Assembly: GCA_964500415.1 (NCBI GenBank) | Contig: CAZCOB010000001.1 | Location: forward strand, 136,267-200,266 | Direction of reading: 5' to 3' | DNA: 64,000 bases | Source: an uncultured Dehalococcoidaceae bacterium | GTDB lineage: Bacteria > Chloroflexota > Dehalococcoidia > Dehalococcoidales > RBG-16-60-22 | Shown here: positions 1 to 64,000 of the stretch, one piece after another | Position numbering within the stretch: position 1 is the stretch's first letter | Layout: each line of letters begins with the position of its first letter | The notes under the pieces: model-generated | Databases searched by the model: none | What the model was told of the DNA's origin: nothing | Seen by the model: the letters and a program-made list of their open reading frames with translations, nothing else | Translations under genes and position numbers: made by a program

Positions 1-220
1 CCTTGAGTAAAGGGTCGTCAATCACGTAGACTTTATCGGCACCCTGCGCAATGGCTGACTGGGACAGACTGCCGATATTGCTGCCGACCAGCACCGCCGC
101 CATCTCCTGACCGAGGTCGTCGGCCAGCTTTCTGCCGATGCCGAGTCCTTCTGTGGCAATGGGCAGGATTTTATCGCCCTTAACCTCACAGTAAACGGCT
201 ATTCCTTTATAATCGGCCAT
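1..220 (-). CDS. etfA: Electron transfer flavoprotein alpha subunit, N-terminal part (gene runs off the left edge)
   Basis: Not in ORF track (no stop in window). Reverse-strand ATG at 218-220 gives MADYKGIAVYCEVKGDKILPIATEGLGIGRKLADDLGQEMAAVLVGSNIG..., an EtfA-like N-terminus, 52 nt downstream of etfB. Confidence 0.8.
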   Translation of the reverse strand, partial: MADYKGIAVYCEVKGDKILPIATEGLGIGRKLADDLGQEMAAVLVGSNIGSLSQSAIAQGADKVYVIDDPLLK

Positions 221-272
221 TCTTTCTCTCCCCTATATTAATAATAAATTGTTAAAAACCTGTTAAAGAATA

Positions 273-1070
273 TTAGAGAATTTTGGCTTCCCTGAGTTTT
301 TGCGCCAGGTTTGCCGCCGCATCTTCCGGGTTGTCTCCCTCGGCGAATTCGCATTTACCCTCGTATACTGGCTGGAACAGCTTGCGTAGCTTCGTACGCT
401 GCCCGGCGCCCCCTACTTTTGAAGAATCGATATTTATATCGGCCGGTTTCCAGATTATCGGCTCGATTTTCTTGGCGGTCATGATTCCTTTGATGGTCGG
501 GTAACGCGGCTCGCCGATTTCGTTGCTGATGGTCATTACCGCCGGGATGGGTACTTCCATGACATCGTAGCCGTCCGAAGTCACCCTCTCTACCTTGGTT
601 TTACCGTCGGTAATATCAATCTTGCGTACTATGGTCACGCAAGGCAGTCCCAGCATCTCGGCGATGCCGGCCCCGGTCTGTCCGGCGTTGGTGTCCGAGG
701 CTTCGCGACCACACAGGACGAGGTCGTAGTCTCCTACTTTCTGGATGGCTGCGGCCAGTGCCGAGGCCGTCGACCAGCTGTCACCGCCGGTATAGGCTTC
801 GTCCTCCAGCAGGATAAGCTCGTCGGCGCCCATAGCCAGCGGCTTCTTTACCACTTCGCGCGAGTGCTTGACACCCAGGCTGATTACCGTGATTTTACCG
901 CCTTTGGCTTCTTTAATCTTCAAGGCTGCTTCTACCGCGAACTCTCCGTAGGGGTCGATTACCGGCGGCGCGCCGTGCATTTCGGCTTTGTTGCTGGCAG
1001 GGTCTATTTTAAAACTGCTCGGTGGCGCTTCAGGGTCGATGACCTGCTTGACACAAACGATTATATTCAT
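273..1070 (-). CDS. etfB: Electron transfer flavoprotein beta subunit
   Basis: 265 aa. MNIIVCVKQVIDPEAP... and DLVLCGREASD are typical EtfB; followed by etfA. Confidence 0.9.
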   Translation of the reverse strand: MNIIVCVKQVIDPEAPPSSFKIDPASNKAEMHGAPPVIDPYGEFAVEAALKIKEAKGGKITVISLGVKHSREVVKKPLAMGADELILLEDEAYTGGDSWSTASALAAAIQKVGDYDLVLCGREASDTNAGQTGAGIAEMLGLPCVTIVRKIDITDGKTKVERVTSDGYDVMEVPIPAVMTISNEIGEPRYPTIKGIMTAKKIEPIIWKPADINIDSSKVGGAGQRTKLRKLFQPVYEGKCEFAEGDNPEDAAANLAQKLREAKIL

Positions 1071-1151
1071 CTAAAAAATGTTCTCTTTCTAGAATTTTAT
1101 CGGAATACGACTGTAAGAAGACACCAGATTAATTTAGCATCATGCGGGAGA

Positions 1152-1991
1152 CTATGTCAAACGCAGGCAGATAACGCGCTCTATATCGGCCAAATCGTTT
1201 TCTATTTCAACCCGTGCCGAAGTGAAATTTTCCCGTAAAAGGGAGGTTGCGGCTTCCGCCTGCCCCTGCCCTATTTCTATCAGAATAAAGCCGTTACGGC
1301 GGAGTTTATTACCTGCCTGCCGGCTCAGAGCTCTTATCCTGTCCAGCCCGTCTTTACCTCCGTTCAACGCCAGCGCCGGCTCATAGCTCAATGGACCGCC
1401 GGGGGATAAATCTGTTTCTCTGACGTACGGCAGGTTGGCGATTATCAGGTCGACAGGTTCAGGCAGGGGTTCCAGCATATTGCCTTCCAGAAGGATAACC
1501 CTGTCGGCCGCGCCGTGTTTTTTAAGATTAGACCGGGCGACTTCCAGCGCCGCGGCCGATACGTCGGTGGCGTAAACGGTGACTGCCGGGAGGTTTACCG
1601 CCAGGCTTACGGCGATGGCGCCGCAGCCGGTGCCGATATCGGCAATACGGGAGATATCGTGGACCTGAGTCAGGGAAATAGCTTTTTCAATCAGCCGTTC
1701 GGTTTCCGGTCGGGGTATCAGGACATTGCGGTTTATAATGAAATCGAAGCCGTAGAACTCGCGGTGTCCGGTAATATAGGCCGAGGGTTCCCCCTGAATG
1801 CGGCGTTCCAGTAATTTTTTCAGGGATTCCTCTTGCGGGGGTAACATATCCCGGTCAATGTCCGCATAAAGCTGGACACGGTCTATCCCCAGTACGTGTC
1901 TCAGGAGAATCTCGCTTTCGAGCGATGCGTCGCTGATGCTGCTGTCTGCCAGAATGCCGCGGGCGTACGCTAAAGCCTGTCTGAGGTTCAC
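1152..1991 (-). CDS. prmC: Release-factor glutamine N5-methyltransferase (HemK/PrmC)
   Basis: 279 aa. SAM motif DIGTGCGAI, NPPY-like IIANLPYV; GTG start overlaps the prfA stop by 4 nt (classic prfA-prmC coupling). Confidence 0.85.
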   Translation of the reverse strand: MNLRQALAYARGILADSSISDASLESEILLRHVLGIDRVQLYADIDRDMLPPQEESLKKLLERRIQGEPSAYITGHREFYGFDFIINRNVLIPRPETERLIEKAISLTQVHDISRIADIGTGCGAIAVSLAVNLPAVTVYATDVSAAALEVARSNLKKHGAADRVILLEGNMLEPLPEPVDLIIANLPYVRETDLSPGGPLSYEPALALNGGKDGLDRIRALSRQAGNKLRRNGFILIEIGQGQAEAATSLLRENFTSARVEIENDLADIERVICLRLT

Positions 1992-3061
1992 ACCGCCTGT
2001 TCCTCGAGTTGTTCTGCCTGCTCGGCGGCAGTCAGAGCTTTGATAAGGTCATCCAGCTCGCCCTCCATGAACGCGGGCAGGTTATGCAGGTTGAGATTGA
2101 TGCGGTGGTCGGTGATGCGGTCCTGGGGGTAGTTGTACGTCCTTATCTTTTCAGCGCGTTCACCCGTACCGACCTGCGAGCGCCGCCGGGAGGTTATTTG
2201 CTCCTCCTGTTTACGCCGCTCTATATCCAGGAGGCGCGTGCGGAGCACGGACAGGGCTTTTATCTTATTCTGGAGCTGGGAGCGTTCGTCCTGGCAGACG
2301 ACGACCATTCCCGTGGGCAGGTGAGTCACACGGATGGCCGTGGCCACCTTATTAACGTTCTGCCCCCCGGCCCCGCCGCTGTGAAAAACGTCGATTTTAA
2401 GGTCATCCGGGTTAATATTGATATCTACCTCTTCTGCCTTGGGGAGAACGGCCACCGTCGCCGTGGAGGTATGGATTCTGCCGGAGGCCTCGGTGATGGG
2501 CACGCGCTGGACGCGGTGGACACCGCTCTCGTATTTCAGGCGACGGTAAGCGCCCTTGCCTTTTATCTCGAAGACGATTTCTTTAAAGCCCCCGATGCCG
2601 CTTTCGCTCAGGCTGAGGATATCGGTCTTAAAGCCGCGACTCTGAGCATATCTGGTGTACATCCGAAAGAGGTCGGCGGCAAAGAGCGCGGCTTCGTTGC
2701 CCCCCGTCCCCGCCCGGATTTCCATGATGATATCCTTCTCTTCGTTGGGGTCTTTAGGCAGCAGAGCTACCCTGAGTTTCTCAGTCAGTACGTTGAGTTC
2801 TGTCTCCAGAGATTCGATTTCCTGCCTGGCCAGGTCAGCCATCTCTTCGTCGAGGTCATCTTCCTGCATTGACCTGGTCTCTTCCAGCGACTTCTGGACG
2901 GCCTTATATTTCCGGTAGTCCTTTACGATTTCTTCGATGGTTGCCCTTTCCTGAGCCAGCGTCTGCAGCTGTGTGAGGTCGGTCGCTATCTCCGGCCGGG
3001 CCATCTTCTCATCGAGCTCCCGGTAACGCTTCTCGATTTTTTCAAGTTGTTGTATCATCAT
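1988..3061 (-). CDS. prfA: Peptide chain release factor 1
   Basis: 357 aa. GGQ motif (HSGGAGGQNVNKV) and the RF1-type PxT tripeptide (VPIT). Confidence 0.95.
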   Translation of the reverse strand: MMIQQLEKIEKRYRELDEKMARPEIATDLTQLQTLAQERATIEEIVKDYRKYKAVQKSLEETRSMQEDDLDEEMADLARQEIESLETELNVLTEKLRVALLPKDPNEEKDIIMEIRAGTGGNEAALFAADLFRMYTRYAQSRGFKTDILSLSESGIGGFKEIVFEIKGKGAYRRLKYESGVHRVQRVPITEASGRIHTSTATVAVLPKAEEVDININPDDLKIDVFHSGGAGGQNVNKVATAIRVTHLPTGMVVVCQDERSQLQNKIKALSVLRTRLLDIERRKQEEQITSRRRSQVGTGERAEKIRTYNYPQDRITDHRINLNLHNLPAFMEGELDDLIKALTAAEQAEQLEEQAV

Positions 3062-3120
3062 ACGCCATTCCCTTAATAGAATTATAACACAGCGTCAGAT
3101 AGCGCTCCAAGCTGGTTAAA

Positions 3121-3150
3121 TTGACAATTTTCGGTCAAATACACTATAAT
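3121..3150 (+). promoter_or_regulatory. Near-consensus sigma70-type promoter upstream of the acyl-CoA synthetase
   Basis: TTGACA (3121-3126), 18-nt spacer, TATAAT (3145-3150); leaves a ~110-nt leader before the ATG at 3265. Confidence 0.5.
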
Positions 3151-3264
3151 CAAGCGTGCCCGTCATGCCAGCAAGTGGCAATCGTGAGATATGTTTGAAT
3201 AATGCAGGTTCGTGTTCGCTGAATTCTTGTTGTTTATATATTCGGGCTAGAAGGAGCTGACAGT

Positions 3265-4839
3265 ATGACTATAACGGAGATACTTGCCAGAAATGCCAGA
3301 CTAACTCCTGATTCAATAGCGTTGACAGAGATAACCCCGAGCCAGAACTTAAGGAGAGAGATAACCTGGAAAGAGTTCGACGACAATGCCAATCGCGTCG
3401 CCAATGCCCTTATCGCCAGAGGCATCAAGAAAGGCGATATCGTTGTACACCTGATGATGAATTCCATAAAATGGCTGGAGGCGTATTTCGGCATATTGAA
3501 GACCGGCGCCATGGCCGCGCCTCTCAATTTCAGGTTTATCAGTCGCCAGATTAAGTACTGTATCGATATCGCCGAGCCTAAAATTATTATGCTGGACCAG
3601 AGTTTTACCGAGCGGGTTGAGGAAATCCGCGGTGAGATGCCGACGGTTAAGCACTATATCTTTGTGGGCGATGAGTTGCCAAAGGATATGGAAGCTTATG
3701 ACGAGGTGCTGGCGAAGTCTTCACCGGTGCCGCCGGGCATAGAGCTTACCAGTGAAGACGAAGCCGGACTCTACTTTACCTCCGGCACCACCGGCGACCC
3801 GAAAGCCACGTGCCTGTGTCACCGCAGCCTGGAACATACCGCCGTTAACGAGAACTTCTCCCACCGTGAAACCCGGAAAGACTGTTTCCTCCTCATCCAG
3901 CCACTGTACCATACCGGCGGTAAAATGCACTGGTTCGGCAGCCTGATTGCCGGCGGCCGGGCTGCCATGACCACCGGCGGCGAGAGGGTTACGGCGAAAC
4001 TGATACTGGAAACCATCAATAAAGAAAAGATAACCATCTGCATGCTGCTGGTGCCCTGGCTCCAGGATATCGTCACCGCCCTCGATAGGGGCGATTTGAA
4101 ATTATCCGATTATGACGTCAGTTCCCTGCGGCTGGTCCATTCCGGCGCGCAGCCTATCCCGCCGGTACTCGTACGGCGTTTCATGGAGTACTTCCCGGAC
4201 ATCGATTACGAAGAAAACTACGGGCTTACGGAGTCGGCCGGACCCTGCATGCACCTCGGCCTGGAGAATTTCCATAAACTCGGTTCTTTCGGATACCCGC
4301 GGATAAATTTAGATGCGCGGGTTGTTGACGATAAGGGTAACGATGTTCCGGCAGGCGGCGTCGGTGAGATGATTATCAAGGGCGCGAATATAATGAAATG
4401 CTATTACAAGAACCCCGAAAAGACCGCCGAAACTCTCCGAGACGGCTGGCTTTATACCGGCGACCTGGTGAGGCAGGACAAAGAGGGATTTATCTCTTAC
4501 ATCGATAGGAAGAAGGACTTGATTATCAGCGGCGGAGAGAATATCTTCCCCGTCGACTTGGAAGCCGTCATTATCGGCCAGCCCAAAATCAAGGACGTGG
4601 CTATCATCGGTATTCCTGACGACAGGTACGGCGAGATAGTCGCCGCCATCGTTCAGCCTAAAGAGGGCGTCGACCTAACCGAGGAAGAAATACGCACCTT
4701 TTATGAGGCGCAGTTGCCCAAGTATGCCTGGCCCAGGATTATTATCTTCGGTGACGTGCCGCGCAATCCGACCGGTAAGATTGAAAAACCCAAGCTGAGA
4801 GACCGCTACGCCGATGTAAGATGGAATCCCAAGGGTTGA
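3265..4839 (+). CDS. AMP-dependent acyl-CoA synthetase/ligase
   Basis: 524 aa. AMP-binding signature YFTSGTTGDPKA, later YTGDL and GKIEKPKLR; RBS GAAGGAG upstream. Confidence 0.85.
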   Translation: MTITEILARNARLTPDSIALTEITPSQNLRREITWKEFDDNANRVANALIARGIKKGDIVVHLMMNSIKWLEAYFGILKTGAMAAPLNFRFISRQIKYCIDIAEPKIIMLDQSFTERVEEIRGEMPTVKHYIFVGDELPKDMEAYDEVLAKSSPVPPGIELTSEDEAGLYFTSGTTGDPKATCLCHRSLEHTAVNENFSHRETRKDCFLLIQPLYHTGGKMHWFGSLIAGGRAAMTTGGERVTAKLILETINKEKITICMLLVPWLQDIVTALDRGDLKLSDYDVSSLRLVHSGAQPIPPVLVRRFMEYFPDIDYEENYGLTESAGPCMHLGLENFHKLGSFGYPRINLDARVVDDKGNDVPAGGVGEMIIKGANIMKCYYKNPEKTAETLRDGWLYTGDLVRQDKEGFISYIDRKKDLIISGGENIFPVDLEAVIIGQPKIKDVAIIGIPDDRYGEIVAAIVQPKEGVDLTEEEIRTFYEAQLPKYAWPRIIIFGDVPRNPTGKIEKPKLRDRYADVRWNPKG

Positions 4840-4887
4840 TTAATTTAATGGGATTACAAAAATATTTCAGTCAGTAGGAGTAGAGCA

Positions 4888-5313
4888 ATGGATTTCAAAG
4901 AGTGTGTTGATTTCGCTAACGAGAACAAGACATGCTACCTGGCCACCGTGGACGGTGACCAGCCTCGGGTCAGGGCTATGGGGATGCATTATGCCGATGA
5001 AACTGGATTCTATTTCAATACCGAATCTACAAAAGCTCTGGCCAAACAGCTGGAGAAGAACCAGAAGGTAGAAATGTGTTTCTTCGCCCAGGGCAAGGTG
5101 TTGAGAATCTCCGGGAAGATAGAGTATATCGATGATACTGATATCAGGAAGAGATTTTATGAGGAAAGGGGTTTTCTTAAGGAGATAGGCGTCAAAGGCC
5201 CGGAAGACCCTTTCCTGGTAGTGTTTGCCCTGCGTAAAGGCGAGGCTTTTATCTGGACATTTGCCGATAACCTCAAAGAGGCGGATATTCCCAGGGTAAG
5301 GTTTGGCGAATAA
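4888..5313 (+). CDS. Pyridoxamine 5'-phosphate oxidase-like FMN-binding protein
   Basis: 141 aa. CYLATVDGDQPRVRAMG...FYFNT pattern of the PNPOx split-barrel family. Confidence 0.6.
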   Translation: MDFKECVDFANENKTCYLATVDGDQPRVRAMGMHYADETGFYFNTESTKALAKQLEKNQKVEMCFFAQGKVLRISGKIEYIDDTDIRKRFYEERGFLKEIGVKGPEDPFLVVFALRKGEAFIWTFADNLKEADIPRVRFGE

Positions 5314-5340
5314 CCAACCGCTCTTAAGGAGGGAGATAAC

Positions 5341-5775
5341 ATGGCCGAAGGCAAGTACGGGAAATATTTTTTTAAGAACCCGATAGCGGAGGGCAAGTTC
5401 GTCCCCAGACTGGCCTTTTTCAGCCGACAGCATGAAGAAGTCGGCGAAAAAGACTTCTCCGTATTATTGAACTGCATCACCGAGCCGTTTCTCATGGTCA
5501 CCGAGCCCCATTCCCATGATTTCGACCAGTTCCTGCATTTTTACGGGGCCAACTCGCTGGATATTACCGAATTCGACGCCGTGGTCGAGATGTCGCTGGG
5601 AGAGGAGGTCGAGAAACACATCATCACCGAGCCCACCGTTCTTTACATCCCCAGTGGCATGATTCACTGTCCGCTAAACTTTAGAGTGGTCAATAAGCCG
5701 GTAATATTCATGAATGTAGCGCTAACACCGGAGTACGTCAAGGAGCCCCCCTCGTCGCCCTCTCCGAAACCGTAA
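5341..5775 (+). CDS. Cupin-like hypothetical protein
   Basis: 144 aa. EPHSHDFDQFLHFYG and YIPSGMIHCPLN resemble the two cupin motifs; RBS GGAGGGAG upstream. Confidence 0.5.
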   Translation: MAEGKYGKYFFKNPIAEGKFVPRLAFFSRQHEEVGEKDFSVLLNCITEPFLMVTEPHSHDFDQFLHFYGANSLDITEFDAVVEMSLGEEVEKHIITEPTVLYIPSGMIHCPLNFRVVNKPVIFMNVALTPEYVKEPPSSPSPKP

Positions 5776-5874
5776 TTAGCGGCGGTGCATGGGGTTCTGT
5801 CTTGTAGCTATAGACAATACGCTCGTTTTCGTATATAATTTTTAAGTAACAATGACCACAAATGACTTATTATC

Positions 5875-5914
5875 GTAGAGCAGGAGTCGATATACCCCTG
5901 CTCTACTATTTTTA
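5875..5914 (+). terminator. Rho-independent terminator
   Basis: GTAGAGCAGG (5875-5884) / CCTGCTCTAC (5897-5906), 12-nt loop, then TATTTTTATT. Confidence 0.55.
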
Positions 5915-6031
5915 TTATCAATATTCAAAATAAGCCGGGCGGGTCGGGTTGACGGTAAAACAAACGGCTTGCCGGGAAGTATAAAAAAGATAATACTTGA
6001 GCTGTTTTTGCTCTACTAGAAAAGGGGGAAA

Positions 6032-8170
6032 ATGCTACCAGGAATATTTTGGATTGTCCCCGCGGCCGGGGTAATCACGGTTATATTCGCCATAATACTA
6101 GCCAGGAACGTCCTCAAGCGTCCCACGGGAACACCTAAAATGAAGGAAATCGGCGATATTATCTTTCAGGGTGCCTGGGCATTTCTCAAGCGCCAGTACA
6201 GCACCATTTCAATCTACTCGTTTGTAATCGCCATCATCATCGGCGTTCTGGTAGGCGTGCTGGGCGGGACCGAGGTGGAGGGCATGAGCGCGCTTGATAT
6301 CGGCTGGCGCACGGGGGTTGCCTTTTTAGTGGGCGCTTTCTGCTCCGGTCTGGCCGGTTTTATCGGTATGTTCATTGCGGTAAAGTCGAACGTCCGCTGT
6401 GCTGCCGCCGCGCAGCATAGTCTTACGGAGGCGGTCAACGTAGCCCTTCGCGGCGGTGCCGTCTCCGGATTTCTTATCACCGCGCTTAGCCTTATCGGCG
6501 TTACCGTTATCTTCTTTGCCTACGGCGGCAACAATACGCCGGAAATTTCACCTCACCTGATTGTCGGCTTCGGTTTCGGCGCCAGCTTCGTGGCGCTGTT
6601 CGCCCAGCTTGGCGGCGGTATCTACACCAAGGCGGCTGATGTCGGCGCCGACCTTGTAGGCAAGGTCGAGTCTGGAATACCGGAGGACGACCCGCGTAAC
6701 CCCGCCGTAATCGCTGACCTCGTCGGCGATAATGTCGGCGACTGTGCCGGCCGTGGCGCAGACCTTTTTGAGTCCACCGCCGCCGAGAATATCGGGGCGA
6801 TGATACTGGGTATCGCCGCTTATCTCGCCACGAACAACATAGCCTGGATCCTGTTCCCGCTCTGCGTCCGTGGTTTCGGTATGATTGCCAGCATGATCGG
6901 GCTGCTCTGCGTTAAGGCTAAAGAGAACGAGAACGCCATGAACGCCCTCAACCGCGGCTATTTCGTGTCTATCGGCTTTTCCGTAGTCGGTCTCGCCGTT
7001 ACCGTTTATTTCATGCTGGATAACTGGTGGCTCTTCGGGGCCGGCATGGTCGGTATCATTGCCAGCGTTGTCATTGTGTTCATCACCCAGTACTACACCG
7101 AGGCGCGTTACAAACCGGTGCAGGAGATTGCGGAAGCGTCCAAGACCGGCCCGGCCACCAACATCATCATGGGGATGTCCGTAGGCTTTTCGACGACTTT
7201 TGCCACGGCACTCGTTATCGGCATCGCCCTCCTGCTGTCTTACTGGCTGGGTAACGAGAGCGGCGTACATGGCGCCGGTGCCTTCGGCACGGCGGTAGCC
7301 ACGATGGGTATGCTGATGACCTGTCCTTACGTTCTGTCCATGGATACCTTCGGGCCGATTACCGATAACGCCAACGGCATTAATGAAATGGCGGGTGCCG
7401 GACCCGAAATACGCCGGATAACCGACCGCCTGGATGCCGTCGGCAATACCACCAAGGCCCTTACCAAGGGCTATGCCATGGTCTCCGCCGGTCTGGCGGC
7501 TTTCCTGCTCTTCCAGGCTTACCTGGACAGGGTCTCCTTTATCAAGTTCGGGGAAAGCGGACTGTATACTGTCGTTGACATCGCCCGCATCGAGGTCTTC
7601 GTCGGGGCGCTGCTGGCGGTAATGATTGTCTATCTCTTCAGCGCCTGGGCTATCAAGGCCGTCGGTAAGACTGCCTCCAAGATTATCGAGGAGGTGCGCC
7701 GCCAGTTCAAGGCCGACCCTGGCATTCTGGCGGGAACATCCAAGCCCGATTATGCCCGCGCGGTGGATATCACCACCCGCGCCGGACTCAGGGAGATGAT
7801 AGCTCCCGGCCTGCTGCCGGTGCTGGGCCCGATAGTCATCGGCGTAATTTTCCGCTACCTGCCGGGCGGCTATGATGCCGCCATGGTGGTGGCGGCGGTG
7901 CTGATGGTGGGCACCATCGGCGGTATCATGATGGCGTCGTTCATGAACAACGGCGGCGGCGCCTGGGATAACGCCAAGAAGATGATTGAGGACGGGCAGC
8001 TTAAAGACGAAAGCGGAGCAGTCCTGGGTAAGGGGACTCTCGCTCACGCGGCGGCGGTTGTCGGCGACACTGTCGGCGACCCTCTCAAGGATACCGCCGG
8101 GCCTTCGCTGCACGTTCTGGTAAAACTCCTGGCCACCATCACGCTGGTGATGTGCCCGCTGTTTATTTAG
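6032..8170 (+). CDS. hppA: Membrane-integral pyrophosphatase, K+-independent signature
   Basis: 712 aa polytopic. [23 protein letters not shown], and DAVGNTTKALTKGYA (Lys/Thr pair). Confidence 0.9.
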   Translation: MLPGIFWIVPAAGVITVIFAIILARNVLKRPTGTPKMKEIGDIIFQGAWAFLKRQYSTISIYSFVIAIIIGVLVGVLGGTEVEGMSALDIGWRTGVAFLVGAFCSGLAGFIGMFIAVKSNVRCAAAAQHSLTEAVNVALRGGAVSGFLITALSLIGVTVIFFAYGGNNTPEISPHLIVGFGFGASFVALFAQLGGGIYTKAADVGADLVGKVESGIPEDDPRNPAVIADLVGDNVGDCAGRGADLFESTAAENIGAMILGIAAYLATNNIAWILFPLCVRGFGMIASMIGLLCVKAKENENAMNALNRGYFVSIGFSVVGLAVTVYFMLDNWWLFGAGMVGIIASVVIVFITQYYTEARYKPVQEIAEASKTGPATNIIMGMSVGFSTTFATALVIGIALLLSYWLGNESGVHGAGAFGTAVATMGMLMTCPYVLSMDTFGPITDNANGINEMAGAGPEIRRITDRLDAVGNTTKALTKGYAMVSAGLAAFLLFQAYLDRVSFIKFGESGLYTVVDIARIEVFVGALLAVMIVYLFSAWAIKAVGKTASKIIEEVRRQFKADPGILAGTSKPDYARAVDITTRAGLREMIAPGLLPVLGPIVIGVIFRYLPGGYDAAMVVAAVLMVGTIGGIMMASFMNNGGGAWDNAKKMIEDGQLKDESGAVLGKGTLAHAAAVVGDTVGDPLKDTAGPSLHVLVKLLATITLVMCPLFI

Positions 8171-8196
8171 GTATAAACTGCTTACTTTAAAAGTAT

Positions 8197-8237
8197 AAGG
8201 GGCATGATTTATAGAGGTCATGCCCCTTATTTGTTTT
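8197..8237. terminator. Hairpin terminator between convergent genes
   Basis: AAGGGGCATGA (8197-8207) / TCATGCCCCTT (8218-8228), followed by ATTTGTTTT. Confidence 0.5.
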
Positions 8238-8243
8238 CGATTC

Positions 8244-8858
8244 TTATTTCAGAAAAGGATTGGCCCGTTTCTCCGTGCTGATGGTGGAGTCCGGGCCGTG
8301 GCCGGGATGGACGACAGTCTCCGGGGGCAGCGTCAGCAGCTTGGTACGGATGCTATTAATAAGCTGGTCGTAGTCACCGTCGATGAGGTCGTACCGGCCG
8401 ATGCCGTAGTTGAAGAGCGTGTCCCCGGTAAAAACATGCCCTTCCCCCACGATGCTGATGCCGCAGGGGGTGTGACCAGGCGTGTGCAGCACTTTAAAAT
8501 GAAGGTTGCCTATTTCTATTTCATCGCCTTCTTCAAGGATGCGTTCCGGCTTGGGGGCACCCTCAAAGGGCGACTCGTATACGTAGTCCGGCGACTGGGG
8601 CAGATATTTAGCGCATTCAGCGTGAGATGCTAATGGAGCTTTGGTGGCTTTTTTGACCTGCGCCGACGCCCCGACATGGTCCGGGTGTCGATGAGTTAAC
8701 ACGATAAGCTTTATCGTTAACCCCAGCTTCTCGACAGCCCGCAGGATATCTTCAGCCTGTGCACCGGGGTCGATTATCATGCCTTCCCCGGTCGCCTCCG
8801 AGCCGATAATATAACAGTTGCTGGCGTAAGGCCCGACTACCAGTTTCCTGACTATCAT
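8244..8858 (-). CDS. MBL-fold hydrolase (glyoxalase II-like)
   Basis: 204 aa. HxHxDH motif LTHRHPDHVG, later HTPGHTPG. Confidence 0.85.
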   Translation of the reverse strand: MIVRKLVVGPYASNCYIIGSEATGEGMIIDPGAQAEDILRAVEKLGLTIKLIVLTHRHPDHVGASAQVKKATKAPLASHAECAKYLPQSPDYVYESPFEGAPKPERILEEGDEIEIGNLHFKVLHTPGHTPCGISIVGEGHVFTGDTLFNYGIGRYDLIDGDYDQLINSIRTKLLTLPPETVVHPGHGPDSTISTEKRANPFLK

Positions 8859-9014
8859 TGCAACCTCCGGGTATCAAGTTTGATATTAAATAGTATACCC
8901 GAACTTCAGATAATTTTCATTCGGCTCCGCACGGTTTACCACTTGCGCTATTTTCACACTATACGTTAAACTTACAATAAGAAGTTTCTTCACGTACTTG
9001 TTAGGGAGCCGGAT

Positions 9015-10328
9015 TTGGCGGATATTCGCTCGTTTTACGGTGTACATTACAATCCATCGCCGGTGAAAGACCTGGTGAAGGTTATCTGCCCTCCCTACGA
9101 TGTCATTAATCCCAAGCTACAGCAGGAGCTGTATGAGTGCAACAACTGTAATTTCGTACGTGTTGAGCTCGGGCGCGAGCTGCCGTCCGATAAAGACACG
9201 GATAACCGATATACCCGTGCTGCCGCCACGCTGGAGAAATGGCTGCAACAGGGTATCCTGGAGATTGATAAAGAATCGTCTATTTATGTAGCTGACCACC
9301 ATTTCATACATCACGGCAGAGAACATTGTCGTCGCAGCATCTACTGCCTGGTAAAACTGGAAGAGTGGGATAGAATGGTTGTCCGCCCGCACGAAGGCAC
9401 TCTACCCCGACCCAAAGGCGACCGGTTAAGCCTCTTATGGGCGCTTCAGGCCAATACGAGTCCTGTTATGGCTCTCTACGAGGATAAGAAACGTACCATA
9501 GCCTCGCTGCTGGAGGCGCCGACCGCCGGTAAGCCCGTTCTCGAAGCCGATAACGGAAAAGGAGAAAGCCACAGGCTGTGGGCCGTCAATGATAAGAAGA
9601 TAATCGGTCAAATACACGGTTACCTGTCCGACCGGCCGCTTTATATTGCCGATGGCCACCACCGTTACGAAAGCGCCCTGATTTACCAGCGGGAGAGGCG
9701 CACTGCTTCTTCAGCGGAGATTAAGGAAGCCCCCTACGATTTCGTGATGATGACGCTGGTAAATTTTGAAGATACCGGACTCATTATCCTGCCGGCGCAC
9801 CGCATGGTCAGGGGTCTGCCGCCTTCGTCAATCGATGGTCTGATGACCGGATTAAAAACATGCTTTACCGTCGAAGAATTACCTTTAAATAAAGCTGAGA
9901 TATCATCGCAGGTCAACGGGCTGCTGTCCGCAGATACGGATGAATTGAAGCTCGTTCTTTACGGTTTGAATACAGATCGGTTTTTATTGCTGAAACTGCG
10001 CGATTTCGATAAAGTCAGCCAGATGATGCCGTACTTTCATTCTTATGCTTACCAGAGGTTAGATGTGAGCATCGTCGACCATGTCATACTGGAGGAGCTT
10101 CTCGGCCTGACTCACGATAAGGTGGGGGCGTTTCTCGACTACACCAATGATACCCTCGATGCCGTTAAGATGGTCGCGGAGCAGGAATATCAGCTGGCGT
10201 TTATCGTCAACCCGGTAAAACCGGAGGCTATCAAGGCTATTGCCGACAGCGGTGACCGCATGCCCCGGAAATCGACCTATTTTTTCCCCAAGACACCGGC
10301 CGGGCTCGTGTTATACAGGTTCGGTTAA
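9015..10328 (+). CDS. DUF1015-family protein
   Basis: 437 aa, TTG start. ICPPYDVI, LYIADGHHRYESAL and RMPRKSTYFFPK are DUF1015 hallmarks as I recall them. Confidence 0.7.
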   Translation: MADIRSFYGVHYNPSPVKDLVKVICPPYDVINPKLQQELYECNNCNFVRVELGRELPSDKDTDNRYTRAAATLEKWLQQGILEIDKESSIYVADHHFIHHGREHCRRSIYCLVKLEEWDRMVVRPHEGTLPRPKGDRLSLLWALQANTSPVMALYEDKKRTIASLLEAPTAGKPVLEADNGKGESHRLWAVNDKKIIGQIHGYLSDRPLYIADGHHRYESALIYQRERRTASSAEIKEAPYDFVMMTLVNFEDTGLIILPAHRMVRGLPPSSIDGLMTGLKTCFTVEELPLNKAEISSQVNGLLSADTDELKLVLYGLNTDRFLLLKLRDFDKVSQMMPYFHSYAYQRLDVSIVDHVILEELLGLTHDKVGAFLDYTNDTLDAVKMVAEQEYQLAFIVNPVKPEAIKAIADSGDRMPRKSTYFFPKTPAGLVLYRFG

Positions 10329-10470
10329 TGCTGTCTTTCCTGCCGGTGCAACCTTAATATTCGTGCGGTAATACTGAAAAGCTGGCGTTAAATTTACGTT
10401 TGACGCCAGGCTGGGATTTTATAGTATAATAAATGTATAATTGGCTGTTTTAACAGCAGGAGAAGGAAGC

Positions 10471-11403
10471 GTGCTGATTGAGGAAGAGTTAGCCGTATTT
10501 TCACCCGAAAAGAATACAATTATAACGGTCGGTGTTTTCGATGGCGTGCACCTGGGCCACAAGCACCTGATTGCCGAATTGCTGCAGGAGGCTGGGCAGA
10601 GGGGCATGCTTTCCGGCGTGGTAACGTTCCGCCAACATCCCGAGGACCTTCTTTCCTCAAAACAAAAACTGCCCTTTTTAACCGATATCCAGACGAGGAT
10701 AAGGCTTCTCCAGAATGAGGGTATTGATATTATCGTGCCTCTATCGTTTAATAAAGAACTGGCTGGACTGGATGCGCATCGGTTTATCGGCCTGTTACAC
10801 AAGCATCTCAGGATGCGTGGTATGGTAATCGGCTCGGATTTCGCTCTCGGCAAGGGGAGGGAAGGCCACACCGATACCCTACGCCGACTCGGCAGGGAGA
10901 TGGATTTCAGCGTCACCGTGGTGCCGCCGCTGCAAATCAATGGAGAGGTAGTCAGCAGCACCGCCATCAGAAAGGCGATGGCTCAGGGAAATATGGAGAG
11001 AGTAAGCCGGCTTACCGGCCGTTACTTCAGCCTGCACGGCAAGGTGGTTACCGGGGCAGGAAGGGGAGGGGGCCTGGGATTTCCTACCGCCAACCTGGAC
11101 GTCAATTCCGGGCAGGCCCTGCCTCCCGATGGTGTTTACGCCGGACTGGCGCATATCGACGGTAAAATATACCAGTCGATGACCAATATCGGCAAGGACC
11201 CGACGTTCGGAGGCACCGAACGTACTGTCGAATCTTACCTCCTCGATTATAGCGGCGACCTTTACGGCCAGGAGCTATCGGTCGATTTCATCGCCAAGCT
11301 CCGCGATGAGAAGATATTCGCCAGCGCCGATGAGCTTAAGAAACAGGTAGCCGAGGATGTCAGGCGGGGGAAGGCGATACTGGAATCTACAGGTGTGAGT
11401 TAG
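10471..11403 (+). CDS. ribF: Bifunctional riboflavin kinase / FMN adenylyltransferase
   Basis: GVFDGVHLGHKHLI and GFPTANL motifs. I prefer GTG 10471 (preceded by GGAGAAGGA) over the track's TTG 10441. Confidence 0.85.
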   Translation: MLIEEELAVFSPEKNTIITVGVFDGVHLGHKHLIAELLQEAGQRGMLSGVVTFRQHPEDLLSSKQKLPFLTDIQTRIRLLQNEGIDIIVPLSFNKELAGLDAHRFIGLLHKHLRMRGMVIGSDFALGKGREGHTDTLRRLGREMDFSVTVVPPLQINGEVVSSTAIRKAMAQGNMERVSRLTGRYFSLHGKVVTGAGRGGGLGFPTANLDVNSGQALPPDGVYAGLAHIDGKIYQSMTNIGKDPTFGGTERTVESYLLDYSGDLYGQELSVDFIAKLRDEKIFASADELKKQVAEDVRRGKAILESTGVS

Positions 11404-11418
11404 CCAGGAGGATTACAG

Positions 11419-12708
11419 GTGGACTCAATAGATAAACAGGTCTCTATTTACATGCAAGGCTCTGAGTTTGGCGACCCGCAAATTAAAGAGATGATGACCG
11501 GAGAACTAAAACAGAAACTGATTGAAGCCAGAGATGAGGGGCGTCCGCTCCGGGTTTACTGTGGTTATGACGTTACCGCCCCCGATATTCACCTGGGTCA
11601 TACCATCACTATGCGTAAATTACGCCAGTTCCAAGAGTTCGGCCATGACGTAACTTTCCTCATAGGTACTTTTACCACATTAATCGGCGACCCCAGCGAC
11701 CGGGACGAAGCACGCTCCATGGCGCTGCAGGAAGAAGTCCAGAAAAATGCTAAAACATATGCCGAGCAGGCATTCAAAATACTTGACCCGGAGAAGACCA
11801 AAGTCCGTTATAATTTCGAATGGTTGAGCAAGCTGACCTTTGCCGATGTCATCGGTATGGCTTCATATTTTACCGTTCAGCAGTTTTTAGTTCGCGACCG
11901 ACTCCGTAATCGTTATGATAGTAACGACCCCATCTGGTTACGTGAGTTGCTTTATCCTCTGGCTCAAGGTTATGACGCGGTTTCCCTGAAAGCCGACGTA
12001 CAAATCGGGGCTACTGAGCAGCTTTTTAATCTGATGTCCGGACGCAAACTTCAGGAGGTCTTCGGACAGAAGCCGCAGGTATGCCTCACCTTCCCGGTAC
12101 TGGTGGGGACCGACGGCGTTCAGAGGATGAGTAAAAGTACGGGTAACTACATCGGTGTTACCGAACCGCCGGAGCAGATATACGGCAAAACCATGTCTAT
12201 TCCCGATGGCATTATGATGCAATACTTTGAATTGCTGACCGATGTCCCGACGGATGAACTGGCAGAAATAAAGAAGCTGCTTGATAGCGGTTCAAATCCC
12301 ATGGACTTAAAAAAACATCTGGCCAGGGATATCGTTACACAGCTTTACAGCGAAAAAGACGCTAATGAGGCGGAGAAGCATTTTGAGAAGGTGGTGCAGA
12401 AGAAAGAAGTGCCGGACGAAATCCCCGAGTGTCCTATATCTTTTAACAAGTTTAGAGAATTTCTAATGCAAATTGGTCAAACGCAAGAAGCAACGACGCC
12501 AAATATTCGTTCAGCGATTAACATGAATCGGCTGATTGTGGAAATAGGTTTAGCTAAGAGTCACAGTGAAGTTGGTAGATTAATTGCCCAAGGTGCTGTG
12601 AAGATAAATGGCGAAAAATTAACCAGTAATGTAGCCCATGTCGATGACATTTTTATTATCAATGTCGGCAAACGCCGTTTCGCTAGAGTAATAAATTCTG
12701 ATACATAA
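11419..12708 (+). CDS. tyrS: Tyrosine--tRNA ligase
   Basis: 429 aa. HIGH-type HLGH, KMSKS-type RMSKS, C-terminal S4-like domain; GTG start after AGGAGG. Confidence 0.85.
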   Translation: MDSIDKQVSIYMQGSEFGDPQIKEMMTGELKQKLIEARDEGRPLRVYCGYDVTAPDIHLGHTITMRKLRQFQEFGHDVTFLIGTFTTLIGDPSDRDEARSMALQEEVQKNAKTYAEQAFKILDPEKTKVRYNFEWLSKLTFADVIGMASYFTVQQFLVRDRLRNRYDSNDPIWLRELLYPLAQGYDAVSLKADVQIGATEQLFNLMSGRKLQEVFGQKPQVCLTFPVLVGTDGVQRMSKSTGNYIGVTEPPEQIYGKTMSIPDGIMMQYFELLTDVPTDELAEIKKLLDSGSNPMDLKKHLARDIVTQLYSEKDANEAEKHFEKVVQKKEVPDEIPECPISFNKFREFLMQIGQTQEATTPNIRSAINMNRLIVEIGLAKSHSEVGRLIAQGAVKINGEKLTSNVAHVDDIFIINVGKRRFARVINSDT

Positions 12709-12726
12709 ACTATACAAGGAGACCAA

Positions 12727-13827
12727 ATGTCACAATTACGCGTCCCCGGACCGACCCCCTGCCCGCCGGAAGTCCTTCAGGCGATGGGCTGGCCCATGAT
12801 TAACCACCGCGGGCCGGAGTATAAGAAAATGCACCAGGAAGTCACCCAAGAATTGAAGCAGGTCTTCCAGACTAAGAACGATTTATATATACTCACCGGC
12901 TCCGGTACCGGCGGTCTTGAAGCTGCCGTGGTCAATATGCTGTCGCCGGGTGATAAGATACTGTCGGTATCCATCGGCGTTTTCGGCGACCGCTGGGCGA
13001 ATATCGCTAAAACGTTCGGGGCCGATGTCGTCTCTCTCAATTACGAGTGGGGCAGGGCCGCCGACCCCGCTGCCGTCGCTGAAGCTATCAAGGTCAACCC
13101 GGATATTAAAGCGGTGCTGGTGACTCATAATGAGACATCCACCGGCGTTACCAATCCTCTTGAGCCTATCTGCGGGGTGGTGAAAGACGCCGGCAAGTTG
13201 CTCCTCGTCGATGCCATCAGCAGCCTGTCCTCCATCGACCTTCCGGTGGATAAATGGGGCTGTGACGTAGTCGTCACGGGTTCGCAGAAGGGCTGGAAGG
13301 TGCCGCCGGGTCTGTCCATGGTCAGTATCAGTCCTGAGGCCTGGAAAGCATTCGAGCAGGCTAAAATGCCCCGATTCTACTGGGACTTCGGTAAAGCCAG
13401 GAGCTATTATAATGATAAAGCCGAGAATCCCTGGACGCCGGCCATCTCGGTGGTCTTTGCTCTTTCGGTATCGCTGAAAGTGATGCTGAAGGAAGGACTG
13501 CCGGGTATCTTCGCCAGGCAGGCGCACATCGGCCAGATGACCCGCGAAGGTGTAAAAGCGCTGGGGCTATCGATTTTCGCCGATGAAAAATATGCCTCGA
13601 ACACCGTTTCGGCGGTGGCGATTCCCGGGGGAGTCGATGGTAAAAAGCTGCGCCAGCTTATGCAGTCCGAACATGGAATCGTCCTGGCTGGCGGCCAGCA
13701 GCGCCTTGATGGTAAAATATTCCGTATCGGCCACCTCGGCCTGGTAACCGAAGACGACATTAAGGAAGTAATTGCCGCGCTCAGGGAAGTCCTGCCCAAA
13801 GCAGGCTTTACCGGAGTAAAAAAGTAA
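12727..13827 (+). CDS. Class V (AGXT-type) aminotransferase, probable phosphoserine aminotransferase role
   Basis: 366 aa. PGPTP start and SQKGW PLP-lysine motif; lies directly upstream of serA. Confidence 0.8.
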   Translation: MSQLRVPGPTPCPPEVLQAMGWPMINHRGPEYKKMHQEVTQELKQVFQTKNDLYILTGSGTGGLEAAVVNMLSPGDKILSVSIGVFGDRWANIAKTFGADVVSLNYEWGRAADPAAVAEAIKVNPDIKAVLVTHNETSTGVTNPLEPICGVVKDAGKLLLVDAISSLSSIDLPVDKWGCDVVVTGSQKGWKVPPGLSMVSISPEAWKAFEQAKMPRFYWDFGKARSYYNDKAENPWTPAISVVFALSVSLKVMLKEGLPGIFARQAHIGQMTREGVKALGLSIFADEKYASNTVSAVAIPGGVDGKKLRQLMQSEHGIVLAGGQQRLDGKIFRIGHLGLVTEDDIKEVIAALREVLPKAGFTGVKK

Positions 13828-13837
13828 GGAAACATAT

Positions 13838-15430
13838 ATGGCGAATATAAAAAAGCGGGTACTGATTACCGACCAGGTTTCTGAAGAGGGGATAGAAATC
13901 CTGCGGAAAGAAGCCCGGGTAGATGTAAAAGTCGGGATGAAACCGGAGGAAATAATCGGTGTTATCGGCGACTACGAAGCCCTGATGGTGCGCAGCCAGA
14001 CAAAGGTCACGGCCGATATTATCGAGGCCGGTAAGAAATTACAGGTAATCGCCCGGGCCGGCGTCGGAATCGACAATATCGATGTCGAGACGGCGACACG
14101 CTGCGGCGTGGTCGTGGTGAATGCCCCGACCGGCAATACGGTCTCCGCCGCCGAGCACACCATTGCCCTCCTGCTGGCATCGGCGCGCAATATACCGCAG
14201 GCTAACAGGCTGCTCAAGTCCGGCGTGTGGCGCCGGAGCGAATTCATGGGCACGGAACTGAGGGGCAAGACACTGGGCATTATCGGTTTGGGCAATGTCG
14301 GCTCGGAGGTTGCCCGGCGCGCGCAGGGATTTGAGATGAAGCTGCTGGGTAGCGACCCCCTGGTTTCCGAGGAATACGCCCAGAAACTCCAGGTAGAGCT
14401 CGTTGACATGGAGCGGCTTTTCAAAGAATCTGACTTTATTACTCTCCACCTCCCGCTGACCGCGCAGACCCGGGGCATCATCGGCGCCAGGGAACTGGCC
14501 ATGTGCAGGCCTTCGGCCCGTATCATCAACTGCGCGCGGGGCGGCCTCATCGATGAAAAAGCGCTGATTAAGGCGATAAATGAGAAGAAATTAGCCGGGG
14601 CGGCTATCGACGTTTTTGAGAAGGAACCCTGTACCGAGAGCATCCTCTTCGGAGTGGAAAATATTATCGTTACGCCCCATCTGGGGGCTTCCACGACCGA
14701 GGCGCAGGTCCTGGCGGCACGGGATGTCGCCGAGCAGATTGCAGACGTTTTCCGGGGGCAGCCGGCCCGGTCGGCCATTAATGTTCCTTACATACCTTCG
14801 GAGACCCTGGCGGCGCTGGCGCCCTATATGAAGCTGGCGAAGACGCTGTGCAAAATAGTCTACAGGCTGTCCGAGGGACAGGCGAGGAAAATCCGCATCG
14901 GGTACGAAGGCGATATCGCCAACTACGACACCAATGCCCTCAAGGCGGCTGTCGTCGGCGGCCTGCTCGAAGGCATCAGCGAAGAACGGGTCAATATCGT
15001 CAACTGCAACCTGATAGCCGCCAAGCGCGGCCTGACCGTCACTGAAGAAAAAGAGGCTACCTGTGAAAACTACACCAGTGTCCTTACCGTGGAAATATCT
15101 ACCAACCGGGGCATCTGTGCCGTCGCCGGGACAGTCATGCATGATGAATTGCATATCGTGCGGGTAAACGAATACTGGCTGGATATCGTGCCCATTCCCG
15201 GGTCTTACTTCCTGTTCAGTGACCACCTCGACCGTCCCGGATTTATCGGGGCGATTGGTAAAATCACCGGTGACGCCGATATCAATATCAGCTTCATGCA
15301 CCTGGGTCGCCTCAAGCGGCGGGGACAGGCCCTGCTGGTTTTAACCCTGGACGAGCCTCTGCCGGAGAAGCAGCAGCAGCAGATACTGGCCATACCCGAC
15401 GTCTATTCCGTCAAGCTGGTAGAACTATAA
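13838..15430 (+). CDS. serA: D-3-phosphoglycerate dehydrogenase (long form with ACT domain)
   Basis: 530 aa. GIIGLGNVGSEVA Rossmann motif, NCARGGLID, C-terminal ACT-like region. Confidence 0.9.
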   Translation: MANIKKRVLITDQVSEEGIEILRKEARVDVKVGMKPEEIIGVIGDYEALMVRSQTKVTADIIEAGKKLQVIARAGVGIDNIDVETATRCGVVVVNAPTGNTVSAAEHTIALLLASARNIPQANRLLKSGVWRRSEFMGTELRGKTLGIIGLGNVGSEVARRAQGFEMKLLGSDPLVSEEYAQKLQVELVDMERLFKESDFITLHLPLTAQTRGIIGARELAMCRPSARIINCARGGLIDEKALIKAINEKKLAGAAIDVFEKEPCTESILFGVENIIVTPHLGASTTEAQVLAARDVAEQIADVFRGQPARSAINVPYIPSETLAALAPYMKLAKTLCKIVYRLSEGQARKIRIGYEGDIANYDTNALKAAVVGGLLEGISEERVNIVNCNLIAAKRGLTVTEEKEATCENYTSVLTVEISTNRGICAVAGTVMHDELHIVRVNEYWLDIVPIPGSYFLFSDHLDRPGFIGAIGKITGDADINISFMHLGRLKRRGQALLVLTLDEPLPEKQQQQILAIPDVYSVKLVEL

Positions 15431-15539
15431 TCGGTTATATTAATAACGTCCTTTCTTTATTGTTTTATGTCATGCCATTAATTGACTTGACCTATCAGCG
15501 GTGTTATCATACCTCAGAGAAAACGGATAAGGTAGTGGG

Positions 15540-16142
15540 ATGTCACCGCTGAGCGATCTTTACCAGCAGGTAGCACTCTGTCAGAAGTGTGAAATAGCTA
15601 AATTTCGCACCAAGGTGGTGCCCGGCGAGGGGGCGGAAGACGCGGATATTATGTTCATCGGCGAGGCGCCCGGCTGGCATGAAGACCAGCAGGGACGGCC
15701 TTTCGTGGGGCCGGCCGGGCAGTTCCTGGACAAGCTGCTGGCTTCCATCAACCTGAACCGCCAGCAGGTTTATATCGCCAATGTCATTAAGTGCCGCCCC
15801 ACCGACAACCGCGACCCCCTGCCCACGGAAATTCAGAACTGCCGGCCCTGGCTGGACGAGCAGATAGAAATCATCAAGCCAAAGATGATTGTTACCCTGG
15901 GGCGTTACTCGATGGCGAGGTACTTTCCCGGCAAGAGCATCAGTAAAATACACGGGACGGCTCAAAAGCGTGATGACATTATCTACTATGCCATGTATCA
16001 CCCGGCGGCGGCCCTCCACCAGCAGAGCCTGCGCCAGGCTATAGAAGCCGATATGTTGAAGATTCCGAAAATAATGGACGAAGCTACGAGTGTCCAGGAA
16101 GAAAAGCCGCAGCCGCAGCAGTTGAATATGTTTGAGGTATAA
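15540..16142 (+). CDS. Family 4 uracil-DNA glycosylase
   Basis: 200 aa. C-x2-C near the N-terminus, GEAPG motif, HPAAAL. Confidence 0.85.
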
Positions 16143-16146
16143 TGTT

Positions 16147-17808
16147 ATGTCAAGGCCAAAGGTAAAAGTCATCCCCCTCGGGGGACTTGGTGAAATAGGC
16201 AAGAACATGATGGTGATGGAGTACGAGGATGATATCATCGTCATCGACGCCGGGCTCATGTTCCCGGAAGAAGAGATGCTCGGCATCGACCTGGTTATTC
16301 CCGACCTCGGCTATGTCGTGGAAAGAAAAGATAAAATCAGGGGTATTATTATCACCCACGGTCATGAAGACCACATCGGAGCCCTGCCCTATTTACTGCC
16401 CCAGCTCGATAACGTCCCCGTTTACTCTACGAAGCTTACCAACGGGCTTATCCGGGTCAAGCTGAAAGAGCGGAGAACCCGCGAGGGGGTCAACCTGAAA
16501 ATACTGGACACCGGCAAGGAAATCAGCCTCGGCAAGTTTAAAATCGAGCTGTTTCCCGTCTGCCACAGCATCCCCGATGCCGTCGGCATCATCGTGCGCA
16601 CGCCGGAGGGAATCATTATTCACAGCGGCGATTTTAAGATTGACTATACCCCGGTCAGCGGCAAAGGCACCGACCTTTCACGGCTGGCGACACTGGGCGC
16701 CCAGGGAGTCTTGCTGCTGCTTTCCGATTCCACTTATGCCGAGCTACCCGGCTATACGCCCTCCGAGCAGATAGTCGGCGAATCGTTGGAACACGTCATC
16801 GCCAATGCCCCGGGTCGAGTGATTGTCACCACCTTCTCTTCACTGATTTCGCGCGTGCAGCAGGTTATCGATGCCGCCGCCAAGTACGAGCGTCGCGTCT
16901 TCATCGTTGGCCGCAGCATGTCCGATACGGTACATATGGCCTTGGAACTGGGCTATCTTAATGCTCCCGATGGCCTGCTGGGGCGTATCGATGAACTGAA
17001 AGGCCTGCCGCCTGAAAAGATAGTCCTGGTAACCACCGGCAGCCAGGGAGAGCCTACTTCCGCGCTGGTGCGTATGGCTAACCGCGACCACCGCCACGTT
17101 CACATACAGCGCGGCGACACCATAGTGCTCTCGGCGACTCCCGTCCCGGGCAACGAATCGCTGGTCAACCGGACCGTGGACAATATTTTCAAGCAGGGCG
17201 CCCGCGTCCTGTACAACAAGCTGGGACAGGTGCATGTCCACGGCCACGGCAGCCAGGAAGAGCTGAAGCTGATACTGAGCCTGGTAAAGCCGAAATTTTT
17301 CGTGCCTATCCACGGGGAATACCGCCATCTTAGCCTTCACGCCAGCCTGGCGGAGTCGGTGGGTATCCCCACCGATAACATATTCGTCATGGAAGACGGC
17401 GATGTCCTCGAACTCAACGCCGATACGGCTAAAATCAATGGCAAGGTCGGCTCCGGGCATGTCTACGTCGATGGTTTAAGTGTCGGCGATATCGGAGGGG
17501 TTGTCCTGCGCACGCGCCGTATGCTTTCCCGCGATGGTATCGTCGTGGTAATCATCGCTGTCAACCGCCAGACCGGCAAGCTGGTAGGCCGACCGGACAT
17601 CGTTACCAGGGGCTTTATCGATACCAGGGAGTTCAAGGACATGATGAACGAGAGCCGCGAGTTGCTGGCTAAAACGCTGGACCACAGCGGCGGGCGTATC
17701 GCCGAGTGGAGCTTTATCAACACCAAGGTAAAGGATACCCTGGATAAATTTTATTACCAGCGGACCAAGCGCCGTCCCATGATTCTCCCCTTCATGGTAA
17801 AAGTATAA
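16147..17808 (+). CDS. rnj: Ribonuclease J
   Basis: ITHGHEDHIGALP beta-CASP/MBL motifs. ATG 16147 preferred over the upstream TTG 16132. Confidence 0.9.
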   Translation: MSRPKVKVIPLGGLGEIGKNMMVMEYEDDIIVIDAGLMFPEEEMLGIDLVIPDLGYVVERKDKIRGIIITHGHEDHIGALPYLLPQLDNVPVYSTKLTNGLIRVKLKERRTREGVNLKILDTGKEISLGKFKIELFPVCHSIPDAVGIIVRTPEGIIIHSGDFKIDYTPVSGKGTDLSRLATLGAQGVLLLLSDSTYAELPGYTPSEQIVGESLEHVIANAPGRVIVTTFSSLISRVQQVIDAAAKYERRVFIVGRSMSDTVHMALELGYLNAPDGLLGRIDELKGLPPEKIVLVTTGSQGEPTSALVRMANRDHRHVHIQRGDTIVLSATPVPGNESLVNRTVDNIFKQGARVLYNKLGQVHVHGHGSQEELKLILSLVKPKFFVPIHGEYRHLSLHASLAESVGIPTDNIFVMEDGDVLELNADTAKINGKVGSGHVYVDGLSVGDIGGVVLRTRRMLSRDGIVVVIIAVNRQTGKLVGRPDIVTRGFIDTREFKDMMNESRELLAKTLDHSGGRIAEWSFINTKVKDTLDKFYYQRTKRRPMILPFMVKV

Positions 17809-17837
17809 CACCGGGTTTTCCGTATTACAGGAGTCTT

Positions 17838-20225
17838 ATGGCTAAAAAGAGAACGCCCGTAAAAAAAATACCCCCAAAAGATAAAACCGGAGCAAGAAAG
17901 AAGGCGGGCAAGCAGCCTGCGGAATCTACGCTGGGCGCATTCCTGCGTTTTTTAATGTCGACTCCGATGCGACAGCTCATCATGACGGTTATCATCGTGG
18001 TTCTCCTGTTCGTGTTCCGGCAAAGTTTATCTGATTTCTTCGATACCCTTCGTGAGTTTTTCGGCTGGGGTCTTCTCTTTATTTTTGCCGCCATCGTTGC
18101 AATTATAACGATGATATGGCGGCGCAATTTCGGCACGCTGTTCCGCAGGTGGAACCGGTGGCTGGGTGGCATCGCCTTCGTCCTCGCCGTCTGGGGCATC
18201 CTGGGGGCTGTTGATTATACCAACGAGTATATGGAAAATGGGTTGGGCGGAAGCTTCGGGCGTGAAATTATTGATTACGAAAACTGGAATATCATTTATG
18301 CGCTGCGTATATTAGCCCTGATTATTATAGGTATTTTGTTGGTAGCTCCAAAACAAAGCTGGCGGGCTATCGGGCGGTTCTTCTCCTGGCTGAACGAGCA
18401 GTTAAAGAGGCGACCGGCCCCGGCGCGTACCGCCAGACCGGAAGCGGACCAGCCGGCGCACCGCGCGCTTCATCCCCGCACGCCGGTTGAAAGCAAACCG
18501 CCCCTGCCCAGGGTGATGGAGGAGCCGGTAATGCCGCCGGAAGTGGTCAGTTCACGGAAGAGGCTGGAAGAACTGGCGGAAAAAGCCGCCGCTTTAAGGC
18601 CGGATGCGGATAAGCTTACGGATAGAAAAACTGCTGAAAAAGTGGAGCCGCCTCCCCGGCAGGAGTTGCGGCAGGTGGCCGAGGACGTCTGGAAAAAATA
18701 CGGGCAATCATCCGACCTGGAAGTCGTTGGCGGCTGGCGTTTGCCGCCTATTGATATCCTGGACACCTCTCCGGAAATCCAGTTCAGCCAGGACCAGAAT
18801 ATGCAGCGGGCCAAGCTCATCGAGGAGACACTTGCCAGCTACAATGTCGATGCCAAGGTTGTGCAGATTAACGCCGGCCCCACCGTGACGCAGTTCGGCG
18901 TGGAACCCGGCTGGGACAGGAAATTTAAGGAAGTCAAGGAAAGAGACCGGGACGGCAATGTAAACGTGAGGCTGGAGGAGGTATCCAAGACTAGGGTTAA
19001 GGTGGAGAGGATTAGCTCGTTGGCTAATGACCTGGCGCTGACCCTCGCCGCGCCTACCATCAGGATTGAAGCACCGGTACCGGGAAAAAGCTTTGTCGGC
19101 ATTGAGGTGCCTAATATGACCTCGGATATGGTCAGCCTGCGCGGTGTGGTGGAGACCGCCGCTTTTCAGAAACTGCGCGCCAAGACGTCGATGGCGCTGG
19201 CCCTGGGCAAGGGCGCCGGCGGGGAGGCCGTTGTTGCCGACCTTACCAGGATGCCCCACCTGCTGATTGCCGGAGCCACGGGCAGCGGCAAGACCGTCTG
19301 CCTGAATACCATCATCTGCTGCCTGCTCACGAACAATGTTCCCGATGATGTCCGCTTTATCCTCATCGACCCCAAGAGGGTCGAGCTAACGCAGTATAAC
19401 AGCATACCCCATCTGGCCACTCCGGTTATTATCGATACTACTAAAGCTATATCTGCCCTGCGCTGGCTTTTGCAGGAGATGGACCAGCGTTTCCAGAAGT
19501 TTACCAACGCCGGGGCGCGTCATATAGAGGGCTACAATAAGGATAGACAGGGTAGTCAAAAGCTGCCTTACCTCGTTTTAATTATCGATGAGCTGGCCGA
19601 TTTGATGATGGCCGGCTTCGACGAAGTCGAGAGCAGCCTGTGCCGGCTTGCTCAGCTGGCGCGTGCCACCGGCATCCACCTGGTCGTGGCGACACAGCGT
19701 CCCTCGGTGGATGTGGTTACCGGCCTTATCAAGGCGAACTTCCCCACGCGTATCAGCTTCGCCGTTACCTCGCAGGTGGACTCGCGGACCATCCTCGATG
19801 GTGCCGGCGCCGAGAAACTCCTGGGCGCGGGTGATATGCTCTACATGCCCACCGAGGCGGCCAAACCCAAGCGTCTCCAGGGCTGTTTCCTCTCCGACCC
19901 CGAAATAGACCGTCTCGTATATTTCTGGGGTGGCCAGCAGCAGGGAGAGCCTGACAGGCTGAAGATGGAGACGCTGATAGCCACGGCCCCGACCGGAACC
20001 ATCGGAGGACATCCCCGCGACCCGCTGCTGGAACAGGCCAGGGAACTGGCCAGGCAGCACGATAATATCTCCACCTCGTTCCTGCAGCGCCGATTGCACA
20101 TCGGCTATCCGCGTGCCGCTCGTCTCATGGAGCAACTGGAGGCGGTGCTTCAGCAGGAAAGCCAGGCAGAAGACGAGGTGGTAGAAGACGAAAATGGGGA
20201 CGAAGAAAAAGACATACTTGAATAA
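17838..20225 (+). CDS. ftsK: DNA translocase FtsK/SpoIIIE
   Basis: 795 aa. N-terminal TM segments, Pro-rich linker, Walker A GATGSGKT, C-terminal gamma wHTH (LQRRLHIGYPRAARLM). Confidence 0.9.
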   Translation: MAKKRTPVKKIPPKDKTGARKKAGKQPAESTLGAFLRFLMSTPMRQLIMTVIIVVLLFVFRQSLSDFFDTLREFFGWGLLFIFAAIVAIITMIWRRNFGTLFRRWNRWLGGIAFVLAVWGILGAVDYTNEYMENGLGGSFGREIIDYENWNIIYALRILALIIIGILLVAPKQSWRAIGRFFSWLNEQLKRRPAPARTARPEADQPAHRALHPRTPVESKPPLPRVMEEPVMPPEVVSSRKRLEELAEKAAALRPDADKLTDRKTAEKVEPPPRQELRQVAEDVWKKYGQSSDLEVVGGWRLPPIDILDTSPEIQFSQDQNMQRAKLIEETLASYNVDAKVVQINAGPTVTQFGVEPGWDRKFKEVKERDRDGNVNVRLEEVSKTRVKVERISSLANDLALTLAAPTIRIEAPVPGKSFVGIEVPNMTSDMVSLRGVVETAAFQKLRAKTSMALALGKGAGGEAVVADLTRMPHLLIAGATGSGKTVCLNTIICCLLTNNVPDDVRFILIDPKRVELTQYNSIPHLATPVIIDTTKAISALRWLLQEMDQRFQKFTNAGARHIEGYNKDRQGSQKLPYLVLIIDELADLMMAGFDEVESSLCRLAQLARATGIHLVVATQRPSVDVVTGLIKANFPTRISFAVTSQVDSRTILDGAGAEKLLGAGDMLYMPTEAAKPKRLQGCFLSDPEIDRLVYFWGGQQQGEPDRLKMETLIATAPTGTIGGHPRDPLLEQARELARQHDNISTSFLQRRLHIGYPRAARLMEQLEAVLQQESQAEDEVVEDENGDEEKDILE

Positions 20226-20442
20226 CGGCCCGATAATAAACGAAAGGCCGACTAAAGTTTCCGGCGTTTCAATAGTCAAGAGGATATGGAACCGTTTCCT
20301 CGATGCTATAGCCTGGCTGACCCAGGACCAGTCCAGGATAACAAAGAAAAAGAGCCGGCGGGAAATCGACTATATAAGACTTCGTGGCATTAATAAATCG
20401 TAACTTTTATCCCGGGTATTATAAGCAATAAGGAGGTCGTGT

Positions 20443-21342
20443 ATGTATGACAGGATAATGGTGCCGCTGGATGGTTCGGAACTGGCCGAGGTAACGCTGT
20501 GGTATGCCGCAAGGCTGGCCGGCAGGCTGAACGCGGCACTTACCCTTGTTTACGTTTCGTCGCCGGATGAACTGACCTCGCCGCATATGCATGAATGTTA
20601 TCTCAGGGACGTCGCCGCCAGGGTTAATACGGAAGCTGACAAGACCGCCGCAGATACCAAAGGCGGAGATATTAAGGTGAATTATGAAATGCTGAAAGGT
20701 GACCCCGCAGAAGAGATAATCGATTATGCCGACAAGGCTAAAATCGACCTTATAATCATGTCAACTCAGGGTAAGTCCGGAATCAAGCGCTGGCCGCTGG
20801 GCAACGTGGCGAATAAAGTAGTCGGCGCTACCCGCAAACAGGTGCTCCTTATCAGGGCTAAAGGGCTGAAAACCGACGTATATAAAGGCAGTCTGGAAAA
20901 GGTGCTCGTACCCGTCGATGGCTCCAGGGAAAGTGAATCCGTACTCAGGAGCGTTGCCCACCTGGCTACCCAGCTTGGTTTAGAAATTACTCTTTTACAC
21001 GTTTGGGCGGGGGTAATTGATTCCTATCCCACCAAGGAAACGGTAGAAAGGGAACAAAAAGAAAGATTACAGGCTAAAAACTATGTTGACAGGCTCGGAG
21101 CAAGGCTGCAAAGCAAGGGAGTAAGTAACCGTGTCGTTTTCAACGATTCATCATATGGCAGCGCGGCCGAGGAGATAATTAAGCTGGCGGAAAAAGGGAA
21201 ATACAGCATGGTGGCGATGGCCACACACGGCCGGTCAGGGGTCGGACGCTGGATATTCGGGAGCAATGCCAACAAGGTCCTGAACGAAGGCAGCACGCCG
21301 CTTTTGCTCGTCAGGCCGCCCAAGCCCAGGAAGAAAGCCTGA
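20443..21342 (+). CDS. Tandem universal stress protein (two USP domains)
   Basis: 299 aa. Two repeats each ending in a G-x2-G...GS..NKV-type motif. Confidence 0.8.
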   Translation: MYDRIMVPLDGSELAEVTLWYAARLAGRLNAALTLVYVSSPDELTSPHMHECYLRDVAARVNTEADKTAADTKGGDIKVNYEMLKGDPAEEIIDYADKAKIDLIIMSTQGKSGIKRWPLGNVANKVVGATRKQVLLIRAKGLKTDVYKGSLEKVLVPVDGSRESESVLRSVAHLATQLGLEITLLHVWAGVIDSYPTKETVEREQKERLQAKNYVDRLGARLQSKGVSNRVVFNDSSYGSAAEEIIKLAEKGKYSMVAMATHGRSGVGRWIFGSNANKVLNEGSTPLLLVRPPKPRKKA

Positions 21343-21948
21343 TCATAAATACCCGAACTCCCAGAATACCGCCACCACGATAGCTACCGACAGGAGCCCG
21401 CCGGTAATTACCTGCGCCGGCGAGTGTTGCTTCAGACAGATTCTCGCCCAGGCAACCGGCGGCAGCAGCAGTATCGTCAAAGCTCCGCCAGGACCGAAGA
21501 CAATGGTTATAACGGTTACCGAAGCGGACATGAAGGCGGTATGCAGGCTTATCTTCCAGAAACGGTTTATCGCCATGTAGATGAGTATCGCCGCCAGGCC
21601 GGCGGTGAATGTAACCGATAGCAACTTCGGGGCGGAGAAATACCACATCACGCCGCAATCGATTGCTCCCAGGATGCTTGCCAGGACGTAGATTCTGTTT
21701 CGCTGGTGGCGGGGATTTACGAAAATGCCCTCCAGCTTTTTCCACCTTACCAGGGAGATAACGATTATGAAAATTGGTATCACACTGAGAAATATCGATA
21801 TTAACGCCCACTTAAGGGCTTCCGAAGCACTGGCGGTCGATTCCACCGCGAGAAGTATTATCACGGCGAAGCTTAGCAGGAAAGGGTTCAATATATTCGA
21901 GATGAGACCGGCCAGTTTTTCTCTCATTGTCAGCAAGGTTTTGTACAA
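21343..21948 (-). CDS. Polytopic membrane protein, PAP2-like phosphatase
   Basis: 201 aa, ~6 TM. SLHTA and RICLKQHSPAQVITG resemble PAP2 motifs 2/3 (SRx5Hx3D), with Gln where Asp is expected. Confidence 0.5.
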   Translation of the reverse strand: MYKTLLTMREKLAGLISNILNPFLLSFAVIILLAVESTASASEALKWALISIFLSVIPIFIIVISLVRWKKLEGIFVNPRHQRNRIYVLASILGAIDCGVMWYFSAPKLLSVTFTAGLAAILIYMAINRFWKISLHTAFMSASVTVITIVFGPGGALTILLLPPVAWARICLKQHSPAQVITGGLLSVAIVVAVFWEFGYL

Positions 21949-22003
21949 GTATAATAATCTATACTAACCTATTAACCTGTATATAGGCAAAAAACGGGGG
22001 TTA

Positions 22004-22651
22004 ATGAAAATGACTTTCCTCGTAAACGACGCAGATATCAGCGTAGAGACCATGCAGTTGGGCCCGTACGGTACCAACGCCTATATCGTTGCCTGTCAGC
22101 GGACGCGGGACAGTATGGTGGTGGATGCCCCGGCCGATGCGGATAGAATCATCGCAAGCCTGCAGGGTACCAATCCCGTATCTATACTGTTGACCCACGG
22201 ACACTCCGACCATACCGGCGCTCTGGCCGAATTGAGGTCGCGGTTAAAAGTGCCGGTGGCGGCTTATCATGCCGATTCCCGCTCGTTGGAGACGCCGCCG
22301 GAGATGGCCTTAATTGACGGCGATATCATATCGCTGGGGAAACTGAAAATAGAAGTTCTGCATACGCCGGGTCATACGGCGGGCAGCCTGTGTTTCAAAG
22401 TCGGCAAATACCTGCTTTCCGGCGATACGGTTTTTCCCGGCGGGCCCGGTAAGACATGGTCGCCGGATGATTTCAGGCAGATTGTGGATTCCATCACAAA
22501 GAAGATACTGCCACTGCCCGAAGATACCCTGATTTGCCCCGGACACGGCGAAGTGACCACCGTGAAAAAGGTTAAAGAAGAATACGCTGTATTTGCCACC
22601 CGCTCCCACAGTCCCAACCTCTGCGGCGATGTCCTCTGGCTTTCTCCCTAG
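22004..22651 (+). CDS. MBL-fold hydrolase (glyoxalase II-like)
   Basis: 215 aa. LLTHGHSDHTG, HTPGHTAG. Confidence 0.85.
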   Translation: MKMTFLVNDADISVETMQLGPYGTNAYIVACQRTRDSMVVDAPADADRIIASLQGTNPVSILLTHGHSDHTGALAELRSRLKVPVAAYHADSRSLETPPEMALIDGDIISLGKLKIEVLHTPGHTAGSLCFKVGKYLLSGDTVFPGGPGKTWSPDDFRQIVDSITKKILPLPEDTLICPGHGEVTTVKKVKEEYAVFATRSHSPNLCGDVLWLSP

Positions 22652-23340
22652 TATCGCATCTCGATACGGTGGAAGGCTTCGGCCAGTTCGAATTCCTCGC
22701 CCTCGGCATTCATCATGGCCCAGTCACGCATTCGCGTACGCATTTCCGGAGGTATATCCCCTACCTGGCTTTTATGACATCCCAGGGCAGCCAGCTTGGT
22801 ATCGAAGGTGTCCGTAACATCCAGATGATAGTTGATATCGTCGGAACCCCAGAACCACATTTCCCTGACTTTATGGGGTTCGAGTCCTTCGTCGAGTAGC
22901 TCGGGATAGGAAAGGTGGTCTCTGGCGTACGGGAAAACGGCATCGAGGGTTACCAACCCGGTGATGCGGTGGTCGCGGTGCCACATGTACCTGCGATACG
23001 GGTCCGCCGTCACCACGGCGAACGGGCGGTACTGCCTTATAACACGCACAAGTCTTCTTCTGAACTCATCAGAATCTTCGAGGCCCTGGTCGGAGTAGCG
23101 CAGAAAAACGACGTCGCTGACGCCCAGTAGTTCGGCGGCAGCCAGCTGTTCCTGCTCGCGTATTTTTGCCAGTTCCTCCGGCTTCACATTCCTGTCGCTG
23201 GTACCCTTATCGCCGTTGGTGCAAACCACGTAAACCACCTTCTTCCCCTCCCGGGTAAGACGGGCGACCGTACCCGCCACGCCGAACTCGGCGTCGTCGG
23301 GGTGTGGCGTTACCACCAGTAAATAGGTCTCTTTATCCAT
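22648..23340 (-). CDS. PIG-L family N-acetylglucosaminyl deacetylase (MshB/BshB-like)
   Basis: VVTPHPDDAEFG and HRDH motifs. ATG 23340 (MDKETYLLVV) preferred over the track start 23406. Confidence 0.8.
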   Translation of the reverse strand: MDKETYLLVVTPHPDDAEFGVAGTVARLTREGKKVVYVVCTNGDKGTSDRNVKPEELAKIREQEQLAAAELLGVSDVVFLRYSDQGLEDSDEFRRRLVRVIRQYRPFAVVTADPYRRYMWHRDHRITGLVTLDAVFPYARDHLSYPELLDEGLEPHKVREMWFWGSDDINYHLDVTDTFDTKLAALGCHKSQVGDIPPEMRTRMRDWAMMNAEGEEFELAEAFHRIEMRY

Positions 23341-23442
23341 GCAAGTGTAAACTCCTTGATTAAGGGTGGACGTTATAATTGTATAACATTCATTGACTTG
23401 GTACAATTATAATGAATACAGCGAGAGGTCTTCGATTCGGCT

Positions 23443-24354
23443 ATGGCTGACCCCCCTTACAGTATCAGGAATTACCGTCCCGCCGATTTTAATTTTTTCG
23501 TCCTGCTGTACCGGGAAGCCGAGCGGCAGGAACCCATCGGCAGGCCGGCCACGCCTCAGTCCATCATGGAAAAGCTGTCCCATCCCGCATTTTCTCCCGA
23601 ACATGATTTATTCCTTGTCGAAAAGGCCGGCGAAATCATCGGCTTCATGGATATACTGCCGGAGCTGGATATTAAGCGGTTGATAGTCGACGCCTGGCTG
23701 CGGCCGGAGCACCGACGGAAAGGACTGGGTAGGAAGCTCCTGAAATTAGCCGTACGCCGCGCCGGTGAACTGGGTGCCGTTGTCCTCCACGTTAACGTTA
23801 GTGAAGATAATACCGTCGCCAAAAACGTGCTCTCCAGGCTGGGATTCGAGCGCGTCCGGCGCTACCTGAAATTGGGTCTGGACCTGAGCAACTCGTACAC
23901 GCGGGAATTAAGCAACGCTTATGGCGAATGCCGCCACCTGCGCGAAGGCGAGGAGGCAATACTGACACAGGTACAGAAACGCAGTTTCGCCGGGCAATGG
24001 GGCTACAATCCCGATACCGTAGCGACGATTGCCTATCGCATCGGCCTGAGCCACCGCTCCCCGGGGGATACCGTCCTGGCCTGCGAAGAAGACGAGGTTA
24101 TCGGCTATTGCTGGACGGAGGTAACCTCCGGCGGAGATGGCCGGATATATATGATTGGTTCCGACCCTGACCATCGCGGTCGGGGCATCGGCAGAAAATT
24201 ACTGCTGGCCGGACTGGCCCACCTTAAAAACGTGGGTGTAAAAGACGTCTGGCTAACGGTAGATGACGGGAACAAGGCAGCCCTTTCTCTTTACGAATCG
24301 ACCGGATTCAGGTTGCTTGAGAGTTACCTCTGGTACGAAAAATCGGTTGTTTAG
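23443..24354 (+). CDS. Two-domain GNAT N-acetyltransferase (MshD-like architecture)
   Basis: 303 aa. Two acetyl-CoA motifs, HRRKGLGRKLL and HRGRGIGRKLL, one in each half. Confidence 0.75.
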   Translation: MADPPYSIRNYRPADFNFFVLLYREAERQEPIGRPATPQSIMEKLSHPAFSPEHDLFLVEKAGEIIGFMDILPELDIKRLIVDAWLRPEHRRKGLGRKLLKLAVRRAGELGAVVLHVNVSEDNTVAKNVLSRLGFERVRRYLKLGLDLSNSYTRELSNAYGECRHLREGEEAILTQVQKRSFAGQWGYNPDTVATIAYRIGLSHRSPGDTVLACEEDEVIGYCWTEVTSGGDGRIYMIGSDPDHRGRGIGRKLLLAGLAHLKNVGVKDVWLTVDDGNKAALSLYESTGFRLLESYLWYEKSVV

Positions 24355-25583
24355 GCCACCGGCGCCGCGCTTCTGTCCAGTACCCGGCGCAGTTCCCCGA
24401 TTATCCCCCCGGATATATTCGTCCAGCTGTACGCACTTACTGATTCTCTGGTAGCGAGCGCTAACGCCATATCCCGCGGGGGCTTTGATAAAATCGAGGT
24501 TATCTTTTCGGCGAGGTTCCGGGGCGCATTATCGGCAATGATGTATCCTGTTTCGCCCTGTCTGATAATATTCCTGAGGTCGCCGACATCCGTGGCTACC
24601 ACGGGCGTGCCGCAGGCTAAAGACTCCAGGGATACCAGGCCGAAGCTCTCATAATAAGAGGGCACCACGCAGACATCGGCGGCGCTGTAGAAATCCGGCA
24701 GATGCTCCTGCTTCACCATGCCCTGAAATGTAACTCTGTCCCGTATTTTCAATTCCGCAGCCAGTTTCAGTAATCTGTCTATTTCACTCCGGCTGTACTC
24801 GTCGCCGCCGATTATCACCAGTCTCAGGCTCTTAAAGTTATCCAGGTACGGCACGGCCTTCAAAAGCTGGTCAACTCCCTTCAGCGGGTCAATCCTGCCG
24901 ACAAACAAGAGGACTTTTTCATCGGTAAATCCCAGCTTTTGCCTGGCGATTATTCTCTCTAGAGGCTGAAACATCTCCATGTTGACGCCGCAGGGCACGA
25001 TGCCGACTTTCTCCGGGTCGCCTCCGTAGTGTCGTATCAACTCTTCCTTTTCCCGCTCCGTGGCAACGATAATTCTCTGACAATCATCGACGGCTTCCCT
25101 TTCCGTGACGATGCGGAGTTCCGGAGCATCCTCGCCGATGCCGATGGCGTTTTTCACGGCGCCCAGCGTGTGAAACATGATAACATGCGGCACCTGCCAC
25201 CACTGTTGCAGGTATTTACCCACCCACCCGGAAAGCCAGTAGTGACTGAAGATAATATCATACCGGAGTCCGTTGTCTTTTCGGTAATTCTCCAGTTTGC
25301 AGGTAAATTCGGGCAGGCAGGAATACACCGCCAGTTTGTGTATCTTCTTTTCCTCCCCCGCCTTGAGGTGAACAAGCCGCGCCCGCTGACCCAGGTCATA
25401 AATCTGGGAGTCGGCGGGGTCATGAGTGCGGGTATAGACATCCACATAATGTCCCTGTTTCCCCAGTTCGTAGGCCAGTTCCCGGATATATACGCTCATG
25501 CCGCCGGTATCCCTGGCCCCTAGGTCGCCTACCGGGCAGCTATGGGCGCTCAACATGGCAATGCGCAATTTTCTCTCGTCCAT
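24351..25583 (-). CDS. GT4 family retaining glycosyltransferase (MshA / sucrose-phosphate-synthase-like N-terminus)
   Basis: 410 aa. AMLSAHSCPVGDLGARDTGGMSVYIRELA, and C-terminal ESFGLVSLESLACGTPVV (E-x7-E). Confidence 0.85.
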   Translation of the reverse strand: MDERKLRIAMLSAHSCPVGDLGARDTGGMSVYIRELAYELGKQGHYVDVYTRTHDPADSQIYDLGQRARLVHLKAGEEKKIHKLAVYSCLPEFTCKLENYRKDNGLRYDIIFSHYWLSGWVGKYLQQWWQVPHVIMFHTLGAVKNAIGIGEDAPELRIVTEREAVDDCQRIIVATEREKEELIRHYGGDPEKVGIVPCGVNMEMFQPLERIIARQKLGFTDEKVLLFVGRIDPLKGVDQLLKAVPYLDNFKSLRLVIIGGDEYSRSEIDRLLKLAAELKIRDRVTFQGMVKQEHLPDFYSAADVCVVPSYYESFGLVSLESLACGTPVVATDVGDLRNIIRQGETGYIIADNAPRNLAEKITSILSKPPRDMALALATRESVSAYSWTNISGGIIGELRRVLDRSAAPVA

Positions 25584-25605
25584 CAGTGTTCCGGCGTTTC
25601 CCCCG

Positions 25606-26586
25606 TTATGCTATGGTTATCTGGCATCGATACAGAGGTACCTCCTGACCACCCAGGCGATATTTATACGTTTCCGCACCTTTAAGAAAGTCCCATTTCT
25701 TCTTACCCTTTTCAATACTCTCTTTAAGACAGAGAACTTTACATAGCAACCCCACGCTTAAGTAATTAAAACGCGGGTCATAAGCGCTATTATATAAGAA
25801 ATGTGTATTTTTATAATCAAAGCCTATGGTCATAGCGGCTGGCTGGTTGTCCAGCTTGATAATTCCGAACCTCAGCAGCCCGATATCTCCCATCGTTTTG
25901 GCAAAATACTTAAAAAATGACTTCATCTGCGGAGTCATAAAATTAGCTTTCTCTTCCCGGCTCCTCGGAAAGAGATTAAAGAACATATCTAAAAAATCGT
26001 CAACTTCCTGCCCGCTCTCAATACAGCGGTGTTCTACATTGCCCGCCTCTCCTAAACGCCTCAACTTGCGCTTAACTTCGTGTCGCTGCTTGGTATTTAA
26101 TGTTGCTAAATATTCGTCCCAGGAAGGCGGTAAGTCCACTTCAAGAGAGATATCCTCCTGTGTATTTAGGACTTTATAACCCCTTTCAGTCGCTATATTT
26201 ATCAGGCTCGTAAGCACGGTTGAATCGGGGCGTACGTGCTTCAGGTCCAGCGATTTTACGTTATTCTCTCTCAAATCATCCAGCAGGATGCCGAAGAAAT
26301 CGTCCTCCCTGCCGGACACCACCACGAAGTCCTGATAGTCGCAGACATCAGTATTGCCGATGAAAAAGGCTGTTTCCCCCCTGACCATCAGCGGAGCGAC
26401 GCCGATTATTTTCTCTCCCTGCCGTACCGTGCGTATGGAGAGTTCGTTACCGGAACCGAATATTTGCCACCAGACCTGCAACCATGCCGGTAAAACGAAA
26501 ACGGAAGACCAGTTGAGAGCTTGCCTTGAGTCGTTCCAGTATGAGTTTAGTTTATCCAGGTTATCATCGCTGACGATATAACTCAT
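25606..26586 (-). CDS. FemAB/CelD-like GNAT-fold protein (BioF2-like acetyltransferase family)
   Basis: 326 aa. C-terminal half (FNLF...LYNSAYDP...YLSVG...W..FDFLKGAE.YKYRLG) matches my memory of the Acetyltransf_6/CelD family. Confidence 0.6.
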   Translation of the reverse strand: MSYIVSDDNLDKLNSYWNDSRQALNWSSVFVLPAWLQVWWQIFGSGNELSIRTVRQGEKIIGVAPLMVRGETAFFIGNTDVCDYQDFVVVSGREDDFFGILLDDLRENNVKSLDLKHVRPDSTVLTSLINIATERGYKVLNTQEDISLEVDLPPSWDEYLATLNTKQRHEVKRKLRRLGEAGNVEHRCIESGQEVDDFLDMFFNLFPRSREEKANFMTPQMKSFFKYFAKTMGDIGLLRFGIIKLDNQPAAMTIGFDYKNTHFLYNSAYDPRFNYLSVGLLCKVLCLKESIEKGKKKWDFLKGAETYKYRLGGQEVPLYRCQITIA

Positions 26587-26753
26587 CTGCCTACGATATA
26601 GTCTAACACTTTACCTATAGCGGAGTAAAAGGACTATTGTCACATGATAACATTAAATCCGGATGTAATTTGACAAAGAAACGTGTATAGGCTAGTCTCT
26701 TAACAGCCAAAAGCGATACCCGTGCATTAAATATTAAAAGAAAGAGGTAGAAA

Positions 26754-27065
26754 ATGGCCAAGCAGATTATTCTTTATAATCTGGCGGAACACGTCACCGA
26801 TGAGCAGTACAAGGACTATGTCGTTAATGAAAAGGGGCCGCTGCTGGACAGCCTGCCGGGGGTTAAAAAGTTTGAAATGGTGAGGATAACGGGCTCGATG
26901 AAGGGTGAGATACCCTATAAATACGTCGGCATCCTGCATGTGGAAGATATGGAGAAATTTGCCAAAGAAGCTATGCCGTCAAAGAAATTCCAGGACTTCG
27001 GCGCCAAGTGGAGCACCATGGTGCAACCGGACTTCCAGACCCTGACGGGCGAAGAAATATATTAA
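26754..27065 (+). CDS. Small alpha+beta (EthD/Dabb-like) hypothetical protein
   Basis: 103 aa. RBS AGAGGTAG upstream; the fold assignment is a guess from the sequence pattern. Confidence 0.5.
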   Translation: MAKQIILYNLAEHVTDEQYKDYVVNEKGPLLDSLPGVKKFEMVRITGSMKGEIPYKYVGILHVEDMEKFAKEAMPSKKFQDFGAKWSTMVQPDFQTLTGEEIY

Positions 27066-27155
27066 ATTAGCTACACAATTAATTTATCAAGCGAAAGAAT
27101 TATCTACACAACCGTTAAAGCTGTTTTTTTTATTATACAGTAGGGGGAGATAATT

Positions 27156-28376
27156 ATGAATTTAGAGCATTTATTAACCGACGAGGACCGCCAGATTCGG
27201 GAAGCGGTAAGGGACTTCACCAGGAAAGAGATAATCCCTAATGCCAAGAAACTGGAAACGGACTATAAATATGTGGAAGAAGTCCATCAAAAACTTGTTG
27301 ACATGGGGATCCAGGCAGCGGGGTATCCTGCCGAATACGGTGGTGGTGATGGGTCCAGCATCGCACTCGGTATCATTTGCGAGGAACTGGCTAAAGGCGA
27401 CGGTGGGATAAGCCTTTCGACAGGTATCAACTGGGGCCTGATTCTGAAGCCGGCGGTAGTAGCCGGGAACAAGACCGTCATGGACAGGTTCATCCCGACC
27501 TTCTGTAGCGGGAAGCTGGCGTATGCCTGCCTTTCCATGACCGATGAAGCCGGGGGTGCTGATTCCGAGAATCCATTACTGCAGGGTGCCGGTATAAAAA
27601 CGACGGCCAGGCTGGAGGGTGATGAATACGTAATAAACGGGGCCAAGTCGTGGCCGACTCATGGCGGTATCGCGGAATGTTATTTAACGATATGTACCAC
27701 CGACACCACTGCGGGGGACGACGGAGTCGCTCTGATATATATTCCCAGGGATACCCCGGGGCTTTCGTTCGGAAAACCTGAAAAGAAGATGCTGTTCAGA
27801 ACATCGATAAATGGGTCGGTGTATTATGATAACGTTCGGGTGCCCAAGGAATACCGGCTCGCCGATCCCGGCACGGATGCTCACTTTTACCATTTCATCT
27901 CCGCAGGAACCGGTTGGCATTCGGCAACCATGGCTCTGGGAATTGCCGAACGTGCTTTTGAAATAGTGCTTGAGTATACCGGCACCCGCATGGGTGGATT
28001 TAAACCGGTCAGACAGCACAGCATGGTAGCCGGGATAATTGCCGATATGGCTATCGGTATCGACATGATGAAGGCAAGTATCTATAACCTGAGTTGTATG
28101 CTTGACCACCTTGACGTATACGGCCCGCCATGGACGCCAGAGTTTATCGCCAAAGCAACTACAACAAGAGTCTTCGCCGGAGACACGGCGGTGAAGATAA
28201 TTAACAAAGGCGCCGAGTTATTAGGTTCCATGGCTATCTCTGAGGACTTCCCTTATGAAAAATGCCTCAGGGATGTTAAGATAACGCAACTCTGGCTGGG
28301 CGGTCAGCAAATCTCCCGATACCGCATTGCCCGGGGGTATTACGACCTGAAGAACTGGGCTCAGGAGAAGCCTTAG
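27156..28376 (+). CDS. Acyl-CoA dehydrogenase family protein
   Basis: 406 aa. ACAD N-, middle- and C-domain pattern (INGAKSWPT); C-terminal LWLGGQQI sits where YEGTxEI is expected. Confidence 0.8.
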   Translation: MNLEHLLTDEDRQIREAVRDFTRKEIIPNAKKLETDYKYVEEVHQKLVDMGIQAAGYPAEYGGGDGSSIALGIICEELAKGDGGISLSTGINWGLILKPAVVAGNKTVMDRFIPTFCSGKLAYACLSMTDEAGGADSENPLLQGAGIKTTARLEGDEYVINGAKSWPTHGGIAECYLTICTTDTTAGDDGVALIYIPRDTPGLSFGKPEKKMLFRTSINGSVYYDNVRVPKEYRLADPGTDAHFYHFISAGTGWHSATMALGIAERAFEIVLEYTGTRMGGFKPVRQHSMVAGIIADMAIGIDMMKASIYNLSCMLDHLDVYGPPWTPEFIAKATTTRVFAGDTAVKIINKGAELLGSMAISEDFPYEKCLRDVKITQLWLGGQQISRYRIARGYYDLKNWAQEKP

Positions 28377-28395
28377 TTTTCCCGGTCGCTTCAAC

Positions 28396-28713
28396 CTAGA
28401 TAAGCACGCCCTTTGACAGACTGGCAGTATGTACGTAGATCTCTATTCTGGGTTCGCCTTCGCAGATATCAAGAACGGTAGTTTTAAAGAGGTCTGATTT
28501 TCGATATGCTTCCCAATTCTCCTGCGTGTCGAATATCAACGTAGCACCCTGCCCATATGTTTTAGGGTTCATAATGAAGAGTTTCTCCTTCATTCCGGGA
28601 ATTTTCTTACAGACCTCAATCACCTGGGCAAGATGCTTCTTGACAGTTTCCGTATCAGCCAGCAGCTTCTTCACTTCGTCCTTCACTTCAAACGTACATA
28701 TTACGGCTAACAT
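28396..28713 (-). CDS. Small ABM/Dabb-like hypothetical protein
   Basis: 105 aa ORF, codon usage consistent with neighbours, 20 nt from the next gene. Confidence 0.45.
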   Translation of the reverse strand: MLAVICTFEVKDEVKKLLADTETVKKHLAQVIEVCKKIPGMKEKLFIMNPKTYGQGATLIFDTQENWEAYRKSDLFKTTVLDICEGEPRIEIYVHTASLSKGVLI

Positions 28714-28733
28714 TTTTGCCTCTCTTTTCGTTC

Positions 28734-29492
28734 CTAGGGATTTTCCATCGCCCGTGCCAGTTCGTCTATGTTAGCTTTCTCACGTATCAGGAACTTCTCC
28801 CTGCCCTCGGTGTATGACGGGAGAACCCATTTCATTTCCTTCAGGTTTTGGGTGATAATCGGAATCCAGTTATAAGGGATGGAAATCAGTACCCACCCTT
28901 CATCGAACACCTCTTTCGATTTCATACCGAAGGCCAGCCCGGTAACCGTAAAGTTCACCTTACCGCTCCGGTATGGATAATTGTAAACCCAGGCGCATCC
29001 CAGCACGCCCGTTGTCTTGGATTCCCTCAACACCCCGGTGGAATAGCACATCGCCCTCAGTATAATTTCCGCCTGGCTGGTGTCGGCTAAAATAATCAAG
29101 AGGTCCGGCTCGAATGCCAGTTTGTCTAATGTGGCGAAAGCGACATAGTTCACAGTACCCTTCGGCAGCAGGTTAAGGTATTGATAGAGGTTGCCGTTAG
29201 CCCGCGAATCCTGGAAAATCTCAAGTTTAATCCCCACCTCTCCCGCCTGGGCGAAGGCGGGTAAGTCCTCCATTCCCAGCAGTGCTTTCCCGAAGCAATT
29301 CTCATTCTCTCTCGCGAAGTAAAAGGGGGTTCCCCTCTCCTGGGCTTCTTTAAGCATTTCGCAGAAAGACAGGGTCTTATCAAGCTGCTCAATTCCTTCG
29401 GGTCTGGTGGGTAGGAACTTTACGCCTACGGGCTGCTTTTCAAAATTAAATTTACGGTACACGGACAGGTCTTGTTTTAATGGCATCATCAT
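28734..29492 (-). CDS. DUF169 family protein
   Basis: 252 aa. FCEMLKEAQERG..FY...EN.NCFG and the overall length fit DUF169 (COG2043) as I recall it. Confidence 0.65.
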   Translation of the reverse strand: MMMPLKQDLSVYRKFNFEKQPVGVKFLPTRPEGIEQLDKTLSFCEMLKEAQERGTPFYFARENENCFGKALLGMEDLPAFAQAGEVGIKLEIFQDSRANGNLYQYLNLLPKGTVNYVAFATLDKLAFEPDLLIILADTSQAEIILRAMCYSTGVLRESKTTGVLGCAWVYNYPYRSGKVNFTVTGLAFGMKSKEVFDEGWVLISIPYNWIPIITQNLKEMKWVLPSYTEGREKFLIREKANIDELARAMENP

Positions 29493-29510
29493 ATTACTCT
29501 CCTTACGATT

Positions 29511-31463
29511 TTATAATTTCTTACTCTTCGGGAGGAGGTGCTTGAGGTGAGGAAACTTGTCTGTGGCGTTGGGAAACGTAAGTGCCTGGGTGAAGGTATT
29601 ATTGAAGTCCGGCTCGACGGTCAGTTCCACATACTCTACCCGCCGCGCCATGAGGTCTGCCTCCTTCCTTTTATCTGTATTGAGGAGTGCCATGCGGGCG
29701 CCGTCGCCGGCGGCATTGCCGACCGCATAGACATTTTCCGGGGCGCAGTCGGGGAAAAGTCCGATAACCGCCGCCGACTCTTTGTCGATATAGCTCCCGA
29801 AAGCCCCGGCCAGAATGACTTTATCGATTTTATTAATACCGAGTCGATTCATCATAATCCTAGCGCCGGAATACATGGCGCCCTTGGCAAGCTGTATTGC
29901 CCTGATGTCTTTCTGACAGATGACGATGTCATTGCCGATGGAAGCTTCTTTAGCCCAGGCGATAACGAACTCGGGTTCGTTCCCGTTCTTGCGCAAGCGC
30001 GGTGATTTCATTCGGGTATTGAAACGCCCGCCCCTATCGATAATACCCGCCAGGAACATCTGGGCGGCTGCGTCGAATATTCCTGAGCCGCAGATACCCC
30101 TTGCGCTGATATGTTTGACCTCCGTATTCCATTTCTCGTTGCCGATTACTTTGAACTGTACATCTTTCGTCTCCGGGTCTATTTTCATTTTTTCGATGGC
30201 CCCGGGTGCGGCGCGCATACCGTGCTTTATCTCCGCGCCCTCGAAGGCGGGCCCGGTGGCGCATGATGAAGAAAGCAGCTTCTTCCGATTTCCCAGAATC
30301 AGTTCGCCGTTGGTGCCGATGTCTATAATCAGCAGCATTTCGTCCCGGTTATAGGGCTCTTCGGCGATGAGAACGCCGACATTATCGGCGCCGACAAATC
30401 CCGCTTCTATGGGCAGGACGTGGACGTAAGCGCCGGATGATATTTTTATTCCGAGGTCGCGGGCCTTGATATCCAGGGAGTGATGCAAACCCGGTACGAA
30501 AGGCGCCTTGCCGAGCTGCCGGGGGTCGATATTCAGAAATATGTGGTGCATGCAGGTATTCCCGACAATAGCCGTATCGGTTATATCCGAGCGCTTTATA
30601 CCTACCCTGGCCGCAGCTCGTCCGGCAATCTGGTTGATACATTTTATAATCGCCCGATTCATTCTTTTCAAGCCGTCTTTTTCCTTCACGGTGTAGCTGA
30701 TACGGGACATGACATCCTCGCCGTAAGCGACCTGCGGGTTCATCATGGCATCCGTGGCGAGTACCTCCCCGGTGGTCAAATCACAGAGATAACCTGCCAC
30801 GGTAGTGGTGCCGATATCCACGGCCAGGCCGTAGCCCTTAGAAGTCTGTCCCGGCTCTATATCGACGATTTCTTTTTTATTCCATATCGAGACGGTGACC
30901 TTCCATCTCCCCTCTCGTATCTTATTCTGCAAGTCCAGCATTATCGTATAATCGATGGCAAGGTCGCGCAGTTTGTACTTATTCTTAAGCGCTTCCTGGA
31001 GCCTCTCAAGGTCGCCGGTCGTATCGTGCAGGGTAGCCTTTTGCAACTCTATATAGTATTTCTTAACCGCCGGTTTGAGTTTGATGTCCCGAACAGTGGC
31101 CTCTTTGCGCACCACCTGCCGGCCCTTTCGGCTTTCCTCGGGGACGAAGACAACGATATCGCCGTGAACGTGCGTCTGGCATGCCATCCGGTAGTTATCA
31201 CGTAGCTGCTTCTTGCTCAAGAATTTCTTGTTGGCTTCGCCGGTGTTGGAAACAGATGATATTGTGGAATTTATGCCGTATTTGGCAAAGTATCCTTCCT
31301 CGATTCTCACCTTGCACTTGCCGCAGGCACCTTTGCCTCCGCAAACGCTCTCGATATCGGCGCCCAAAAGCCGGGATGCCTCCAGTATGGTGATGCCTTT
31401 GTTGACTTTGCCCCGCAACCCGGAGGGCTGGAATACGACTGTATAATTTTGGTTATTCATCAT
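29511..31463 (-). CDS. 2Fe-2S ferredoxin / ASKHA-ATPase fusion (RACE/AcsV-like, DUF4445)
   Basis: 650 aa. N-terminal plant-type ferredoxin (CGGKGACGKCKV...ACQT), then ASKHA phosphate motifs (LAVDIGTTT, IDIGTNGE). Confidence 0.8.
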   Translation of the reverse strand: MMNNQNYTVVFQPSGLRGKVNKGITILEASRLLGADIESVCGGKGACGKCKVRIEEGYFAKYGINSTISSVSNTGEANKKFLSKKQLRDNYRMACQTHVHGDIVVFVPEESRKGRQVVRKEATVRDIKLKPAVKKYYIELQKATLHDTTGDLERLQEALKNKYKLRDLAIDYTIMLDLQNKIREGRWKVTVSIWNKKEIVDIEPGQTSKGYGLAVDIGTTTVAGYLCDLTTGEVLATDAMMNPQVAYGEDVMSRISYTVKEKDGLKRMNRAIIKCINQIAGRAAARVGIKRSDITDTAIVGNTCMHHIFLNIDPRQLGKAPFVPGLHHSLDIKARDLGIKISSGAYVHVLPIEAGFVGADNVGVLIAEEPYNRDEMLLIIDIGTNGELILGNRKKLLSSSCATGPAFEGAEIKHGMRAAPGAIEKMKIDPETKDVQFKVIGNEKWNTEVKHISARGICGSGIFDAAAQMFLAGIIDRGGRFNTRMKSPRLRKNGNEPEFVIAWAKEASIGNDIVICQKDIRAIQLAKGAMYSGARIMMNRLGINKIDKVILAGAFGSYIDKESAAVIGLFPDCAPENVYAVGNAAGDGARMALLNTDKRKEADLMARRVEYVELTVEPDFNNTFTQALTFPNATDKFPHLKHLLPKSKKL

Positions 31464-31566
31464 TCACAATATAACATGTAGTGACATATTAATACAAAGC
31501 TGAAGAATACTTTGTAAAGATTAATGAAAAAGAAAAGTAAAAATGAAACGAGTCACAGGTGGAAAT

Positions 31567-32691
31567 TTAATATTGTGCTGCCAGCTTTTCCAGGTGATAA
31601 CCGACACCGCCGAAACTGAACTCGCTGGCTCTGGCTTTCTTGGTGTAAAAGTGGAGGATATGGTCTTCCGTGAAGCCGATGGCGCCGTGCACCTGGTGGG
31701 CCGAGTGCATAACGCGACGACAGGCCTGACTCACCCAGGCTTTGGCTATGGCGGCTTCCCTAGCCGCCGGTAATCCCTCGTTGATACGCCAGGCAGCCTG
31801 GTAGGTGGCGAATGTCGAGCCGTCGACATCGATGAGCATATCGGCGCAGCGGTGCTGTATGCTCTGGAAAGCCCCGATAGGATGACCGAAGGCAATTCTC
31901 TCTTTGGCATAGTCCAGCGTCATGTTCATGGCCTGCCGGGCCAGCCCGACCATCTCCGCGCACCTGGCGACACTGGCCTTTTGTAGTATCTTTTCAACGC
32001 ACGGCCAGCCCCTATCTACTCCTCCCAGAACACTGTCGGCGGAGACTTTGACATCATCGAAAATAACCTCAGCCTGTTTATCGCCGGAAATAGTGTTAAG
32101 AGGTTTACAATTTAAGCCGGGGGTATTTTTATCGACTATAAAAAGCGATATGCCTTTTTCAGAGCCGCCCTCTTCGGCGGTCCTGGCGACGCAAATCAGG
32201 TAATCGGCGGCGCCGGCATCCGTCACGAAGAGTTTGGTTCCGTTGATTATAAAGTCGCTCCCCTGCCGTGTCGCTTTTACCTGTACAGCCTCAGGAGTAT
32301 ATTTCCCCGATGCTTCCACTAAGGCCAGCGTCATGATGGACTTGCCTTCGGCGATGCCGGGTAAATATTTCTGTTTCTGCTCGCCGCTGCCGGCTTCGAT
32401 AATCGTCGAGGCCCCCAGCACGATATTGGAGAAAAACGGACTCAAAAAACAGGCGCTTCCCATCTCCTCCAGCACCACGATTAAGTCCAAGAAGTCGCCC
32501 ACGCCGCCGTACTCCTCCGGGATGGAAAGCCCGTGCAGGTTCATCTCCGCCATTTTCCGCCACAGTTCCGGCGTATAGCCCTTCTCATCGGCGGCCATCG
32601 CCCGCAGGACTTTATCGGAGTATTCATTGGCCAGGAAGTCCCTGGCCAGTGTCTGCATCATTTCCTGCTGCTCGTCGAGAGCAAAGTCCAC
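31567..32691 (-). CDS. Acyl-CoA dehydrogenase family protein (no Glu at the canonical YEGT position)
   Basis: 374 aa. ACAD pattern; C-terminus EFSFGGVGYHLEKLA. Confidence 0.8.
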   Translation of the reverse strand: MDFALDEQQEMMQTLARDFLANEYSDKVLRAMAADEKGYTPELWRKMAEMNLHGLSIPEEYGGVGDFLDLIVVLEEMGSACFLSPFFSNIVLGASTIIEAGSGEQKQKYLPGIAEGKSIMTLALVEASGKYTPEAVQVKATRQGSDFIINGTKLFVTDAGAADYLICVARTAEEGGSEKGISLFIVDKNTPGLNCKPLNTISGDKQAEVIFDDVKVSADSVLGGVDRGWPCVEKILQKASVARCAEMVGLARQAMNMTLDYAKERIAFGHPIGAFQSIQHRCADMLIDVDGSTFATYQAAWRINEGLPAAREAAIAKAWVSQACRRVMHSAHQVHGAIGFTEDHILHFYTKKARASEFSFGGVGYHLEKLAAQY

Positions 32692-32720
32692 TATTGTCCT
32701 CCGTGTAAATCTTTCCAGTA

Positions 32721-33899
32721 TCAGCGTAAACGTGGCAGGCCCAGTCCACGCTGGGCGATAACGTCCTTGTCTATCTCGGACGTGCCCTGTTCCATGCTGT
32801 GACCGAAGGAGCGCAGGTAGCAGGAGGGTATCCTGCCATACATGGGCGCCAGCTCCTCGTCCTCGCCAAGCTGGCTGTACTGTCCCGTCAGCTCCATGCC
32901 GAACTCGGTTACCCGCTGGAGAAGCTCGAAGCTGACCAACTTGCTCATAGCCGATTCAGCGTTGGGCACCATGCCCCGACTCTGCATCCAGGTGACGCGG
33001 TAATGATGCAGGCGGGCTATTTCGCATTCCGCCCGCAACTCGGCCAGACGATTTTCCATAACGGGGTCGAGTAAATCTTTTTTCCGCGCGTACTCCGCCA
33101 GGTCTGCTACCAGGGTTTCCGCTATAGCGTAAACCGGGTCGGTCGTGCGTTCGTAGTCCAGCAAAGACATGACCACGTAAAAGCCCTTATTCAGGCCGCC
33201 CACGATGTTTTCCCTGGGTATGCGCACGTCATCGAAGAAGACTTCATTGAAATCGTGGTGACCGGCCATATTGATGACGGGATTGACCGTTATCCCCGGC
33301 GTCTTCATGTCCAGCAGGAAAAACGTAATCCCGCGGTAGTTCGGGGTGGCCTCGCGGTCGGTCCTGGTTACCAGGGCATTCCAGTCGGCGAAATGACCGT
33401 TGGTCGTCCATATCTTCTGTCCATTGACGACGAAGCAGTCGTCTTCTTCTCTGGCGAATACCTCGATGGAAGCCAGGTCGGAGCCGTGTCCCGGCTCGCT
33501 GAGGGTCTCGCACCAGATGACTTTTCCGGAAGCTATGCCTGGCAGGTGTTTCTTTTTCTGCTCTTCGGTGCCTTTCAGCATAAGCGCCGGAGCCACGATG
33601 CCCGCGCCGATGGAGTCGTATCCCGGCGAGTGGTAGCGCGATAGCTCTTCCCTGAGAATAAGCCTGTGAAAAGGCGATTTTCCCTGGCCGCCGTATTCCT
33701 CAGGCCAGTGGATGGATATCCACCCCTTTTCTCCCAGCTTTTTCGCCATCTCCCGGTGGACTTTTATCCAGTCGGACTGGGCGGACATATCGAAGAAGGT
33801 CAGCCGCTTTTCCCGGTATTCCCGCGGTACTTCCTTTTCCAGGAAAGCGGCAACTTCCCTGCGGAAGGCCTCTTCTTCGGGAGTTAATCTAAAATCCAC
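32721..33899 (-). CDS. Acyl-CoA dehydrogenase family protein
   Basis: 392 aa. ACAD pattern (VNGQKIWTTN); C-terminal SMEQGTSEIDKDVIA retains the catalytic-base-like Glu. Confidence 0.85.
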   Translation of the reverse strand: MDFRLTPEEEAFRREVAAFLEKEVPREYREKRLTFFDMSAQSDWIKVHREMAKKLGEKGWISIHWPEEYGGQGKSPFHRLILREELSRYHSPGYDSIGAGIVAPALMLKGTEEQKKKHLPGIASGKVIWCETLSEPGHGSDLASIEVFAREEDDCFVVNGQKIWTTNGHFADWNALVTRTDREATPNYRGITFFLLDMKTPGITVNPVINMAGHHDFNEVFFDDVRIPRENIVGGLNKGFYVVMSLLDYERTTDPVYAIAETLVADLAEYARKKDLLDPVMENRLAELRAECEIARLHHYRVTWMQSRGMVPNAESAMSKLVSFELLQRVTEFGMELTGQYSQLGEDEELAPMYGRIPSCYLRSFGHSMEQGTSEIDKDVIAQRGLGLPRLR

Positions 33900-33911
33900 G
33901 ATATATATCTC

Positions 33912-35900
33912 TTACTTGCCGGTAAACTTGGGCGTGCGGCGGTAGTTCATGGATGTCAGTCCTTCGTTCAGGTCTTTTGTCATGGCGATATCGCCGGAGA
34001 CTGCCGCTTCGAGGTATAATGCCGTCCGCTGGTCGGCCTGGGCGCCGTAGTAAAGCAGTCCCTTGGCCAGCTTCTGGGCCAGGGGGGCGCCGTTGGCCAG
34101 TTTTACGGCCGTTTCATCCACCAGGTCATCGAACTTGTCCGGCTCGGCGACGAAGTTCACGATTCCCCAGTCGAGGGCTTTCTCGGCCATGACGGGGTCG
34201 GCCAGCAATATTATCTCTTTAGCACGCGCCCAGCCTATTAACCGCCCCAGACGCTGCGTGGCGCCTGCACCCGGCAAGAGTCCCAGGGTAATTTCAGGCA
34301 GACGCAGCTGTGCCCTGGTGTTCATAATCCTGATATCGCAGGCCAGGGCGAGCTCCAGTCCGCCGCCCATCGCCGCGCCGTTGATAGCGGCGATTACCGG
34401 CTTGGGGTAGGTCTCGATTCGGGTGAATACTTCGTGGGGGGCTTCGCTGAATTTGAAGGCGTCGTCCACCTGGCCGGTCGCGAACGCCGACACATCGGCG
34501 CCGCCGCAGAAATTGGCGCCAGCCCCGGTGATAATTATGCACCGCACGTTTTCGTCATTCTCAAGCTCGATGAGCGCTTTGTTTATCTCCGTCATGAAAT
34601 CGGCATTGAAAGCGTTGGCCCGGTTGGGCCGATTCAGTATTAACCTGGCGATTTTCTTTTCCCGGTTGATATCAAGCTTGACGAATTCATATTCCCCCGG
34701 CCCGTAGGTATAAAATCCCTCGCCGGTCTTCCGTCCCAGTTTCCCCTGTTTCACGAGTTTGGTTATGACGGAGGAGGCCTTGTACCTGTCTTCCTCATTG
34801 TACTTTTTATAAAGCCGATTCAACTCGTCAAGTATCTTATCCAGTCCGGTGCTATCGGCCATGCGGAGGATGCCGCGCGGGTAGTTCAGTCCCAGGAGCA
34901 CGGCGGTGTCTATCTCGTCGCGGGTGGTGGCATCCATTTCGATGAGCTTGGCGGCTTCGTTGACAGCCGTCGCCAGCACCCTGATGGGGTCGAAGTCCAC
35001 GCCGGCGTTCATGGGGATTTCGTTGGTCTTGCCTTCCGGCCAGTCGTAGTAGCCTTTACCGGTTTTTCTTCCGTAGTTACCGGCCTTGAACAATTTTTCC
35101 AGTATGGGAGCGGGACCGTAGCTCTTGCCCATTGTCTCGCCGAAGTATTCCATGACGTGAAACTGCGTATCGATAGAGCCACCACCGAGCGCGTCCTGTA
35201 GCTCCAGCATACCCATCGGCATCCCCAGCTTGTACTTAATCGCCGAATCTACTTCAAAGGCATTCTTGGCTTCACCCTGAGACAGCGCCCAGTCGGCCTC
35301 GTTAGACATGTTACAGAAGATTCGGTTGGCAACGAACCCCGGGACGTCCTTGACGTGAACGACTGCCCGTCCCATCTTGATAGCGACTTTCTCGGCTATA
35401 GCAATGGCTTCTTCGCTGGTGTTCTCGCCGTGGACGATTTCCAGCAGGGTCATGCGACTGGGCGGATTGAAATAGTGCGTGCCCACGACCATCTCCGGTC
35501 GTTTGCCGGCCGTGGACATCTCGGCGATGCTCAGCGACGACGTGTTGGTGGCGAAAACGCAGTCGGCCGGGCACAGTGCCGTAACCTCTTTCAGGACGCT
35601 CTTTTTCAGGTCCATTATCTCGGGCACCGCTTCGATGATGATATTGGCGTCCTTGACCGCCTCTTTAAGGTCCACGAGAAAGGTCATCCGGCTCATGGCG
35701 TCCTTCTTGGCTTCTTCCGTATAACGGCCCCGGCTGATTCTCCTGTCGTAGTTGCTTTCTATGAGCTGGCGTCCCTTTTCCAGGAATTTTTCCTCGATGT
35801 CCCGGATTTTTACGTCGTAACCGGCCTCGGCGGCCAGGGCGCCAATCTGAGCCCCCATAAGACCCGCTCCGAGCACGGTAACATTCTTAATCTCTTTCAT
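33912..35900 (-). CDS. Fused 3-hydroxyacyl-CoA dehydrogenase (N-terminal) / enoyl-CoA hydratase (C-terminal)
   Basis: 662 aa. VLGAGLMGAQIG Rossmann motif at the N-terminus; crotonase motifs (ITGAG.NFCGGADV, AAINGAAMGGGLELALACD) at the C-terminus. Confidence 0.85.
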   Translation of the reverse strand: MKEIKNVTVLGAGLMGAQIGALAAEAGYDVKIRDIEEKFLEKGRQLIESNYDRRISRGRYTEEAKKDAMSRMTFLVDLKEAVKDANIIIEAVPEIMDLKKSVLKEVTALCPADCVFATNTSSLSIAEMSTAGKRPEMVVGTHYFNPPSRMTLLEIVHGENTSEEAIAIAEKVAIKMGRAVVHVKDVPGFVANRIFCNMSNEADWALSQGEAKNAFEVDSAIKYKLGMPMGMLELQDALGGGSIDTQFHVMEYFGETMGKSYGPAPILEKLFKAGNYGRKTGKGYYDWPEGKTNEIPMNAGVDFDPIRVLATAVNEAAKLIEMDATTRDEIDTAVLLGLNYPRGILRMADSTGLDKILDELNRLYKKYNEEDRYKASSVITKLVKQGKLGRKTGEGFYTYGPGEYEFVKLDINREKKIARLILNRPNRANAFNADFMTEINKALIELENDENVRCIIITGAGANFCGGADVSAFATGQVDDAFKFSEAPHEVFTRIETYPKPVIAAINGAAMGGGLELALACDIRIMNTRAQLRLPEITLGLLPGAGATQRLGRLIGWARAKEIILLADPVMAEKALDWGIVNFVAEPDKFDDLVDETAVKLANGAPLAQKLAKGLLYYGAQADQRTALYLEAAVSGDIAMTKDLNEGLTSMNYRRTPKFTGK

Positions 35901-35956
35901 GACTTACAGCCCCTTTCCAGGTTATTCGCTCATGTTGAGCCTGTCGAACCATGAGG

Positions 35957-35985
35957 GCTCACCCTTCGACAAGCTCAGGGTGAGC
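35957..35985. repeat. Intergenic hairpin repeat (CCTTCGACAAGCTCAGGG family)
   Basis: GCTCACCC (35957-64) / GGGTGAGC (35978-85) around the loop TTCGACAAGCTCA; a diverged copy lies at 58701-58721. Confidence 0.55.
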
Positions 35986-36002
35986 GACATCAGATTTTTC
36001 CC

Positions 36003-36515
36003 TTATTTCACCGGCTCGAAGGCGTAGTAAACCCGGTCGCGTATCTTGGTCTCTCTCTTGACCTCAATCGGGTGGGAAGGTACATCAAAGACCACGAACT
36101 TGACCTCGTCTCCATCTTTGAGCTCGCCCTCTTTGCAGTTGATGATGCGTGCCAGCAGGTGCTTTAAAGGGGCCCCCTCGCCGAAGTTCAGCCAGGCCAT
36201 GATTATCGGGGGCGGGAAGCCGATGGGTGCGCCGGCCTGCGTCTCCGTGAACGTGACCACTTTGGCCCGCTGCGGCAGCTCTACCCACTCCAGCTCGTCG
36301 GACCAGCACTTGGGGCATATCACGCCGGGAGGAAAAGCTATGTTACCGCATTTTTTACACTTGGTCGTGGTAAATTTGCCGGCTTTCAGATTTTCGTAAA
36401 ACGGATGAATTCGATTGAACTCCTCGCATTCTAACGGCCACATATCCATTTCCGCTATATAGGTGCCGTCCAGGGCGGGCGTTCCGACTACATTTACTTT
36501 ATCTAAATCAGCCAT
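36003..36515 (-). CDS. DUF35 Zn-ribbon/OB-fold protein (thiolase partner)
   Basis: 170 aa. C-x2-C...C-x2-C (CKKCGNIAFPPGVICPKC); lies directly downstream of the SCP-x-type thiolase. Confidence 0.8.
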   Translation of the reverse strand: MADLDKVNVVGTPALDGTYIAEMDMWPLECEEFNRIHPFYENLKAGKFTTTKCKKCGNIAFPPGVICPKCWSDELEWVELPQRAKVVTFTETQAGAPIGFPPPIIMAWLNFGEGAPLKHLLARIINCKEGELKDGDEVKFVVFDVPSHPIEVKRETKIRDRVYYAFEPVK

Positions 36516-36548
36516 TTCTTCTCTCCTTATGTAAAACTGTCATGTACT

Positions 36549-37742
36549 CTAGTCAACCGGCTCTTTGCCGTAGATAACCACGGTATGCTGGGCGCAGGTG
36601 CCGCTCAGGTTATGCGCCAGGCCGAAAGCGGCGTCTTTTACCTGGTGGATGGCCCTGCCCTGAAGCTGCTTGCAGATTTCCAGCGACTGCCGGGCGCCGG
36701 AGGCGCCGAAGGGGTGCCCGTAAACGAGCAGGCCGCCATCGGTATTGGTCGGAATCTCGCCGTCAATGTTGATGGCGCCGGAGGTGACGAAGTCGCCGCC
36801 CTCACCCTTCTTACAGAAACCGAGCTCTTCAAGCTCGATAATCTCGGAGATGGTGAAGCAGTCGTGCGTCTGGGCAACATCGATATCCTTGGGGGTGAGT
36901 TTGGCGTTCTTGAAAGCCACCTCGCCGGCGATTTTCAGGTGTGTCCATTCGGCGAGTGTTTCCCCCGGCCACCCGGCCGACATGCTGTGTGAAGCGTGCT
37001 GCCCCGTGCCGCGTACGTATACCATGGGTCTGTCGGTCAGTTCTTTAGCTCTCTCTTCCGAGGCGATGACAACCGCCGAAGCCCCGTCGGAAAGCGGGCA
37101 GCAGTCATACAGCCCGAAGGGTTCGGCTATAAGTCTGGCTTCCAGCGCATCCTTCATGGTTAAAGTCCTTCCTGCGAAATGTCCCTTGGTATGACCGTCG
37201 CCATAGGTATAGTTGGTGACGGAAACGGCGGCCATCTCTTCCTTGGTAGTTCCGTAGCGCTTCATGTGCATCTTGGCAATCATGGCGAAGAAAGGCGGCG
37301 GCACTCCCAGGCCCATAGCGGAGTCCCAGTCGTGGTCGTTGACCATCAATTGCGTGTAGTTGGTCTCCCATCGCTGGGGCATATAGACCTTCTCCGCGCC
37401 GGTTACCAGGACTACCTCGGCGATGCCGCTCTCCACCAGCCCCTTGGCGACGATGATAGCGGAGTTGGAGCCGGCGCACAGCGTGTCCAGGCGAATGCAG
37501 ATAGAGGTCGGTGTCAGTCCGAGCCGGTGCACTACCAGCGGGGCGGTATTCAATGCCGCTGAATGTCTCCCCGCCATGGTCGTGGCGATGATAAGGCCGT
37601 CTATATCCGCGGGTTTTAGTGCCGGAATGTCATCGGAGCAGGCTTTCATCGCCTCCTGAAGCATGTCGAAAAACGTTGCCTGCCTGACCCCGAATTTGCT
37701 CGTTCCTCCGCCGACGATTACGGCTTTCTTTTTCTCTGCCAT
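36549..37742 (-). CDS. Thiolase-fold protein, SCP-x / lipid-transfer type
   Basis: 397 aa. Active-site Cys region (LDTLCAGSNSA), C-terminal GHPFGASGARQ and NLSGTCAQH. Confidence 0.85.
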   Translation of the reverse strand: MAEKKKAVIVGGGTSKFGVRQATFFDMLQEAMKACSDDIPALKPADIDGLIIATTMAGRHSAALNTAPLVVHRLGLTPTSICIRLDTLCAGSNSAIIVAKGLVESGIAEVVLVTGAEKVYMPQRWETNYTQLMVNDHDWDSAMGLGVPPPFFAMIAKMHMKRYGTTKEEMAAVSVTNYTYGDGHTKGHFAGRTLTMKDALEARLIAEPFGLYDCCPLSDGASAVVIASEERAKELTDRPMVYVRGTGQHASHSMSAGWPGETLAEWTHLKIAGEVAFKNAKLTPKDIDVAQTHDCFTISEIIELEELGFCKKGEGGDFVTSGAINIDGEIPTNTDGGLLVYGHPFGASGARQSLEICKQLQGRAIHQVKDAAFGLAHNLSGTCAQHTVVIYGKEPVD

Positions 37743-38006
37743 ATGAACATCTCCTTTGCTTTAACTTTAACTTATATAGTCACGGAATTTATGGTTTGTT
37801 ACCGGTGAAAAAATGACAACTGCAACCACCGAAATCAACTGGCCATATTTCCCTCATATATCTTATCAGATATTATAGCCCAGCGTAAAGTAGTTCAATA
37901 TGTTATCATTTTTCCTGCCTGTGTCGAATCACACCATTAACTGTTTATTACACAAATTTCCCATCACTGAAAACTGTGAAAATATAAAGAGCCAGCCTTT
38001 CCCTAT

Positions 38007-38035
38007 TTGACACACCTATTGATGAACCATTAATA
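38007..38035 (+). promoter_or_regulatory. Putative promoter of the molybdoenzyme operon
   Basis: TTGACA (38007-12), 17-nt spacer, TTAATA (38030-35); within a 341-bp AT-rich divergent intergenic region. Confidence 0.4.
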
Positions 38036-38083
38036 TTTTATTGTCGATTGCTGTATTTTTCGTTTTTAGAAAGGAGATGACGC

Positions 38084-40321
38084 ATGGCGAAAGGTAAAGA
38101 GAATAAAGTAATTTCTACCATGTGGTCGGCCGGTTGCGGTTCGCACGGAGGCTGCGGCTGCGAGATATACGTCCAGGATGGCAAGGTGGTCAGGGTAGAG
38201 GGGGATAAAAATCACCCTTTTAACCTGGGGAGGCTTTGCCCCAAAGGCCTGGCTATACCGCAGTATATGTACCACCCCGACCGCGTTACTCATCCGTTGA
38301 AGAGGGTGGGTGAGAGGGGCGAGGGGAAGTGGGAGCGCATTACCTGGGATGAAGCCTTCGATACTATCGAGAAGAAATTCAAGGACATCCGCGTCAATTA
38401 CGGCGCGGAATCGGTCATATTCTGCCAGGGCACGGGCCGTGATATCGGCGGTCCTATCACCTTTTTGATGTACGCTTACGGAAGCCCGAACTGGGTGCAA
38501 GTGGGACTGGCCGGTCATGCCTGCTACACTCCCCGACTTGGTGCCATGTTCGCCACCCAGGGTTCTTATTGTGTCGCTGACTGTTCTCAGTTCCTGGAGA
38601 AGCGTTATGATTCACCGGAGTGGACGCCGCCCAAGTACATTCTTCTCTGGGCGCAGAATCCGGCCGCCGGCTGTCACGACGGCTTCTTCGGTCACTGGAT
38701 TATCGACTGCATGAGGCGGGGCTCCAAGCTAATTGTTATCGACCCATGCCATACCTGGTTTACCAGTCGCGCCGATGTCCACCTCCAGAATCGACCCGGC
38801 ACCGACGGCGCCATAGCCCTGGGTATGCTCAATGTTATCATCAACGAAGGCATTTACGATAAAGCGTTCGTCGAAAAGTGGTGCTACGGCTTTGACGAAC
38901 TTAAAGAGCGCGTTCAGGAATACACTCCGGAAAAGGTGGAGAAAATCACCTGGGTTCCCGCCGACCTTCTCAGGGAAGCCGCCCGGCTCTACGCCAGGAA
39001 TAAGCCGTCGGCTATCCAGTGGGGAGAGCCGGTGGACGCCATGCCGGCGGGCAGCGTGGTAGCCCAGGCCATCAACCAGCTCTGGGCCATCACCGGCAAT
39101 ATCGATAACCCAGGCGGCAACGTCATCGCCAAGAACTCGCACGGCGTTACCACCTATCCCTTCAGCTCCGCCGAGCTTACCAAACTCTATGGCGAGGACC
39201 TCGTCAAGAAGCTCAACGAGAAAAGAATCGGTGCCAACGATTACCCCATGATTAAGGGCTTCAGGGGATGGGTACAGCCCGACGTACTCATCGAGCAACT
39301 GGAAACAGATAAACCGTATAAGGTCAGGGCTGCCTGGATACAGACATCCAATATTATCGGCGGTCAGGCGGCTGACCCCCGGCGGCATTACGAGGCCATG
39401 AAAAAATTAGATTTCGTTGTCGTGGTTGACCTCTTTCAGAATCCCACCAGCATGGCTCTGGCCGATATCTTCCTCCCCGCCGCCACTATCTGCGAGAAGG
39501 AAAGCTTCCGCTCCTGGTGGCAGCCCCTCGGTGTTTCCGTCAGGGCTGTCGACGGTGTGGATGAGAGCCGGTCCGACTGGGAAATCAATCTGGAGATGGC
39601 CAAGCGGCTGGCCACCAATCCCCTTAAATACAACACGGTCAGAGAGCTTATCGACGACCGCCTGAAGGACGGAAATACCAACTTTGAGAAACTCAAGGCC
39701 AAAGGTTGCTGGGAGTACCCGCCGGAAGGACACCCCAGCCGCCCCTACTACCGCTACGAGAGAGGCCTCTTGCGCGGCGACGGCCAGCCCGGCTTCGATA
39801 CCCCCACCGGCAAGGTGGAGCTGTACTCCACCCGGTATGAGGAGTGGGGCCTCGACCCGCTGCCCTATTACGAGGAGCCGAAGGAAAGCCCCGTGGCCAC
39901 CCCCGATGTCTGTAAGAAATATCCCCTGATACTGACGACGGGTCGCCGCTCGCCGGTCTTCTTCCATGCGGAACATCGCATGATTCCCTGGCTGCGTGAG
40001 ATAGACCCCGACCCCGAGTGCGAAATCAATGATAAGACGGCTGAAGAGCTCGGCGTCAGCAACGGCGAGTGGGTCTATATCGAGAATGCGCACGGCAAGA
40101 TTAAAATGAAGGCCAAGGTCACCCCCACCGCTCATCCCATGGTCGTTACCGCGCCACACGGCTGGTGGCTGCCGGAGACCGATGGAAAAGCGCCCAACCT
40201 GTTCAGCACCTGGGAGTATAACATTAATAACCTTACCACCATGGGCAACCAGGGCAAGTCCGGCTTCGGCGGGACGGATTACCGCTCCGGTCTCTGCCGC
40301 ATTACCAAAATTAAAGATTGA
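38084..40321 (+). CDS. Mo/W bis-pyranopterin (DMSO reductase family) catalytic subunit, no Tat signal
   Basis: 745 aa. N-terminal FeS motif CGSHGGCGCEIYV...GRLCPKG; MopB core and C-terminal barrel (ELGVSNGEWVYIEN). N-terminus MAKGKENKVIS has no twin-arginine motif. Confidence 0.85.
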   Translation: MAKGKENKVISTMWSAGCGSHGGCGCEIYVQDGKVVRVEGDKNHPFNLGRLCPKGLAIPQYMYHPDRVTHPLKRVGERGEGKWERITWDEAFDTIEKKFKDIRVNYGAESVIFCQGTGRDIGGPITFLMYAYGSPNWVQVGLAGHACYTPRLGAMFATQGSYCVADCSQFLEKRYDSPEWTPPKYILLWAQNPAAGCHDGFFGHWIIDCMRRGSKLIVIDPCHTWFTSRADVHLQNRPGTDGAIALGMLNVIINEGIYDKAFVEKWCYGFDELKERVQEYTPEKVEKITWVPADLLREAARLYARNKPSAIQWGEPVDAMPAGSVVAQAINQLWAITGNIDNPGGNVIAKNSHGVTTYPFSSAELTKLYGEDLVKKLNEKRIGANDYPMIKGFRGWVQPDVLIEQLETDKPYKVRAAWIQTSNIIGGQAADPRRHYEAMKKLDFVVVVDLFQNPTSMALADIFLPAATICEKESFRSWWQPLGVSVRAVDGVDESRSDWEINLEMAKRLATNPLKYNTVRELIDDRLKDGNTNFEKLKAKGCWEYPPEGHPSRPYYRYERGLLRGDGQPGFDTPTGKVELYSTRYEEWGLDPLPYYEEPKESPVATPDVCKKYPLILTTGRRSPVFFHAEHRMIPWLREIDPDPECEINDKTAEELGVSNGEWVYIENAHGKIKMKAKVTPTAHPMVVTAPHGWWLPETDGKAPNLFSTWEYNINNLTTMGNQGKSGFGGTDYRSGLCRITKIKD

Positions 40322-40332
40322 AAGGAGTAGTC

Positions 40333-40662
40333 ATGCCCCGAAACGGCTTACTTATCGAATACGAATACTGCACCGGATGCCACGCCTGTGAGGTCGCCTG
40401 CAAGCAGGAGCATAACTTCTCCGACGGTATGTGCGGCATCAGGGTGGACGAACTGGTCACGGTGGGACCGGATAAGGTTCACGTGGATTTCATTCCCGTC
40501 ACTACCCGGTTCTGCGACCTCTGTGCGGAGAGGGTAAAAGGCGGACAATCGCCCGCCTGCGTCAAGCACTGCCAGGCCATCTGTATGATGTACGGCCCGG
40601 TGACCGAGCTGGCTAAAGAAATGGAGAAAAAACCGAGGTCGCTTATCTTCGCCCCGAAATAG
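40333..40662 (+). CDS. Small 2x[4Fe-4S] ferredoxin-type subunit
   Basis: 109 aa from ATG 40333 (AAGGAG 7 nt upstream). CTGCHACEVAC plus CDLC...ACVKHC. Confidence 0.8.
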   Translation: MPRNGLLIEYEYCTGCHACEVACKQEHNFSDGMCGIRVDELVTVGPDKVHVDFIPVTTRFCDLCAERVKGGQSPACVKHCQAICMMYGPVTELAKEMEKKPRSLIFAPK

Positions 40663-40668
40663 CTTGAT

Positions 40669-40868
40669 GTCATTCCAGCGAAACTTGTCCCGTACTTGAT
40701 ACGGGAGCTGGAATCCAGCAGCCCCAACCTGTCATTCTGAGCCGAAGCCCTGAGCGGAGTGAAGGAGCGGTGAAGAATCCAGTATCCCCAACCTGTCATT
40801 CTGAGCAAAGCGAAGAATCTCGGGGTGGGGCAGGTACTCTGGATTCTCGGGTCAAGAACGGGAATGAC
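40669..40868. repeat. Cluster of four GTCATTCY...GAATCY palindromic (REP/MITE-like) elements
   Basis: Copies at 40669-40716, 40731-40780 and 40795-40820 (forward) and 40841-40868 (inverted). CCCCAACCTGTCATTCTGAGC occurs twice. Confidence 0.7.
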
Positions 40869-40885
40869 ATTTTTCTAATGTTACA

Positions 40886-41890
40886 CTACATCGGATTTGC
40901 GGCGGGACTCTGGTATCCCGCCAGCAAGCCTCTGGGCACCTGCTGCATCAACTCGTCTATCGTCCAGGGGCCTTCTCCGAATTTCGTCAAGTTCCTGGTT
41001 ATTTCCGGCTCCGAGTAAAGTCCGATGCCGTTTCCTCCCAGGCTGAAAACCGAGCCGCTGATACCCGCGGCGGCATCGGAAGCCAGGTAGCAGATAAAGG
41101 GCGTTATGTAGTCGGGAGTGGGAGTCATTTCCACCAGCATGCCGGGCCCTTCCATTTTAAATATGAAGGGGCGGTCTTCCTCAGTCACGGTCAGGGGGTA
41201 GGTGTCCAGTTCGTATGAAGCCCTCGTCTTCGCCCTGGGCGAAAAAGCGTTGCAGGTTATCCCGTAATCGTGCATTTCTATGGCTACCGCCTTGGTCAAT
41301 CCTACTACCCCGGCATTGGCCACGCAATATTCGGCATGCCTGATAACGTCTCCGTTAAAAGCCCTAGACGTGCAGTTGATGATACGCCCCCACCTCTGCT
41401 TTATCATGTGCGGCAGGGCGTGGCGCATCGTGTTGAAGTAGCCTTTAGGCTTGGTGCGGGTAACGTGCTCCCAGAGCTCTTCCGTTAGCTTCTCAGCCCG
41501 GCTGAAGCCGAAGGTCCCGGCCACGTTCACCAGGATATCTATCTTCCCGAAGTTATCAATAGCGCTTTGTATCAGTTTTTCCGCAACATCAAATTTTGAA
41601 ATATCGCCGAAGCAGGGCACGGCCTTACCGCCCGTTTCCCTGATTGTCTGTGCGGTGGTCTCCGCATCGCCGCTGATGGCGGCGGTCTCCCTCTCGAACC
41701 ACTCCCTTTTTTCTCTATCGAGCGATTTTACCTGCTCATCCGTTAAAATGGCATGGCCGGTAGAGCCGGGCTGGCGGTTATTGGTGACTATACTGGCGCC
41801 TTCCTGAGCCAGCCCGATGGCGATAGCCCTGCCGATTCCCTGTCCCGAGCCGGTCACCACGGCGACTCTGTCCTTTAAAATGTCTCCCAT
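40886..41890 (-). CDS. SDR-family oxidoreductase with C-terminal extension
   Basis: 334 aa. TGSGQGIGRA cofactor motif; active-site region reads YCVANAG (Y-x3-N rather than Y-x3-K). Confidence 0.8.
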   Translation of the reverse strand: MGDILKDRVAVVTGSGQGIGRAIAIGLAQEGASIVTNNRQPGSTGHAILTDEQVKSLDREKREWFERETAAISGDAETTAQTIRETGGKAVPCFGDISKFDVAEKLIQSAIDNFGKIDILVNVAGTFGFSRAEKLTEELWEHVTRTKPKGYFNTMRHALPHMIKQRWGRIINCTSRAFNGDVIRHAEYCVANAGVVGLTKAVAIEMHDYGITCNAFSPRAKTRASYELDTYPLTVTEEDRPFIFKMEGPGMLVEMTPTPDYITPFICYLASDAAAGISGSVFSLGGNGIGLYSEPEITRNLTKFGEGPWTIDELMQQVPRGLLAGYQSPAANPM

Positions 41891-42004
41891 GTTCTTACCT
41901 CGCTTTTCATTTTATATCTGGCCGAAATCGTTAAAGAGAAGCAGCCCTCCGGGGTGCGATACTCTCCGATAAGGCTGCTTCTATAATACGACGATTTATA
42001 TTAA

Positions 42005-44032
42005 TTAGAAAGTAATCAGCGTGATAAAGACAGGACCGAAAATCACGGCCACCTTGCCCACCAGCTTGATAAGGATGTTCAGGGAAGGCCCGGCCGTGTC
42101 TTTGAAGGGGTCGCCGACCGTATCGCCGACGACCGCCGCCTTGTGGGCATCGCTGCCTTTTCCTCCCAAGGCGCCCGCCTCGATGTATTTCTTGGCATTG
42201 TCCCAGGCGCCGCCCGCATTGGCCATCATCACCGCCATCAGGAATCCCGTCACTAATGCGCCGATGAGCAGGCCTGCCACGGCTTTCGGACCCAGGGTGA
42301 AGCCGAGTATAAGCGGTACGGCAATTACCAGGATGCCCGGGATTATCATGGATTTGAGGGCAACCTTGGTGGCAATGTCGACGCAGCTTACATAGTCCGG
42401 CTTAACGCCTTCCTTGCCTTCCAGGAGTCCCTTGATTTCACGGAACTGCCGTCTTACCTCGTTGACGATGGCGAAGCCGCCGGTGCTGACGCCCCTCATG
42501 GCCAGCGCGCTGAAGATAAAAGTGAGCATACCTCCTATCATAATACCGGATATCACGCCGACGTTGGTCAGGCTGGCGATACCACCCTCCAGGTGGACGA
42601 CCTGGAAATATGTAGCCAGCCAGGCCAGCGACGCCAGCGCCGCCGAGGCGATGGCGAAACCCTTGCCGAGGGCCGCCGTGGTGTTGCCGACGGCGTCCAG
42701 GGCTTCGCAGCGTTCCCTGACATCTTTGCCCAGTCCGGCCATCTCGGCAATGCCCGCCGAGTTGTCGGCAATGGGCCCGTAGCAGTCCATGGCCAGCAGC
42801 ATGCCCAGGTTAATCAGCATGCCCATGGCGGCGATAGCGATGCCCAGCAACCCGCCGAAGAGGTAGGCGAGGACGGTAGCTATCACCACCAGGATAACGG
42901 GCAGCACTGTGCTCAGCATTCCCGTAGCCAGGCCGTCGATGATGGTAACGGCGGCCCCGCTCTCCGCCGACTTGGCAATCCTCTTTGCCGGAGGACGCTC
43001 GGCGGAGGTAAAGTACTCCGTCGCCAGTGATATCAGGAAACCGGCCACCAGACCCGATATCAATGCCCAGAAAAGGTCGAGTTTATCTGTAAATCCCCTG
43101 ATGATAAAGAAGCTGGCCACTATCATGAGGATATTACTGACATAGACACCGGTATTCATCGTGGCGTGTGCCCTGGCCACCTGCTTCTCGAAATCGGCGT
43201 CTTTTATATCCTTCGGCCTGACCGATAGTGCCCCGATAATCGATACTACAATGCCCGCCGCCGCCAGCATTAAAGGCAGGAACATGCCGTCGGACGTCCC
43301 CAGGGCGAGAACCCCGAGCACCATCGAAGCGGCTATCGCGGAAACGTATGACTCGTAAAGGTCGGAGCCCATGCCGGCCACGTCGCCGACATTATCGCCG
43401 ACATTATCTGCAATCACCGCCGGATTACGCGGGTCGTCTTCGGGGATGCCGGCTTCCACTTTACCTACGAGGTCGGCGCCTACATCGGCGCTCTTGGTGA
43501 AAATACCGCCTCCGGCCCTTAAAAACAGTGCTACCGACGACGCTCCAAAGGCGAAACCGAGCCATACGTGGCTATCTTCCCAGATAAAGGAGATAATAGC
43601 CAGACCCAGCAGCCCCAGCCCGACCACGCAGAAGCCCATTACAGCCCCGCTGGAGAAGGCGATTTTAAGTCCTTTCGCCCAGCTGTTGATGGCCGCGTGG
43701 GCCGTCCTGACATTCGCCTTGGTCGCGATATTCATGCCCAGCCAGCCGGACAGCGCCGAGGTGACGGTACCGGCCAGGTAGGCTACGGCAACATAAGGTT
43801 TGGGGTCGATGAAAACAGCCAGTACGATGAAAACAACCACCGTGAATACCGTCAGCGTCAGGAACTCGCGACGTAAAAAGGCCATGGCTCCCTGCCGTAT
43901 GGCATAAGATATAGATTTCATCCTCTGGTTGCCTTCGCTCTCACGTAATATCGTGAATGCCAGATAGACGACGAAGGCCAGCCCCAGAACAGCCCCCACT
44001 ATGACGAGCAGTTTCATGACCCATTCTTCCAT
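42005..44032 (-). CDS. hppA: Membrane-integral pyrophosphatase, K+-dependent signature
   Basis: 675 aa polytopic. [23 protein letters not shown], and [15 protein letters not shown] (Ala/Gly pair). Confidence 0.9.
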
Positions 44033-44212
44033 GAGCGTACCTCCCGTAGAATATTTCCAGTTTCAGGATAAATATAAAAATAAAAGGAGGTTATACCAAC
44101 CCCCCTTTATTCTCGATAGCCTTATGTCGGACGATATTCTATCCATCAGGTTCAAGGCAGTTTATCATAATTTTCTTTTTCAGGTCAATTTGTGATGAAT
44201 ATCAAGAGTAAA

Positions 44213-45142
44213 TTACCTGCCCTTGTTGATAATAGCGATTATCTCCTTGCCGTATTTATTGACCCTTCTCTCCCCGAATCCTTTGACATCGTTTAGTTCT
44301 TTATACGTGGACGGGCGTAGCTTTACAACCTCTTTCAGCCACGAATTACGGGCGATAATGAATGGCGCCAGGTTCTCCTCGTGGGCTTTATGGTCTCTCC
44401 ACTTGGAAAGAGCATCGTAAATTTCCATCTCGATACTATCGAGCTCGGGTTCATCAAGCTGAGCGGCCTCTATATTTTCAGGCTGTAAATCGTCTTGCGC
44501 CGGCTTTGCCTTCTCACCGCTTTTTTTTTGTAGCTTCGCCAGTCTTGTCTCCAGCGCTTCCTGTCTCACCGCCAGAGTGAGGTCGCTGCGTGTTCTTTCC
44601 AGCACGCCGCGCACCATGTCGGTAGTCCTCCGCAGGCCTCCGGTGATAGCATCGGGAAAATCAATGGTAACCAGGACGCTGTAGATATCATCCATGACCG
44701 TCAGAAACTCCTCGCCTCGTGACAGGTCTCCCTTCCGCATGGCATCGAGCAGGTAGCGCCGTACTTCGCCTACCGCCTCCCCGAGTCCGTTAAGATAAGC
44801 GGCGGTATCGACCCCCAGCCCCTCGGGTCTTGGAAACGACTTACCGGTAACCAGAGCCAGCGTAATATTCGCCTCGGCGAACTCTTTCCGTGCGTCTCTG
44901 ACTACGCCGGTACTGCTGAGTTCGCTATAACTCTTGACCGCTTCTTCGGCGTCGGTCAGCATGCTGCGGGCCGTTTTAATCAATTCTTCAGCCTTGTCGA
45001 ATTCTTGCCGGTGTATGGCGCGGATAGCGTTACTGCAGTAACGTATAGCATCACGACAGAGCGGGAGCATTTGTTCCCTGGCTTCGTCCCTGGCCGACAG
45101 GTCTTTTCGCGCCTGCTCCGATATCGAATCCAGATTATTCAC
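44213..45142 (-). CDS. Translin-family domain fused to a C-terminal HRDC domain
   Basis: 309 aa. AYLNGLGEAVGEVRRYLLDAMRKGDLSRG...GLRRTTD parallels translin DYLSG...ELSR...GDYSRP...LRKRYD. The tail IYDALSKWRDHKAHEENLAPFIIARNSWLKEVVKLRPSTYKELNDVKGFGERRVNKYG is HRDC-like. Confidence 0.7.
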   Translation of the reverse strand: MNNLDSISEQARKDLSARDEAREQMLPLCRDAIRYCSNAIRAIHRQEFDKAEELIKTARSMLTDAEEAVKSYSELSSTGVVRDARKEFAEANITLALVTGKSFPRPEGLGVDTAAYLNGLGEAVGEVRRYLLDAMRKGDLSRGEEFLTVMDDIYSVLVTIDFPDAITGGLRRTTDMVRGVLERTRSDLTLAVRQEALETRLAKLQKKSGEKAKPAQDDLQPENIEAAQLDEPELDSIEMEIYDALSKWRDHKAHEENLAPFIIARNSWLKEVVKLRPSTYKELNDVKGFGERRVNKYGKEIIAIINKGR

Positions 45143-46196
45143 TTTGTTCCTCTCCGATTATTTTTACCAGTTGTCCGGTAGCTGCTTCGATGTCTTCGGC
45201 TCCCATTACGGCGCTGATTACGGCGGTGGCATCAGCCCCGGCCTTTAATACCTCGCGCAGGTTACTTTCATTAATACCACCAATCGCCACGATTGGCAAA
45301 TCCACCGCCTGCCGTATCTCTTTCAATCTCTCCGGCCCGACCACCTCGGCGGATTCCTTGGTGGCGGTGGCGTACATCGAGCCGACCCCTAGGTAGTCGG
45401 CGCCTTCGGTCCCGGCATTCCTGGCATCTTCCACGGTGCACGCCGAGCCGCCGAGTATTTTACCAATGGGCAACAAACGCCGCGCCGTGGCTAACGGCAT
45501 ATCATGTCGTCCCAGGTGCAGTCCGTCCGCATCGACTGCCAGTGCTACTTCGAAGCTGTCATTGACGATAAAAAGCACGTCGTGCTCCGCGCATATCTTT
45601 TTTAACGCTTCCGCGATGGCAATAAATTCCCCGGTGTCGTGCTCCTTATCCCTCAGCTGTATTACCCTCGCCCCTCCCCGGACTGCCTGAGCAGCTATTT
45701 CAGCGGGTCTTCTTCCTTTTAAAAATGCCGTATCTATGATTACATAGAGTCCGGTCAGTCGTTTTATTTTATCCTGCCGCAGCATCCCGGAAAGCAGTTC
45801 TTTTTCGATGGTATATATGGCGAACCGCGCCCGTTTGCATTTATCCGTGTCCAGCGTGACGCCCGGGGCTTTAGTCGTTTCTTCCATGACTCTCAGCGAT
45901 TCCTGCACCCGCCGGGCATTGGCGATGATAGCCTCCCGGACGTCGCGCTGCTTTTCCTGTCCCGCCGCTTCCATGTCGGCGCCGACGTCTCCCTCCGAAT
46001 CCCTGGCATCGACGAGTCTTTCCTGAAATTCCGAACCGACATTCAGGACATCGTGCCTCAGGTTTTTTAGCTGCTGCGTCAGGGGCGTGTCGTTCAGCGA
46101 GAAGCGCGCGTACTCTTCAAGAACACGCAGCCCTTCGCCGATGCGGTTCAAATTGGCATCGATAATGCGCAGGGTGTCTCTGTATACAGCTTTCAT
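45135..46196 (-). CDS. thiE: Thiamine-phosphate synthase with a ~150-aa N-terminal extension
   Basis: 353 aa. The C-terminal ~200 aa are ThiE-like (LYVIIDT..., IQLRDKE, VAIGGI). Confidence 0.8.
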   Translation of the reverse strand: MKAVYRDTLRIIDANLNRIGEGLRVLEEYARFSLNDTPLTQQLKNLRHDVLNVGSEFQERLVDARDSEGDVGADMEAAGQEKQRDVREAIIANARRVQESLRVMEETTKAPGVTLDTDKCKRARFAIYTIEKELLSGMLRQDKIKRLTGLYVIIDTAFLKGRRPAEIAAQAVRGGARVIQLRDKEHDTGEFIAIAEALKKICAEHDVLFIVNDSFEVALAVDADGLHLGRHDMPLATARRLLPIGKILGGSACTVEDARNAGTEGADYLGVGSMYATATKESAEVVGPERLKEIRQAVDLPIVAIGGINESNLREVLKAGADATAVISAVMGAEDIEAATGQLVKIIGEEQSE

Positions 46197-46254
46197 GGTT
46201 ATGTTACCCCGGTGGTTAATTCTAGCACAGCCTTGTCGGCGGGTAAAGAATACC

Positions 46255-46623
46255 TTAGCGCGTTTCTTCTACGGCGTTTTCGATGAGCTCGATGCGGGAT
46301 ATCCTGCCCCGGCTGTCCATCTCTATGGCGACAACATCGATACGCCAGATAGCGGGAAGGTTGCTGTGGTTCTGGCCGTAATGAGCGGCGACCGTTCTCA
46401 GTCTTTCCATTTTACCGGAGGTTATGGACTCTTCCGGAGTGCCGAACCGCCGGCTTTTCTTCGTCCGTACTTCGACAAAAACAAGCGTATCCTGCTGCTG
46501 TGCGATTATGTCAATTTCACCTCCAGGACAGCGATAGTTCGTCTCTATAATCCGGTAGCCGTTCTTGCCGAGGAAATCGCAGGCCAGCTTTTCACCGAGT
46601 ATGCCGGTCTCGCGTCGTTTCAT
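46255..46623 (-). CDS. yraN: YraN/UPF0102 family endonuclease-like protein
   Basis: GEIDIIAQQQDTLVFVEVRTKK motif. ATG 46623 overlaps the rnhB stop (ATGA); the track's longer start is rejected. Confidence 0.8.
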   Translation of the reverse strand: MKRRETGILGEKLACDFLGKNGYRIIETNYRCPGGEIDIIAQQQDTLVFVEVRTKKSRRFGTPEESITSGKMERLRTVAAHYGQNHSNLPAIWRIDVVAIEMDSRGRISRIELIENAVEETR

Positions 46624-47267
46624 ACTCCCTGTCCCACTAACACGCTTACCGGGCGGAAGGACCGGCGGTGCAGCCGGCACGGCCCTATTTTCCGCAGGCA
46701 GTCGAGGTGTTCCCTGGTGCCGTAGCCCTTGTGCCCGGCGAAACCGTAGCCCGGGTATTCGCCGTCCATCTCCACCACCATGCGGTCGCGGGTAACCTTG
46801 GCGATAATCGAGGCGCAGGCAATCGAGAAACAGATGCCGTCGCCGTTGACGATTCCTTTTTGAGGCATCGATATCTCCGGAATTCGGAAGTAATCGATTA
46901 GGAGGTATTGCGGCTCCGGCGTCAATTTTTGGATTGCAGATATCATAGCGAGTCGTGTGGCCCGCGCTATCCCTATCGAATCGATTATTTCGTTCGATTG
47001 AACGCCTACTCCTACTGAAATAGCTGCTTCGCGGATATTATCGTGGAGGTTTTCTCGGTCGGACGGTTTTAGCTGCTTGCTGTCTCTGACTTTAGAGCGC
47101 CAGTGCGCCTTGAAATTGGATGGTAAAATAACGGCCGCGGCCACTACCGGCCCCATCAAAGCCCCCCGCCCCACCTCATCCACCCCGGCGATGAAGAGGT
47201 AGCCCTGGGACCTGAGTAACTTCTCCTCGGCGAACGACGGCTTCCGGCGGGTATTTATCAAATTCAC
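46620..47267 (-). CDS. rnhB: Ribonuclease HII
   Basis: GVDEVGRGALMGPVV and SIACASIIAKVTRD motifs. GTG 47267 (GAGGGAGA upstream) preferred; the track's N-terminal 22 aa translate a REP element. Confidence 0.85.
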   Translation of the reverse strand: MNLINTRRKPSFAEEKLLRSQGYLFIAGVDEVGRGALMGPVVAAAVILPSNFKAHWRSKVRDSKQLKPSDRENLHDNIREAAISVGVGVQSNEIIDSIGIARATRLAMISAIQKLTPEPQYLLIDYFRIPEISMPQKGIVNGDGICFSIACASIIAKVTRDRMVVEMDGEYPGYGFAGHKGYGTREHLDCLRKIGPCRLHRRSFRPVSVLVGQGV

Positions 47268-47279
47268 TCTCCCTCGCCT

Positions 47280-47304
47280 GTCATTCCCGCGCAAGCGGGA
47301 ATCC
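47280..47304. repeat. GTCATTCC...GGAATCC palindromic element
   Basis: GTCATTCCCGCGCAAGCGGGAATCC, a perfect CCCGC/GCGGG stem, between tmk and rnhB. Confidence 0.6.
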
Positions 47305-47334
47305 AGACAAGACCGCCCCACTCCTGAACTCACC

Positions 47335-47952
47335 TTATCCTGGAATTAATTTACTCATCCTCTGCCAGATTATCCCGGCTATTATCTCTTTACTTAATGT
47401 CGCATCTACCACGAGCCAGCGTTCCGGTTCTTGCCCGGCCAGCTTCAAGTAGCCTTTCCTGACCCGCCGGTGAAATTTTACGGATTCGACTTCAAAACGG
47501 TCTTTATTTTTCTCATTCTTTCGCGCCAGCCCTGCTTCCACCGGCATGTCCAGTAAAACGGTTAAATCGGGCACCAGCCCCCGTGTTCCCACCCGGTTGA
47601 CTGCCATTACCGTCTCCAGGTCCAGCCCGCGTCCGTAGCCCTGGTAAGCCGTGGTGGAGTCGGCGTAGCGGTCGCAGACAACAATCGTCCCTTTATTTAA
47701 AGCAGGACGGATTACTTCCTCGACCAGTTGGGCGCGGGAGGTGTTGAAGAGCAGCAGTTCGGCAACCGGAGAGATAGCGACGTTATCCGTCCATTTAAGC
47801 ATGCGTGAAACTCTTTTACCTAAAGCGGTAACGCCCGGCTCGTGAACGAGCAATACCGGAATCACTAATTTCGACAGCCGACGGTACAGCCGCCGCGACT
47901 GTACGCTCTTGCCGCATCCCTCGCCCCCCTCAAAGGTAATGAAAAGGGACAT
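47335..47952 (-). CDS. tmk: Thymidylate kinase
   Basis: 205 aa. FITFEGGEGCGKS P-loop, DRY motif. Confidence 0.9.
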   Translation of the reverse strand: MSLFITFEGGEGCGKSVQSRRLYRRLSKLVIPVLLVHEPGVTALGKRVSRMLKWTDNVAISPVAELLLFNTSRAQLVEEVIRPALNKGTIVVCDRYADSTTAYQGYGRGLDLETVMAVNRVGTRGLVPDLTVLLDMPVEAGLARKNEKNKDRFEVESVKFHRRVRKGYLKLAGQEPERWLVVDATLSKEIIAGIIWQRMSKLIPG

Positions 47953-47969
47953 ATTTACCTTCCTGTTAT

Positions 47970-49490
47970 TTATCCCGGTTGCTCTTTATATATTCTTACC
48001 CGCCGGTTGGGGTCTTTGCCGGAGCTGTGTGAAGGCAGGTCGCTACGCTGGGCAATCAGGTGTTGCAAACGGCGGATATAAGAGCTCTGCGGACCGAGTT
48101 CCACCGCTTCCGTACCCTCTTTCACCTGCTCCACGGCCTCCTCGGCCTCATCGAGGGCGTCTCGAAACATGCCGGACTTATCGTTGTTTTTCAGGTGGTA
48201 AAGATTCCCCAGGAGTTGCCGCATCTGGGGTGGGGTATTACTCCGGAGAACGTAAACGGGCAGGTGGGCGCTTTCGGCGTCCCTGACCTTCTGTGGCCGC
48301 CTCCGGTAATAGTGCTTGGAGGTCACGAAAATGCTGGCCTCGACTAGGTTGTCAACGATATCCAGGTCGATGTGTAGCTCGCGGCCCGCCTGTAGTATCC
48401 TGGAGCGGTTCACCCCGAAGAGGTATATTTTCGGCGACCTGGCTTCCTTCTCAGCCCGTTTGCTCTTTGCGGTTTTAGCCTTTTCTATCTCCGCCTTCTC
48501 GACTTTCACCTCCCCATCCTCGTCCAGCCAGCGTACCTCGGTGCTGGGCGGCGAACCACGCAGCAGCGCGTCGATGGCCTCCCCGACATCCGGGTGGATG
48601 GCCACCCTGTCCCGCTCCTGAATCTCGACCACGATATCGAAGGTCGGCGGCGATTTCCTTTCCAGTATCGACTTCTGCGTGCCCCGCCGCCTCGCCTCCT
48701 CGTCCCCTAAGGTCACGGACTGTATCCCGCCGATAAGATCGGCCAGAGTCGGATTCATCATCAGGTTATCGAGGGTATTGCCGTGCGCCGTGCCGACCAG
48801 CTGGACGCCCCGCTCGGCTATGGTGCGGGCGGCCATGGCCTCCAGCTCGGTCCCAATCTCGTCGATAACTATTACCTCGGGCATGTGGTTCTCGACAGCC
48901 TCAATCATGACGGCGTGTTGCAGGGACGGCGTAGCTACCTGCATTCTGCGGGCGTGCCCTATGGCCGGATGGGGTATATCGCCGTCGCCGGCTATTTCGT
49001 TGGAAGTATCCACGATGATAACCCGTTTATCCGCATCATCGGCCAGCACCCGGGCTACCTCCCGCAACATGGTCGTCTTGCCGACGCCCGGCCTGCCCAG
49101 CAGCAGGACGCTCTTCCCGGACTGCACCAAGTCTTCAATGACTTCTATGGTGCCGTAAACGGCCCGTCCCACCCGGCAGGTCAACCCGACGATGCGACCG
49201 CGCCGATTGCGAATAGCGGAGATGCGGTGCAGTGTTCTCTCGATGCCGGCGCGGTTGTCCTCGCCGAAGCTACCGATACGCGCCACCACAAAGTCGATAT
49301 CCGCTTCCTCGATTTCCTTGTCATTCAGGGCTACTTCACGCCTGGTCAAACGCGCCTCCGGCGTGCGTCCCAGGTCCAGCACCACTTCCAGTAATTCTTT
49401 GATATCCTTCTGCTGTAACAGAGGCTTTTTTATGTGAGGCGGTATAATATCCAGCAAGGCATCCATATCATCGGTTATTATTTTCTGCAC
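47970..49490 (-). CDS. Ycf45/SpoIIIAA-like AAA ATPase with C-terminal R3H-like domain
   Basis: 506 aa. [12 protein letters not shown] Walker A, VIVIDEIG Walker B; C-terminal [10 protein letters not shown]...RVRIY is R3H-like. Confidence 0.7.
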
Positions 49491-49504
49491 AACCCTTCCC
49501 CCGA

Positions 49505-50089
49505 TTATTGTTGAGCCTTTCCGGATACGATATCCAGGAAATAGCGATGAAACCTCAGGTCGTCGGTCAGCTCCGGATGGAACGCCGTGACCAGCAGTTT
49601 CCCCTGCCTGGCAGCTACGATGGTGTTGTCTGCCAGGCGCGCTAGGACGTCCACGCCGTTCCCGCAGCGTTCGATTAACGGCGCCCGGATGAATACCGCC
49701 GGATAAAGTTTATCACCCAGAACGGGTATTTTCAGTTCCGTTTCAAAGCTGTCAACCTGCCGCCCGAAAGCATTGCGTTTGACTTTAATGTCCATCAGCC
49801 CGAGCGAGTGTGTGCTGTTACTTGAAATATCCTTGGCCATAAGTATCATGCCGGCGCAGGTGCCGAACAGTGGCATACTCCCCCTGGCTACGGCGGCTAT
49901 TTCATCCATCAGTTTATAAGAAGACATCAAACGGCTTATAGCCGTGCTCTCTCCGCCCGGAATGATTAGCCCGTCCACTCCCCGGAGTTCCCCGGGTAAA
50001 CGGACGGGCACGGCCTCTGTATCCAGTTTTTTTAATGTCGCTATATGCTCGGCGAAGGCTCCCTGCGAAGCAAGGACACCGATTTTCAT
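49505..50089 (-). CDS. pdxT: Pyridoxal 5'-phosphate synthase glutaminase subunit
   Basis: [12 protein letters not shown]..., GTCAGMI catalytic Cys, FHPE. The upstream extension in the track overlaps pdxS and is rejected. Confidence 0.9.
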
Positions 50090-50120
50090 ATGTTCATCCT
50101 TCCCCTGGTCGTTTCGGTTT

Positions 50121-51002
50121 TTACCACCCTCGCTGTGCCAGCAGTTCCTCGGAAGGGATTTGCTTGATATCCAGTCCTGCCATGGCGTCCCCGAGGTTCT
50201 TGGATACCTCGGCGATAATAGCCGCGTCGCGGTAGTGGGTGGTAGCCTTGACGATTGCCTTGGCCCTGACCTCCGGATTGCTCGACTTGAATATCCCCGA
50301 GCCGACGAAGACGCCCTCGGCACCTAACTGCATCATCAGGGCGGCGTCTGCCGGCGTGGCTATGCCGCCTGCGGCGAAATTTACCACCGGCAGTTTCCCC
50401 AGTTGCTTTACTTCCTTCACCAGCTCTACGGGTACGCGGTATTCCGCCGCCAGTTTTTTGAGTTCTGTTTCGGAAGCGTTCACCACCTGTTGAATGCCCT
50501 CCATGAGGGCTCTCATGTGCCTTACCGCCTCGACGATGTTACCCGTGCCGGCCTCTCCCTTGGTCCTTATCATCGCTGCGCCTTCGTGGAGACGCCGCAA
50601 AGCCTCGCCCAGCTCGCGGCAGCCGCAAACGAACGGCACCTTGAAGTCGTGCTTCCAGACATGGTATTTCTCGTCGGCCGGCGTCAGAACCTCGGACTCG
50701 TCTATGTAGTCGACCCCCATTGCTTCCAGGACCTGCGCTTCGACAAAATGGCCGATACGGCACTTGGCCATGACAGGTACGGTAACTGCCTTCATAATGG
50801 CCTCGATAACCGTCGGGTCGGCCATTCTTGCCACGCCGCCGGCAGCCCGGATATCTGACGGCACCCTCTCCAGCGCCATCACCGCGCAGCCGCCGGCTTC
50901 CTCGGCGATTTTAGCATGCTCCGCCGTGACCACGTCCATGATAACGCCGCCTTTCAGCATCTGCGCCAGTCCCGTTTTTACCTTCCACGTCCCGGTTTCC
51001 AT
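50121..51002 (-). CDS. pdxS: Pyridoxal 5'-phosphate synthase lyase subunit
   Basis: 293 aa. [17 protein letters not shown], highly conserved PdxS pattern. Confidence 0.95.
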
Positions 51003-51138
51003 TTTCCGCCTCCTCCTGGTTTTCTCAGGTTGTTAATATAATTCTACTACTGTTAGCTGGGCTTAGCAATACATTTAATCGGCTGCTACCAACAAATCGT
51101 TGACTCTCAACGTAGAATATGCTAAAACATGACAGGCT

Positions 51139-51408
51139 ATGGAATATTTATCTTTCATCCTGCTGATTCTTTTTCTGGTCTTTGTGCTCATTTTAATTAC
51201 CAGGATTGAAAAAGGAACGAAGAACAGGTGGCGGAAAACCGCCTACGGCCTTCTGGAAATGAAAACCCCCACCGCAGAGGAAATTTTAAAAACTATAAAA
51301 CACCTGCGCTTGTATGGCGGCAGATTGCGCCGCGACAAGGAATTCAAACAGCTTATTATGCGCTTGCAGGATAAGCTTAACGCAATGGATGATACGTCTA
51401 ACCCCTAA
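51139..51408 (+). CDS. Small single-TM hypothetical protein
   Basis: 89 aa. N-terminal hydrophobic helix then a basic soluble tail; no recognisable family. Confidence 0.4.
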   Translation: MEYLSFILLILFLVFVLILITRIEKGTKNRWRKTAYGLLEMKTPTAEEILKTIKHLRLYGGRLRRDKEFKQLIMRLQDKLNAMDDTSNP

Positions 51409-51426
51409 AGCGGCCTTGCCTCAAAT

Positions 51427-51460
51427 GTCATTCTGAAGGAGCGGAGCGACTGAAGAATCT
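51427..51460. repeat. GTCATTCT...GAATCT palindromic element
   Basis: GTCATTCTGAAGGAGCGGAGCGACTGAAGAATCT, between convergent genes; further hairpins follow to ~51540. Confidence 0.55.
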
Positions 51461-51546
51461 CGTCATTCGGTTGTGTACGAGACCCTTCACAGAGTGTATC
51501 CTGAGTGTAACCGAAGGGCTCAGTGTGAAATTTAGGGCAAAGCCCC

Positions 51547-52287
51547 CTAAAGGGGAGAGATAATCGGCCTTTTGGCCGGTATGCCGGGACGGCGCGGGTA
51601 TCCCGCCGGCGACGATTTTACCTTATCGATTATCACCAGACAGCGGTTATCCTCCGGTTCTTCCAGTATAATCGACTTCACTTCCTGCATTTGCCCCCCG
51701 AGCACGTCGACAGCTTTACGTGAACGCTCGATTTCTCTCCGGATATCCCCCTTCTTCAGGGCGATAAAGCGTCCGCCCACCGCGCAGAATGGCAAAGCCA
51801 GCTCCACCAGCGCAGGCAGGGTCGCCACGGCGCGCGACAGCGCCAGGTCGAAATACTCTCTGTATTTGGCGTCGTGGGCGATATCCTCCGCCCTGCCGCT
51901 GACGACTTCCACGTTATCAAGTCCCATTTTATCAATAACGTATCGTAGGAATTTCGTCTTCTTAACGGTGGCCTCGAGCAATACCAGCCTGATATCCGGC
52001 CGGATAATTTTCAGGGGTATTCCGGGCATCCCGGCGCCGGTGCCGACATCGATTACTTTAAGGTTTTGCCTTTTATCAGGCGTCCCGATGGCCGGGATTA
52101 CCGTCAGGGAATCGAGGAAATGCTTTACCTGCACCTCCTCATAGTCAACGATGCTGGTGAGGTTCATGCGCTGATTCCATTCCACGAGCTCCCGGTAATA
52201 AACCTCGAACTGCTCAAGCTGCTTTGTATTGAGTTCGATTTCTAATTTCCGCGCGCCGGACTGTAGCCTTTTCATTTTTACATCCAA
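51547..52287 (-). CDS. rsmG: 16S rRNA (guanine527-N7)-methyltransferase
   Basis: 246 aa. VIDVGTGAGMPGIPL SAM motif, GidB pattern. Confidence 0.85.
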   Translation of the reverse strand: MDVKMKRLQSGARKLEIELNTKQLEQFEVYYRELVEWNQRMNLTSIVDYEEVQVKHFLDSLTVIPAIGTPDKRQNLKVIDVGTGAGMPGIPLKIIRPDIRLVLLEATVKKTKFLRYVIDKMGLDNVEVVSGRAEDIAHDAKYREYFDLALSRAVATLPALVELALPFCAVGGRFIALKKGDIRREIERSRKAVDVLGGQMQEVKSIILEEPEDNRCLVIIDKVKSSPAGYPRRPGIPAKRPIISPL

Positions 52288-52557
52288 TTATATCACTTTC
52301 ATCTTAATCGCAGAATATAATATCTAACGCGACAAAACCCCACTTTTTCAAATAATTGTTTTCCCAGAACAATTCACCCTGTAAAAAGTCAACCCTTCCA
52401 TGTCGCCGTTTCCCCCTTAATTGTTTGCCCCCTCCGGCACTCCGATAACCCCACTTACCATAACCCGAAAAACAACTCAAACGTATTCTCCCCTTCCCAC
52501 GATGGAATTGTTTCCCCTCAAAAAGTTCAGGGTTGTTCTTTTCCTTAACATAAGCTA

Positions 52558-52586
52558 TTGTCGCCCCCTCTTGTATATGCTATACT
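52558..52586 (+). promoter_or_regulatory. Putative rpsB promoter
   Basis: TTGTCG (52558-63), 17-nt spacer, TATACT (52581-86). Confidence 0.4.
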
Positions 52587-52644
52587 GTTTAAAGACCTGA
52601 ATCCTGAATACTTATGATTAATATACCAAGGGAGGTCAACTAAC

Positions 52645-53427
52645 TTGCCAGATACAGCAACCATTAAACAGCTCCTCGAAGCCGGTGCGCACTTCGGACA
52701 TCAGACGGGTCGCTGGAACCCGCGGATGAAAAATTACATCTTCACCAAGCGTAACGGCATCCACATCATCGACCTTGAAAAAACCGCCGTCATGCTGGAT
52801 AAAGCCTGCGAGTTCATCAAGAATGTAATCGCCGGCGGTGAGTCCATCCTCCTAGTCGGTACCAAGAAACAAGCGCAGGAATCCGTGCAGGAAGAGGCGG
52901 AACGCTGCGGCGTGTATTACGTCAATCAGCGCTGGCTGGGAGGCATGCTCACCAACTTCGCCACGATTCAGGCGCGTATCGACCAGCTCGTACGCCTTGA
53001 AGACCAGATGGCCCGGGGTGAACTGGGGCGGCTTACCAAGAAAGAGGTTCTCAACATCAGCGAAAAAATCGAGCGTCTCAACAAGCAAATGGGCGGCTTT
53101 AAAGAGATGACAGTCTTACCGGGTGCCATCTTCATTATCGATCCCACTAAGGAAAGGATTGCTCTCGCTGAGACTAAACGCATGGGCATACCGGTGGTCG
53201 CCATTGTGGATACCAACTGCAACCCTGACGAAATAGACTATCCCATTCCTGCTAACGATGACGCTATCCGTGCCATCAAGCTTATCTGTACTAAAATCGC
53301 GGATGCTGTCCTCGAAGGCAAGATAAGTGTATCAACCGCTGTAACATCTGATGTAATCGAGGAGAAAGAAGGAGAACCAGCCATAGAGTCTACCGAACCG
53401 TTGATATTCACACCTGATGAGGAATAA
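52645..53427 (+). CDS. rpsB: 30S ribosomal protein S2
   Basis: 260 aa, TTG start after [23 protein letters not shown]. Confidence 0.95.
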
Positions 53428-53437
53428 GGAGGACTAT

Positions 53438-54677
<1,240 letters not shown>

Positions 54678-54678
54678 T

Positions 54679-55236
54679 ATGGTTAACGATACTTTAAAGA
54701 GCACGGAAGATAAAATGAAAGCCTCGATAAAGGTATTCCACGCGGACCTGGCTACCATCCGAACAGGGCATGCTATGCCCGCCCTTATCGAGCATATTAA
54801 AGTGGAATATGCTGGCGTTCCCACTCCGCTAAATCAGATCGCAGGTATTTCGGCGCCTGAGGCGGGATTGCTGGTTATCCAGCCATGGGATAAAAGCAGT
54901 GTCAGTAGCATTGAGAAAGCAATATTAAAATCGGAACTCGGCTTAAATCCATCCAACGATGGTAATGTTATCAGGATAGCTATCCCACCGCTCAGCGAAG
55001 AGCGACGTCAGGAACTGATTAAGGTGGTGCACCGGAGGATTGAAGAAAGACGGGTAGCAATACGCAGCCTGCGACACGACACTATGAATGATTTAAAAAA
55101 GATGGAAAAGGACAAGGAAATATCGCAGGACGAGCATAAGCGTGCCCAGGACCAGTTGCAGAAAATCACCGATGTTTTCATGGCTGAAATAGAGATGCTC
55201 GGTAAGGATAAGGAACAGGAACTACAGGAAGTCTAG
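54679..55236 (+). CDS. frr: Ribosome recycling factor
   Basis: ATG 54679, just after the pyrH stop. IRTGHAMPALIEHIKVEYAG, PPLSEERR. Confidence 0.95.
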   Translation: MVNDTLKSTEDKMKASIKVFHADLATIRTGHAMPALIEHIKVEYAGVPTPLNQIAGISAPEAGLLVIQPWDKSSVSSIEKAILKSELGLNPSNDGNVIRIAIPPLSEERRQELIKVVHRRIEERRVAIRSLRHDTMNDLKKMEKDKEISQDEHKRAQDQLQKITDVFMAEIEMLGKDKEQELQEV

Positions 55237-55298
55237 TAAGGATAATTTGTGACTGTTCAGAAAAAGTACTTGACCTGTTATTGGTTTCCTCAACGAAT

Positions 55299-55997
55299 AT
55301 GGAGAGTATTACCAGTCTTCCCCGTCATGTAGCCCTTATAATGGATGGCAACGGCAGGTGGGCCGAGAAACGCGGAATACCGCGCCTTGAGGGACATCGG
55401 GCTGGAGTAAAGAACGTCCGCCCTGTTATCAAATCTCTTAACAATCATAACATTGAGTACGTTACCCTTTACGCTTTTTCTACCGAAAACTGGAGTCGCC
55501 CCGAAGAGGAGGTTGACGGCCTTTTCCACCTGCTGGAAAACATCATCGATAAAGAGGCGCGTGAGCTCCATAAGAACAACATAAGAATCCGTCACATAGG
55601 TAGTCTTGATGGGTTGTCTCAGGAGCTTCAGAAATCTATAAAAAGAGCCATTAACCTGACTGCTAAAAACGACGGTATGACACTCGGCGTAGCGTTGAAC
55701 TACGGAGGGCGCGAGGAAATACTGAATGCGATACGAATTATTGTTGAAAACAAGGTGCCCCCTCAAAATATAGATGAAATGCTTTTCAGTAGGCACCTCT
55801 ATGCTGCGGACTTTCCCGACGTCGACCTGGTAATTCGCACGGGCGGTGAAATCCGTACCAGCAACTTCCTTATCTGGCAGACAGCCTACAGCGAATATTA
55901 CTTCACCCCGGTCTTCTGGCCGGACTTTAATGAAGAGAAACTGGAGAAGGCCCTGGCAACCTATGGCCGAAGGCAAAGGCGCTTCGGCGGGTTATAA
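55299..55997 (+). CDS. uppS: Isoprenyl (undecaprenyl) diphosphate synthase
   Basis: HVALIMDGNGRWA, FSTENWSRP. The start could also be TTG 55281. Confidence 0.9.
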   Translation: MESITSLPRHVALIMDGNGRWAEKRGIPRLEGHRAGVKNVRPVIKSLNNHNIEYVTLYAFSTENWSRPEEEVDGLFHLLENIIDKEARELHKNNIRIRHIGSLDGLSQELQKSIKRAINLTAKNDGMTLGVALNYGGREEILNAIRIIVENKVPPQNIDEMLFSRHLYAADFPDVDLVIRTGGEIRTSNFLIWQTAYSEYYFTPVFWPDFNEEKLEKALATYGRRQRRFGGL

Positions 55998-56008
55998 TCG
56001 AAGGCGAT

Positions 56009-56809
56009 ATGCTCGGGAAAAGAGTACTAACAGCACTTTGGGGCATTCCTCTCCTTGTTGTTGCCATCTGGTTCGATGAGCCCTTGCCGTGGTTCAGCAT
56101 ACTTGCCGCCGTCTGGGGACTGCTGGCTTTCCTGGAATTCAACAGAATGGCGGGCGCGGCTAAAATCGTGCCGCTTACCGTCTTCGGCGCGGTCTGGACG
56201 GTGCTGTTTGTCCTGTATCCCCACTGCACTTATGATTATGTCGTCCCTTCTTTGCTGACTTCGGCGCTGGTAATTTCGTTGATAATGCTTGTTTTTCTCC
56301 GGCACAGGGAGGGCGCTTTCACCGGCTGGTCATGGATGATGGCAGGCATTCTTTACGTGGGCTGGCTGCTCAGCTACCTGGTGGCCCTGAGACTTGACGC
56401 CGGGCGGGAATGGCTGTACCTGGCGATTTTCGCCACCTTCGGTTCGGATACCGCCGCTTACTTTATTGGCAGGGCATGGGGCAGGCACAAGCTGACGCCG
56501 CGCATCAGTCCTGGCAAGACCTGGGAGGGGGCCGTCGCCGGGATATTCGGGGGGGTGATTATCAGCCTGCTTTTCACGCTGGACACGCCCCTCCAGCTTC
56601 CCCTGAACTACTGGCAGGCGATAATGCTGGGGGTACTCATCAGCGTCTTCGGGCAGATTGGCGACCTGGTGGAATCATTGCTGAAACGGAGCTCCGGCGT
56701 GAAGGAATCCGGGAGCTCGATGCCGGGTCACGGCGGGCTGCTGGACCGGATGGATAGCGTCGTGTTTGCGGGCGTGGTGGTTTACCTGTACTATATCGCG
56801 GTGGGCTAG
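56009..56809 (+). CDS. cdsA: Phosphatidate cytidylyltransferase
   Basis: 266 aa polytopic. SxxKRxxxxKDxGxxxPGHGGxxDRxD-type tail (LLKRSSGVKESGSSMPGHGGLLDRMDS). Confidence 0.85.
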   Translation: MLGKRVLTALWGIPLLVVAIWFDEPLPWFSILAAVWGLLAFLEFNRMAGAAKIVPLTVFGAVWTVLFVLYPHCTYDYVVPSLLTSALVISLIMLVFLRHREGAFTGWSWMMAGILYVGWLLSYLVALRLDAGREWLYLAIFATFGSDTAAYFIGRAWGRHKLTPRISPGKTWEGAVAGIFGGVIISLLFTLDTPLQLPLNYWQAIMLGVLISVFGQIGDLVESLLKRSSGVKESGSSMPGHGGLLDRMDSVVFAGVVVYLYYIAVG

Positions 56810-56820
56810 GCGGTCTAATA

Positions 56821-56937
56821 TTTAACCTCACCCCCTTGGTCCCCCTGTCAGGGGGAAGCTCTAAACTCTAAGCAATAATTATTTTTAACCTCACCCCCTT
56901 TGTCCCCCCTCTCCTGGCGAGGTTATCAGGAGAGGGG
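56821..56937. repeat. Tandem direct repeat, each copy with a C/G-rich hairpin
   Basis: TTTAACCTCACCCCCTTGGTCCCCCT (56821-46) and TTTAACCTCACCCCCTTTGTCCCCCCT (56884-910). Hairpins CCCCCTGTCAGGGGG and CCCCTCTCCTG (56906-16) / CAGGAGAGGGG (56927-37); the second is followed by a T-run. Confidence 0.6.
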
Positions 56938-57057
56938 GAAATGTTTTTAGGATACAATCGTTCTATAATACATGCCTATAACCTTATAGTATGCATCCTG
57001 CTTGATATATAGTAGATAATATGTTAATATTAGTATTATAATCTTTACATATAGGTC

Positions 57058-57086
57058 TTTACACATTGTTCTTAATGTTATATAAT
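57058..57086 (+). promoter_or_regulatory. Putative promoter of the AT-rich islet ATPase
   Basis: TTTACA (57058-63), 17-nt spacer, TATAAT (57081-86); RBS GAGGTGA 4 nt before ATG 57104. Confidence 0.45.
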
Positions 57087-57103
57087 GAGCTATGAGGTGA
57101 AAA

Positions 57104-58327
57104 ATGTCATACACAAATAATTTAATGGCCCTTGATAGATTAAGTAAATGGTTCACTCCAAATAGACCTATTGATTTGCCTGAGTATTTATCTGGGCGCG
57201 TAAAACTAATTTACAATATCCAAGATGCGGTACACACTCAAGGCTTACATATTATTTTATATGGAGAAAGAGGAATAGGTAAGACATCTTTAGCGAGAGT
57301 TACAGCATATAGGGTACAAGAACCTGAAAGGAAAGATGGAATTCGAGCAATTCTTGTATCATGTGATTCTAATGATGATTACTCCTCAATTTGGCGTAAA
57401 GTATTTCAAGAAATAATGTTAGCTCAACACCAACTGGGATTTGCACAACACAATGCTGAGACTATCATTGGTAGACTGGATATCAAAGAACCCATCGCAA
57501 ACCCCAATGATGTGCGAATATTGTTAAAATCTTTTACTTTTCAGGCAGTAATTATTATTGATGAATTTGATAGAATACCACACCAAGGCAATGTAAGACG
57601 ACTAATGGCTGATACAATCAAATTATTCTCAGATACTAATGTAAATGCGACCATCATTATCGTGGGTGTTGCTGAATCAATAGGTGAATTGATTTCAGAA
57701 CATCAATCGATTGCCAGGAACATTTCTCAAATTCTTGTAGAACCAATGAGTAATGAGGAATTGGCAGAAATTATTCGTAAAGGCTATTCAAATTGTAACC
57801 TCTCATGGGAATCCGGAATTGATTATAAAATAGCTGCTTTATCTCAAGGATATCCTCATTATGCACACCTATTAGGATTATGGGCTGGTAGAAAAGCAAT
57901 CGAATCAAACCAAAAAGAAGTAGTGCAAATAGACCTAGACAAAGCAATAAGAGAAGCGTTAAGCAATACTGCTGGTGGAATAATACAAGAATATGAAATG
58001 GCTGTAGATTCTTCTCAACCTGATAATCTTTTTAAAGATGTATTGCTTGCTTGTGCTCTAGCTGAAAGAGACTCTCGTGGTAGGTTTGGTATCAAATTCC
58101 TGAAAGAACCATTGCGTAAAATTCTTAATAAACCCAATATCCGGACAGTTGCTTATCAAAGTCATCTGGCAAAATTTTGTAGTAGCCAGCGAGGTCCTGT
58201 TTTAAAAAGAACAGGCAGCCGTCGGAACTATAGATGGCAGTTTATTAATCCGCAACTTATTCCCTATATCAAGTTAGAAGCAATTGAGAGAGGAAAGCTT
58301 AATTCTGATGGTATGATAAATGAATAA
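57104..58327 (+). CDS. P-loop ATPase, archaeal-type (ATPase_2/ORC-Cdc6-like) with probable C-terminal wHTH
   Basis: 407 aa, AT-rich codons. Walker A YGERGIGKTSLA, Walker B VIIIDEFD. The tail RRNYRWQFINPQLIPYI resembles the DUF234-type end of archaeal ATPases. Confidence 0.75.
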   Translation: MSYTNNLMALDRLSKWFTPNRPIDLPEYLSGRVKLIYNIQDAVHTQGLHIILYGERGIGKTSLARVTAYRVQEPERKDGIRAILVSCDSNDDYSSIWRKVFQEIMLAQHQLGFAQHNAETIIGRLDIKEPIANPNDVRILLKSFTFQAVIIIDEFDRIPHQGNVRRLMADTIKLFSDTNVNATIIIVGVAESIGELISEHQSIARNISQILVEPMSNEELAEIIRKGYSNCNLSWESGIDYKIAALSQGYPHYAHLLGLWAGRKAIESNQKEVVQIDLDKAIREALSNTAGGIIQEYEMAVDSSQPDNLFKDVLLACALAERDSRGRFGIKFLKEPLRKILNKPNIRTVAYQSHLAKFCSSQRGPVLKRTGSRRNYRWQFINPQLIPYIKLEAIERGKLNSDGMINE

Positions 58328-58358
58328 ATATTTTACATACTATTTTATGGACTTATAG

Positions 58359-58523
58359 ATGTTTAGCTTCAAGGCCATTGCGAAAACTGTACCTGCTATT
58401 TGTATTCTACTTGGGTTCGTTGCAATTTTTCTTTTTAAATCCAATCTAGGATGGATTTTTGTAATAGTAGGGTTTATTTTACAGGTTTTGTTTTTATATT
58501 CAGGTAGAAGTAATAGATATTAA
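58359..58523 (+). CDS. Uncalled 54-aa two-TM peptide
   Basis: Below the ORF-track cutoff. ATG 58359 gives MFSFKAIAKTVPAICILLGFVAIFLFKSNLGWIFVIVGFILQVLFLYSGRSNRY, TAA at 58521-23. Two hydrophobic helices, weak RBS. Confidence 0.4.
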   Translation: MFSFKAIAKTVPAICILLGFVAIFLFKSNLGWIFVIVGFILQVLFLYSGRSNRY

Positions 58524-58539
58524 CTAAAGTTGTCTTCTC

Positions 58540-58568
58540 TTGACAAACTCCCCCGCGCATGATAAATT
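58540..58568 (+). promoter_or_regulatory. Putative trp operon promoter
   Basis: TTGACA (58540-45), 17-nt spacer, TAAATT (58563-68). Confidence 0.45.
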
Positions 58569-58596
58569 TAAGTATCAACCAAATTATGTAAAGGCT

Positions 58597-58882
58597 GTGA
58601 ACGGGAGTAGTAAGCTCCGGAGCGGGGCACAGAGAGTCGGGTAAGGTGTGAGCCGACGCCAGCGCGGGGGCCGAATGGACCCGGGAGCCGCAGGTTGAAA
58701 GTCCTTCGACTAGCTCAGGACGAGTAGGCCTTGCCGCAGGGGAAGCGTTAAAGAATCCCGGGGTATCGTCCCGACTTCATCGGGTCCGTACCCGCAAAGT
58801 GGCCCCGATTGCATCGGGGCAAGAAGGGTGGCACTGCGGAAATATAGCCTCCCGTCCCTTCAGAGGGCGGGGGGTTTTTTAT
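58597..58882 (+). promoter_or_regulatory. T-box leader (tRNA-Trp-sensing riboswitch) of the trp operon
   Basis: GGGAGTAGTA base motif, AGAGAG box (58631-36), GGTGTGA distal loop (58645-51), specifier GAA-UGG-A (UGG 58676-78). T-box core GGGTGGCACTGCGG (58826-39), then terminator. Confidence 0.8.
58848..58882 (+). terminator. T-box-controlled intrinsic terminator
   Basis: CCTCCCGTCCCT / AGGGCGGGGGG stem, TCAG loop, TTTTTTATT run ending 8 nt before the trpE ATG. Confidence 0.7.
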
Positions 58883-58890
58883 TTGGAGAA

Positions 58891-60321
58891 ATGATGTATT
58901 ACCCGACGCTGGAAGAAGTGAAGAAACTGAAAAGGCAGGGCAACCTGGTGCCCGTCTATAGAGAAATCAAGGCCGACCTGGACACGCCGGTATCCGCGTA
59001 CCTCAAAATTGCGCGGGGGGACCATTCGTTCCTGCTGGAGAGCGTGGAGGGGGGCGAAAGGCTGGCGCGGTACAGCTTCCTGGGGACGGAGCCGGCCACT
59101 ATCATCAGCACCGGCGGCGATAGAGCGGTCGACCCCCTGAAGCTGATAGAGGACGCATTTAAGAAATACCGTCCGGTGCCGATAGAGGGACTGCCGAGGT
59201 TTCACGGTGGGGCGGTGGGGTACTTAAGCTACGAGGTGGCGCGGTACTTCGAGAGGCTGCCCTCGCCGGACAGCGACCCCGTAAGCCTGCCGGAGTCCGT
59301 GATGATGCTGGCGGACACGCTGCTCATCTTCGACCACCTCACCCACACGATTAAAGTTGTCTCGCACGTGCACCTCGACGGCGACGTGGAGTCGGAATAC
59401 AACAAAGCCGTCAGAAAGATAGACGAACTCGCCGCGAGGCTGAAAAATACGGTTACGACAGATAAAAACAACCCGACGGCAAACGTAAAACCGACCGTGG
59501 AATCGAACCTGACGCAGGCGGAATACGAAAGCATGGTGGAGCGCGCCAAGAAACACATCTACGAAGGGGATATCATCCAGGTGGTGCCATCGCAGCGGCT
59601 GTCGCGGCGCACGGAAGCCAGCCCCTTCGCCATCTACCGGGCGCTACGCTCGCTGAACCCCTCGCCGTACATGTACTACCTGCACCTCGGCGACTTCCAT
59701 ATCGTCGGCACCTCGCCGGAACTGCTGGTGCGCGTCGAGGACGGAATCGTCTCCAACCATCCCATCGCCGGCACCCGACCCAGGGGAAAGGATACCAGAG
59801 CAGACAAGGCCCTCGAAGAAGAACTCAAAAACGACGAAAAAGAATGCGCCGAGCACCTCATGCTGGTGGACCTCGCCCGCAACGACGTCGGCAGAATCAG
59901 CCAGCCGGGCACGGTAGAGGTCACCCAGTTCATGGACATCGAGCGCTACTCGCACGTCATGCACCTGGTATCGCACGTGCAGGGAAAGCTCAGAAACGGG
60001 TTTTCACAGTTCGACGCCATGCGGGCCTGCTTCCCGGCGGGCACGGTCTCCGGGGCACCCAAGATACGCGCCATGGAGATAATCGCCGAACTGGAGCCGG
60101 ACAAGCGAGGCCCTTACGCGGGCTCGGTGGGTTATTTCGACTTCAGCGGCAACATGGACACGGCCATCGCCATCCGCACCATCGTTATCAAGGACGAGGT
60201 GGCCTACGTCCAGGCGGGGGGAGGGGTAGTCGCCGACAGCGTGCCGGAGAAAGAGTACCAGGAAAGCCTCAACAAGGCGCAGGCACTGCTGACCGCCATT
60301 GAGCGGGCGGAGGCGGGATAA
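58891..60321 (+). CDS. trpE: Anthranilate synthase component I
   Basis: ATG 58891 after GGAGA. LLESVEGGE, GAPKIRAMEII, GYFDFSGNMDTAIAIRT. The track start 58828 lies inside the T-box terminator and is rejected. Confidence 0.9.
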   Translation: MMYYPTLEEVKKLKRQGNLVPVYREIKADLDTPVSAYLKIARGDHSFLLESVEGGERLARYSFLGTEPATIISTGGDRAVDPLKLIEDAFKKYRPVPIEGLPRFHGGAVGYLSYEVARYFERLPSPDSDPVSLPESVMMLADTLLIFDHLTHTIKVVSHVHLDGDVESEYNKAVRKIDELAARLKNTVTTDKNNPTANVKPTVESNLTQAEYESMVERAKKHIYEGDIIQVVPSQRLSRRTEASPFAIYRALRSLNPSPYMYYLHLGDFHIVGTSPELLVRVEDGIVSNHPIAGTRPRGKDTRADKALEEELKNDEKECAEHLMLVDLARNDVGRISQPGTVEVTQFMDIERYSHVMHLVSHVQGKLRNGFSQFDAMRACFPAGTVSGAPKIRAMEIIAELEPDKRGPYAGSVGYFDFSGNMDTAIAIRTIVIKDEVAYVQAGGGVVADSVPEKEYQESLNKAQALLTAIERAEAG

Positions 60322-60911
60322 TGATTTTACTGATAGATAACTACGACAGCTTTACCTATAACCTCTACCAGTACCTCAGCGAACTCGGGGAGGAGGTAAG
60401 CGTTATCAGGAACGACAGGATAAGCCTCGATGAAATAGAACGACTGGCGCCGGAGCGAATCGTCATATCGCCGGGGCCGGGCACGCCGCGGGATGCCGGC
60501 ATCTCCAATGATGTCATCCTGAGGTTCGGAGGGAGGCTACCGATACTGGGGGTCTGCCTGGGCCACCAGTGCATCGCCCATGCGTACGGGGGAATCGTCG
60601 ACCACGCGGGGGAAATAAAGCACGGCAAGACTTCCCTGATTCACCACGACGGGAAGGGGGTTTTTAGCGGACTGACCAATCCGTTTCCCGCCGTCCGCTA
60701 TCACTCTCTGGCGGCCAAGCGTAATAGCTTGCCGGACTGCCTGGAGGTAAGCGCCCGGACGGACAACGATATCATCATGGGGCTACGCCACCGCGAGCAC
60801 CAAGTGGAGGGGGTACAGTTTCACCCGGAGTCCATCGCAACCGAAGCGGGGAAGGACTTACTAAAAAATTTTCTTCAAATGTCATATACTGGAGGAAAAG
60901 GGGGGAGGTGA
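60321..60911 (+). CDS. trpG: Anthranilate synthase component II (glutamine amidotransferase)
   Basis: 196 aa. ILGVCLGHQ catalytic Cys, GVQFHPES; the start overlaps the trpE stop. Confidence 0.9.
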   Translation: MILLIDNYDSFTYNLYQYLSELGEEVSVIRNDRISLDEIERLAPERIVISPGPGTPRDAGISNDVILRFGGRLPILGVCLGHQCIAHAYGGIVDHAGEIKHGKTSLIHHDGKGVFSGLTNPFPAVRYHSLAAKRNSLPDCLEVSARTDNDIIMGLRHREHQVEGVQFHPESIATEAGKDLLKNFLQMSYTGGKGGR

Positions 60912-60915
60912 AAAG

Positions 60916-61938
60916 ATGATTAAAGAAGCTATAAGCGTATTAGTCGAGGGGCGTTCCCTGAGCTTTGATGAGGCCTCCGGCAGCATGGAGGAAATCATGA
61001 ACGGGCAGGCGACCTCGGCGCAGATAGCCGCCTTCCTTACCGCCCTGCGCGTAAAAGGGGAGACCGCCGACGAGATTGCCGGCCTGGCCAGCGTCATGCG
61101 GGCGAAAGCCCTGCCGGTAAGCATCACCGGCCCGGCGATAGATATCGTGGGGACGGGCGGAGACGGGTCCGGCAGCTTTAATATATCCACGGCGGCGGCG
61201 TTCGTGGCGGCGGGGGCGGGACTTAAAGTTGCCAAGCACGGCAACCGCGCCGCTTCCAGTCAGTGCGGCAGCGCCGATATCCTGGAGGCGCTGGGGGTAA
61301 AAATAGAACTCGGGCCGAAAGCCGTCGCCGAGTGCATCGAGAAGGTCGGTATAGGCTTTATGTTCGCCCCGGTTTTTCACCCGGCCATGAAACACGCCGC
61401 CCTGCCCCGCCGGGAAATGGGTATACGCACCGTATTCAACATCCTCGGCCCGCTGACCAATCCCGCCCGCGCCGAGCACATGGTACTGGGCGTTCCCAGT
61501 GAAGAACTGGGCAGTAAAATAGCCGCCGTGCTTTACCGACTCGGCACAAAGCACTCGCTGGTGATATACGGGTGTGACAATCTCGATGAGATATCAATAA
61601 GCGATAAATCGCTAGTCTGGGATGTCAGCGAGAACTTACTTTTACCGCCCTACGAAATATCGCCCGGAAGTTTCGGGTTCGAGGCAGCGGACAGGGCGGA
61701 GATTAAAGGCGGAACATCGACGGAAAACGCCGAAAAAATGCGCAGCATCTTCGAAGGGGAAGTGAGCGCCTTGCGGAATACGGTCGTCATGAACGCCGCC
61801 GCGGGACTCGTCGCCGGAAACGTTACAAAAGACCTTCAACAAGCAGCGCGCCTGGCCGAAGTAGCCATCGACAGCGGCCGGGCGAAGGGTAAACTAAACC
61901 AGCTGGTGGAGTTAAGCCAGCGTCTGGGGCAAACATGA
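60916..61938 (+). CDS. trpD: Anthranilate phosphoribosyltransferase
   Basis: 340 aa. DIVGTGGDGSGSFNIST, KHGNRA. Confidence 0.9.
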   Translation: MIKEAISVLVEGRSLSFDEASGSMEEIMNGQATSAQIAAFLTALRVKGETADEIAGLASVMRAKALPVSITGPAIDIVGTGGDGSGSFNISTAAAFVAAGAGLKVAKHGNRAASSQCGSADILEALGVKIELGPKAVAECIEKVGIGFMFAPVFHPAMKHAALPRREMGIRTVFNILGPLTNPARAEHMVLGVPSEELGSKIAAVLYRLGTKHSLVIYGCDNLDEISISDKSLVWDVSENLLLPPYEISPGSFGFEAADRAEIKGGTSTENAEKMRSIFEGEVSALRNTVVMNAAAGLVAGNVTKDLQQAARLAEVAIDSGRAKGKLNQLVELSQRLGQT

Positions 61939-62711
61939 TAGCCACGATACTGGATAAAATACTAGGTAATAAGAAGCTGGAAGTAGAGCAGAAAAAACAA
62001 TTTCTGCCTTTATCCGCTCTGAAGGAGCGTATCGCCCAATATAAACCCCTCGATTTTGCCGGTGCGCTAACAGGTCCCGGCGTAAAAATTATCACCGAGG
62101 TAAAGAAAGCTTCGCCTTCAAGAGGGATTTTACGCGAGGATTTCGACCCCGTAGGGTTGGCGGTGACCTATGCCGCGAACGGCGCGGCGGCAATCTCGGT
62201 ACTGACCGAGGTCAAACACTTCCAGGGCAGCCTGAAAAACCTGTCAGCCATCAGAGAGAAGGTCAATATCCCGCTGCTGCGCAAAGACTTTATCTTCGAC
62301 GAGTATCAGGTCTACGAATCGGCCGCCTGCGGGGCCGACGCCCTGCTCCTGATAGCGGCGATACTGAGTTCCGAACAACTCGGCGAACTGCTGGAAATAA
62401 ACGGCGGCATCGGCTTAAGCTGCCTCGTCGAGGTACACAATGAAGAGGAACTGAAAACCGCCCTCCTGGCCGGAGCCAGAATCATCGGCATCAACAACCG
62501 CGACCTCAACACCTTCAGGGTCGATACCGACACCACCCGGCGCCTGAGGATGCTGATTCCGCAGGAAAACATCGTGGTCAGCGAGAGCGGCATCAATAGC
62601 CGGGACGACATAATGAAAATGGAGGAGTGTAAAGTGAACGCCGTGCTGGTGGGCGAGGCACTGGTTACCTCCGAAGATATTCCCGCCAAGATGAAGGAAC
62701 TAATAATATGA
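61935..62711 (+). CDS. trpC: Indole-3-glycerol phosphate synthase
   Basis: 258 aa. IITEVKKASPS, LRKDFI, GINNRDL. Confidence 0.9.
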   Translation: MIATILDKILGNKKLEVEQKKQFLPLSALKERIAQYKPLDFAGALTGPGVKIITEVKKASPSRGILREDFDPVGLAVTYAANGAAAISVLTEVKHFQGSLKNLSAIREKVNIPLLRKDFIFDEYQVYESAACGADALLLIAAILSSEQLGELLEINGGIGLSCLVEVHNEEELKTALLAGARIIGINNRDLNTFRVDTDTTRRLRMLIPQENIVVSESGINSRDDIMKMEECKVNAVLVGEALVTSEDIPAKMKELII

Positions 62712-63364
62712 CCAGAATCAAGATAGACGGTATAAAAAAAGAAGAGCAGGCTCTTGCCGCGGCTGAGGCCGGGGTCGACTTCATAGGGATGGTATTCGCG
62801 CATAGTCCGCGCCAGGTTACCCCAGCGCGGGCGGAAAAGATAACGGCGGCATTAAAGAAAAGCGGGGCAACCGTAGAGGTCGTCGGTGTTTTTGTTAACG
62901 CGCATGTGGGCACGGTAAACAGGATTGCCGAGAGGTGCAACCTGGACTGGGTGCAGCTTAGCGGCGACGAGCCCTGGGAATACTGCCGCGAGCTGGCCCG
63001 GCCGGTCATCCAGGTTATCAGGTTAAGTCGCAACCAGAAAGCGGAGCAGGTATGCAAAGACCTCGCCTACGGGACAAAGCTTCTCAACAAACAAAAACAC
63101 ATCTTTCTGATAGACTCGAATATTAAGGGCAGGTATGGCGGGACCGGCAGGAAATTCGACTGGAAGCTGGCGGTGCCGATAGCCAGGGAGTTCCCGGTGA
63201 TTGTCGCCGGGGGGCTGACACCGGGTAACGTCGCCGAGGCGATAAGGGTAATTTCCCCGTGGGGGGTCGATGTCTCCACGGGGGTAGAAACAAAGGGCGT
63301 CAAGGACATGGAGAAAATTAAAAAATTTATCGATGCGGTGAGGGGAGCAGATGAACAGGCCTGA
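62708..63364 (+). CDS. trpF: Phosphoribosylanthranilate isomerase
   Basis: 218 aa. [32 protein letters not shown]. Confidence 0.85.
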
Positions 63365-64000
63365 CCTGCGCGGCTACTTCGGGGAGTACGGCGGTAAGTT
63401 CGTGCCGGAAACGCTGATGCCGGCACTGGCCGAACTGGAAGCCGCCTATAACGAAGCCATGGCCGACGCCGACTTCCAGGAGGAGTTCAGCCGGCTGTGT
63501 CGCGACTACATCGGGCGTCCCACACCACTCTATTATGCTCAGCAGCTATCGGGAAAAATCGGCGGGGCCACTATCCTGCTCAAGCGCGAAGACCTCGCCC
63601 ATACCGGCGCGCACAAAATTAACAACGCCCTGGGACAGGGGCTGCTGGCCAGGCGCATGGGCAAGACCAGAATCATCGCCGAGACTGGGGCCGGCCAGCA
63701 CGGGGTCGCTGCGGCCACCGTCGGCGCCATGCTGGGAATCGAATGCATTATCTACATGGGCGCCGAGGATATCCGCCGCCAGGCGTCCAACGTTAACCGC
63801 ATCAAGCTGACGGGCGCCAAGGTAGTACCGGTGACGTCGGGGAGCCAGACTCTCAAGGACGCCATCAACGAAGCCATCCGCGACTGGGTCAGCAACGTGC
63901 GCAATACCCATTATTTACTCGGCTCGGTGGTCGGCCCTCACCCTTACCCTATAATGGTACGTGATTTCCAGTCGATAATCGGGCGGGAAGCCAGGGAACA
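63351..64000 (+). CDS. trpB: Tryptophan synthase beta chain, N-terminal part (runs off the right edge)
   Basis: Not in ORF track. ATG 63351 gives [26 protein letters not shown]...[18 protein letters not shown]...[10 protein letters not shown]. Confidence 0.9.

Follow-up and report, generated by a model that had tools for sequence, protein, structure and literature searches.

A Conserved Gene Cluster of Uncultured Dehalococcoidia Possibly Encoding a Mycothiol-Type Thiol Pathway with a Fem-Type Transferase in Place of MshC

INTRODUCTION

The PIG-L deacetylases take their name from the GlcNAc-PI deacetylase, and the genes for MshC, the cysteine ligase of mycothiol biosynthesis, are unlinked to mshA in actinomycetes. 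Mycothiol itself is distributed among the actinomycetes (PMC10950700), and a literature search returned no paper tying either mycothiol or bacillithiol to the Dehalococcoidia; expression of a myo-inositol-1-phosphate synthase has been reported in D. mccartyi (PMC7918482). Known Fem-type transferases, which resemble one of the proteins described below, take their amino acid from tRNAs charged with Gly, Ala, Ser, Leu, or Lys; no member that accepts Cys-tRNA is known (PMC12945691). Here, we compare these systems with a gene cluster in a 64-kb stretch of a Dehalococcoidales metagenome-assembled genome (referred to as the window).

RESULTS

An initial annotation of this DNA had described six adjacent genes, all of which we found as open reading frames (ORFs) at the positions it gave (Table 1), along with the two motifs it had quoted, DTGGMSVYIRELA (GT4 residues 25 to 37) and PHPDDAEFG (PIG-L residues 34 to 42). 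Pfam upholds five of its six family assignments, the PAP2 domain being detected only below threshold.

Table 1. Genes of the cluster and a paralogue within the window, with Pfam matches
Gene	Family	Positions	Strand	Length	Pfam match (bits)
PAP2-like	PAP2-like integral membrane protein	21343-21948	-	201 aa	PAP2, 22.3 (gathering score, 27.2)
MBL	MBL-fold hydrolase, short glyoxalase-II-like type	22004-22651	+	215 aa	Lactamase_B, 83.9
PIG-L	PIG-L family deacetylase	22648-23406	-	230 aa (likely start, ATG 23340)	PIG-L, 122.3
GNAT2	Double GNAT, MshD-like architecture	23443-24354	+	303 aa	Acetyltransf_1 x2, 115.4
GT4	MshA-like retaining glycosyltransferase	24351-25583	-	410 aa	Glycos_transf_1, 151.6
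FEM	FemAB-like/Acetyltransf_6 double-GNAT protein	25606-26586	-	326 aa	Acetyltransf_6 (PF13480), 95.7
MBL paralogue		8244-8858

The further claim that MshA-, deacetylase-, and MshD-like genes occur here without a canonical ligase holds within the 64-kb window, in which neither MshC nor BshC nor Ino1 was found upon reading all ORFs and scanning the ambiguous ones against NCBIfam. The window's sole aminoacyl-tRNA synthetase is TyrS, and it contains no gene for a mycothiol S-transferase (MST). The trusted-cutoff check that the annotation had proposed went against it: no window protein passes the NCBIfam cutoffs for MshA, MshB, MshD, BshA, BshB, or GloB. Next to the cluster, the window and four relatives carry a tandem universal stress protein gene.

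Linkage was counted in approximately 100 related loci with flanks of up to 10 kb, with adjacency scored on 55 informative loci and the remaining genes counted in the 34 loci whose downstream sequence extends 3.4 kb or more past FEM. The cluster is a real, conserved module, and for all but one of its six genes the grouping is far beyond what chance would give: in 52 of the 55 informative loci, the gene immediately after FEM, in the same orientation, is GT4, whereas PIG-L is linked in 34/34 loci, GNAT2 in 28/34, MBL in 27/34, and the PAP2-like gene in just 5/34 metagenomic loci. L013 to L016 and L018 lack GNAT2. Genes of the cluster thus travel together in relatives, as the annotation's co-occurrence check had asked. 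Many loci have a common FtsK/RNase J/ACAD synteny; the core is nonetheless kept where the flanks are unrelated (L001, L004, L016, and L018). FEM-GT4(-GNAT2) is also retained at 35 to 44% identity in SAR202-type genomes, with GNAT2 near the pair in two of three such loci and no PIG-L within 10 kb of it in any of them (L102 to L104); the FEM-GT4 pair predates linkage to PIG-L or GNAT2. The median FEM-GT4 gap of 22 bp indicates cotranscription. The cluster, previously described as a neighborhood rather than one operon, is tighter than that: FEM-GT4(-PIG-L) forms a compact same-strand operon in relatives, with FEM as its leading gene, and GNAT2 is antisense in the window (overlapping the 3' end of GT4 by 4 bp) and an antisense insertion in many loci. 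Family clustering across the approximately 100 loci and their flanks detected no ligase-like genes.

The best NCBIfam match of GT4 is MshA (TIGR03449; 336.6 bits against a cutoff of 462.5), followed by glgA_Coryne (139 bits), sucrose-phosphate synthase (SPS; 114 bits), and BshA (99 bits), and on the MshA model its orthologue in the SAR202-type locus L103 scores 401 bits. On that model CgMshA scores 703 bits and a proven SPS, TeSPS (Tll1590), scores 286, so the 337 bits of GT4 are not diagnostic. Likewise, searches of the PDB return CgMshA at 249 bits and TeSPS at 243, such that at the level of the whole sequence, GT4 is equally near to both. It is the residue-level comparison that favors MshA: GT4 sides with MshA and not with SPS at seven of eight discriminating positions (D25, T26, M29, K83, T139, L234, and S313), and it retains the phosphate-binding residues K83, Y115, T139, and R157 and the catalytic residues H138 and E312; a Ser stands where MshA has N25. 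The MshA-likeness noted in the initial annotation therefore stands on individual residues but not on overall scores. We predict that GT4 is a UDP-GlcNAc:phospho-acceptor GlcNAc transferase whose acceptor is probably inositol-phosphate, a GlcNAc donor being implied because a deacetylase adjoins.

That deacetylase, PIG-L, scores highest against BshB1 (101.1 bits; cutoff, 182.5), ahead of BshB2 (92 bits), Mca (66 bits), and MshB (52 bits). Its Zn/catalytic motifs, H35-x-D37-D38 and H143-x-D145-H146, do not vary among 50 homologues, its length from the likely start matches that of relatives, and it may expose a GlcN amine by deacetylating a GlcNAc-X substrate. GNAT2 most resembles MshD both in NCBIfam (TIGR03448; 97.5 bits over residues 38 to 298; cutoff, 163.1) and in the PDB (M. 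tuberculosis MshD 2C27/1OZP; 43 bits, covering both domains). It differs in having an Arg aligned to Glu234 of MshD, which we take to be the general base of that enzyme, and is a candidate N-acetyltransferase for the added amino acid.

Besides its Acetyltransf_6 match (Table 1), FEM falls under the cutoff of PF04339 (FemAB_like; 24.5 bits against 27), its nearest NCBIfam match is BspF, a reported crotonyl transferase, and PDB searches by sequence, including a profile search, gave no match. Pfam places its family as a GNAT acetyltransferase. Its AF2 model (pLDDT, 90.7; pTM, 0.86) is structurally closest to aminoacyl-tRNA-dependent transferases. In Foldseek, the best match of the model is FemX (TM, 0.62 to 0.67), and it also matches Sbb17/Sba18 (TM, 0.57 to 0.60) and MprF (TM, 0.55 to 0.58), while tandem GNATs that use AcCoA reach just 0.34 to 0.51. 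Sbb17/Sba18 are amino-sugar-aminoacylating enzymes, and the structural neighbors of FEM include enzymes solved with an amino-sugar acceptor. At 11 to 15% identity, this similarity of fold suggests that FEM may depend on tRNA. Among 120 sequences at 32 to 52% identity, K308 is conserved in 100%, and Y307, E305, and G303 in 95% or more, as is the basic helix R168-H169-E170-x-x-R173-K174-x-R176; the aromatic-Lys dyad Y307-K308 precedes the last strand. We propose FEM as an amide-forming transferase acting in place of MshC/BshC, a role for which it is an obvious candidate and in which the initial annotation, although listing the gene, had not recognized it.

Of the remaining proteins, MBL matches GloB best (TIGR03413; 97.4 bits; cutoff, 200.8), although the alignment spans no more than positions 9 to 164 of the 248 in the profile. 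Its binuclear site (H65, H67, D69, H70, H124, D141, and H181) is complete and invariant in 36 homologues, and the protein is shortened to 45 to 89 aa in L006, L011, and L017; we regard it as an accessory, possibly a thiol-ester hydrolase acting on conjugates of the product. The catalytic S134/H136/R169/H175 of the PAP2-like protein is invariant in 14 homologues, and its gene mostly accompanies the FtsK/RNase J synteny block, making it a peripheral gene of doubtful membership in the module. The annotation had cast this protein in the role of the MshA2 phosphatase, for which a CX5R phosphatase in the operon of another subclade, immediately upstream of FEM in eight loci, is the better candidate. 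A different, UppP-like PAP2 follows GT4 in L103. DinB proteins flank the cluster, in varying orientations, in 5 of the approximately 100 loci, and two of them exceed the equivalog cutoff for mycothiol transferase (NF047843; 185.1 and 182.4 bits against 170). The DinB protein of L022 aligns over its full length with the M. tuberculosis MST (8F5V; E = 1e-34), keeping the metal and MSH motifs. An IolG-like dehydrogenase occupies the place of a missing GT4 in L023 and L074 and is also found upstream of FEM on the short contig L027, which stops ahead of where GT4 would lie. STT3/AglB and further glycosyltransferases occur in the vicinity of the L004 cluster.

DISCUSSION

The analysis shows which genes are present, the families and folds to which they are assigned, which residues are conserved, and how the genes are linked; from this we infer all substrates, that FEM depends on tRNA, which amino acid it attaches, and that the product is a thiol. 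At a probability of roughly 45%, our best explanation is that the cluster encodes a mycothiol-type pathway to a Cys-GlcN thiol, with a Fem-type transferase standing in for MshC, and we propose that this module is Dehalococcoidia-wide and that its product is a small cysteinyl-glucosaminide. GT4 would transfer GlcNAc from UDP-GlcNAc onto a phosphorylated acceptor, most likely 1L-myo-inositol-1-phosphate, and a phosphatase would then take off the phosphate (the CX5R enzyme in one subclade, conceivably the PAP2-like protein in this window). A source of inositol is suggested by the synthase expressed in D. mccartyi (PMC7918482) and by the IolG-like dehydrogenase genes of L023, L074, and L027. Deacetylation by PIG-L would free the 2-amine of the sugar, to which FEM would join an amino acid, putatively cysteine, by an amide bond. 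The donor would be an aminoacyl-tRNA, as with FemX, MprF, and Orf11/Sba18, in place of the ATP-dependent reactions of MshC and BshC. GNAT2, where present, would N-acetylate the amino acid, and the linked MBL and, in some relatives, the MST-type DinB protein may use the product.

The initial annotation, partly supported overall, had considered solute and envelope readings equally valid; the MST equivalogs, the linked MBL, and the phospho-acceptor site of GT4 instead favor a thiol. It is nevertheless conceivable, if unlikely, that the same scaffold makes a compatible solute or signaling metabolite, an N-(acetyl)aminoacyl-glucosaminide formed when FEM links Gly, Ala, or Ser, or else an acyl group, to a glycoside such as GlcN-inositol. 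We identified no sequence feature marking cysteine as the amino acid, the tRNAs used by known Fem-type enzymes would suit such a product (PMC12945691), the GT4 clade includes SPS, a compatible-solute enzyme, and a universal stress protein gene adjoins; against this, the MST equivalogs beside the cluster and the glyoxalase-II-like MBL point to thiol chemistry, and an MshD-like N-acetyltransferase suits the logic of AcCys. We give somewhat less credence to a canonical mycothiol or bacillithiol ligase encoded elsewhere in the genome, with FEM perhaps extending the product by a further residue, which would give a modified thiol, or serving in the salvage or recycling of GlcN-Ins. Ligase absence applies to the window and the cluster flanks, MshC is separate from mshA in actinomycetes, and the MST equivalogs are compatible with genuine mycothiol made by the classical route, but FEM is the tightest-linked partner of GT4, their pairing is older than the linkage of PIG-L or GNAT2, ligase-like genes are lacking throughout the loci surveyed, and the actinomycete distribution of mycothiol (PMC10950700) and our literature search offer no precedent in Dehalococcoidia.

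Lower again is our estimate for an envelope glycolipid or glycoconjugate, such as a GPI-like GlcN-phosphoinositide or an N-acylated glucosaminyl lipid, in which GT4 would be PIG-A-like, PIG-L would deacetylate a GlcNAc-lipid, FEM would be an N-acyl or aminoacyl transferase comparable to MprF, and PAP2 would be a lipid phosphatase. The origin of the PIG-L name, the presence of MprF-type lipid aminoacyl transferases among the best structural matches of FEM, the PAP2-type membrane phosphatases adjoining the cluster in the window and L103, and the glycosyltransferases near that of L004 are in keeping with such a product. However, GT4 retains the Lys, Arg, Thr, and Tyr that bind a terminal phosphate monoester in MshA and SPS, both of which act on soluble substrates; the module has no conserved flippase, transporter, or membrane domain; PAP2 linkage is weak; and the MST and GloB-like partners would be out of place in such a pathway. 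Very improbable is an assemblage of unrelated housekeeping genes held together by regional shared ancestry, with GT4 a sucrose-phosphate or glycogen-type synthase, as might be surmised from the common synteny of many loci and from TeSPS being as good a PDB match as MshA. The core survives in four unrelated contexts and at SAR202-type divergence, FEM and GT4 appear cotranscribed, the discriminating residues of GT4 side with MshA, and a deacetylase beside a glucose-transferring SPS would be without substrate; the unrelated contexts, the linkage counts, and the SAR202-type persistence largely refute this explanation.

If the Cys-GlcN pathway is as we propose, a mycothiol-type protective thiol would exist outside the actinomycetes, in uncultured Dehalococcoidia (Chloroflexota), and an enzyme similar to the tRNA-dependent Fem transferases of cell wall synthesis would take over from the usual cysteine ligase.

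A conserved module in Dehalococcoidia

The six adjacent genes named in the initial annotation are present as open reading frames with exactly matching positions, and the peptide motifs quoted there occur in the window translations; Pfam confirms five of the families, with the PAP2-like membrane protein falling under the gathering score (22.3 bits on Pfam PAP2, against 27.2). PIG-L, the deacetylase, probably starts at the ATG at 23340, giving 230 aa as in its relatives. The reported lack of a recognizable cysteine ligase also holds within the 64-kb window, where no MshC, BshC, or inositol-phosphate synthase was found when all translations were read and ambiguous ORFs were scanned with NCBIfam. 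The sole aminoacyl-tRNA synthetase in the 64 kb is TyrS, and the remaining window genes belong to housekeeping and acyl-CoA metabolism. Judged by the sources named for near-identical proteins, the window comes from a Dehalococcoidales (Chloroflexota) MAG.

Positions of the cluster genes and of other features in the window and in related loci (L handles)
Feature	Location	Strand	Basis or remark
PAP2-like protein	window 21343-21948	-	ORF call; Pfam PAP2, sub-threshold
MBL (glyoxalase-II-like hydrolase)	window 22004-22651	+	ORF call; Pfam
PIG-L deacetylase	window 22648-23406	-	ORF call; Pfam PF02585
Double GNAT (GNAT2)	window 23443-24354	+	ORF call; Pfam Acetyltransf_1, twice
GT4 glycosyltransferase	window 24351-25583	-	ORF call; Pfam
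FEM (FemAB/Acetyltransf_6 protein)	window 25606-26586	-	ORF call; Pfam PF13480
Second short MBL	window 8244-8858	-	
Membrane pyrophosphatase paralogue	window 6032-8170	+	translation reading
Membrane pyrophosphatase paralogue	window 42005-44032	-	translation reading
Small ferredoxin-like-fold protein	window 26754-27065	+	
Small ferredoxin-like-fold protein	window 28396-28713	-	
Acyl-CoA metabolism block	window 27156-40662		adjoins cluster; translation reading, thiolase alone confirmed by scan
CX5R phosphatase	L085, L086, L089, L095-L098, L100; e.g., L097:840-1319		
Gfo/Idh/MocA oxidoreductase	L023:2757-3755; L074:48-824; L027:531-1535		
DinB/MST family	L022:5123-5650; L065:10909-11436; L036:2264-2923; L063:981-1682; L004:7975-8484		
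Locus lacking PIG-L	L014:6528-8472		
Split GT4	L018:9986-11208		
Hemerythrin and methyltransferase genes	L016:5223-6371		
folE	L102:9441-10004; L103:9454-9999; L104:9384-10004		
MBL remnant	L006:6106-6240; L011:12930-13184; L017:13026-13160		

We compared the cluster with related loci, about 100 in all, drawn from genomes and metagenomes; no recurrent ligase-like family was found among them. GT4, the MshA-like glycosyltransferase, lies directly downstream of FEM, the FemAB-like double-GNAT protein, on the same strand in 52 of the 55 loci with enough DNA, at a median stop-to-start gap of 22 bp; where at least 3.4 kb is available downstream (34 loci), PIG-L is present in 34, the double GNAT in 28, MBL in 27, and the PAP2-like gene in 5. 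The commonest gene order, FEM>GT4><GNAT2 PIG-L><MBL, is also that of the window, and the core is kept in L001, L004, L016, and L018, four loci with otherwise unrelated flanks. A divergent FEM clade, 34 to 41% identical to the window FEM and including SAR202 and Mb-scale Chloroflexota contigs, retains the FEM>GT4 adjacency in three of three loci and a double GNAT nearby in two; no PIG-L was found within 10 kb in these three. The comparison shows the module to be FEM-GT4-(GNAT2)-PIG-L-(MBL), with the PAP2-like gene peripheral. Since the genes travel together across related loci, the objection foreseen in the initial annotation, that they might not co-occur in relatives, falls away, and the cluster is a module conserved across the class that follows the logic of the mycothiol pathway.

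One locus (L014) has FEM, GT4, MBL, and the PAP2-like gene, with PIG-L absent between GT4 and MBL, an arrangement seen in no other locus with enough DNA. In another (L018), GT4 is divided into two ORFs (84 and 326 aa), the result of a frameshift or pseudogene or else of faulty assembly. In the divergent locus L016, PIG-L is followed on the same strand by genes for a hemerythrin-domain protein and a small SAM-dependent methyltransferase; this arrangement, a single case, recalls the N-methylation of bacillithiol, which is performed by NmbA. At all three SAR202-type loci, folE (GTP cyclohydrolase I) ends at or overlaps the start of FEM, and in one of them (L102), a SufS-like class V aminotransferase comes immediately after GT4, with a VOC/glyoxalase-fold gene nearby. 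A family of 103-aa reverse ORFs downstream of FEM ("fam12") is an artifact of GT4 genes truncated at contig ends, and radical-SAM and NfeD-like genes, which precede FEM in five to seven loci, were rejected as functional partners, representing the synteny of one subclade.

The adjoining acyl-CoA block is syntenic with the cluster in many relatives and lost in others. As read from translations, it comprises three acyl-CoA dehydrogenases, a DUF169 protein, a 650-aa ferredoxin/ASKHA reductive-activator-like protein, a hydroxyacyl-CoA dehydrogenase/enoyl-CoA hydratase fusion, a DUF35-type OB-fold protein with a thiolase-like protein, an SDR, and a molybdopterin oxidoreductase with a 4Fe-4S subunit. 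On either side of the first acyl-CoA dehydrogenase are small ferredoxin-like-fold proteins (103 to 105 aa), one HapK/REDY-like (25.9 bits) and the other weakly YdhR-like, both syntenic in close relatives only; the HapK/REDY-like 103-aa gene and the acyl-CoA dehydrogenase genes that flank FEM, whose synteny is likewise confined to close relatives, were rejected as module members. Two membrane H+/Na+-translocating pyrophosphatase paralogues, as read from translations, also occur in the window.

A Fem-like fold beside an MshA-like glycosyltransferase

Sequence and family-profile searches of the PDB returned no meaningful match to FEM. Its AlphaFold2 model, built with 37 homologues (pLDDT of 90.7, pTM of 0.86), has a double-GNAT fold resembling that of FemX, and Foldseek ranked aminoacyl-tRNA-dependent transferases first: FemX of Weissella viridescens at the top (TM of 0.62 to 0.67, E of about 1e-11), followed by the MprF/aminoacyl-PG synthases (TM of 0.55 to 0.58) and by Sbb17 and Sba18 (TM of 0.57 to 0.60, or 0.64 to 0.67 normalized by target), against only 0.34 to 0.51 for acetyl-CoA-dependent tandem GNATs. 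These matches to Fem-type enzymes are at 11 to 15% identity, and the Pfam family to which FEM belongs by sequence (PF13480 Acetyltransf_6, 95.7 bits) is annotated as an acetyltransferase; on PF04339 FemAB_like, the score of 24.5 bits lies under the gathering score of 27. The Sbb17 and Sba18 structures are described as "aminoacyl-tRNA-dependent peptide synthase" and were solved with the amino sugar streptothrisamine, whose amine is aminoacylated by Orf11 of the BD-12 pathway with Gly-tRNA (PMC12945691). Fem-related enzymes are built from two GNAT domains and share a helix that binds tRNA and a catalytic Lys, K305 in FemX (PMC12945691). Across 120 sequences at 32 to 52% identity to the window FEM, a basic helix is conserved at residues 166 to 177 (K166-x-R168-H169-E170-x-[KR]-R173-K174-x-R176-R177), as is G303-x-E305-x-Y307-K308, a motif that immediately precedes the last strand and in which K308 is 100% conserved; Y307-K308 would form an aromatic-Lys pair comparable to F304-K305 in FemX. 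With 464 clusters at 50% identity (E ≤ 1e-30), this is a large family.

FEM is thus a credible candidate for acylating the amine freed by PIG-L, the step that belongs to MshC or BshC in known pathways, and the "missing" ligase is most plausibly FEM itself, which the initial annotation had listed and left uninterpreted. Its tRNA dependence and the identity of its amino acid are features that we infer with a predicted structure as the guide. To our knowledge, no Fem-type enzyme uses Cys-tRNA or acts in cofactor biosynthesis.

The window GT4 scores 336.6 bits on the MshA model (TIGR03449; curated equivalog cutoff, 462.5 bits) and 99 bits on the BshA model (cutoff, 273.7 bits). Its relatives reach 301 to 401 bits on the MshA model, the upper value belonging to a deeper-branching orthologue in a SAR202 genome. 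Calibration of the model gave 703 bits for the true MshA of Corynebacterium glutamicum (CgMshA) and 286 bits for Tll1590, a proven sucrose-phosphate synthase (SPS), and because of the latter, we rejected the MshA score as proof of identity: taken alone, it does not diagnose an MshA. Among solved structures, the nearest are CgMshA (249 bits) and Tll1590 (243 bits). In CgMshA, K78, Y110, H133, T134, R154, and N25 reportedly have phosphate- or inositol-binding roles, an assignment that goes back to Vetting and colleagues in 2008. The window GT4 and 15 relatives keep K83, Y115, T139, and R157 together with the catalytic H138, and positions that discriminate MshA from SPS carry the MshA residue (D25, T26, M29, K83, T139, L234, and S313), with the exception of a Ser in the window GT4 (S30) at the place of CgMshA N25. 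Tll1590 has been established biochemically as an SPS, and the basic positions matching the GT4 phosphate site bind the acceptor phosphate there as well (PMC7264703), so they indicate a phospho-acceptor rather than inositol specifically. GT4 is, by its residues, an apparent MshA-like enzyme acting on a phosphorylated small acceptor, for which inositol phosphate is our best guess, and as far as sequence goes, it sits between MshA and SPS. Since a PIG-L deacetylase adjoins, the donor is presumably UDP-GlcNAc.

Remaining enzymes and supporting steps

Scored at trusted NCBIfam cutoffs, as the initial annotation had proposed, none of the cluster proteins passes for MshA, MshB, MshD, BshA, BshB, or GloB; the best NCBIfam matches of GT4, PIG-L, the double GNAT, and MBL are all thiol-pathway enzymes, each below threshold. 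PIG-L (122.3 bits on PF02585) has the zinc and catalytic motifs H-x-D-D and H-x-D-H, with H35, D37, D38, H143, D145, and H146 invariant in 50 homologues, and scores 101.1 bits on BshB1 (cutoff, 182.5), 92.0 on BshB2 (195.25), 66.2 on Mca (277.15), and 52.3 on MshB (224.35). GNAT2 consists of two tandem GNAT domains in about 300 aa (two Acetyltransf_1 stretches), and its best NCBIfam and PDB match, over both domains, is MshD (mycothiol synthase), although the 97.5 bits on TIGR03448, over profile positions 31 to 294 of 294, stay below the cutoff of 163.1. Aligned to 2C27, it conserves Tyr294 of MshD and has Arg at Glu234. We take these two MshD residues to be the catalytic pair. MBL scores 97.4 bits on GloB (TIGR03413; cutoff, 200.8), over profile positions 9 to 164 of 248 only, and lacks the C-terminal substrate-binding domain of GloB; its binuclear metal site (HxHxDH plus His, Asp, and His) is complete, with H65, H67, D69, H70, H124, D141, and H181 invariant in 36 homologues. 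A second short glyoxalase-II-like MBL (204 aa, 107.8 bits on the GloB model) lies beside an H+-pyrophosphatase gene in the window, so the cluster-linked copy is one of at least two in the genome. Three close relatives retain an MBL remnant of 45 to 89 aa with the other cluster genes intact, showing that MBL is dispensable and decaying in some lineages.

An MshA-type reaction must be followed by removal of a phosphate, and we know of no gene assigned to this step (MshA2) even in actinomycetes. The PAP2-like protein was downgraded for this role in view of its linkage in a mere 5 of 34 loci; set against the PAP2 motifs KxxxxxxRP, PSGH, and SRxxxxxHxxxD, its own are degenerate (K70-x6-NP, S134-L-H136, and R169-x5-H175-x3-Q179), with S134, H136, R169, and H175 invariant. 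In eight loci of one subclade, the gene directly upstream of FEM, in the same orientation, encodes a CX5R dual-specificity/PTP-like phosphatase (HCHAGLGRTG; 159 to 190 aa). This enzyme matches PTP-like phytase weakly in Pfam and has a weak affinity to inositol-phosphate phosphatases, and given the need for a phosphatase, it is a candidate for the step. Two GT4-less loci (L023 and L074) have a Gfo/Idh/MocA oxidoreductase upstream of FEM, which is then followed directly by GNAT2, PIG-L, and MBL; they may represent a variant pathway or a relocated GT4. The best match of the oxidoreductase is inositol 2-dehydrogenase IolG (148 bits, cutoff 355), and this gene also lies ahead of FEM in L027, where the short contig stops before GT4 would be reached. 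Dehalococcoides mccartyi expresses abundant inositol-1-phosphate synthase (PMC7918482), so the acceptor is available in the class.

DinB/MST-family genes flank the cluster, in differing positions and orientations, in five loci, or about 5% of the roughly 100; the window contains no homologue of mycothiol S-transferase (MST). In a lineage not known for mycothiol production, two of these proteins pass the MST equivalog cutoff of 170 bits (MST_Rv0443, NF047843), that of L022 with 185.1 bits and that of L065 with 182.4, and a third, from L004, fails with 83.6. The L022 protein aligns end to end with Mycobacterium tuberculosis MST (8F5V; 123 bits, E = 1e-34) and keeps the MST motifs NS..W, WH, and DD...H. 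The metal of MST is held, unusually, by two His and one Asp, and the distribution of mycothiol is given as actinomycetes (review PMC10950700). In the literature searched, we found no published link of Dehalococcoidia or Chloroflexota to mycothiol or bacillithiol biosynthesis; mention of "MshA" in a Borg preprint concerns archaeal elements and was discarded as an earlier link, and a commentary notes observations, made decades ago, of unidentified thiols in anaerobes, Chloroflexus among them (PMC6336425).

Proposed pathway and its alternatives

We propose a mycothiol-type pathway, to which we assign a probability of roughly 45%. GT4 would join UDP-GlcNAc and Ins-1-P to give GlcNAc-Ins-P; a phosphatase (the CX5R enzyme in some lineages, in the window perhaps the PAP2-like protein) would remove the phosphate; PIG-L would yield GlcN-Ins; FEM, with an aminoacyl-tRNA (Cys is proposed), would form Cys-GlcN-Ins; and the double GNAT would use acetyl-CoA to produce AcCys-GlcN-Ins, that is, mycothiol or an analogue, on whose conjugates MBL and MST-type enzymes would act. 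Lineages without a double GNAT in the locus may make a nonacetylated form or encode the GNAT elsewhere. The cautious reading given in the initial annotation is borne out in part and can be made more precise: the genes form a conserved module with mycothiol logic, in which none of the cluster proteins passes an equivalog cutoff and the PAP2-like gene is peripheral.

Cysteine as the amino acid of FEM is a proposal, and nothing in the data specifies it; the product could therefore be a non-thiol aminoacyl-glucosaminide, such as a compatible solute, which we consider unlikely. What suggests a thiol, and mycothiol above all, is the MST-type neighbors, the intact MBL metal site, and the MshD-like double GNAT, together with the CX5R phosphatase, the IolG-like oxidoreductase, and the inositol-1-phosphate synthase of D. 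mccartyi. The MST-type neighbors and MBL tell as well against an envelope glycolipid of the GPI/MprF type, a reading that might draw on the structural match of FEM to MprF and that we judge very unlikely. A canonical ligase may be encoded elsewhere in the genome, outside the 64 kb in which MshC and BshC were sought, with FEM performing another step; set beside the tight pairing of FEM with GT4, this appears quite improbable. That the genes are chance neighbors around an SPS-type GT4 is scarcely credible: the nearly equal PDB match to Tll1590 leaves room for such an enzyme, and the co-occurrence of the genes across related loci and the MshA-type residues of GT4 speak against it.

Carried to its full extent, our proposed pathway would mean that mycothiol, or a Cys-GlcN-inositol compound closely analogous to it, is made by Dehalococcoidia, among them the abundant marine SAR202 and lineages of the subsurface, and that they attach cysteine with a Fem-type, Cys-tRNA-dependent transferase, not an ATP-dependent MshC or BshC, a claim that we hold tentatively and think somewhat doubtful. 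Large groups of bacteria use Cys-GlcN thiols (mycothiol and bacillithiol) in place of glutathione, and we know of no thiol established as the cytoplasmic buffer of Chloroflexota. If true, this would be the first mycothiol-type thiol outside Actinomycetota, extending such chemistry beyond actinomycetes, and would identify a redox cofactor for the globally abundant, mostly uncultured Dehalococcoidia (SAR202 and organohalide-respiring relatives). FEM would be the first enzyme of the Fem type to act in cofactor biosynthesis and, besides MshC and BshC, a third, independent means of ligating cysteine, forming the cysteinyl-glucosamine amide bond by a new route that relies on components of translation; the large "CelD/BcsL-like GNAT" family would gain a function, and the operon CX5R phosphatase would be a candidate for the MshA2 step. 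Should biochemistry confirm it, the system would be of high interest.

Relation to known systems

The mycothiol pathway of Actinomycetota (MshA, MshA2, MshB, MshC, and MshD, with MST [Rv0443] as a user enzyme) shares with the module a GT4 that matches MshA best among the families and has a conserved phospho-acceptor site, a PIG-L deacetylase, a double GNAT best matching MshD, the need for a phosphatase step, and, in relatives, an MST-equivalog DinB protein beside the cluster. It differs in that the module scores under the equivalog cutoffs (337 of 462.5 bits for MshA, 52 of 224 for MshB, and 97.5 of 163 for MshD), in that the deacetylase is BshB-sized and scores higher on BshB than on MshB, and in that MshC is absent from the locus, with a Fem-type double-GNAT protein in the operon instead. 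Moreover, the Dehalococcoidia genes stand together, unlike the dispersed msh genes of actinomycetes, and the host is an anaerobic Chloroflexota lineage.

With bacillithiol synthesis (BshA, BshB1/2, and BshC), the proposed pathway shares the order of GT4, PIG-L, and then cysteine addition, the highest PIG-L scores (BshB1 and BshB2, 101 and 92 bits), and partly clustered thiol genes with a methylglyoxal/glyoxalase association, as in the Bacillus mgsA-bshB1-bshA operon, where bacillithiol genes accompany a methylglyoxal function. Unlike BshA, which uses L-malate, GT4 has a phosphate-binding acceptor site and reaches only 99 bits on the BshA model (cutoff, 273.7); the window has no BshC, and an MshD-like acetyltransferase is present, whereas the cysteine amine of bacillithiol is free.

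The short cyanobacterial SPS Tll1590 (PDB 6KIH) falls in the same GT4 subclade (243 bits) and has in common with GT4 the catalytic His and Glu, the UDP-binding Arg and Lys, and two basic acceptor-phosphate residues. Its fructose-contacting Ala48 and Gln51, as well as Arg253 and Pro332, are replaced in GT4 by the MshA-type Thr, Met, Leu, and Ser, and the operon partners of GT4 (a deacetylase and acyltransferases) make no sense with a glucose donor.

Among FemABX-type and GNAT-fold transferases, we compared FemX of W. viridescens, MprF/aaPGS, Orf11/Sba18/Sbb17, VlmA, PacB, and DhpH/K. FEM differs from the FemABX enzymes in its identity of only 11 to 15% and in its Pfam assignment to Acetyltransf_6 (CelD/BcsL-like) and not FemAB. 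It resembles them in a double-GNAT fold of about 330 aa (best structural matches at TM of 0.55 to 0.67), a basic helix between the two domains, and a putative aromatic-Lys pair near the C terminus, and Orf11 and Sba18 aminoacylate the amine of an amino sugar, the very reaction proposed for FEM.

Follow-up and report, generated by a model that had tools for sequence, protein, structure and literature searches.

Organization of the locus

Two adjacent plus-strand genes in the window, the whole 64-kb stretch of DNA analyzed here, encode a catalytic subunit with Mo/W bis-PGD domains and a small Fe-S protein, and a string of acyl-CoA genes runs divergently from them on the minus strand. Neighboring genes were annotated with Pfam and NCBIfam, and synteny was counted over the orthologous loci with enough flanking sequence. 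The features of the locus are as follows.

31567-33899, minus strand: two acyl-CoA dehydrogenase genes, one PimC-like and one PimD-like, both below curated cut-offs (23 of 27 orthologous loci)
33912-35900, minus strand: 3-hydroxyacyl-CoA dehydrogenase/enoyl-CoA hydratase fusion (Pfam; 24 of 30 loci)
36003-36515, minus strand: DUF35/ChsH2-type thiolase partner with a zinc ribbon and an OB fold (Pfam; 28 of 32 loci)
36549-37742, minus strand: SCP-x/archaeal-type thiolase of 397 residues, opening the minus-strand string (Thiolase_C_1, NF004720)
38007-38036, plus strand: sigma-70-type promoter candidate, some 50 nt before the start codon
38070-38076, plus strand: ribosome-binding site AAAGGAG, 7 nt before the ATG at 38084, read from the sequence
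38084-40321, plus strand: catalytic subunit of 745 residues, Mo/W bis-PGD (DMSO reductase) superfamily (Pfam)
40333-40662, plus strand: small electron-transfer subunit of 109 residues
40886-41890, minus strand: convergent SDR gene of 334 residues, downstream of the small subunit (Pfam; 28 of 36 orthologous loci)

The 745-residue open reading frame contains the Molybdop_Fe4S4, Molybdopterin and Molydop_binding domains, all above the Pfam gathering thresholds, and with its cysteine metal ligand it belongs to the Mo/W bis-PGD superfamily, as a previous sequence-only reading of this DNA had proposed. That reading also described a soluble, cytoplasmic, non-respiratory enzyme and both of its grounds hold. 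By inspection of the sequence the catalytic subunit has no twin-arginine leader and no RR motif, with the Fe-S domain already beginning at about residue 14 of MAKGKENKVISTMWSAGCGSH, and no membrane-anchor gene lies near the enzyme, whose neighbors on that side are by Pfam the SDR and a housekeeping PPase. The metal ligand, placed by the earlier reading at about residue 146 in GHACYTP, is Cys147 in GHACYTPR, which in the alignment falls on Cys141, the tungsten ligand of acetylene hydratase. The JGI label "anaerobic selenocysteine-containing dehydrogenase" suggests selenocysteine; this label is generic, the open reading frame is uninterrupted and the ligand is a cysteine, and we rejected a selenocysteine enzyme.

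The small Fe-S gene already lay within the span of the earlier reading (38084-40662) and was left undescribed there. Its mechanically called open reading frame begins with TTG at 40318 and overlaps the large-subunit stop codon; the ATG at 40333, which lies behind an AAAGGAG (40321-40327), is the more probable start. The protein contains two [4Fe-4S] motifs, CxxCxxCxxxC and CxxC-x11-CxxxC, as read from the sequence, and aligns to residues 1-61 and 115-148 of PsrB. It thus retains cysteine groups I and IV, the first and the last, of this four-cluster protein with the middle absent. A homolog is found directly downstream of the catalytic gene in all 44 orthologous loci and in 30 of 35 more distant ones. 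The presence of this two-cluster, ferredoxin-like partner argues for a redox enzyme rather than a hydratase.

The thiolase gene lies upstream of the enzyme in 28 of 32 orthologous loci, while the housekeeping PPase lies downstream in only 9 of 27; the acyl-CoA dehydrogenase pair is absent from one orthologous locus (L001). In NCBIfam searches the scores for BbsA and BbsB fell below cut-offs, the acyl-CoA dehydrogenases being PimC/PimD-like. No CoA ligase or transferase adjoins the acyl-CoA genes, and Pfam finds no phloroglucinol genes next to the enzyme. SDRs related to that of the window, in four orthologous loci, are 25-29% identical to the phloroglucinol reductase (PGR) of Moorella and the window's own SDR has no qualifying match to it; the convergent SDR is not PGR-like. 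Between about 17.8 and 44 kb, where all but a few small open reading frames were scanned with Pfam, there is neither an MFS transporter nor a transcription factor, in agreement with the earlier statement that the cluster has no regulator gene. The same reading had advised a search for moaA/moeA and tup/mod transporters: no gene for Moco biosynthesis or for Mo/W transport is present among the Pfam-scanned open reading frames of the 64-kb window, a scan that took in all but a few open reading frames and in which 44-51 kb was judged by synteny with L001 only.

The enzyme and thiolase genes diverge, as described earlier, across a 341-bp AT-rich region of 34.6% GC, against 53.4% for the window. The promoter candidate first read there as TTGACA-17-TTAATA is present at 38007 (scan 10/12) and can equally be written in the register TTGACA-18-TAATAT. 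In the orthologous intergenic regions, a match to TTGAC[AT]-N15-19-TAnnnT precedes the start codon by 67-93 nt in 22 of 27 cases (23 of 28 with the window); the spacer varies in sequence, but the conservation of the motif makes it a real promoter candidate. The inverted repeat ATATCT-n4-AGATAT that had been pointed out at 37858-37873 is likewise in the window, but it occurs in none of the 27 orthologous regions; it is most likely a product of chance, and we do not consider it an operator.

Relationship to characterized enzymes

By blastp, three Gordonibacter-type sequences, Cldh, Dodh and one more, share 41-42% identity with the catalytic subunit over about 740 residues (576-611 bits), a level of identity that does not fix the reaction, and the non-redox acetylene hydratase lies in the same wider branch. 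Identity between Cldh and Dodh is itself only 45%. Acetylene hydratase follows at 32% identity (319 bits), and Dadh gives partial matches only, at 31-34%. The reference dehydroxylase sequences were those of the eLife 2020 source data. In a neighbor-joining tree of only 23 sequences (Kimura distance, 300 bootstraps), 94% of bootstraps join the family of our enzyme to the Gordonibacter type and 1% join it to acetylene hydratase. A phylogeny had been called for by the sequence-only reading, which looked to acetylene hydratase and other cytoplasmic enzymes. The enzyme is indeed closer to acetylene hydratase than to Psr, Phs or Fdh, but its nearest characterized relatives are the Gordonibacter dehydroxylases. 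Clustering with Psr or Ttr enzymes, a Tat-signal partner and a membrane subunit, which that reading had named as observations that would count against it, were all looked for and none was found.

The residues tell a similar story. Forty-three positions invariant in the family are common to all three Gordonibacter-type enzymes and not to acetylene hydratase, and about 23 of them also occur in Dadh, including GTGR116-119, C147-x-x-P150-R151 and H628-x-E630. On the other side, the invariant Gln328 of the family occupies the site of Arg506 of Dadh, which determines activity there. By the published definition (eLife 2020, PMC7028382; JACS 2025, PMC11887054), enzymes of the Gordonibacter type are built from two subunits, stay in the cytoplasm and have neither a Tat leader nor a membrane anchor. 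Like Cldh (A0A369M2I8), Dodh (A0A369LV65) and Gp Hcdh, our enzyme is a two-subunit cytoplasmic bis-MGD protein with an adjacent small Fe-S gene and no anchor, is of the smaller subunit size, and shares with them the missing first canonical cysteine, a histidine after the second cysteine position (C-H-x-G-C), the C-x-x-P-R at the metal ligand, GTGR, H-x-E and an insertion after the ligand. It differs in belonging to a separate sister clade, drawn from Chloroflexota and other environmental phyla; in its subgroup a cysteine is shifted by two residues (GCGSH versus GPGCH), and the extra cysteine of LCxRC is absent. An adjacent MFS transporter or regulator, which usually goes with the substrate-induced expression of the Gordonibacter type and is typical of that type rather than defining for it, is missing beside our enzyme, and the neighbors are acyl-CoA genes or, in relatives, AthL/BthL and phloroglucinol genes.

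The N-terminal Fe-S (FS0) domain of the catalytic subunit has Cys18, His21, Cys24 and Cys52, followed by Lys54. The sequence-only reading gave its motif as C-x5-C-x-C...C, and in an alignment of 120 homologs the motif is non-canonical as stated, while the four-cysteine pattern does not stand and the conserved cysteines number three. Cys26 is replaced by alanine or valine in most homologs and was rejected as a cluster ligand; Cys18 interchanges with a cysteine at position 20 (GCGSHGGC versus GPGCHGGC); the only invariant residues of the motif are His21-Gly-Gly-Cys24 and Cys52; and an invariant Trp14 aligns with the canonical first-cysteine position. The motif is therefore unusual in a different way than had been claimed. 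An N-terminus of the type W-S-x-G-x-G-C-H-x-G-C, without the first cysteine, is common to the family and the Gordonibacter-type enzymes.

Among solved structures, the closest match is acetylene hydratase of Pelobacter acetylenicus (2e7z; E = 1.4e-94), with PsrA (238 bits) second and FdhF after it. The hydratase resembles our enzyme in being cytoplasmic and in its cysteine metal ligand, N-terminal Fe-S domain, Trp293 and Trp472; unlike our enzyme it is a non-redox monomer with no electron-transfer subunit, and its cluster has the canonical four cysteines. We take its active site to consist of the catalytic Asp13 beside Cys12 and a hydrophobic ring of Ile14, Ile113, Ile142, Trp179, Trp293 and Trp472. 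In the alignment Asp13 is replaced by His21, Ile14 by Gly22, Ile142 by Tyr148 and Trp179 by His198, and Ile113 is deleted, leaving four of the six pocket residues changed. Dadh, Cadh and Hcdh of the Eggerthella type fall in the same wider branch as our enzyme and have about 23 signature residues in common with it; in contrast to it they have Tat leaders, large insertions and about 1000 residues and form membrane-anchored three-subunit complexes. AthL/BthL of Pelobacter acidigallici is, like our enzyme, a cytoplasmic bis-MGD enzyme, acting on polyhydroxybenzenes by a net non-redox hydroxyl transfer. However, AthL, the large subunit, is only 22-27% identical to our catalytic subunit and begins with a different domain (PF21423), and BthL, a beta subunit of about 275 residues with a carboxypeptidase-regulatory-like domain, is unlike our small subunit. 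The PsrABC and PhsABC complexes are Tat-exported and have a four-cluster PsrB and a PsrC anchor, none of which is found here, where the partner has two clusters; TtrABC is set apart by the same features. All NCBIfam scores are far below their curated cut-offs, those of the best matches, formate dehydrogenase alpha (TIGR01591; 310 bits against a cut-off of 666) and PhsA (288 against 694), included; TtrA scores 57 against 1750.

Relatives and their genomic context

A survey of 185,579 species-representative genomes with two peptide patterns specific to the family confirmed 395 relatives. Among Dehalococcoidales from sediment and peat, the enzyme comes close to being a core gene. Outside this order, relatives at 61-72% identity repeatedly lie within pyrogallol-phloroglucinol clusters (AthL/BthL, PGR, TAL, DPGC), with the pathway genes as defined in PMC10470551. 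Relatives that adjoin AthL/BthL, PGR, TAL and DPGC genes are found in Neomoorella, Clostridiales PH28_bin88, Desulfitobacteriia, Sporomusaceae, Syntrophaceae, Acidobacteriota and Desulfobacterota. Close paralogs within Dehalococcoidales adjoin AthL-like genes. A literature search turned up no description of the clade or of a connection between it and AthL.

The linkage to acyl-CoA genes on which the sequence-only reading was built holds up within Dehalococcoidales, as the conserved position of the thiolase attests, but not outside the order, where these neighbors are not conserved: it is absent in relatives from other phyla and in three close paralogs (L008, L018 and L042).

A proposed catechol dehydroxylase

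From its architecture, phylogenetic position, Cys147 ligand and the residues that it shares with dehydroxylases, we place the enzyme in the lineage of the Gordonibacter-type catechol dehydroxylases, as a new member from the environment. We propose, with a probability of roughly 0.55, that the two proteins form a soluble heterodimer in the cytoplasm, a Mo- or W-containing bis-pyranopterin enzyme of this lineage that carries out reductive dehydroxylation. Its nearest characterized relatives, enzymes of gut bacteria, strip hydroxyls from plant catechols, and the enzyme of this uncultured sediment bacterium is therefore probably a reductase that modifies polyphenols and not a hydratase that feeds fatty-acid oxidation. 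The embedding of relatives in pyrogallol and phloroglucinol clusters suggests polyhydroxybenzenes or phenolic acids as candidate substrates; the lack of phloroglucinol, transporter and regulator genes beside the enzyme in the window counts against the proposal.

We envision that electrons from a low-potential cytoplasmic donor would enter the small subunit, cross its two [4Fe-4S] clusters to the three-cysteine N-terminal cluster and then, by way of Lys54 and the pterin, reach the metal. The reduced metal would take the hydroxyl oxygen off a catechol- or pyrogallol-type phenol and free it as water, by analogy with the dehydroxylations of Cldh, Dodh and Hcdh, although direction cannot be read from sequence. 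The invariant His21, at the place of Asp13 in acetylene hydratase, may act as a proton relay. In Dehalococcoidales the adjacent operon of thiolase, DUF35, HADH-ECH and ACAD genes may be linked to the enzyme functionally as well as syntenically, consuming its products or supplying reducing equivalents.

An enzyme of the same lineage might instead perform oxidative or hydroxyl-transfer chemistry, hydroxylating phloroglucinol, pyrogallol or resorcinol with water. The product would be 1,2,3,5-tetrahydroxybenzene, the co-substrate of AthL/BthL, and electrons would leave via the small subunit. The transhydroxylase of Pelobacter requires a tetrahydroxybenzene co-substrate, for which we know of no source, and the arrangement of distant relatives fits such a role: two loci (L082 and L085) have the gene order PGR, Mo enzyme, Fe-S subunit, AthL, BthL, of the 17 distant relatives with full flanks about 8 have AthL/BthL within 10 kb, and two AthL copies are directly downstream in L087. 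However, the characterized members of the nearest clade are all reductive dehydroxylases, the phenol hydroxylases of the superfamily (resorcinol hydroxylase and AthL-like enzymes) occupy a different branch, the identity to AthL is low, and there is no AthL in the window, and we regard this direction as unlikely.

The sequence-only reading saw a cytoplasmic hydratase or hydroxylase that would act first on a substrate, here taken to be non-aromatic or hydrocarbon-like, and hand its product to the thiolase/HADH-ECH/ACAD operon for beta-oxidation. The divergent arrangement is kept in most orthologous loci (28 of 32, against 9 of 27 for the PPase), and both the SCP-x thiolase with its DUF35 partner and the two ACAD genes recall modules that serve bulky acyl-CoAs. 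Nevertheless, the linkage is confined to one order, in which housekeeping genes are also partly conserved, is lost in other phyla and close paralogs, and comes with no adjacent CoA ligase or transferase. The electron-transfer subunit, the kinship with dehydroxylases and the loss of Asp13 and other acetylene hydratase residues likewise speak against it, making this role distinctly improbable. An acetylene hydratase, or a polysulfide, thiosulfate or tetrathionate reductase or formate dehydrogenase of respiratory type lacking its signal peptide, would account for the best structural and NCBIfam matches, yet the first is contradicted by the active-site residues and the 1% bootstrap grouping and the others by their scores and by an architecture with neither Tat leader nor PsrC-type anchor, and we hold either to be highly improbable.

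Returning to the proposed dehydroxylase, catechol dehydroxylases have to our knowledge been characterized only in gut Coriobacteriia, and the locus reveals a distinct sister clade with the same two-subunit cytoplasmic build. Environmental homologs of these enzymes are widely expressed in peat and have been called "cryptic" (PMC12203004). Two further ideas, which we offer jointly and as a long shot, concern the cluster and the physiology of the organism. The unusual three-cysteine cluster, common to all Gordonibacter-type enzymes, could be histidine-assisted or of the [3Fe-4S] type, and the missing fourth cysteine across the whole lineage poses a small bioinorganic question. Uncultured, non-dehalogenating Dehalococcoidales of sediments, aquifers and peat could in turn use a cytoplasmic catechol or pyrogallol dehydroxylase as an electron sink for the co-located acyl-CoA oxidation; if so, dehydroxylation of humic material and polyphenols would play for them the part that organohalide reduction plays for their cultured relatives. 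If enzymes of this clade do remove hydroxyls from polyphenols, they would be candidates for unassigned steps around the transhydroxylase, and their activity would bear on the anaerobic turnover of tannin, lignin and humic carbon and thus on the "enzyme latch" question.

A cytoplasmic two-subunit enzyme

The Mo/W bis-PGD enzyme has a cytoplasmic, two-subunit build in which the catalytic protein is joined by an electron-transfer partner:

38084-40321, + strand: catalytic subunit, 745 aa, with three Mo/W bis-pyranopterin (DMSO reductase) superfamily domains
40318, + strand: mechanical start (TTG) of the small Fe-S subunit reading frame, overlapping the stop codon of 38084-40321

The N-terminus of the catalytic subunit reads MAKGKENKVISTMWSAGCGSHGGC. 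Its Fe-S domain begins at about residue 14, which leaves no space for a Tat leader, and an RR motif is absent; judged by eye in this way, the protein is leaderless, as the sequence-only reading had claimed. That reading was also right that no membrane-anchor gene is present, the downstream genes being a convergent SDR and a housekeeping PPase. The small subunit lies inside the span it covered and went unmentioned in its text. An ATG at 40333, with a strong AAAGGAG 6 nt upstream, gives a product of 109 aa, the length of the partner proteins in related loci. The Cys motifs of this product are CxxCxxCxxxC and CxxC-x11-CxxxC, and it aligns to only residues 1-61 and 115-148 of four-cluster PsrB, so that we read it from its sequence as a shortened DmsB/PsrB-family protein with two [4Fe-4S] clusters. 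It directly follows the Mo enzyme in 44 of 44 orthologues (at least 78% identity) and in 30 of 35 relatives below 78%.

The gap separating the genes for the Fe-S subunit and the convergent SDR holds an element of ~204 bp (40667-40870), with 10-nt terminal inverted repeats (ATGTCATTCC / GGAATGACAT) around a pair of 32-nt direct repeats that stand 64 nt apart. The window has two copies of the 19-mer CCAACCTGTCATTCTGAGC, where 0 would be expected, and its 14-nt core CTGTCATTCTGAGC was found in none of 87 related loci; the element could represent a small insertion, mobile or repetitive in nature.

Relationship to catechol dehydroxylases

Catechol dehydroxylases are closest to acetylene hydratase; those of Gordonibacter are without a Tat signal, smaller, and accompanied by a small 4Fe-4S protein (PMC7028382; PMC11887054). 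The sequences of Cldh, Dodh, Dadh and acetylene hydratase were transcribed from the gapped Figure 6 source alignment (PMC7028382) and compared locally. Full-length matches to the query were obtained for a third sequence of Gordonibacter type (42.5% identity, 611 bits), Dodh (41%, 583 bits) and Cldh (42%, 576 bits), the last two being 45% identical to each other; acetylene hydratase gave 32% and 319 bits, and Dadh two partial matches, short of full length. In a neighbour-joining tree of 23 sequences (300 bootstraps, with a Tat-bearing Psr-like sequence as root) the query family was monophyletic (99.7%), with the Gordonibacter-type enzymes as its sister in 94% of bootstraps, and grouped with acetylene hydratase in 1%. 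Forty-three family-invariant positions are common to all three Gordonibacter-type sequences and absent from two acetylene hydratase-type sequences; Dadh also has about 23 of them, including GTGR116-119, C147-x-x-P150-R151 and H628-x-E630. Sequence comparison and tree place the query in the branch to which the Gordonibacter-type dehydroxylases belong. The wider group had been flagged earlier as 'putative dehydroxylases', since the eLife Figure 7 alignment includes a Desulfobacula toluolica environmental sequence with the query-family N-terminus (TWSAGPGCH-GGCG). Environmental homologues labelled 'CDH' are also on record from peat (PMC12203004).

We therefore favor, with a probability of roughly 0.55, a reductive dehydroxylase of a catechol- or pyrogallol-type phenol. 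Electrons would pass from the two clusters of the small subunit to the N-terminal cluster and then, by way of Lys54 and the pterin, reach the metal, which would take the hydroxyl oxygen off the phenol, as for Cldh, Dodh and Hcdh.

Genomic context of the relatives

A genome scan confirmed 395 relatives, with two or three enzyme copies in several MAGs, and 80 loci were fetched and searched by tblastn with the window neighbours and with neighbours from Neomoorella and a Chloroflexia contig. Homologues of the transhydroxylase subunits AthL/BthL, 58-72% identical to the Neomoorella pair, lie within 10 kb in about 8 of the 17 relatives outside Dehalococcoidales that have full flanks, and also in loci L064, L075 and L087. 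Often present as well are PGR, TAL (BKACE), DPGC (cyclase), a 3-hydroxyacyl dehydrogenase, a CoA transferase and a classical thiolase, a set that corresponds to the phloroglucinol pathway as defined in Clostridium scatologenes (PMC10470551). One Desulfitobacteriia MAG and one Sporomusaceae MAG share the order PGR, Mo enzyme, Fe-S subunit, AthL, BthL. Further contexts comprise an OYE-type reductase with a cyclase, IclR and a xanthine-dehydrogenase-type enzyme, and an O-methyltransferase with two AthL copies. Two close Dehalococcoidales paralogues (L018, 87%; L042, 80%) have no thiolase neighbour and stand near AthL-like large subunits, a TRAP transporter, hydantoinase A/B and aldehyde:ferredoxin oxidoreductase (L018:476-9045, L042:31-14578). 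Directly upstream in L018 is an integrase-core fragment, suggesting a transposed copy. In a Chloroflexia MAG (L004:6043-12598 and L005) a hydantoinase B gene ends in overlap with the start codon of the homologue, the order being HydA, HydB, Mo enzyme, 118-aa Fe-S subunit, then RidA and a TatD-like gene; RidA-family genes recur beside relatives in L064, L074, L075, L086 and L087.

Going by the gene neighbourhoods of the relatives, the substrate class would be polyhydroxybenzenes or phenolic acids. In the main rival reading, the same type of enzyme would act oxidatively or in aid of the transhydroxylase, for example in tetrahydroxybenzene supply, which we consider unlikely but worth keeping in view beside reductive dehydroxylation. 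Among the scanned window ORFs there were no phloroglucinol genes, Moco or Mo/W transport genes, nor a regulator, the last as the sequence-only reading had stated for the cluster.

The acyl-CoA neighbours and the intergenic region

Nearest to the query, at 80-94% identity, are homologues in MAGs assigned to Dehalococcoidales, Dehalococcoidia or Chloroflexota; their sources are aquifer sediment, peat, fen, cold seep and soil. Counted as loci with the gene over loci with enough flank, orthologues retain the divergent thiolase in 28/32, DUF35 in 28/32, HADH-ECH in 24/30, ACAD in 23/27, RACo in 18/23, the convergent SDR in 28/36 and the PPase in 9/27; relatives below 78% have a different thiolase subfamily where one is present. 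The proposed acyl-CoA linkage thus holds within Dehalococcoidales, but the module is not conserved outside the order, and because all the genomes are kin and synteny extends in part to housekeeping genes, conservation alone is no proof of a functional link. A hydratase or hydroxylase feeding beta-oxidation, as first proposed, is improbable, and owes what standing it keeps to the good conservation of the divergent arrangement in the lineage.

The minus-strand genes at 28396-37742 are tightly spaced (gaps 12-103 bp), and the thiolase/DUF35/HADH-ECH/ACAD string also contains:

29511-31463, - strand: corrinoid reductive activator RACo
28734-29492, - strand: DUF169 protein

A corrinoid-activating protein beside beta-oxidation-type genes is an unusual partnership. 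Elsewhere the window encodes two membrane-bound pyrophosphatases of the H+/Na+-PPase family (6032-8170, +; 42005-44032, -) and, between cdsA and trp operon genes, a STAND/AAA-type NTPase (nSTAND1, NACHT-like; 57104-58327, +).

The divergent intergenic region is 341 bp and AT-rich, as described before (34.6% GC vs 53.4% for the window), and contains:

38007-38036: promoter-like TTGACA-18-TAATAT, score 10/12

The earlier suggestion of a TTGACA promoter gains from comparison: of 27 orthologous intergenic regions, 22 have TTGAC[AT]-N15-19-TAnnnT, with variable spacer, between -67 and -93 (23/28 with the window), and we take the match as a probable phylogenetic footprint left by a real promoter. 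The inverted repeat (37858-37873) is present in the window but in 0/27 of the other regions, and is treated as chance.

The Fe-S motif and the active site

The N-terminal motif is unusual, as had been noted, but not in the proposed C-x5-C-x-C form. Alignment near the three-residue insertion is ambiguous; a count of three conserved Cys for the domain, not four, is firm. Two motif types occur among 120 homologues, W-S-x-G-C-G-S-H-G-G-C (the query's) and W-S-x-G-P/A-G-C-H-G-G-C, and the Cys26 position is Ala or Val in most. W14, H21, G22, G23, C24 and C52 are invariant in a 16-sequence alignment, and Cys18 is variable. Against reference enzymes, the canonical second Cys is retained or shifted two residues upstream. 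Within 38084-38240 (residues 14-52) there is, lineage-wide, an invariant Trp (Trp14) at the canonical first-Cys site and an invariant His (His21) at the site of the catalytic Asp13 of acetylene hydratase. The first Cys of canonical CxxCxxxC...C is missing in all Gordonibacter-type sequences, including the characterised Cldh and Dodh. The cluster may be of [3Fe-4S] type, or be held by His or some other ligand.

The metal ligand, earlier placed in GHACYTP, was located by alignment as Cys147 in GHACYTPR, equivalent to Cys141 of acetylene hydratase. The active site of the latter, which we take to be Asp13, Ile14, Ile113, Ile142, Trp179, Trp293 and Trp472 and placed by alignment, is lost as a catalytic set: only Trp293 and Trp472 are retained in the query, whereas the other five are altered. 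Acetylene hydratase is the best solved-structure match (E = 1.4e-94, with PsrA and FdhF ranking below), and no curated NCBIfam model reached its cut-off against the query (top scores Fdh-alpha, 310 bits, cut-off 666; PhsA, 288, cut-off 694); that the query is itself an acetylene hydratase, Psr/Phs or Fdh is very hard to credit.

As a kind, the enzyme is already known, descriptions of Gordonibacter-type catechol dehydroxylases dating back to 2020; for the recurrent placement of this clade in pyrogallol/phloroglucinol clusters we found no description in the searchable literature. What is new is a Dehalococcoidales-centred sister clade of the Gordonibacter type, the shifted Cys in its cluster motif, and its recurrent embedding in pyrogallol/phloroglucinol clusters.

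What the first reader, a model, noticed from the sequence alone, without database searches (positions are those of the whole stretch)
56941..58535. AT-rich islet with a stand-alone archaeal-type ATPase and a tiny membrane ORF, inserted at the end of the rpsB-cdsA string
There is an abrupt compositional break. 60-nt lines I hand-counted inside are about 30-38% G+C, against about 55-68% in cdsA and trpE on either side. The islet begins where the widely conserved rpsB-tsf-pyrH-frr-uppS-cdsA string ends; in many bacteria dxr and rseP follow there. It is bounded on the left by tandem hairpin repeats and on the right by the trp promoter and T-box. It carries its own near-consensus promoter (TTTACA-17-TATAAT), a 407-aa P-loop NTPase (GERGIGKT, IIIDEFD, putative wHTH tail) and an unannotated 54-aa two-TM ORF. 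No integrase, tRNA or att-like direct repeat is visible. An NTPase sensor paired with a minimal membrane protein resembles abortive-infection or defence modules, but I cannot match it to any named system. This is my top candidate for an undescribed system.
Basis: partly seen in the sequence, partly recalled or inferred. Interest (0 to 1): 0.75.

Follow-up and report, generated by a model that had tools for sequence, protein, structure and literature searches.

The report
Foreign ORC-like ATPase gene islet
A 1.6-kb AT-rich insert between cdsA and the trp operon carries one mobile gene for an Orc1/Cdc6-like DNA-binding ATPase whose relatives ride on an IS1-like transposon and sit in prophage defence hot spots, so it is a plausible but untested single-gene anti-phage factor, and it is not paired with the small membrane ORF beside it.

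Summary
Window 56941-58535 has 33.9% G+C against 53.8 ± 3.2% elsewhere (z = -6.2). The ATPase has the lowest GC3 of 52 genes (0.24 against 0.49-0.80). Both edges fall to within a few bases where homology with relatives stops.

The 407-aa protein is an AAA+/lid/winged-helix ATPase. Its closest folds are PAB2304 and Orc1/Cdc6, and it matches phrog_6841 (unknown function) over its full length. The family is large and its members are almost all about 400 aa.

- The gene is AT-richer than its surroundings in about 100 of 104 loci.
- In 7 loci it lies with an IS1-like transposase inside elements bounded by 20-bp inverted repeats, 6 of them with 6-bp target duplications.
- Distant members sit in the P2 gpA-gpQ defence hot spot, between lambdoid Q and holin, and in the variable region of a cluster N mycobacteriophage.
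- Copies without a transposase are under strong purifying selection.

The site upstream of the trp promoter holds different cargo in relatives. The 54-aa ORF looks real because it has a homologue in a relative, but it is not a partner of the ATPase.

Verdict: a mobile single-gene cassette, probably anti-phage or anti-mobile-element, with no experimental test. The proposed two-gene ATPase-plus-membrane system is not supported.

The parts
56009..56809 (+). cdsA, the host flank on the left side of the junction
   Evidence: ORF. Homologues are named phosphatidate cytidylyltransferase and carry Pfam CTP_transf_1. GC is 0.585 and GC3 0.737.
56818..56860 (+). REP-like repeat, copy 1 (28-nt repeat 56818-56845, small hairpin CCCCC-TGTCA-GGGGG at 56841-55). 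Host-type element, not part of the insert.
   Evidence: 2 copies, 0 expected by chance. A similar element lies left of the small ORF in L128 and occurs in other Chloroflexota loci.
56881..56940 (+). REP-like repeat, copy 2, with a 13-bp-stem hairpin at 56905-56938 and a T run. Terminator-like; the likely end of the cdsA transcript. It marks the left edge of the islet.
   Evidence: Conserved after cdsA in L120 (84.6%) and beside the trp hot spot in L125 (92%).
56941..57103 (+). AT-rich 5' region of the cassette. The promoter has -35 TTTACA at 57058-57063 and -10 TATAAT at 57081-57086. The ribosome-binding site GAGGTG is at 57094-57099.
   Evidence: 11 of 12 positions match consensus. Core promoter positions and the GAGGT ribosome-binding site are invariant across the window, L006, L027, L030 and L002 (alignment A2). 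Nucleotide homology with other cassettes starts at about 57049-57053.
57104..58327 (+). Orc1/Cdc6-like AAA+ ATPase with a winged-helix C-terminus, 407 aa, family phrog_6841. Walker A is G54-T61 and Walker B is D153-E154. Box VII/Arg-finger-like H200-S202-R205, GxP-type motif S247-QGYP-H252 and sensor-2-like R263 are assigned by eye. The winged helix covers about residues 310-395.
   Evidence: GC3 is 0.236. Purifying selection: pN 0.10-0.24 against saturated pS.
58359..58523 (+). 54-aa two-TM ORF. Probably a real small membrane-protein gene of the variable site, not a conserved partner of the ATPase.
   Evidence: A 51-aa homologue in L128 shares 67% aa identity with the frame kept, at the same place upstream of trp and with no ATPase in the 320 nt of contig upstream. 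It is not called as a gene by any source, has no Shine-Dalgarno sequence (read), and is not found beside other homologues.
58536..58587 (+). Right edge of the islet and the trp promoter (-35 TTGACA 58540-58545, TG-extended -10 TAAATT 58563-58568)
   Evidence: Homology with relatives L124 and L126-L130 begins at 58536-58539.
58588..58862 (+). T-box leader of the trp operon (host flank)
   Evidence: Rfam RF00230, 99.1 bits, E = 2.9e-21. Terminator-like hairpin at 58846-58876.
58891..60321 (+). trpE (host flank)
   Evidence: ORF. 517 relatives were found with this protein. GC is 0.60.

Best explanation
The islet is horizontally acquired DNA sitting in a variable cargo site just upstream of the trp promoter of a Dehalococcoidales-like genome. 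Its one large gene is a self-contained cassette: a near-consensus constitutive promoter, a ribosome-binding site and a 407-aa ATPase. The ATPase belongs to a widespread family of about 400-aa AAA+/lid/winged-helix ATPases (phrog_6841, Orc1/Cdc6- and PAB2304-like).

Shown:
- The family spreads as the constant cargo of an IS1-like DDE transposon with 20-bp terminal inverted repeats and 6-bp target duplications.
- It also occurs as a solitary AT-rich accessory gene in prophages.
- The window copy has no transposase, no inverted repeats and no small basic-protein gene, and the ATPase open reading frame is intact; such transposase-less copies as a class are under purifying selection.

Inferred:
- The protein binds DNA through its winged helix and assembles on it in an ATP-dependent way, as Orc1/Cdc6 and related switch ATPases do.
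- It protects its carrier against incoming phage or other mobile DNA, for example by occupying or blocking replication or packaging of the invader. It would act alone, without a separate effector.
- The neighbouring 54-aa membrane ORF is a separate resident of the variable site. It is probably co-transcribed because no terminator lies between the two genes, but it is not part of the mechanism.

My confidence in the identity and mobility part is about 0.9. My confidence in the anti-phage or anti-mobile-element function is about 0.45.
For: Foreign origin:
- Composition outlier with z = -6.2 and GC3 0.236.
- Absent after cdsA in all six cdsA relatives fetched, L118-L123 (three of these contigs extend only about 170-400 nt past cdsA), and upstream of trp in relatives.
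- The site holds other cargo in relatives: NYN in L124, N6_N4 methylase fused to Mrr in L126, and unknown genes in L125, L131 and L161.

Fold and family:
- Weak generic P-loop hits only in Pfam and NCBIfam.
- Full-length match to phrog_6841, E = 2e-44.
- AF2 model pLDDT 87. Top Foldseek hits are 2qen (PAB2304) and Orc1/Cdc6 (1fnn, 2qby, 1w5s, 2v1u) over about 400 columns.
- 1190 50%-identity clusters at E ≤ 1e-30, and nearly all of the best 150 listed are 390-440 aa.

Mobility:
- The gene has lower G+C than its whole locus in all 24 cellular locus records and lower than its flanks in 76 of 80 viral loci.
- An IS1-like transposase lies divergently upstream (Pfam DDE_Tnp_IS1 27.8 bits, above the cutoff).
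- The 20-bp inverted repeat TTCAAAnTGAyMCACTACCG plus 6-bp target duplications bound the unit in L005, L008, L013, L014, L032 and L062. L015 has the repeats only.
- Relics of the repeat or of the small basic gene lie next to transposase-less copies in L024, L025, L002 and L006.
- In L128 a transposase relic and a repeat copy abut the trp promoter, at the same site as the window islet.

Function independent of the transposase:
- The transposase-less copies in the window, L027, L030 and L002 show pN 0.10-0.24 against saturated pS (about 0.75). dN/dS is 0.04-0.07 where it can be computed.
- The promoter is conserved.

Defence-type locations of distant full-length homologues (25-40% identity):
- Between gpA and gpQ of a P2-like prophage in E. 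coli. This is the hot spot described in PMC9122126, section 10.
- Between the Q antiterminator and the holin in 15 lambdoid loci.
- In the central variable region of cluster N mycobacteriophage Kevin1, as gp30.
- Near the integrase of Gordonia phage Cashline.

Other:
- Distant co-linear similarity to the PADLOC candidate PDC-S59 for several members, E = 1e-7 to 1e-10.
- One fusion to a NACHT plus FGE-sulfatase protein.
Against: - No member has been tested. The papers and supplements I searched mention none.
- The protein has no recognisable effector domain, so the protective step is conjecture.
- Location in prophage cargo sites is guilt by association. Such sites also hold non-defence accessory genes.
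- The persistent linkage to a DDE transposase, and the resemblance of the AAA+ core to TnsC and TniB, fit a role in transposition equally well for the transposon-borne copies.
- Many cellular copies lie between ordinary housekeeping genes rather than in defence islands.
- The PDC-S59 matches are weak and partial.
- No empty-site allele of the window's own species was available.
Confidence: 0.5

Rival explanations
1. The ATPase is a transposition accessory protein of the IS1-like transposon, choosing targets or regulating the transposase as IstB, TnsC, TniB or MuB do. It would assemble on DNA with ATP and steer or activate the DDE transposase. On this view the window copy is a stranded relic left after the transposase was lost.
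For: - Seven elements bounded by inverted repeats, six of them with target duplications, plus one further transposase-adjacent copy, keep the transposase and ATPase in the same divergent arrangement while other passengers vary. This holds across ATPases that are only 30-77% identical to the window protein.
- Foldseek finds TnsC at TM 0.61 for 7ufi, and also 7mbw.
- There are weak hits to Pfam TniB and to the PHROG 'DNA transposition protein' family.
Against: - Most copies lack the transposase: about 18 of 26 cellular loci and 35 of 37 viral groups. They are nevertheless intact, carry their own conserved promoter and are under strong purifying selection.
- They occupy prophage cargo sites with no transposase or inverted repeat nearby.
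- The TniB score is below Pfam's cutoff (19.6 against 22.4).
- The divergent orientation is unusual for a transposition operon.
- From my own knowledge, IS1-family transposases are not known to need an ATPase.
- The full-length fold, including the winged helix, fits PAB2304 and Orc1/Cdc6 better.
Confidence: 0.2
2. This is the first reader's model: a two-gene abortive-infection-type module in which the NTPase senses infection and the 54-aa two-TM peptide is the membrane effector.
For: - The two ORFs are 31 nt apart on the same strand with no terminator between them.
- The small ORF appears to be a real gene.
- The closest ATPase homologue (L027-L029, 76% identity) is followed by a 105-aa four-TM protein.
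Against: - The small ORF is not found next to any other homologue.
- Membrane-protein neighbours are not enriched (p = 0.83).
- The L027 membrane protein is on the opposite strand and is unrelated in sequence.
- The only homologue of the small ORF (L128) has no ATPase in the 320 nt of contig upstream of it.
- The recurrent downstream neighbour in the family (7 intact copies plus relics) is a soluble basic 72-95-aa protein on the opposite strand.
Confidence: 0.05
3. The protein is a replication initiator, a maintenance factor or a transcription regulator. It could be an Orc1/Cdc6-type initiator of a small integrated replicon or a MalT-like switch regulator. It would have no role in conflict with phages.
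For: - Orc1/Cdc6 proteins are the closest solved structures after PAB2304.
- The architecture is an ATPase with a winged helix and no effector domain.
- The promoter looks constitutive.
Against: - The TIGR02928 Orc1/Cdc6 score is 28.9 bits against a cutoff of 181.
- No origin-like repeat array lies beside the gene.
- It is a single gene flanked by host genes, with no other replicon functions.
- In prophages it lies in cargo sites rather than in the replication module.
- There is no conserved target operon next to it.
Confidence: 0.1
4. It is an ordinary resident housekeeping gene of this lineage whose composition merely happens to be unusual.
For: It is intact and selectively maintained.
Against: - It has the most extreme GC3 of 52 genes.
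- It is absent from this junction in every relative examined.
- Homologues lie at different loci in every genome.
- It matches no curated housekeeping family.
Confidence: 0.02

Closest known systems
phrog_6841 (PHROGs family of unknown function). Members include E. coli P2-like prophage protein WP_019842449 ('nSTAND1 domain-containing NTPase').
   Same: Full-length match, residues 11-390 against profile positions 18-413 of 470, E = 2e-44. Same size and same motifs. The E. coli member scores 7e-181.
   Different: The family has no assigned function. The window protein is only 25-28% identical to the enterobacterial members and lies in a bacterial chromosome outside any prophage.
PAB2304 of Pyrococcus abyssi (PDB 2qen) and the Pfam ATPase_2 (PF01637) 'archaeal ATPase' family
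   Same: Best Foldseek hit: E = 3e-11, TM 0.53/0.61 over 393 columns. Same ATPase, helical and winged-helix layout.
   Different: The Pfam score is just under the gathering cutoff (32.3 against 33.2). No DUF234 hit was reported in the Pfam scan. Identity is 16%. The function of ATPase_2 proteins is itself unknown.
Orc1/Cdc6 replication initiators (archaeal 1fnn, 2qby, 1w5s, 2v1u; eukaryotic ORC/Cdc6)
   Same: AAA+ domain, lid and C-terminal winged helix. Foldseek E about 1e-10 over about 410-420 columns. Walker A and B are present, and Arg-finger-like and sensor-2-like residues are conserved.
   Different: TIGR02928 scores 28.9 bits against a cutoff of 181. Identity is 13-15% and rmsd about 10-12 Å. 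No origin repeats or replisome genes are nearby. The gene sits in cargo sites of transposons and prophages.
PADLOC candidate system PDC-S59, a single-gene 'phage defence candidate' (that description is from my memory of PADLOC-DB)
   Same: Co-linear partial matches for the window protein and four viral members, E = 1e-7 to 1e-10. The profile length (428) is similar to the protein length.
   Different: Scores are only about 30-38 bits and cover about a third to a half of the protein. PDC-S59 is itself unvalidated, and no paper in the library mentions it.
AAA+ transposition ATPases TnsC, TniB, IstB and MuB
   Same: An AAA+ core of similar fold (TnsC 7ufi, TM 0.61). Family members are encoded next to a DDE transposase inside repeat-bounded elements.
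   Different: The TniB score is below cutoff. This protein has an additional C-terminal winged helix. Its orientation is divergent. Most copies have no transposase and are still under selection. The partner transposase is of IS1 type.
STAND/NLR-like defence ATPases (Avs/AVAST, bNACHT, Pfam nSTAND1)
   Same: Passes the Pfam nSTAND1 cutoff (37.7 against 27.1) and equals the NACHT cutoff (26.7). It has a GxP-type motif and a winged helix after the NTPase. One family member is fused to NACHT plus FGE-sulfatase.
   Different: It has no sensor repeats and no effector domain. It covers only positions 16-240 of the 379-position nSTAND1 profile. It has an Arg-finger-like Box VII, which is more typical of classical AAA+ proteins.

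Membership tests
phrog_6841 | Significant full-length match to the family profile | tested here: met
   E = 2.2e-44, 153 bits, residues 11-390 against profile positions 18-413 of 470.
Orc1/Cdc6 (NCBIfam TIGR02928) | Score at or above the curated cutoff (181.3 bits) | tested here: not met
   28.9 bits, covering residues 38-195 only.
Orc1/Cdc6 | Three-domain fold: AAA+ base, lid and C-terminal winged helix | tested here: met
   AF2 model with pLDDT 87 and secondary structure H-H-H-β-β at residues 310-395. Foldseek aligns about 410-420 columns to 1fnn, 2qby and 1w5s.
Orc1/Cdc6 | Adjacent origin with repeated recognition boxes, and a role in replication | tested here: not met
   No repeat array in 56700-58700 beyond the two host hairpin repeats. 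A replication role cannot be tested here.
Pfam ATPase_2 (PF01637) / DUF234 archaeal ATPases | ATPase_2 at or above the gathering score, with a C-terminal DUF234 | tested here: not met
   32.3 bits against a cutoff of 33.2. No DUF234 hit at E ≤ 1. The fold is nevertheless closest to PAB2304.
Pfam nSTAND1 (PF20703) / STAND NTPases | Domain score at or above the gathering cutoff | tested here: met
   37.7 bits against 27.1, but only profile positions 16-240 of 379 are covered.
STAND/NLR-type defence proteins (Avs, bNACHT) | Fused sensor repeats (TPR, WD40 or LRR) and an effector domain | tested here: not met
   No further Pfam domain. The best 150 family hits listed are nearly all 390-440 aa. There is one exceptional fusion, P0380.
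PADLOC PDC-S59 | Strong full-length match to the PADLOC model | tested here: inconclusive
   7.7e-8, 29.8 bits, residues 150-297 against positions 155-298 of 428. Other members reach 1e-10.
Transposition ATPases (TniB, TnsC, IstB) | Match to the family model above cutoff | tested here: not met
   TniB scores 19.6 bits against a cutoff of 22.4.
Transposition ATPases (TniB, TnsC, IstB) | Encoded with a transposase inside the element | tested here: not met
   For the window: no transposase, inverted repeat or target duplication. This is met in the related loci L005, L008, L013, L014, L015, L032, L046 and L062.
Transposition ATPases (TniB, TnsC, IstB) | Required for transposition | not testable with these tools
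   Needs a transposition assay with and without the ATPase.
IS1-family transposon (applies to the related elements, not to the window islet) | IS1-type DDE transposase, terminal inverted repeats with GGnnnTG ends (ISfinder consensus, from memory), and target-site duplication | tested here: met
   DDE_Tnp_IS1 scores 27.8 against a cutoff of 24.1. NCBIfam IS1 gives 7e-19, below its cutoff. The 20-bp repeats end in GGTAGTG, and 6 of 7 elements have 6-bp duplications. The window islet itself has none of these.
Two-gene NTPase plus membrane-effector abortive-infection module | Conserved linkage of the NTPase to the membrane partner across genomes | tested here: not met
   No homologue of the 54-aa ORF lies beside any other family member. 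TM neighbours are 7 of 55 against a background of 105 of 896.
Anti-phage defence system (generic) | Enrichment in defence islands or prophage defence hot spots | tested here: inconclusive
   Present in the P2 gpA-gpQ hot spot, between lambdoid Q and holin and in the cluster N variable region. The trp site holds an R-M gene and an NYN gene in relatives. No genome-wide enrichment statistic was computed.
Anti-phage defence system (generic) | Protection against phage when expressed | not testable with these tools
   Needs experiments. None were found in the literature searched.

The most novel reading that the evidence does not exclude
The roughly 400-aa Orc1/Cdc6-like ATPase family (phrog_6841) is a previously unrecognised single-protein immunity factor with no effector domain. 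It would act by ATP-dependent assembly on invading DNA. Its original vehicle would be a hitherto undescribed IS1-derived transposon that keeps the ATPase and a small basic protein as fixed cargo, from which prophages and chromosomal hot spots such as this trp site repeatedly captured it.
Probability: 0.35. Interest if true: 0.75.

Novelty: new variant of a known kind. Interest (0 to 1): 0.55.

Why it matters
If the family protects against phages, it adds a minimal defence system: one AAA+/winged-helix protein with no nuclease, NADase or membrane effector. That would raise the question of how an ORC-like switch alone stops an invader.

The fixed association with an IS1-like transposon is unusual for that family. 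It offers a simple natural case of an insertion sequence that disseminates one specific cargo gene, or alternatively of an IS1 relative that uses an ATPase partner.

The family has at least about 1,200 clusters at 50% identity. It reaches E. coli P2-like and lambdoid-type prophages and mycobacteriophages, so the idea can be tested directly in model hosts.

For annotation, the result shows that the cdsA/trp junction in this lineage is a rearrangement point and a cargo hot spot.

Tried and rejected
- Terminal repeats in the window. Searches for repeats or target duplications around the islet found nothing beyond the two host hairpin repeats. A first naive inverted-repeat search on the related elements also failed. 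The repeat was found only after aligning element ends.
- Empty-site allele. cdsA relatives (best 82% aa identity) have a different gene order after cdsA. trpE relatives gave the right edge and the hot-spot picture but no exact empty site. L128 is the nearest approximation.
- Partnership of the small ORF. There are no Pfam, PADLOC or PHROG hits, and one weak NCBIfam hit (PRK13682, E = 0.0034). The ORF is not in the 15-billion-protein collection. It has no similarity to the 105-aa membrane protein of L027. I rejected it as a partner.
- Named defence systems. PADLOC and NCBIfam gave only weak partial hits (PDC-S59, mad8, IetA, DS8, DS41).
- Sequence search of PDB. It returned only P-loop-level matches to VCP, RuvB and Clp.
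- Literature. Nothing on PDC-S59. nSTAND1 is mentioned only in general STAND papers. Vassallo et al. has no relevant ATPase. The 'AAA_22' loci in the P4 tables of Rousset et al. are a different, longer NLR-like protein. A rare single-gene 'AAA_22' locus in their P2 table could not be checked.
- N-terminal extensions in longer family members have no Pfam domain.
- The ISMhu11 literature search found nothing.
Full report

Yes. In 300-nt windows G+C falls from 0.55-0.61 in cdsA to 0.30-0.39 between about 56950 and 58600, then returns to 0.60 in the trp leader and trpE. The stated interval 56941-58535 has 33.9% G+C. All other 1595-nt windows of the 64 kb average 53.8 ± 3.2%, with a minimum of 43.8%, giving z = -6.2. 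The ATPase ORF has GC3 of 0.236, against 0.49-0.80 for the other 51 long ORFs.

The ORFs are as described: 57104-58327 (+), 407 aa, and 58359-58523 (+), 54 aa. No tRNA is present in the window. The only Rfam match in 50-64 kb is a T-box at 58588-58862, 99 bits.

**2. The edges**

Left edge.
- Two copies of a 28-nt repeat lie at 56818-56845 and 56881-56908, 0 expected by chance.
- The second copy ends in a 13-bp-stem hairpin at 56905-56938 followed by a T run, which looks like a terminator.
- These are host features, not ends of the insert. The hairpin follows cdsA in relative L120 and lies beside the trp site in L125 at 92% identity.
- Similar REP-like elements occur in other Chloroflexota loci.

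Right edge.
- In six relatives with 74-84% nucleotide identity across the trp block (TrpE 79-88% aa identity), homology to the window begins at 58536-58539.
- This is just before the trp promoter, TTGACA-17-TAAATT at 58540-58568.

**3. The locus in relatives**

The closest CdsA homologues (up to 82% identity) are named Dehalococcoidales or Chloroflexota. None has the ATPase after cdsA. L120-L122 continue with rsmG and pdxS. L118 continues with unrelated sequence.

Upstream of trp the relatives differ from one another. In L124, L125, L131 and L148 the rpsB-uppS block lies there in the opposite orientation. L161 has cdsA, a 774-nt gap and then trp, as the window does.

Between the conserved flank and the trp promoter every relative has a different AT-rich segment (G+C 0.26-0.47):

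| Locus | Cargo upstream of the trp promoter |
|---|---|
| L124 | NYN-domain gene |
| L126 | N6_N4 methylase fused to Mrr_cat |
| L125 | two unknown genes |
| L131, L148 | a lipoprotein-like gene and a HIT gene |
| L161 | a 187-aa ORF |
| L128 | a 51-aa membrane ORF plus transposon debris |

The site is a cargo hot spot and a rearrangement point. The ATPase is one of several alternative occupants.

**4. The ATPase**

Curated libraries give only generic P-loop hits:
- AAA_22 at 1e-9, nSTAND1 at 2.5e-9 and AAA_16.
- ATPase_2 just under its cutoff, and NACHT exactly at its cutoff.
- TIGR02928 Orc1/Cdc6 at 28.9 bits against a cutoff of 181.

PADLOC gives only weak partial hits, with the candidate PDC-S59 at 7.7e-8 as the best. 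The one good family match is phrog_6841, of unknown function, at E = 2e-44 over the full length.

The AF2 model built from 26 homologues has pLDDT 87 and pTM 0.83. Foldseek against PDB puts PAB2304 (2qen) first, then archaeal and eukaryotic Orc1/Cdc6 over about 400 columns, then RuvB, clamp-loader subunits, TnsC, Apaf-1 and CED-4.

The alignment shows these invariant features:
- the N-terminal FTPxxPI and GR motif;
- Walker A (GxRGxGK[TS]) and Walker B (DE);
- H200-x-S202-xx-R205, which I read as Box VII/Arg-finger-like;
- SQGYP, which I read as GxP-type, and R263, which I read as sensor-2-like;
- a C-terminal H-H-H-β-β winged helix with the motif Y376-x-W378-x-F380-x-x-P383.

**5. The family**

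There were 1469 word-indexed hits, the best 120 at 54-77% identity and nearly all about 400 aa. An exhaustive profile search finds 1190 50%-identity clusters at E ≤ 1e-30 and 2847 at E ≤ 1e-10. The best 150 listed are almost all 390-440 aa. The few longer ones have extensions without domains. One is fused to a NACHT/nSTAND3 NTPase and an FGE-sulfatase domain.

Cellular homologues at 51-77% identity come from Chloroflexota and Actinomycetota. They lie at a different locus in each genome:
- next to uvrA, ATP synthase genes, thiG and others;
- or beside ORFs that look like integrases, other IS transposases and methylases, as judged by eye from their sequences.

The gene has lower G+C than its locus in all 24 cellular locus records.

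IMG/VR holds 102 full-length relatives at 25-40% identity. In 76 of the 80 fetched loci the gene is again AT-richer than its flanks.

**6. The transposon**

Clustering of neighbours showed a 280-aa protein divergently upstream of the ATPase in L005, L008, L013, L014, L015 and L032. It is an IS1-type DDE transposase: Pfam DDE_Tnp_IS1 scores 27.8 against a cutoff of 24.1, and NCBIfam IS1 gives 7e-19. The viral contigs L046/L047 and L062 have it too, at 54-58% identity.

A small basic protein of 72-95 aa lies convergently downstream. Its motif is GRLGGxKGGxARAxKLTPEQRxEIAxKAAxARW. It is intact in seven loci and present as relics in L002-L004 and L006.

Aligning the element ends revealed a 20-bp terminal inverted repeat, TTCAAAnTGAyMCACTACCG, whose ends read GGTAGTG. 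Together with 6-bp target duplications it bounds elements of 2.7-4.2 kb:

| Locus | Element coordinates | Target duplication |
|---|---|---|
| L005 | 278-3529 | AACAAA |
| L008 | 6997-10399 | AAGTTT |
| L013 | 7002-9727 | TGGACC |
| L014 | 6087-10282 | CCGACG |
| L032 | 302-3825 | CTTGAG |
| L062 | 4260-7701 | AGTAGG |
| L015 | 6918-10699 | none found |

Within these elements the transposase and ATPase are constant and the other passengers vary: NYN, DUF5678, a pair that looks like a toxin-antitoxin, and a membrane protein. The small basic gene is present in the six elements from cellular genomes; no copy was detected in L062.

Relics of the right-hand repeat follow transposase-less ATPases in L024 and L025. 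Transposase and ATPase have diverged to similar degrees, 54-75% and 52-64% identity, so the linkage is old.

Most telling for this window is relative L128. It carries the C-terminal third of this transposase (E = 3e-9) and a copy of the repeat with 1 mismatch, whose outer end lies about 10 nt before the point where homology to the window's trp promoter region begins. That is the same point where the window islet ends. The window islet itself has no transposase, no repeat and no small basic gene. Its AT-rich 5' region (163 nt) is about as long as the transposase-ATPase spacer in the intact elements, which is about 105-200 nt.

**7. Copies without a transposase are functional**

The ATPases of the window, L027, L030 and L002 all lack a transposase. 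Between them pN is 0.10-0.24 while pS is saturated at about 0.75. Where it can be computed, dN/dS is 0.04-0.07. The core positions of their promoter and the GAGGT(G/A) ribosome-binding site are invariant across five loci. The gene is therefore kept for a function that does not need the transposase.

**8. Where distant members sit in phages**

- In E. coli TK3888 the homologue, named 'nSTAND1 domain-containing NTPase' by PGAP, lies between the replication endonuclease gpA and the portal gpQ of a P2-like prophage. Rousset et al. describe exactly this interval as a defence hot spot (PMC9122126, section 10). Only 4 of 5426 complete E. coli genomes carry this allele.
- Fifteen lambdoid loci have the gene between the Q antiterminator (phrog_753) and the holin.
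- A 13-locus low-G+C group has it after the endolysin. One locus has it between the portal and the large terminase subunit.
- Mycobacteriophage Kevin1 gp30 ('AAA-ATPase') lies in the central variable region between the lysis genes and the integrase. The authors flag that region for prophage-mediated defence (PMC6544188).
- Gordonia phage Cashline gp34 lies between the tail genes and the integrase.

No paper or supplement I searched reports a test of any member.

**9. The 54-aa ORF**

- It has no Shine-Dalgarno sequence, is T-rich, and is not called by any source.
- L128 nevertheless has a 51-aa ORF at the equivalent place, with 67% aa identity, conservative changes and a preserved frame. It is therefore probably a real two-TM gene.
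- In L128 there is no ATPase in the 320 nt of contig upstream of it. No homologue of it is found in any other locus fetched. Membrane neighbours are not enriched around the family (7 of 55 against 105 of 896, p = 0.83).
- The closest ATPase homologue (L027-L029) is followed by an unrelated 105-aa four-TM gene on the other strand. I treat that as coincidence.

The two-gene reading is not supported.

**10. How it most likely works**

Shown: the islet is a foreign, self-promoted, single-gene cassette from a transposon- and prophage-borne family. The ATPase open reading frame is intact, and transposase-less copies of the family are under purifying selection.

Inferred: the product is an ATP-driven DNA-binding switch of the Orc1/Cdc6 type. 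Its recurrent placement in defence and accessory-gene sites, its AT-rich 'always foreign' composition, and the defence-type alternatives at the same trp site make an anti-phage or anti-mobile-element role the best single guess, at about 0.45.

The main rival, at about 0.2, is a transposition accessory or regulatory ATPase. That fits the fixed linkage to the transposase but not the many selected transposase-less copies. How a protein without an effector domain would protect the cell is unknown.

**11. Novelty and score**

The fold class is known, and a distant candidate (PDC-S59) already exists in PADLOC. What appears undescribed, as far as these tools show, is two things. One is the family's status as the fixed cargo of an IS1-like transposon. 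The other is its recurrence as a solitary gene in several classical prophage hot spots.

I rate it a new variant of a known kind, with interest 0.55. It is a good experimental candidate, but the specific two-gene system that was proposed is not there.

Noticed in passing
window 58536 (just upstream of the trp promoter); L124:3372-4639, L125:3072-4663, L126:1-1243, L128:1-1059, L131:3049-4677, L148:2590-4680, L161:3596-4369: The site immediately upstream of the trp promoter is a hypervariable AT-rich cargo hot spot in Dehalococcoidales relatives. It holds an NYN gene (L124), an N6_N4 methylase fused to Mrr (L126), unknown genes (L125, L161), a lipoprotein-like gene plus HIT (L131, L148), or transposon debris (L128).
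   Followed up: partly
window 52544-56812 compared with L124:1-3371, L125:5-3006, L131:9-3048, L148:2-2589; L118:6826-6903: The rpsB-tsf-pyrH-frr-uppS(-cdsA) block is inverted relative to the trp operon in several relatives. L118 carries, after cdsA, an inverted copy of the region upstream of rpsB (window 52448-52524). The junction is therefore a rearrangement breakpoint.
   Followed up: partly
L005:278-3529, L008:6997-10399, L013:7002-9727, L014:6087-10282, L015:6918-10699, L032:302-3825, L062:4260-7701: A family of 2.7-4.2-kb IS1-like transposons with 20-bp terminal inverted repeats (TTCAAAnTGAyMCACTACCG, ends GGTAGTG) and 6-bp target duplications. Each carries the transposase and the ATPase; a small basic-protein gene was seen in the six elements from cellular genomes, and the other passenger genes vary.
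   Followed up: yes
L005:3245-3463(-), L008:9212-9478(-), L014:9176-9400(-), L015:9158-9445(-), L032:3510-3767(-): A small basic protein with the C-terminal motif GRLGGxKGGxARAxKLTPEQRxEIAxKAAxARW lies convergent to the ATPase in the transposons. It has a weak hit to phrog_2384 (1.5e-7) and no Pfam family. Its function is unknown.
   Followed up: partly
window 56822-56845 and 56885-56908; L006:274; L027:858, 2980(-), 9881, 9921; L118 ~7085-7135: A REP-like hairpin element (AACCTCACCCCCT..CCCCCTCTCC..GGAGAGGGGG) is shared by several Chloroflexota genomes. In L027/L028 an inverted pair of it brackets the ATPase plus a 105-aa four-TM gene.
   Followed up: partly
L039:1273-1935, L040 (+1172 from ATPase start), L041 (+1192): In three independent viral loci a gene follows directly after the ATPase on the same strand. 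From its N-terminal Cys I judge it to be SRAP/YedK-like. In L039 it matches phrog_1599.
   Followed up: no
protein P0380 (1493 aa): One family member is fused N-terminally to a second NACHT/nSTAND3 NTPase and a C-terminal FGE-sulfatase domain. That architecture is typical of STAND conflict systems.
   Followed up: no
L001 = window 56911-58610; L026 ends at window 56934: Logan contigs from run SRR9705735 break at both edges of the islet. The cause could be the hairpin repeat, or strain heterogeneity (presence/absence) in that sample.
   Followed up: no
L028:4253-8001: A 3.7-kb stretch without any called gene lies directly upstream of the closest ATPase homologue (P0005).
   Followed up: no
window 11419-12708, 25606-26586, 37600-38100: These are other, much milder low-G+C spots in the window (G+C 0.40-0.46, GC3 about 0.50-0.53).
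   Followed up: no
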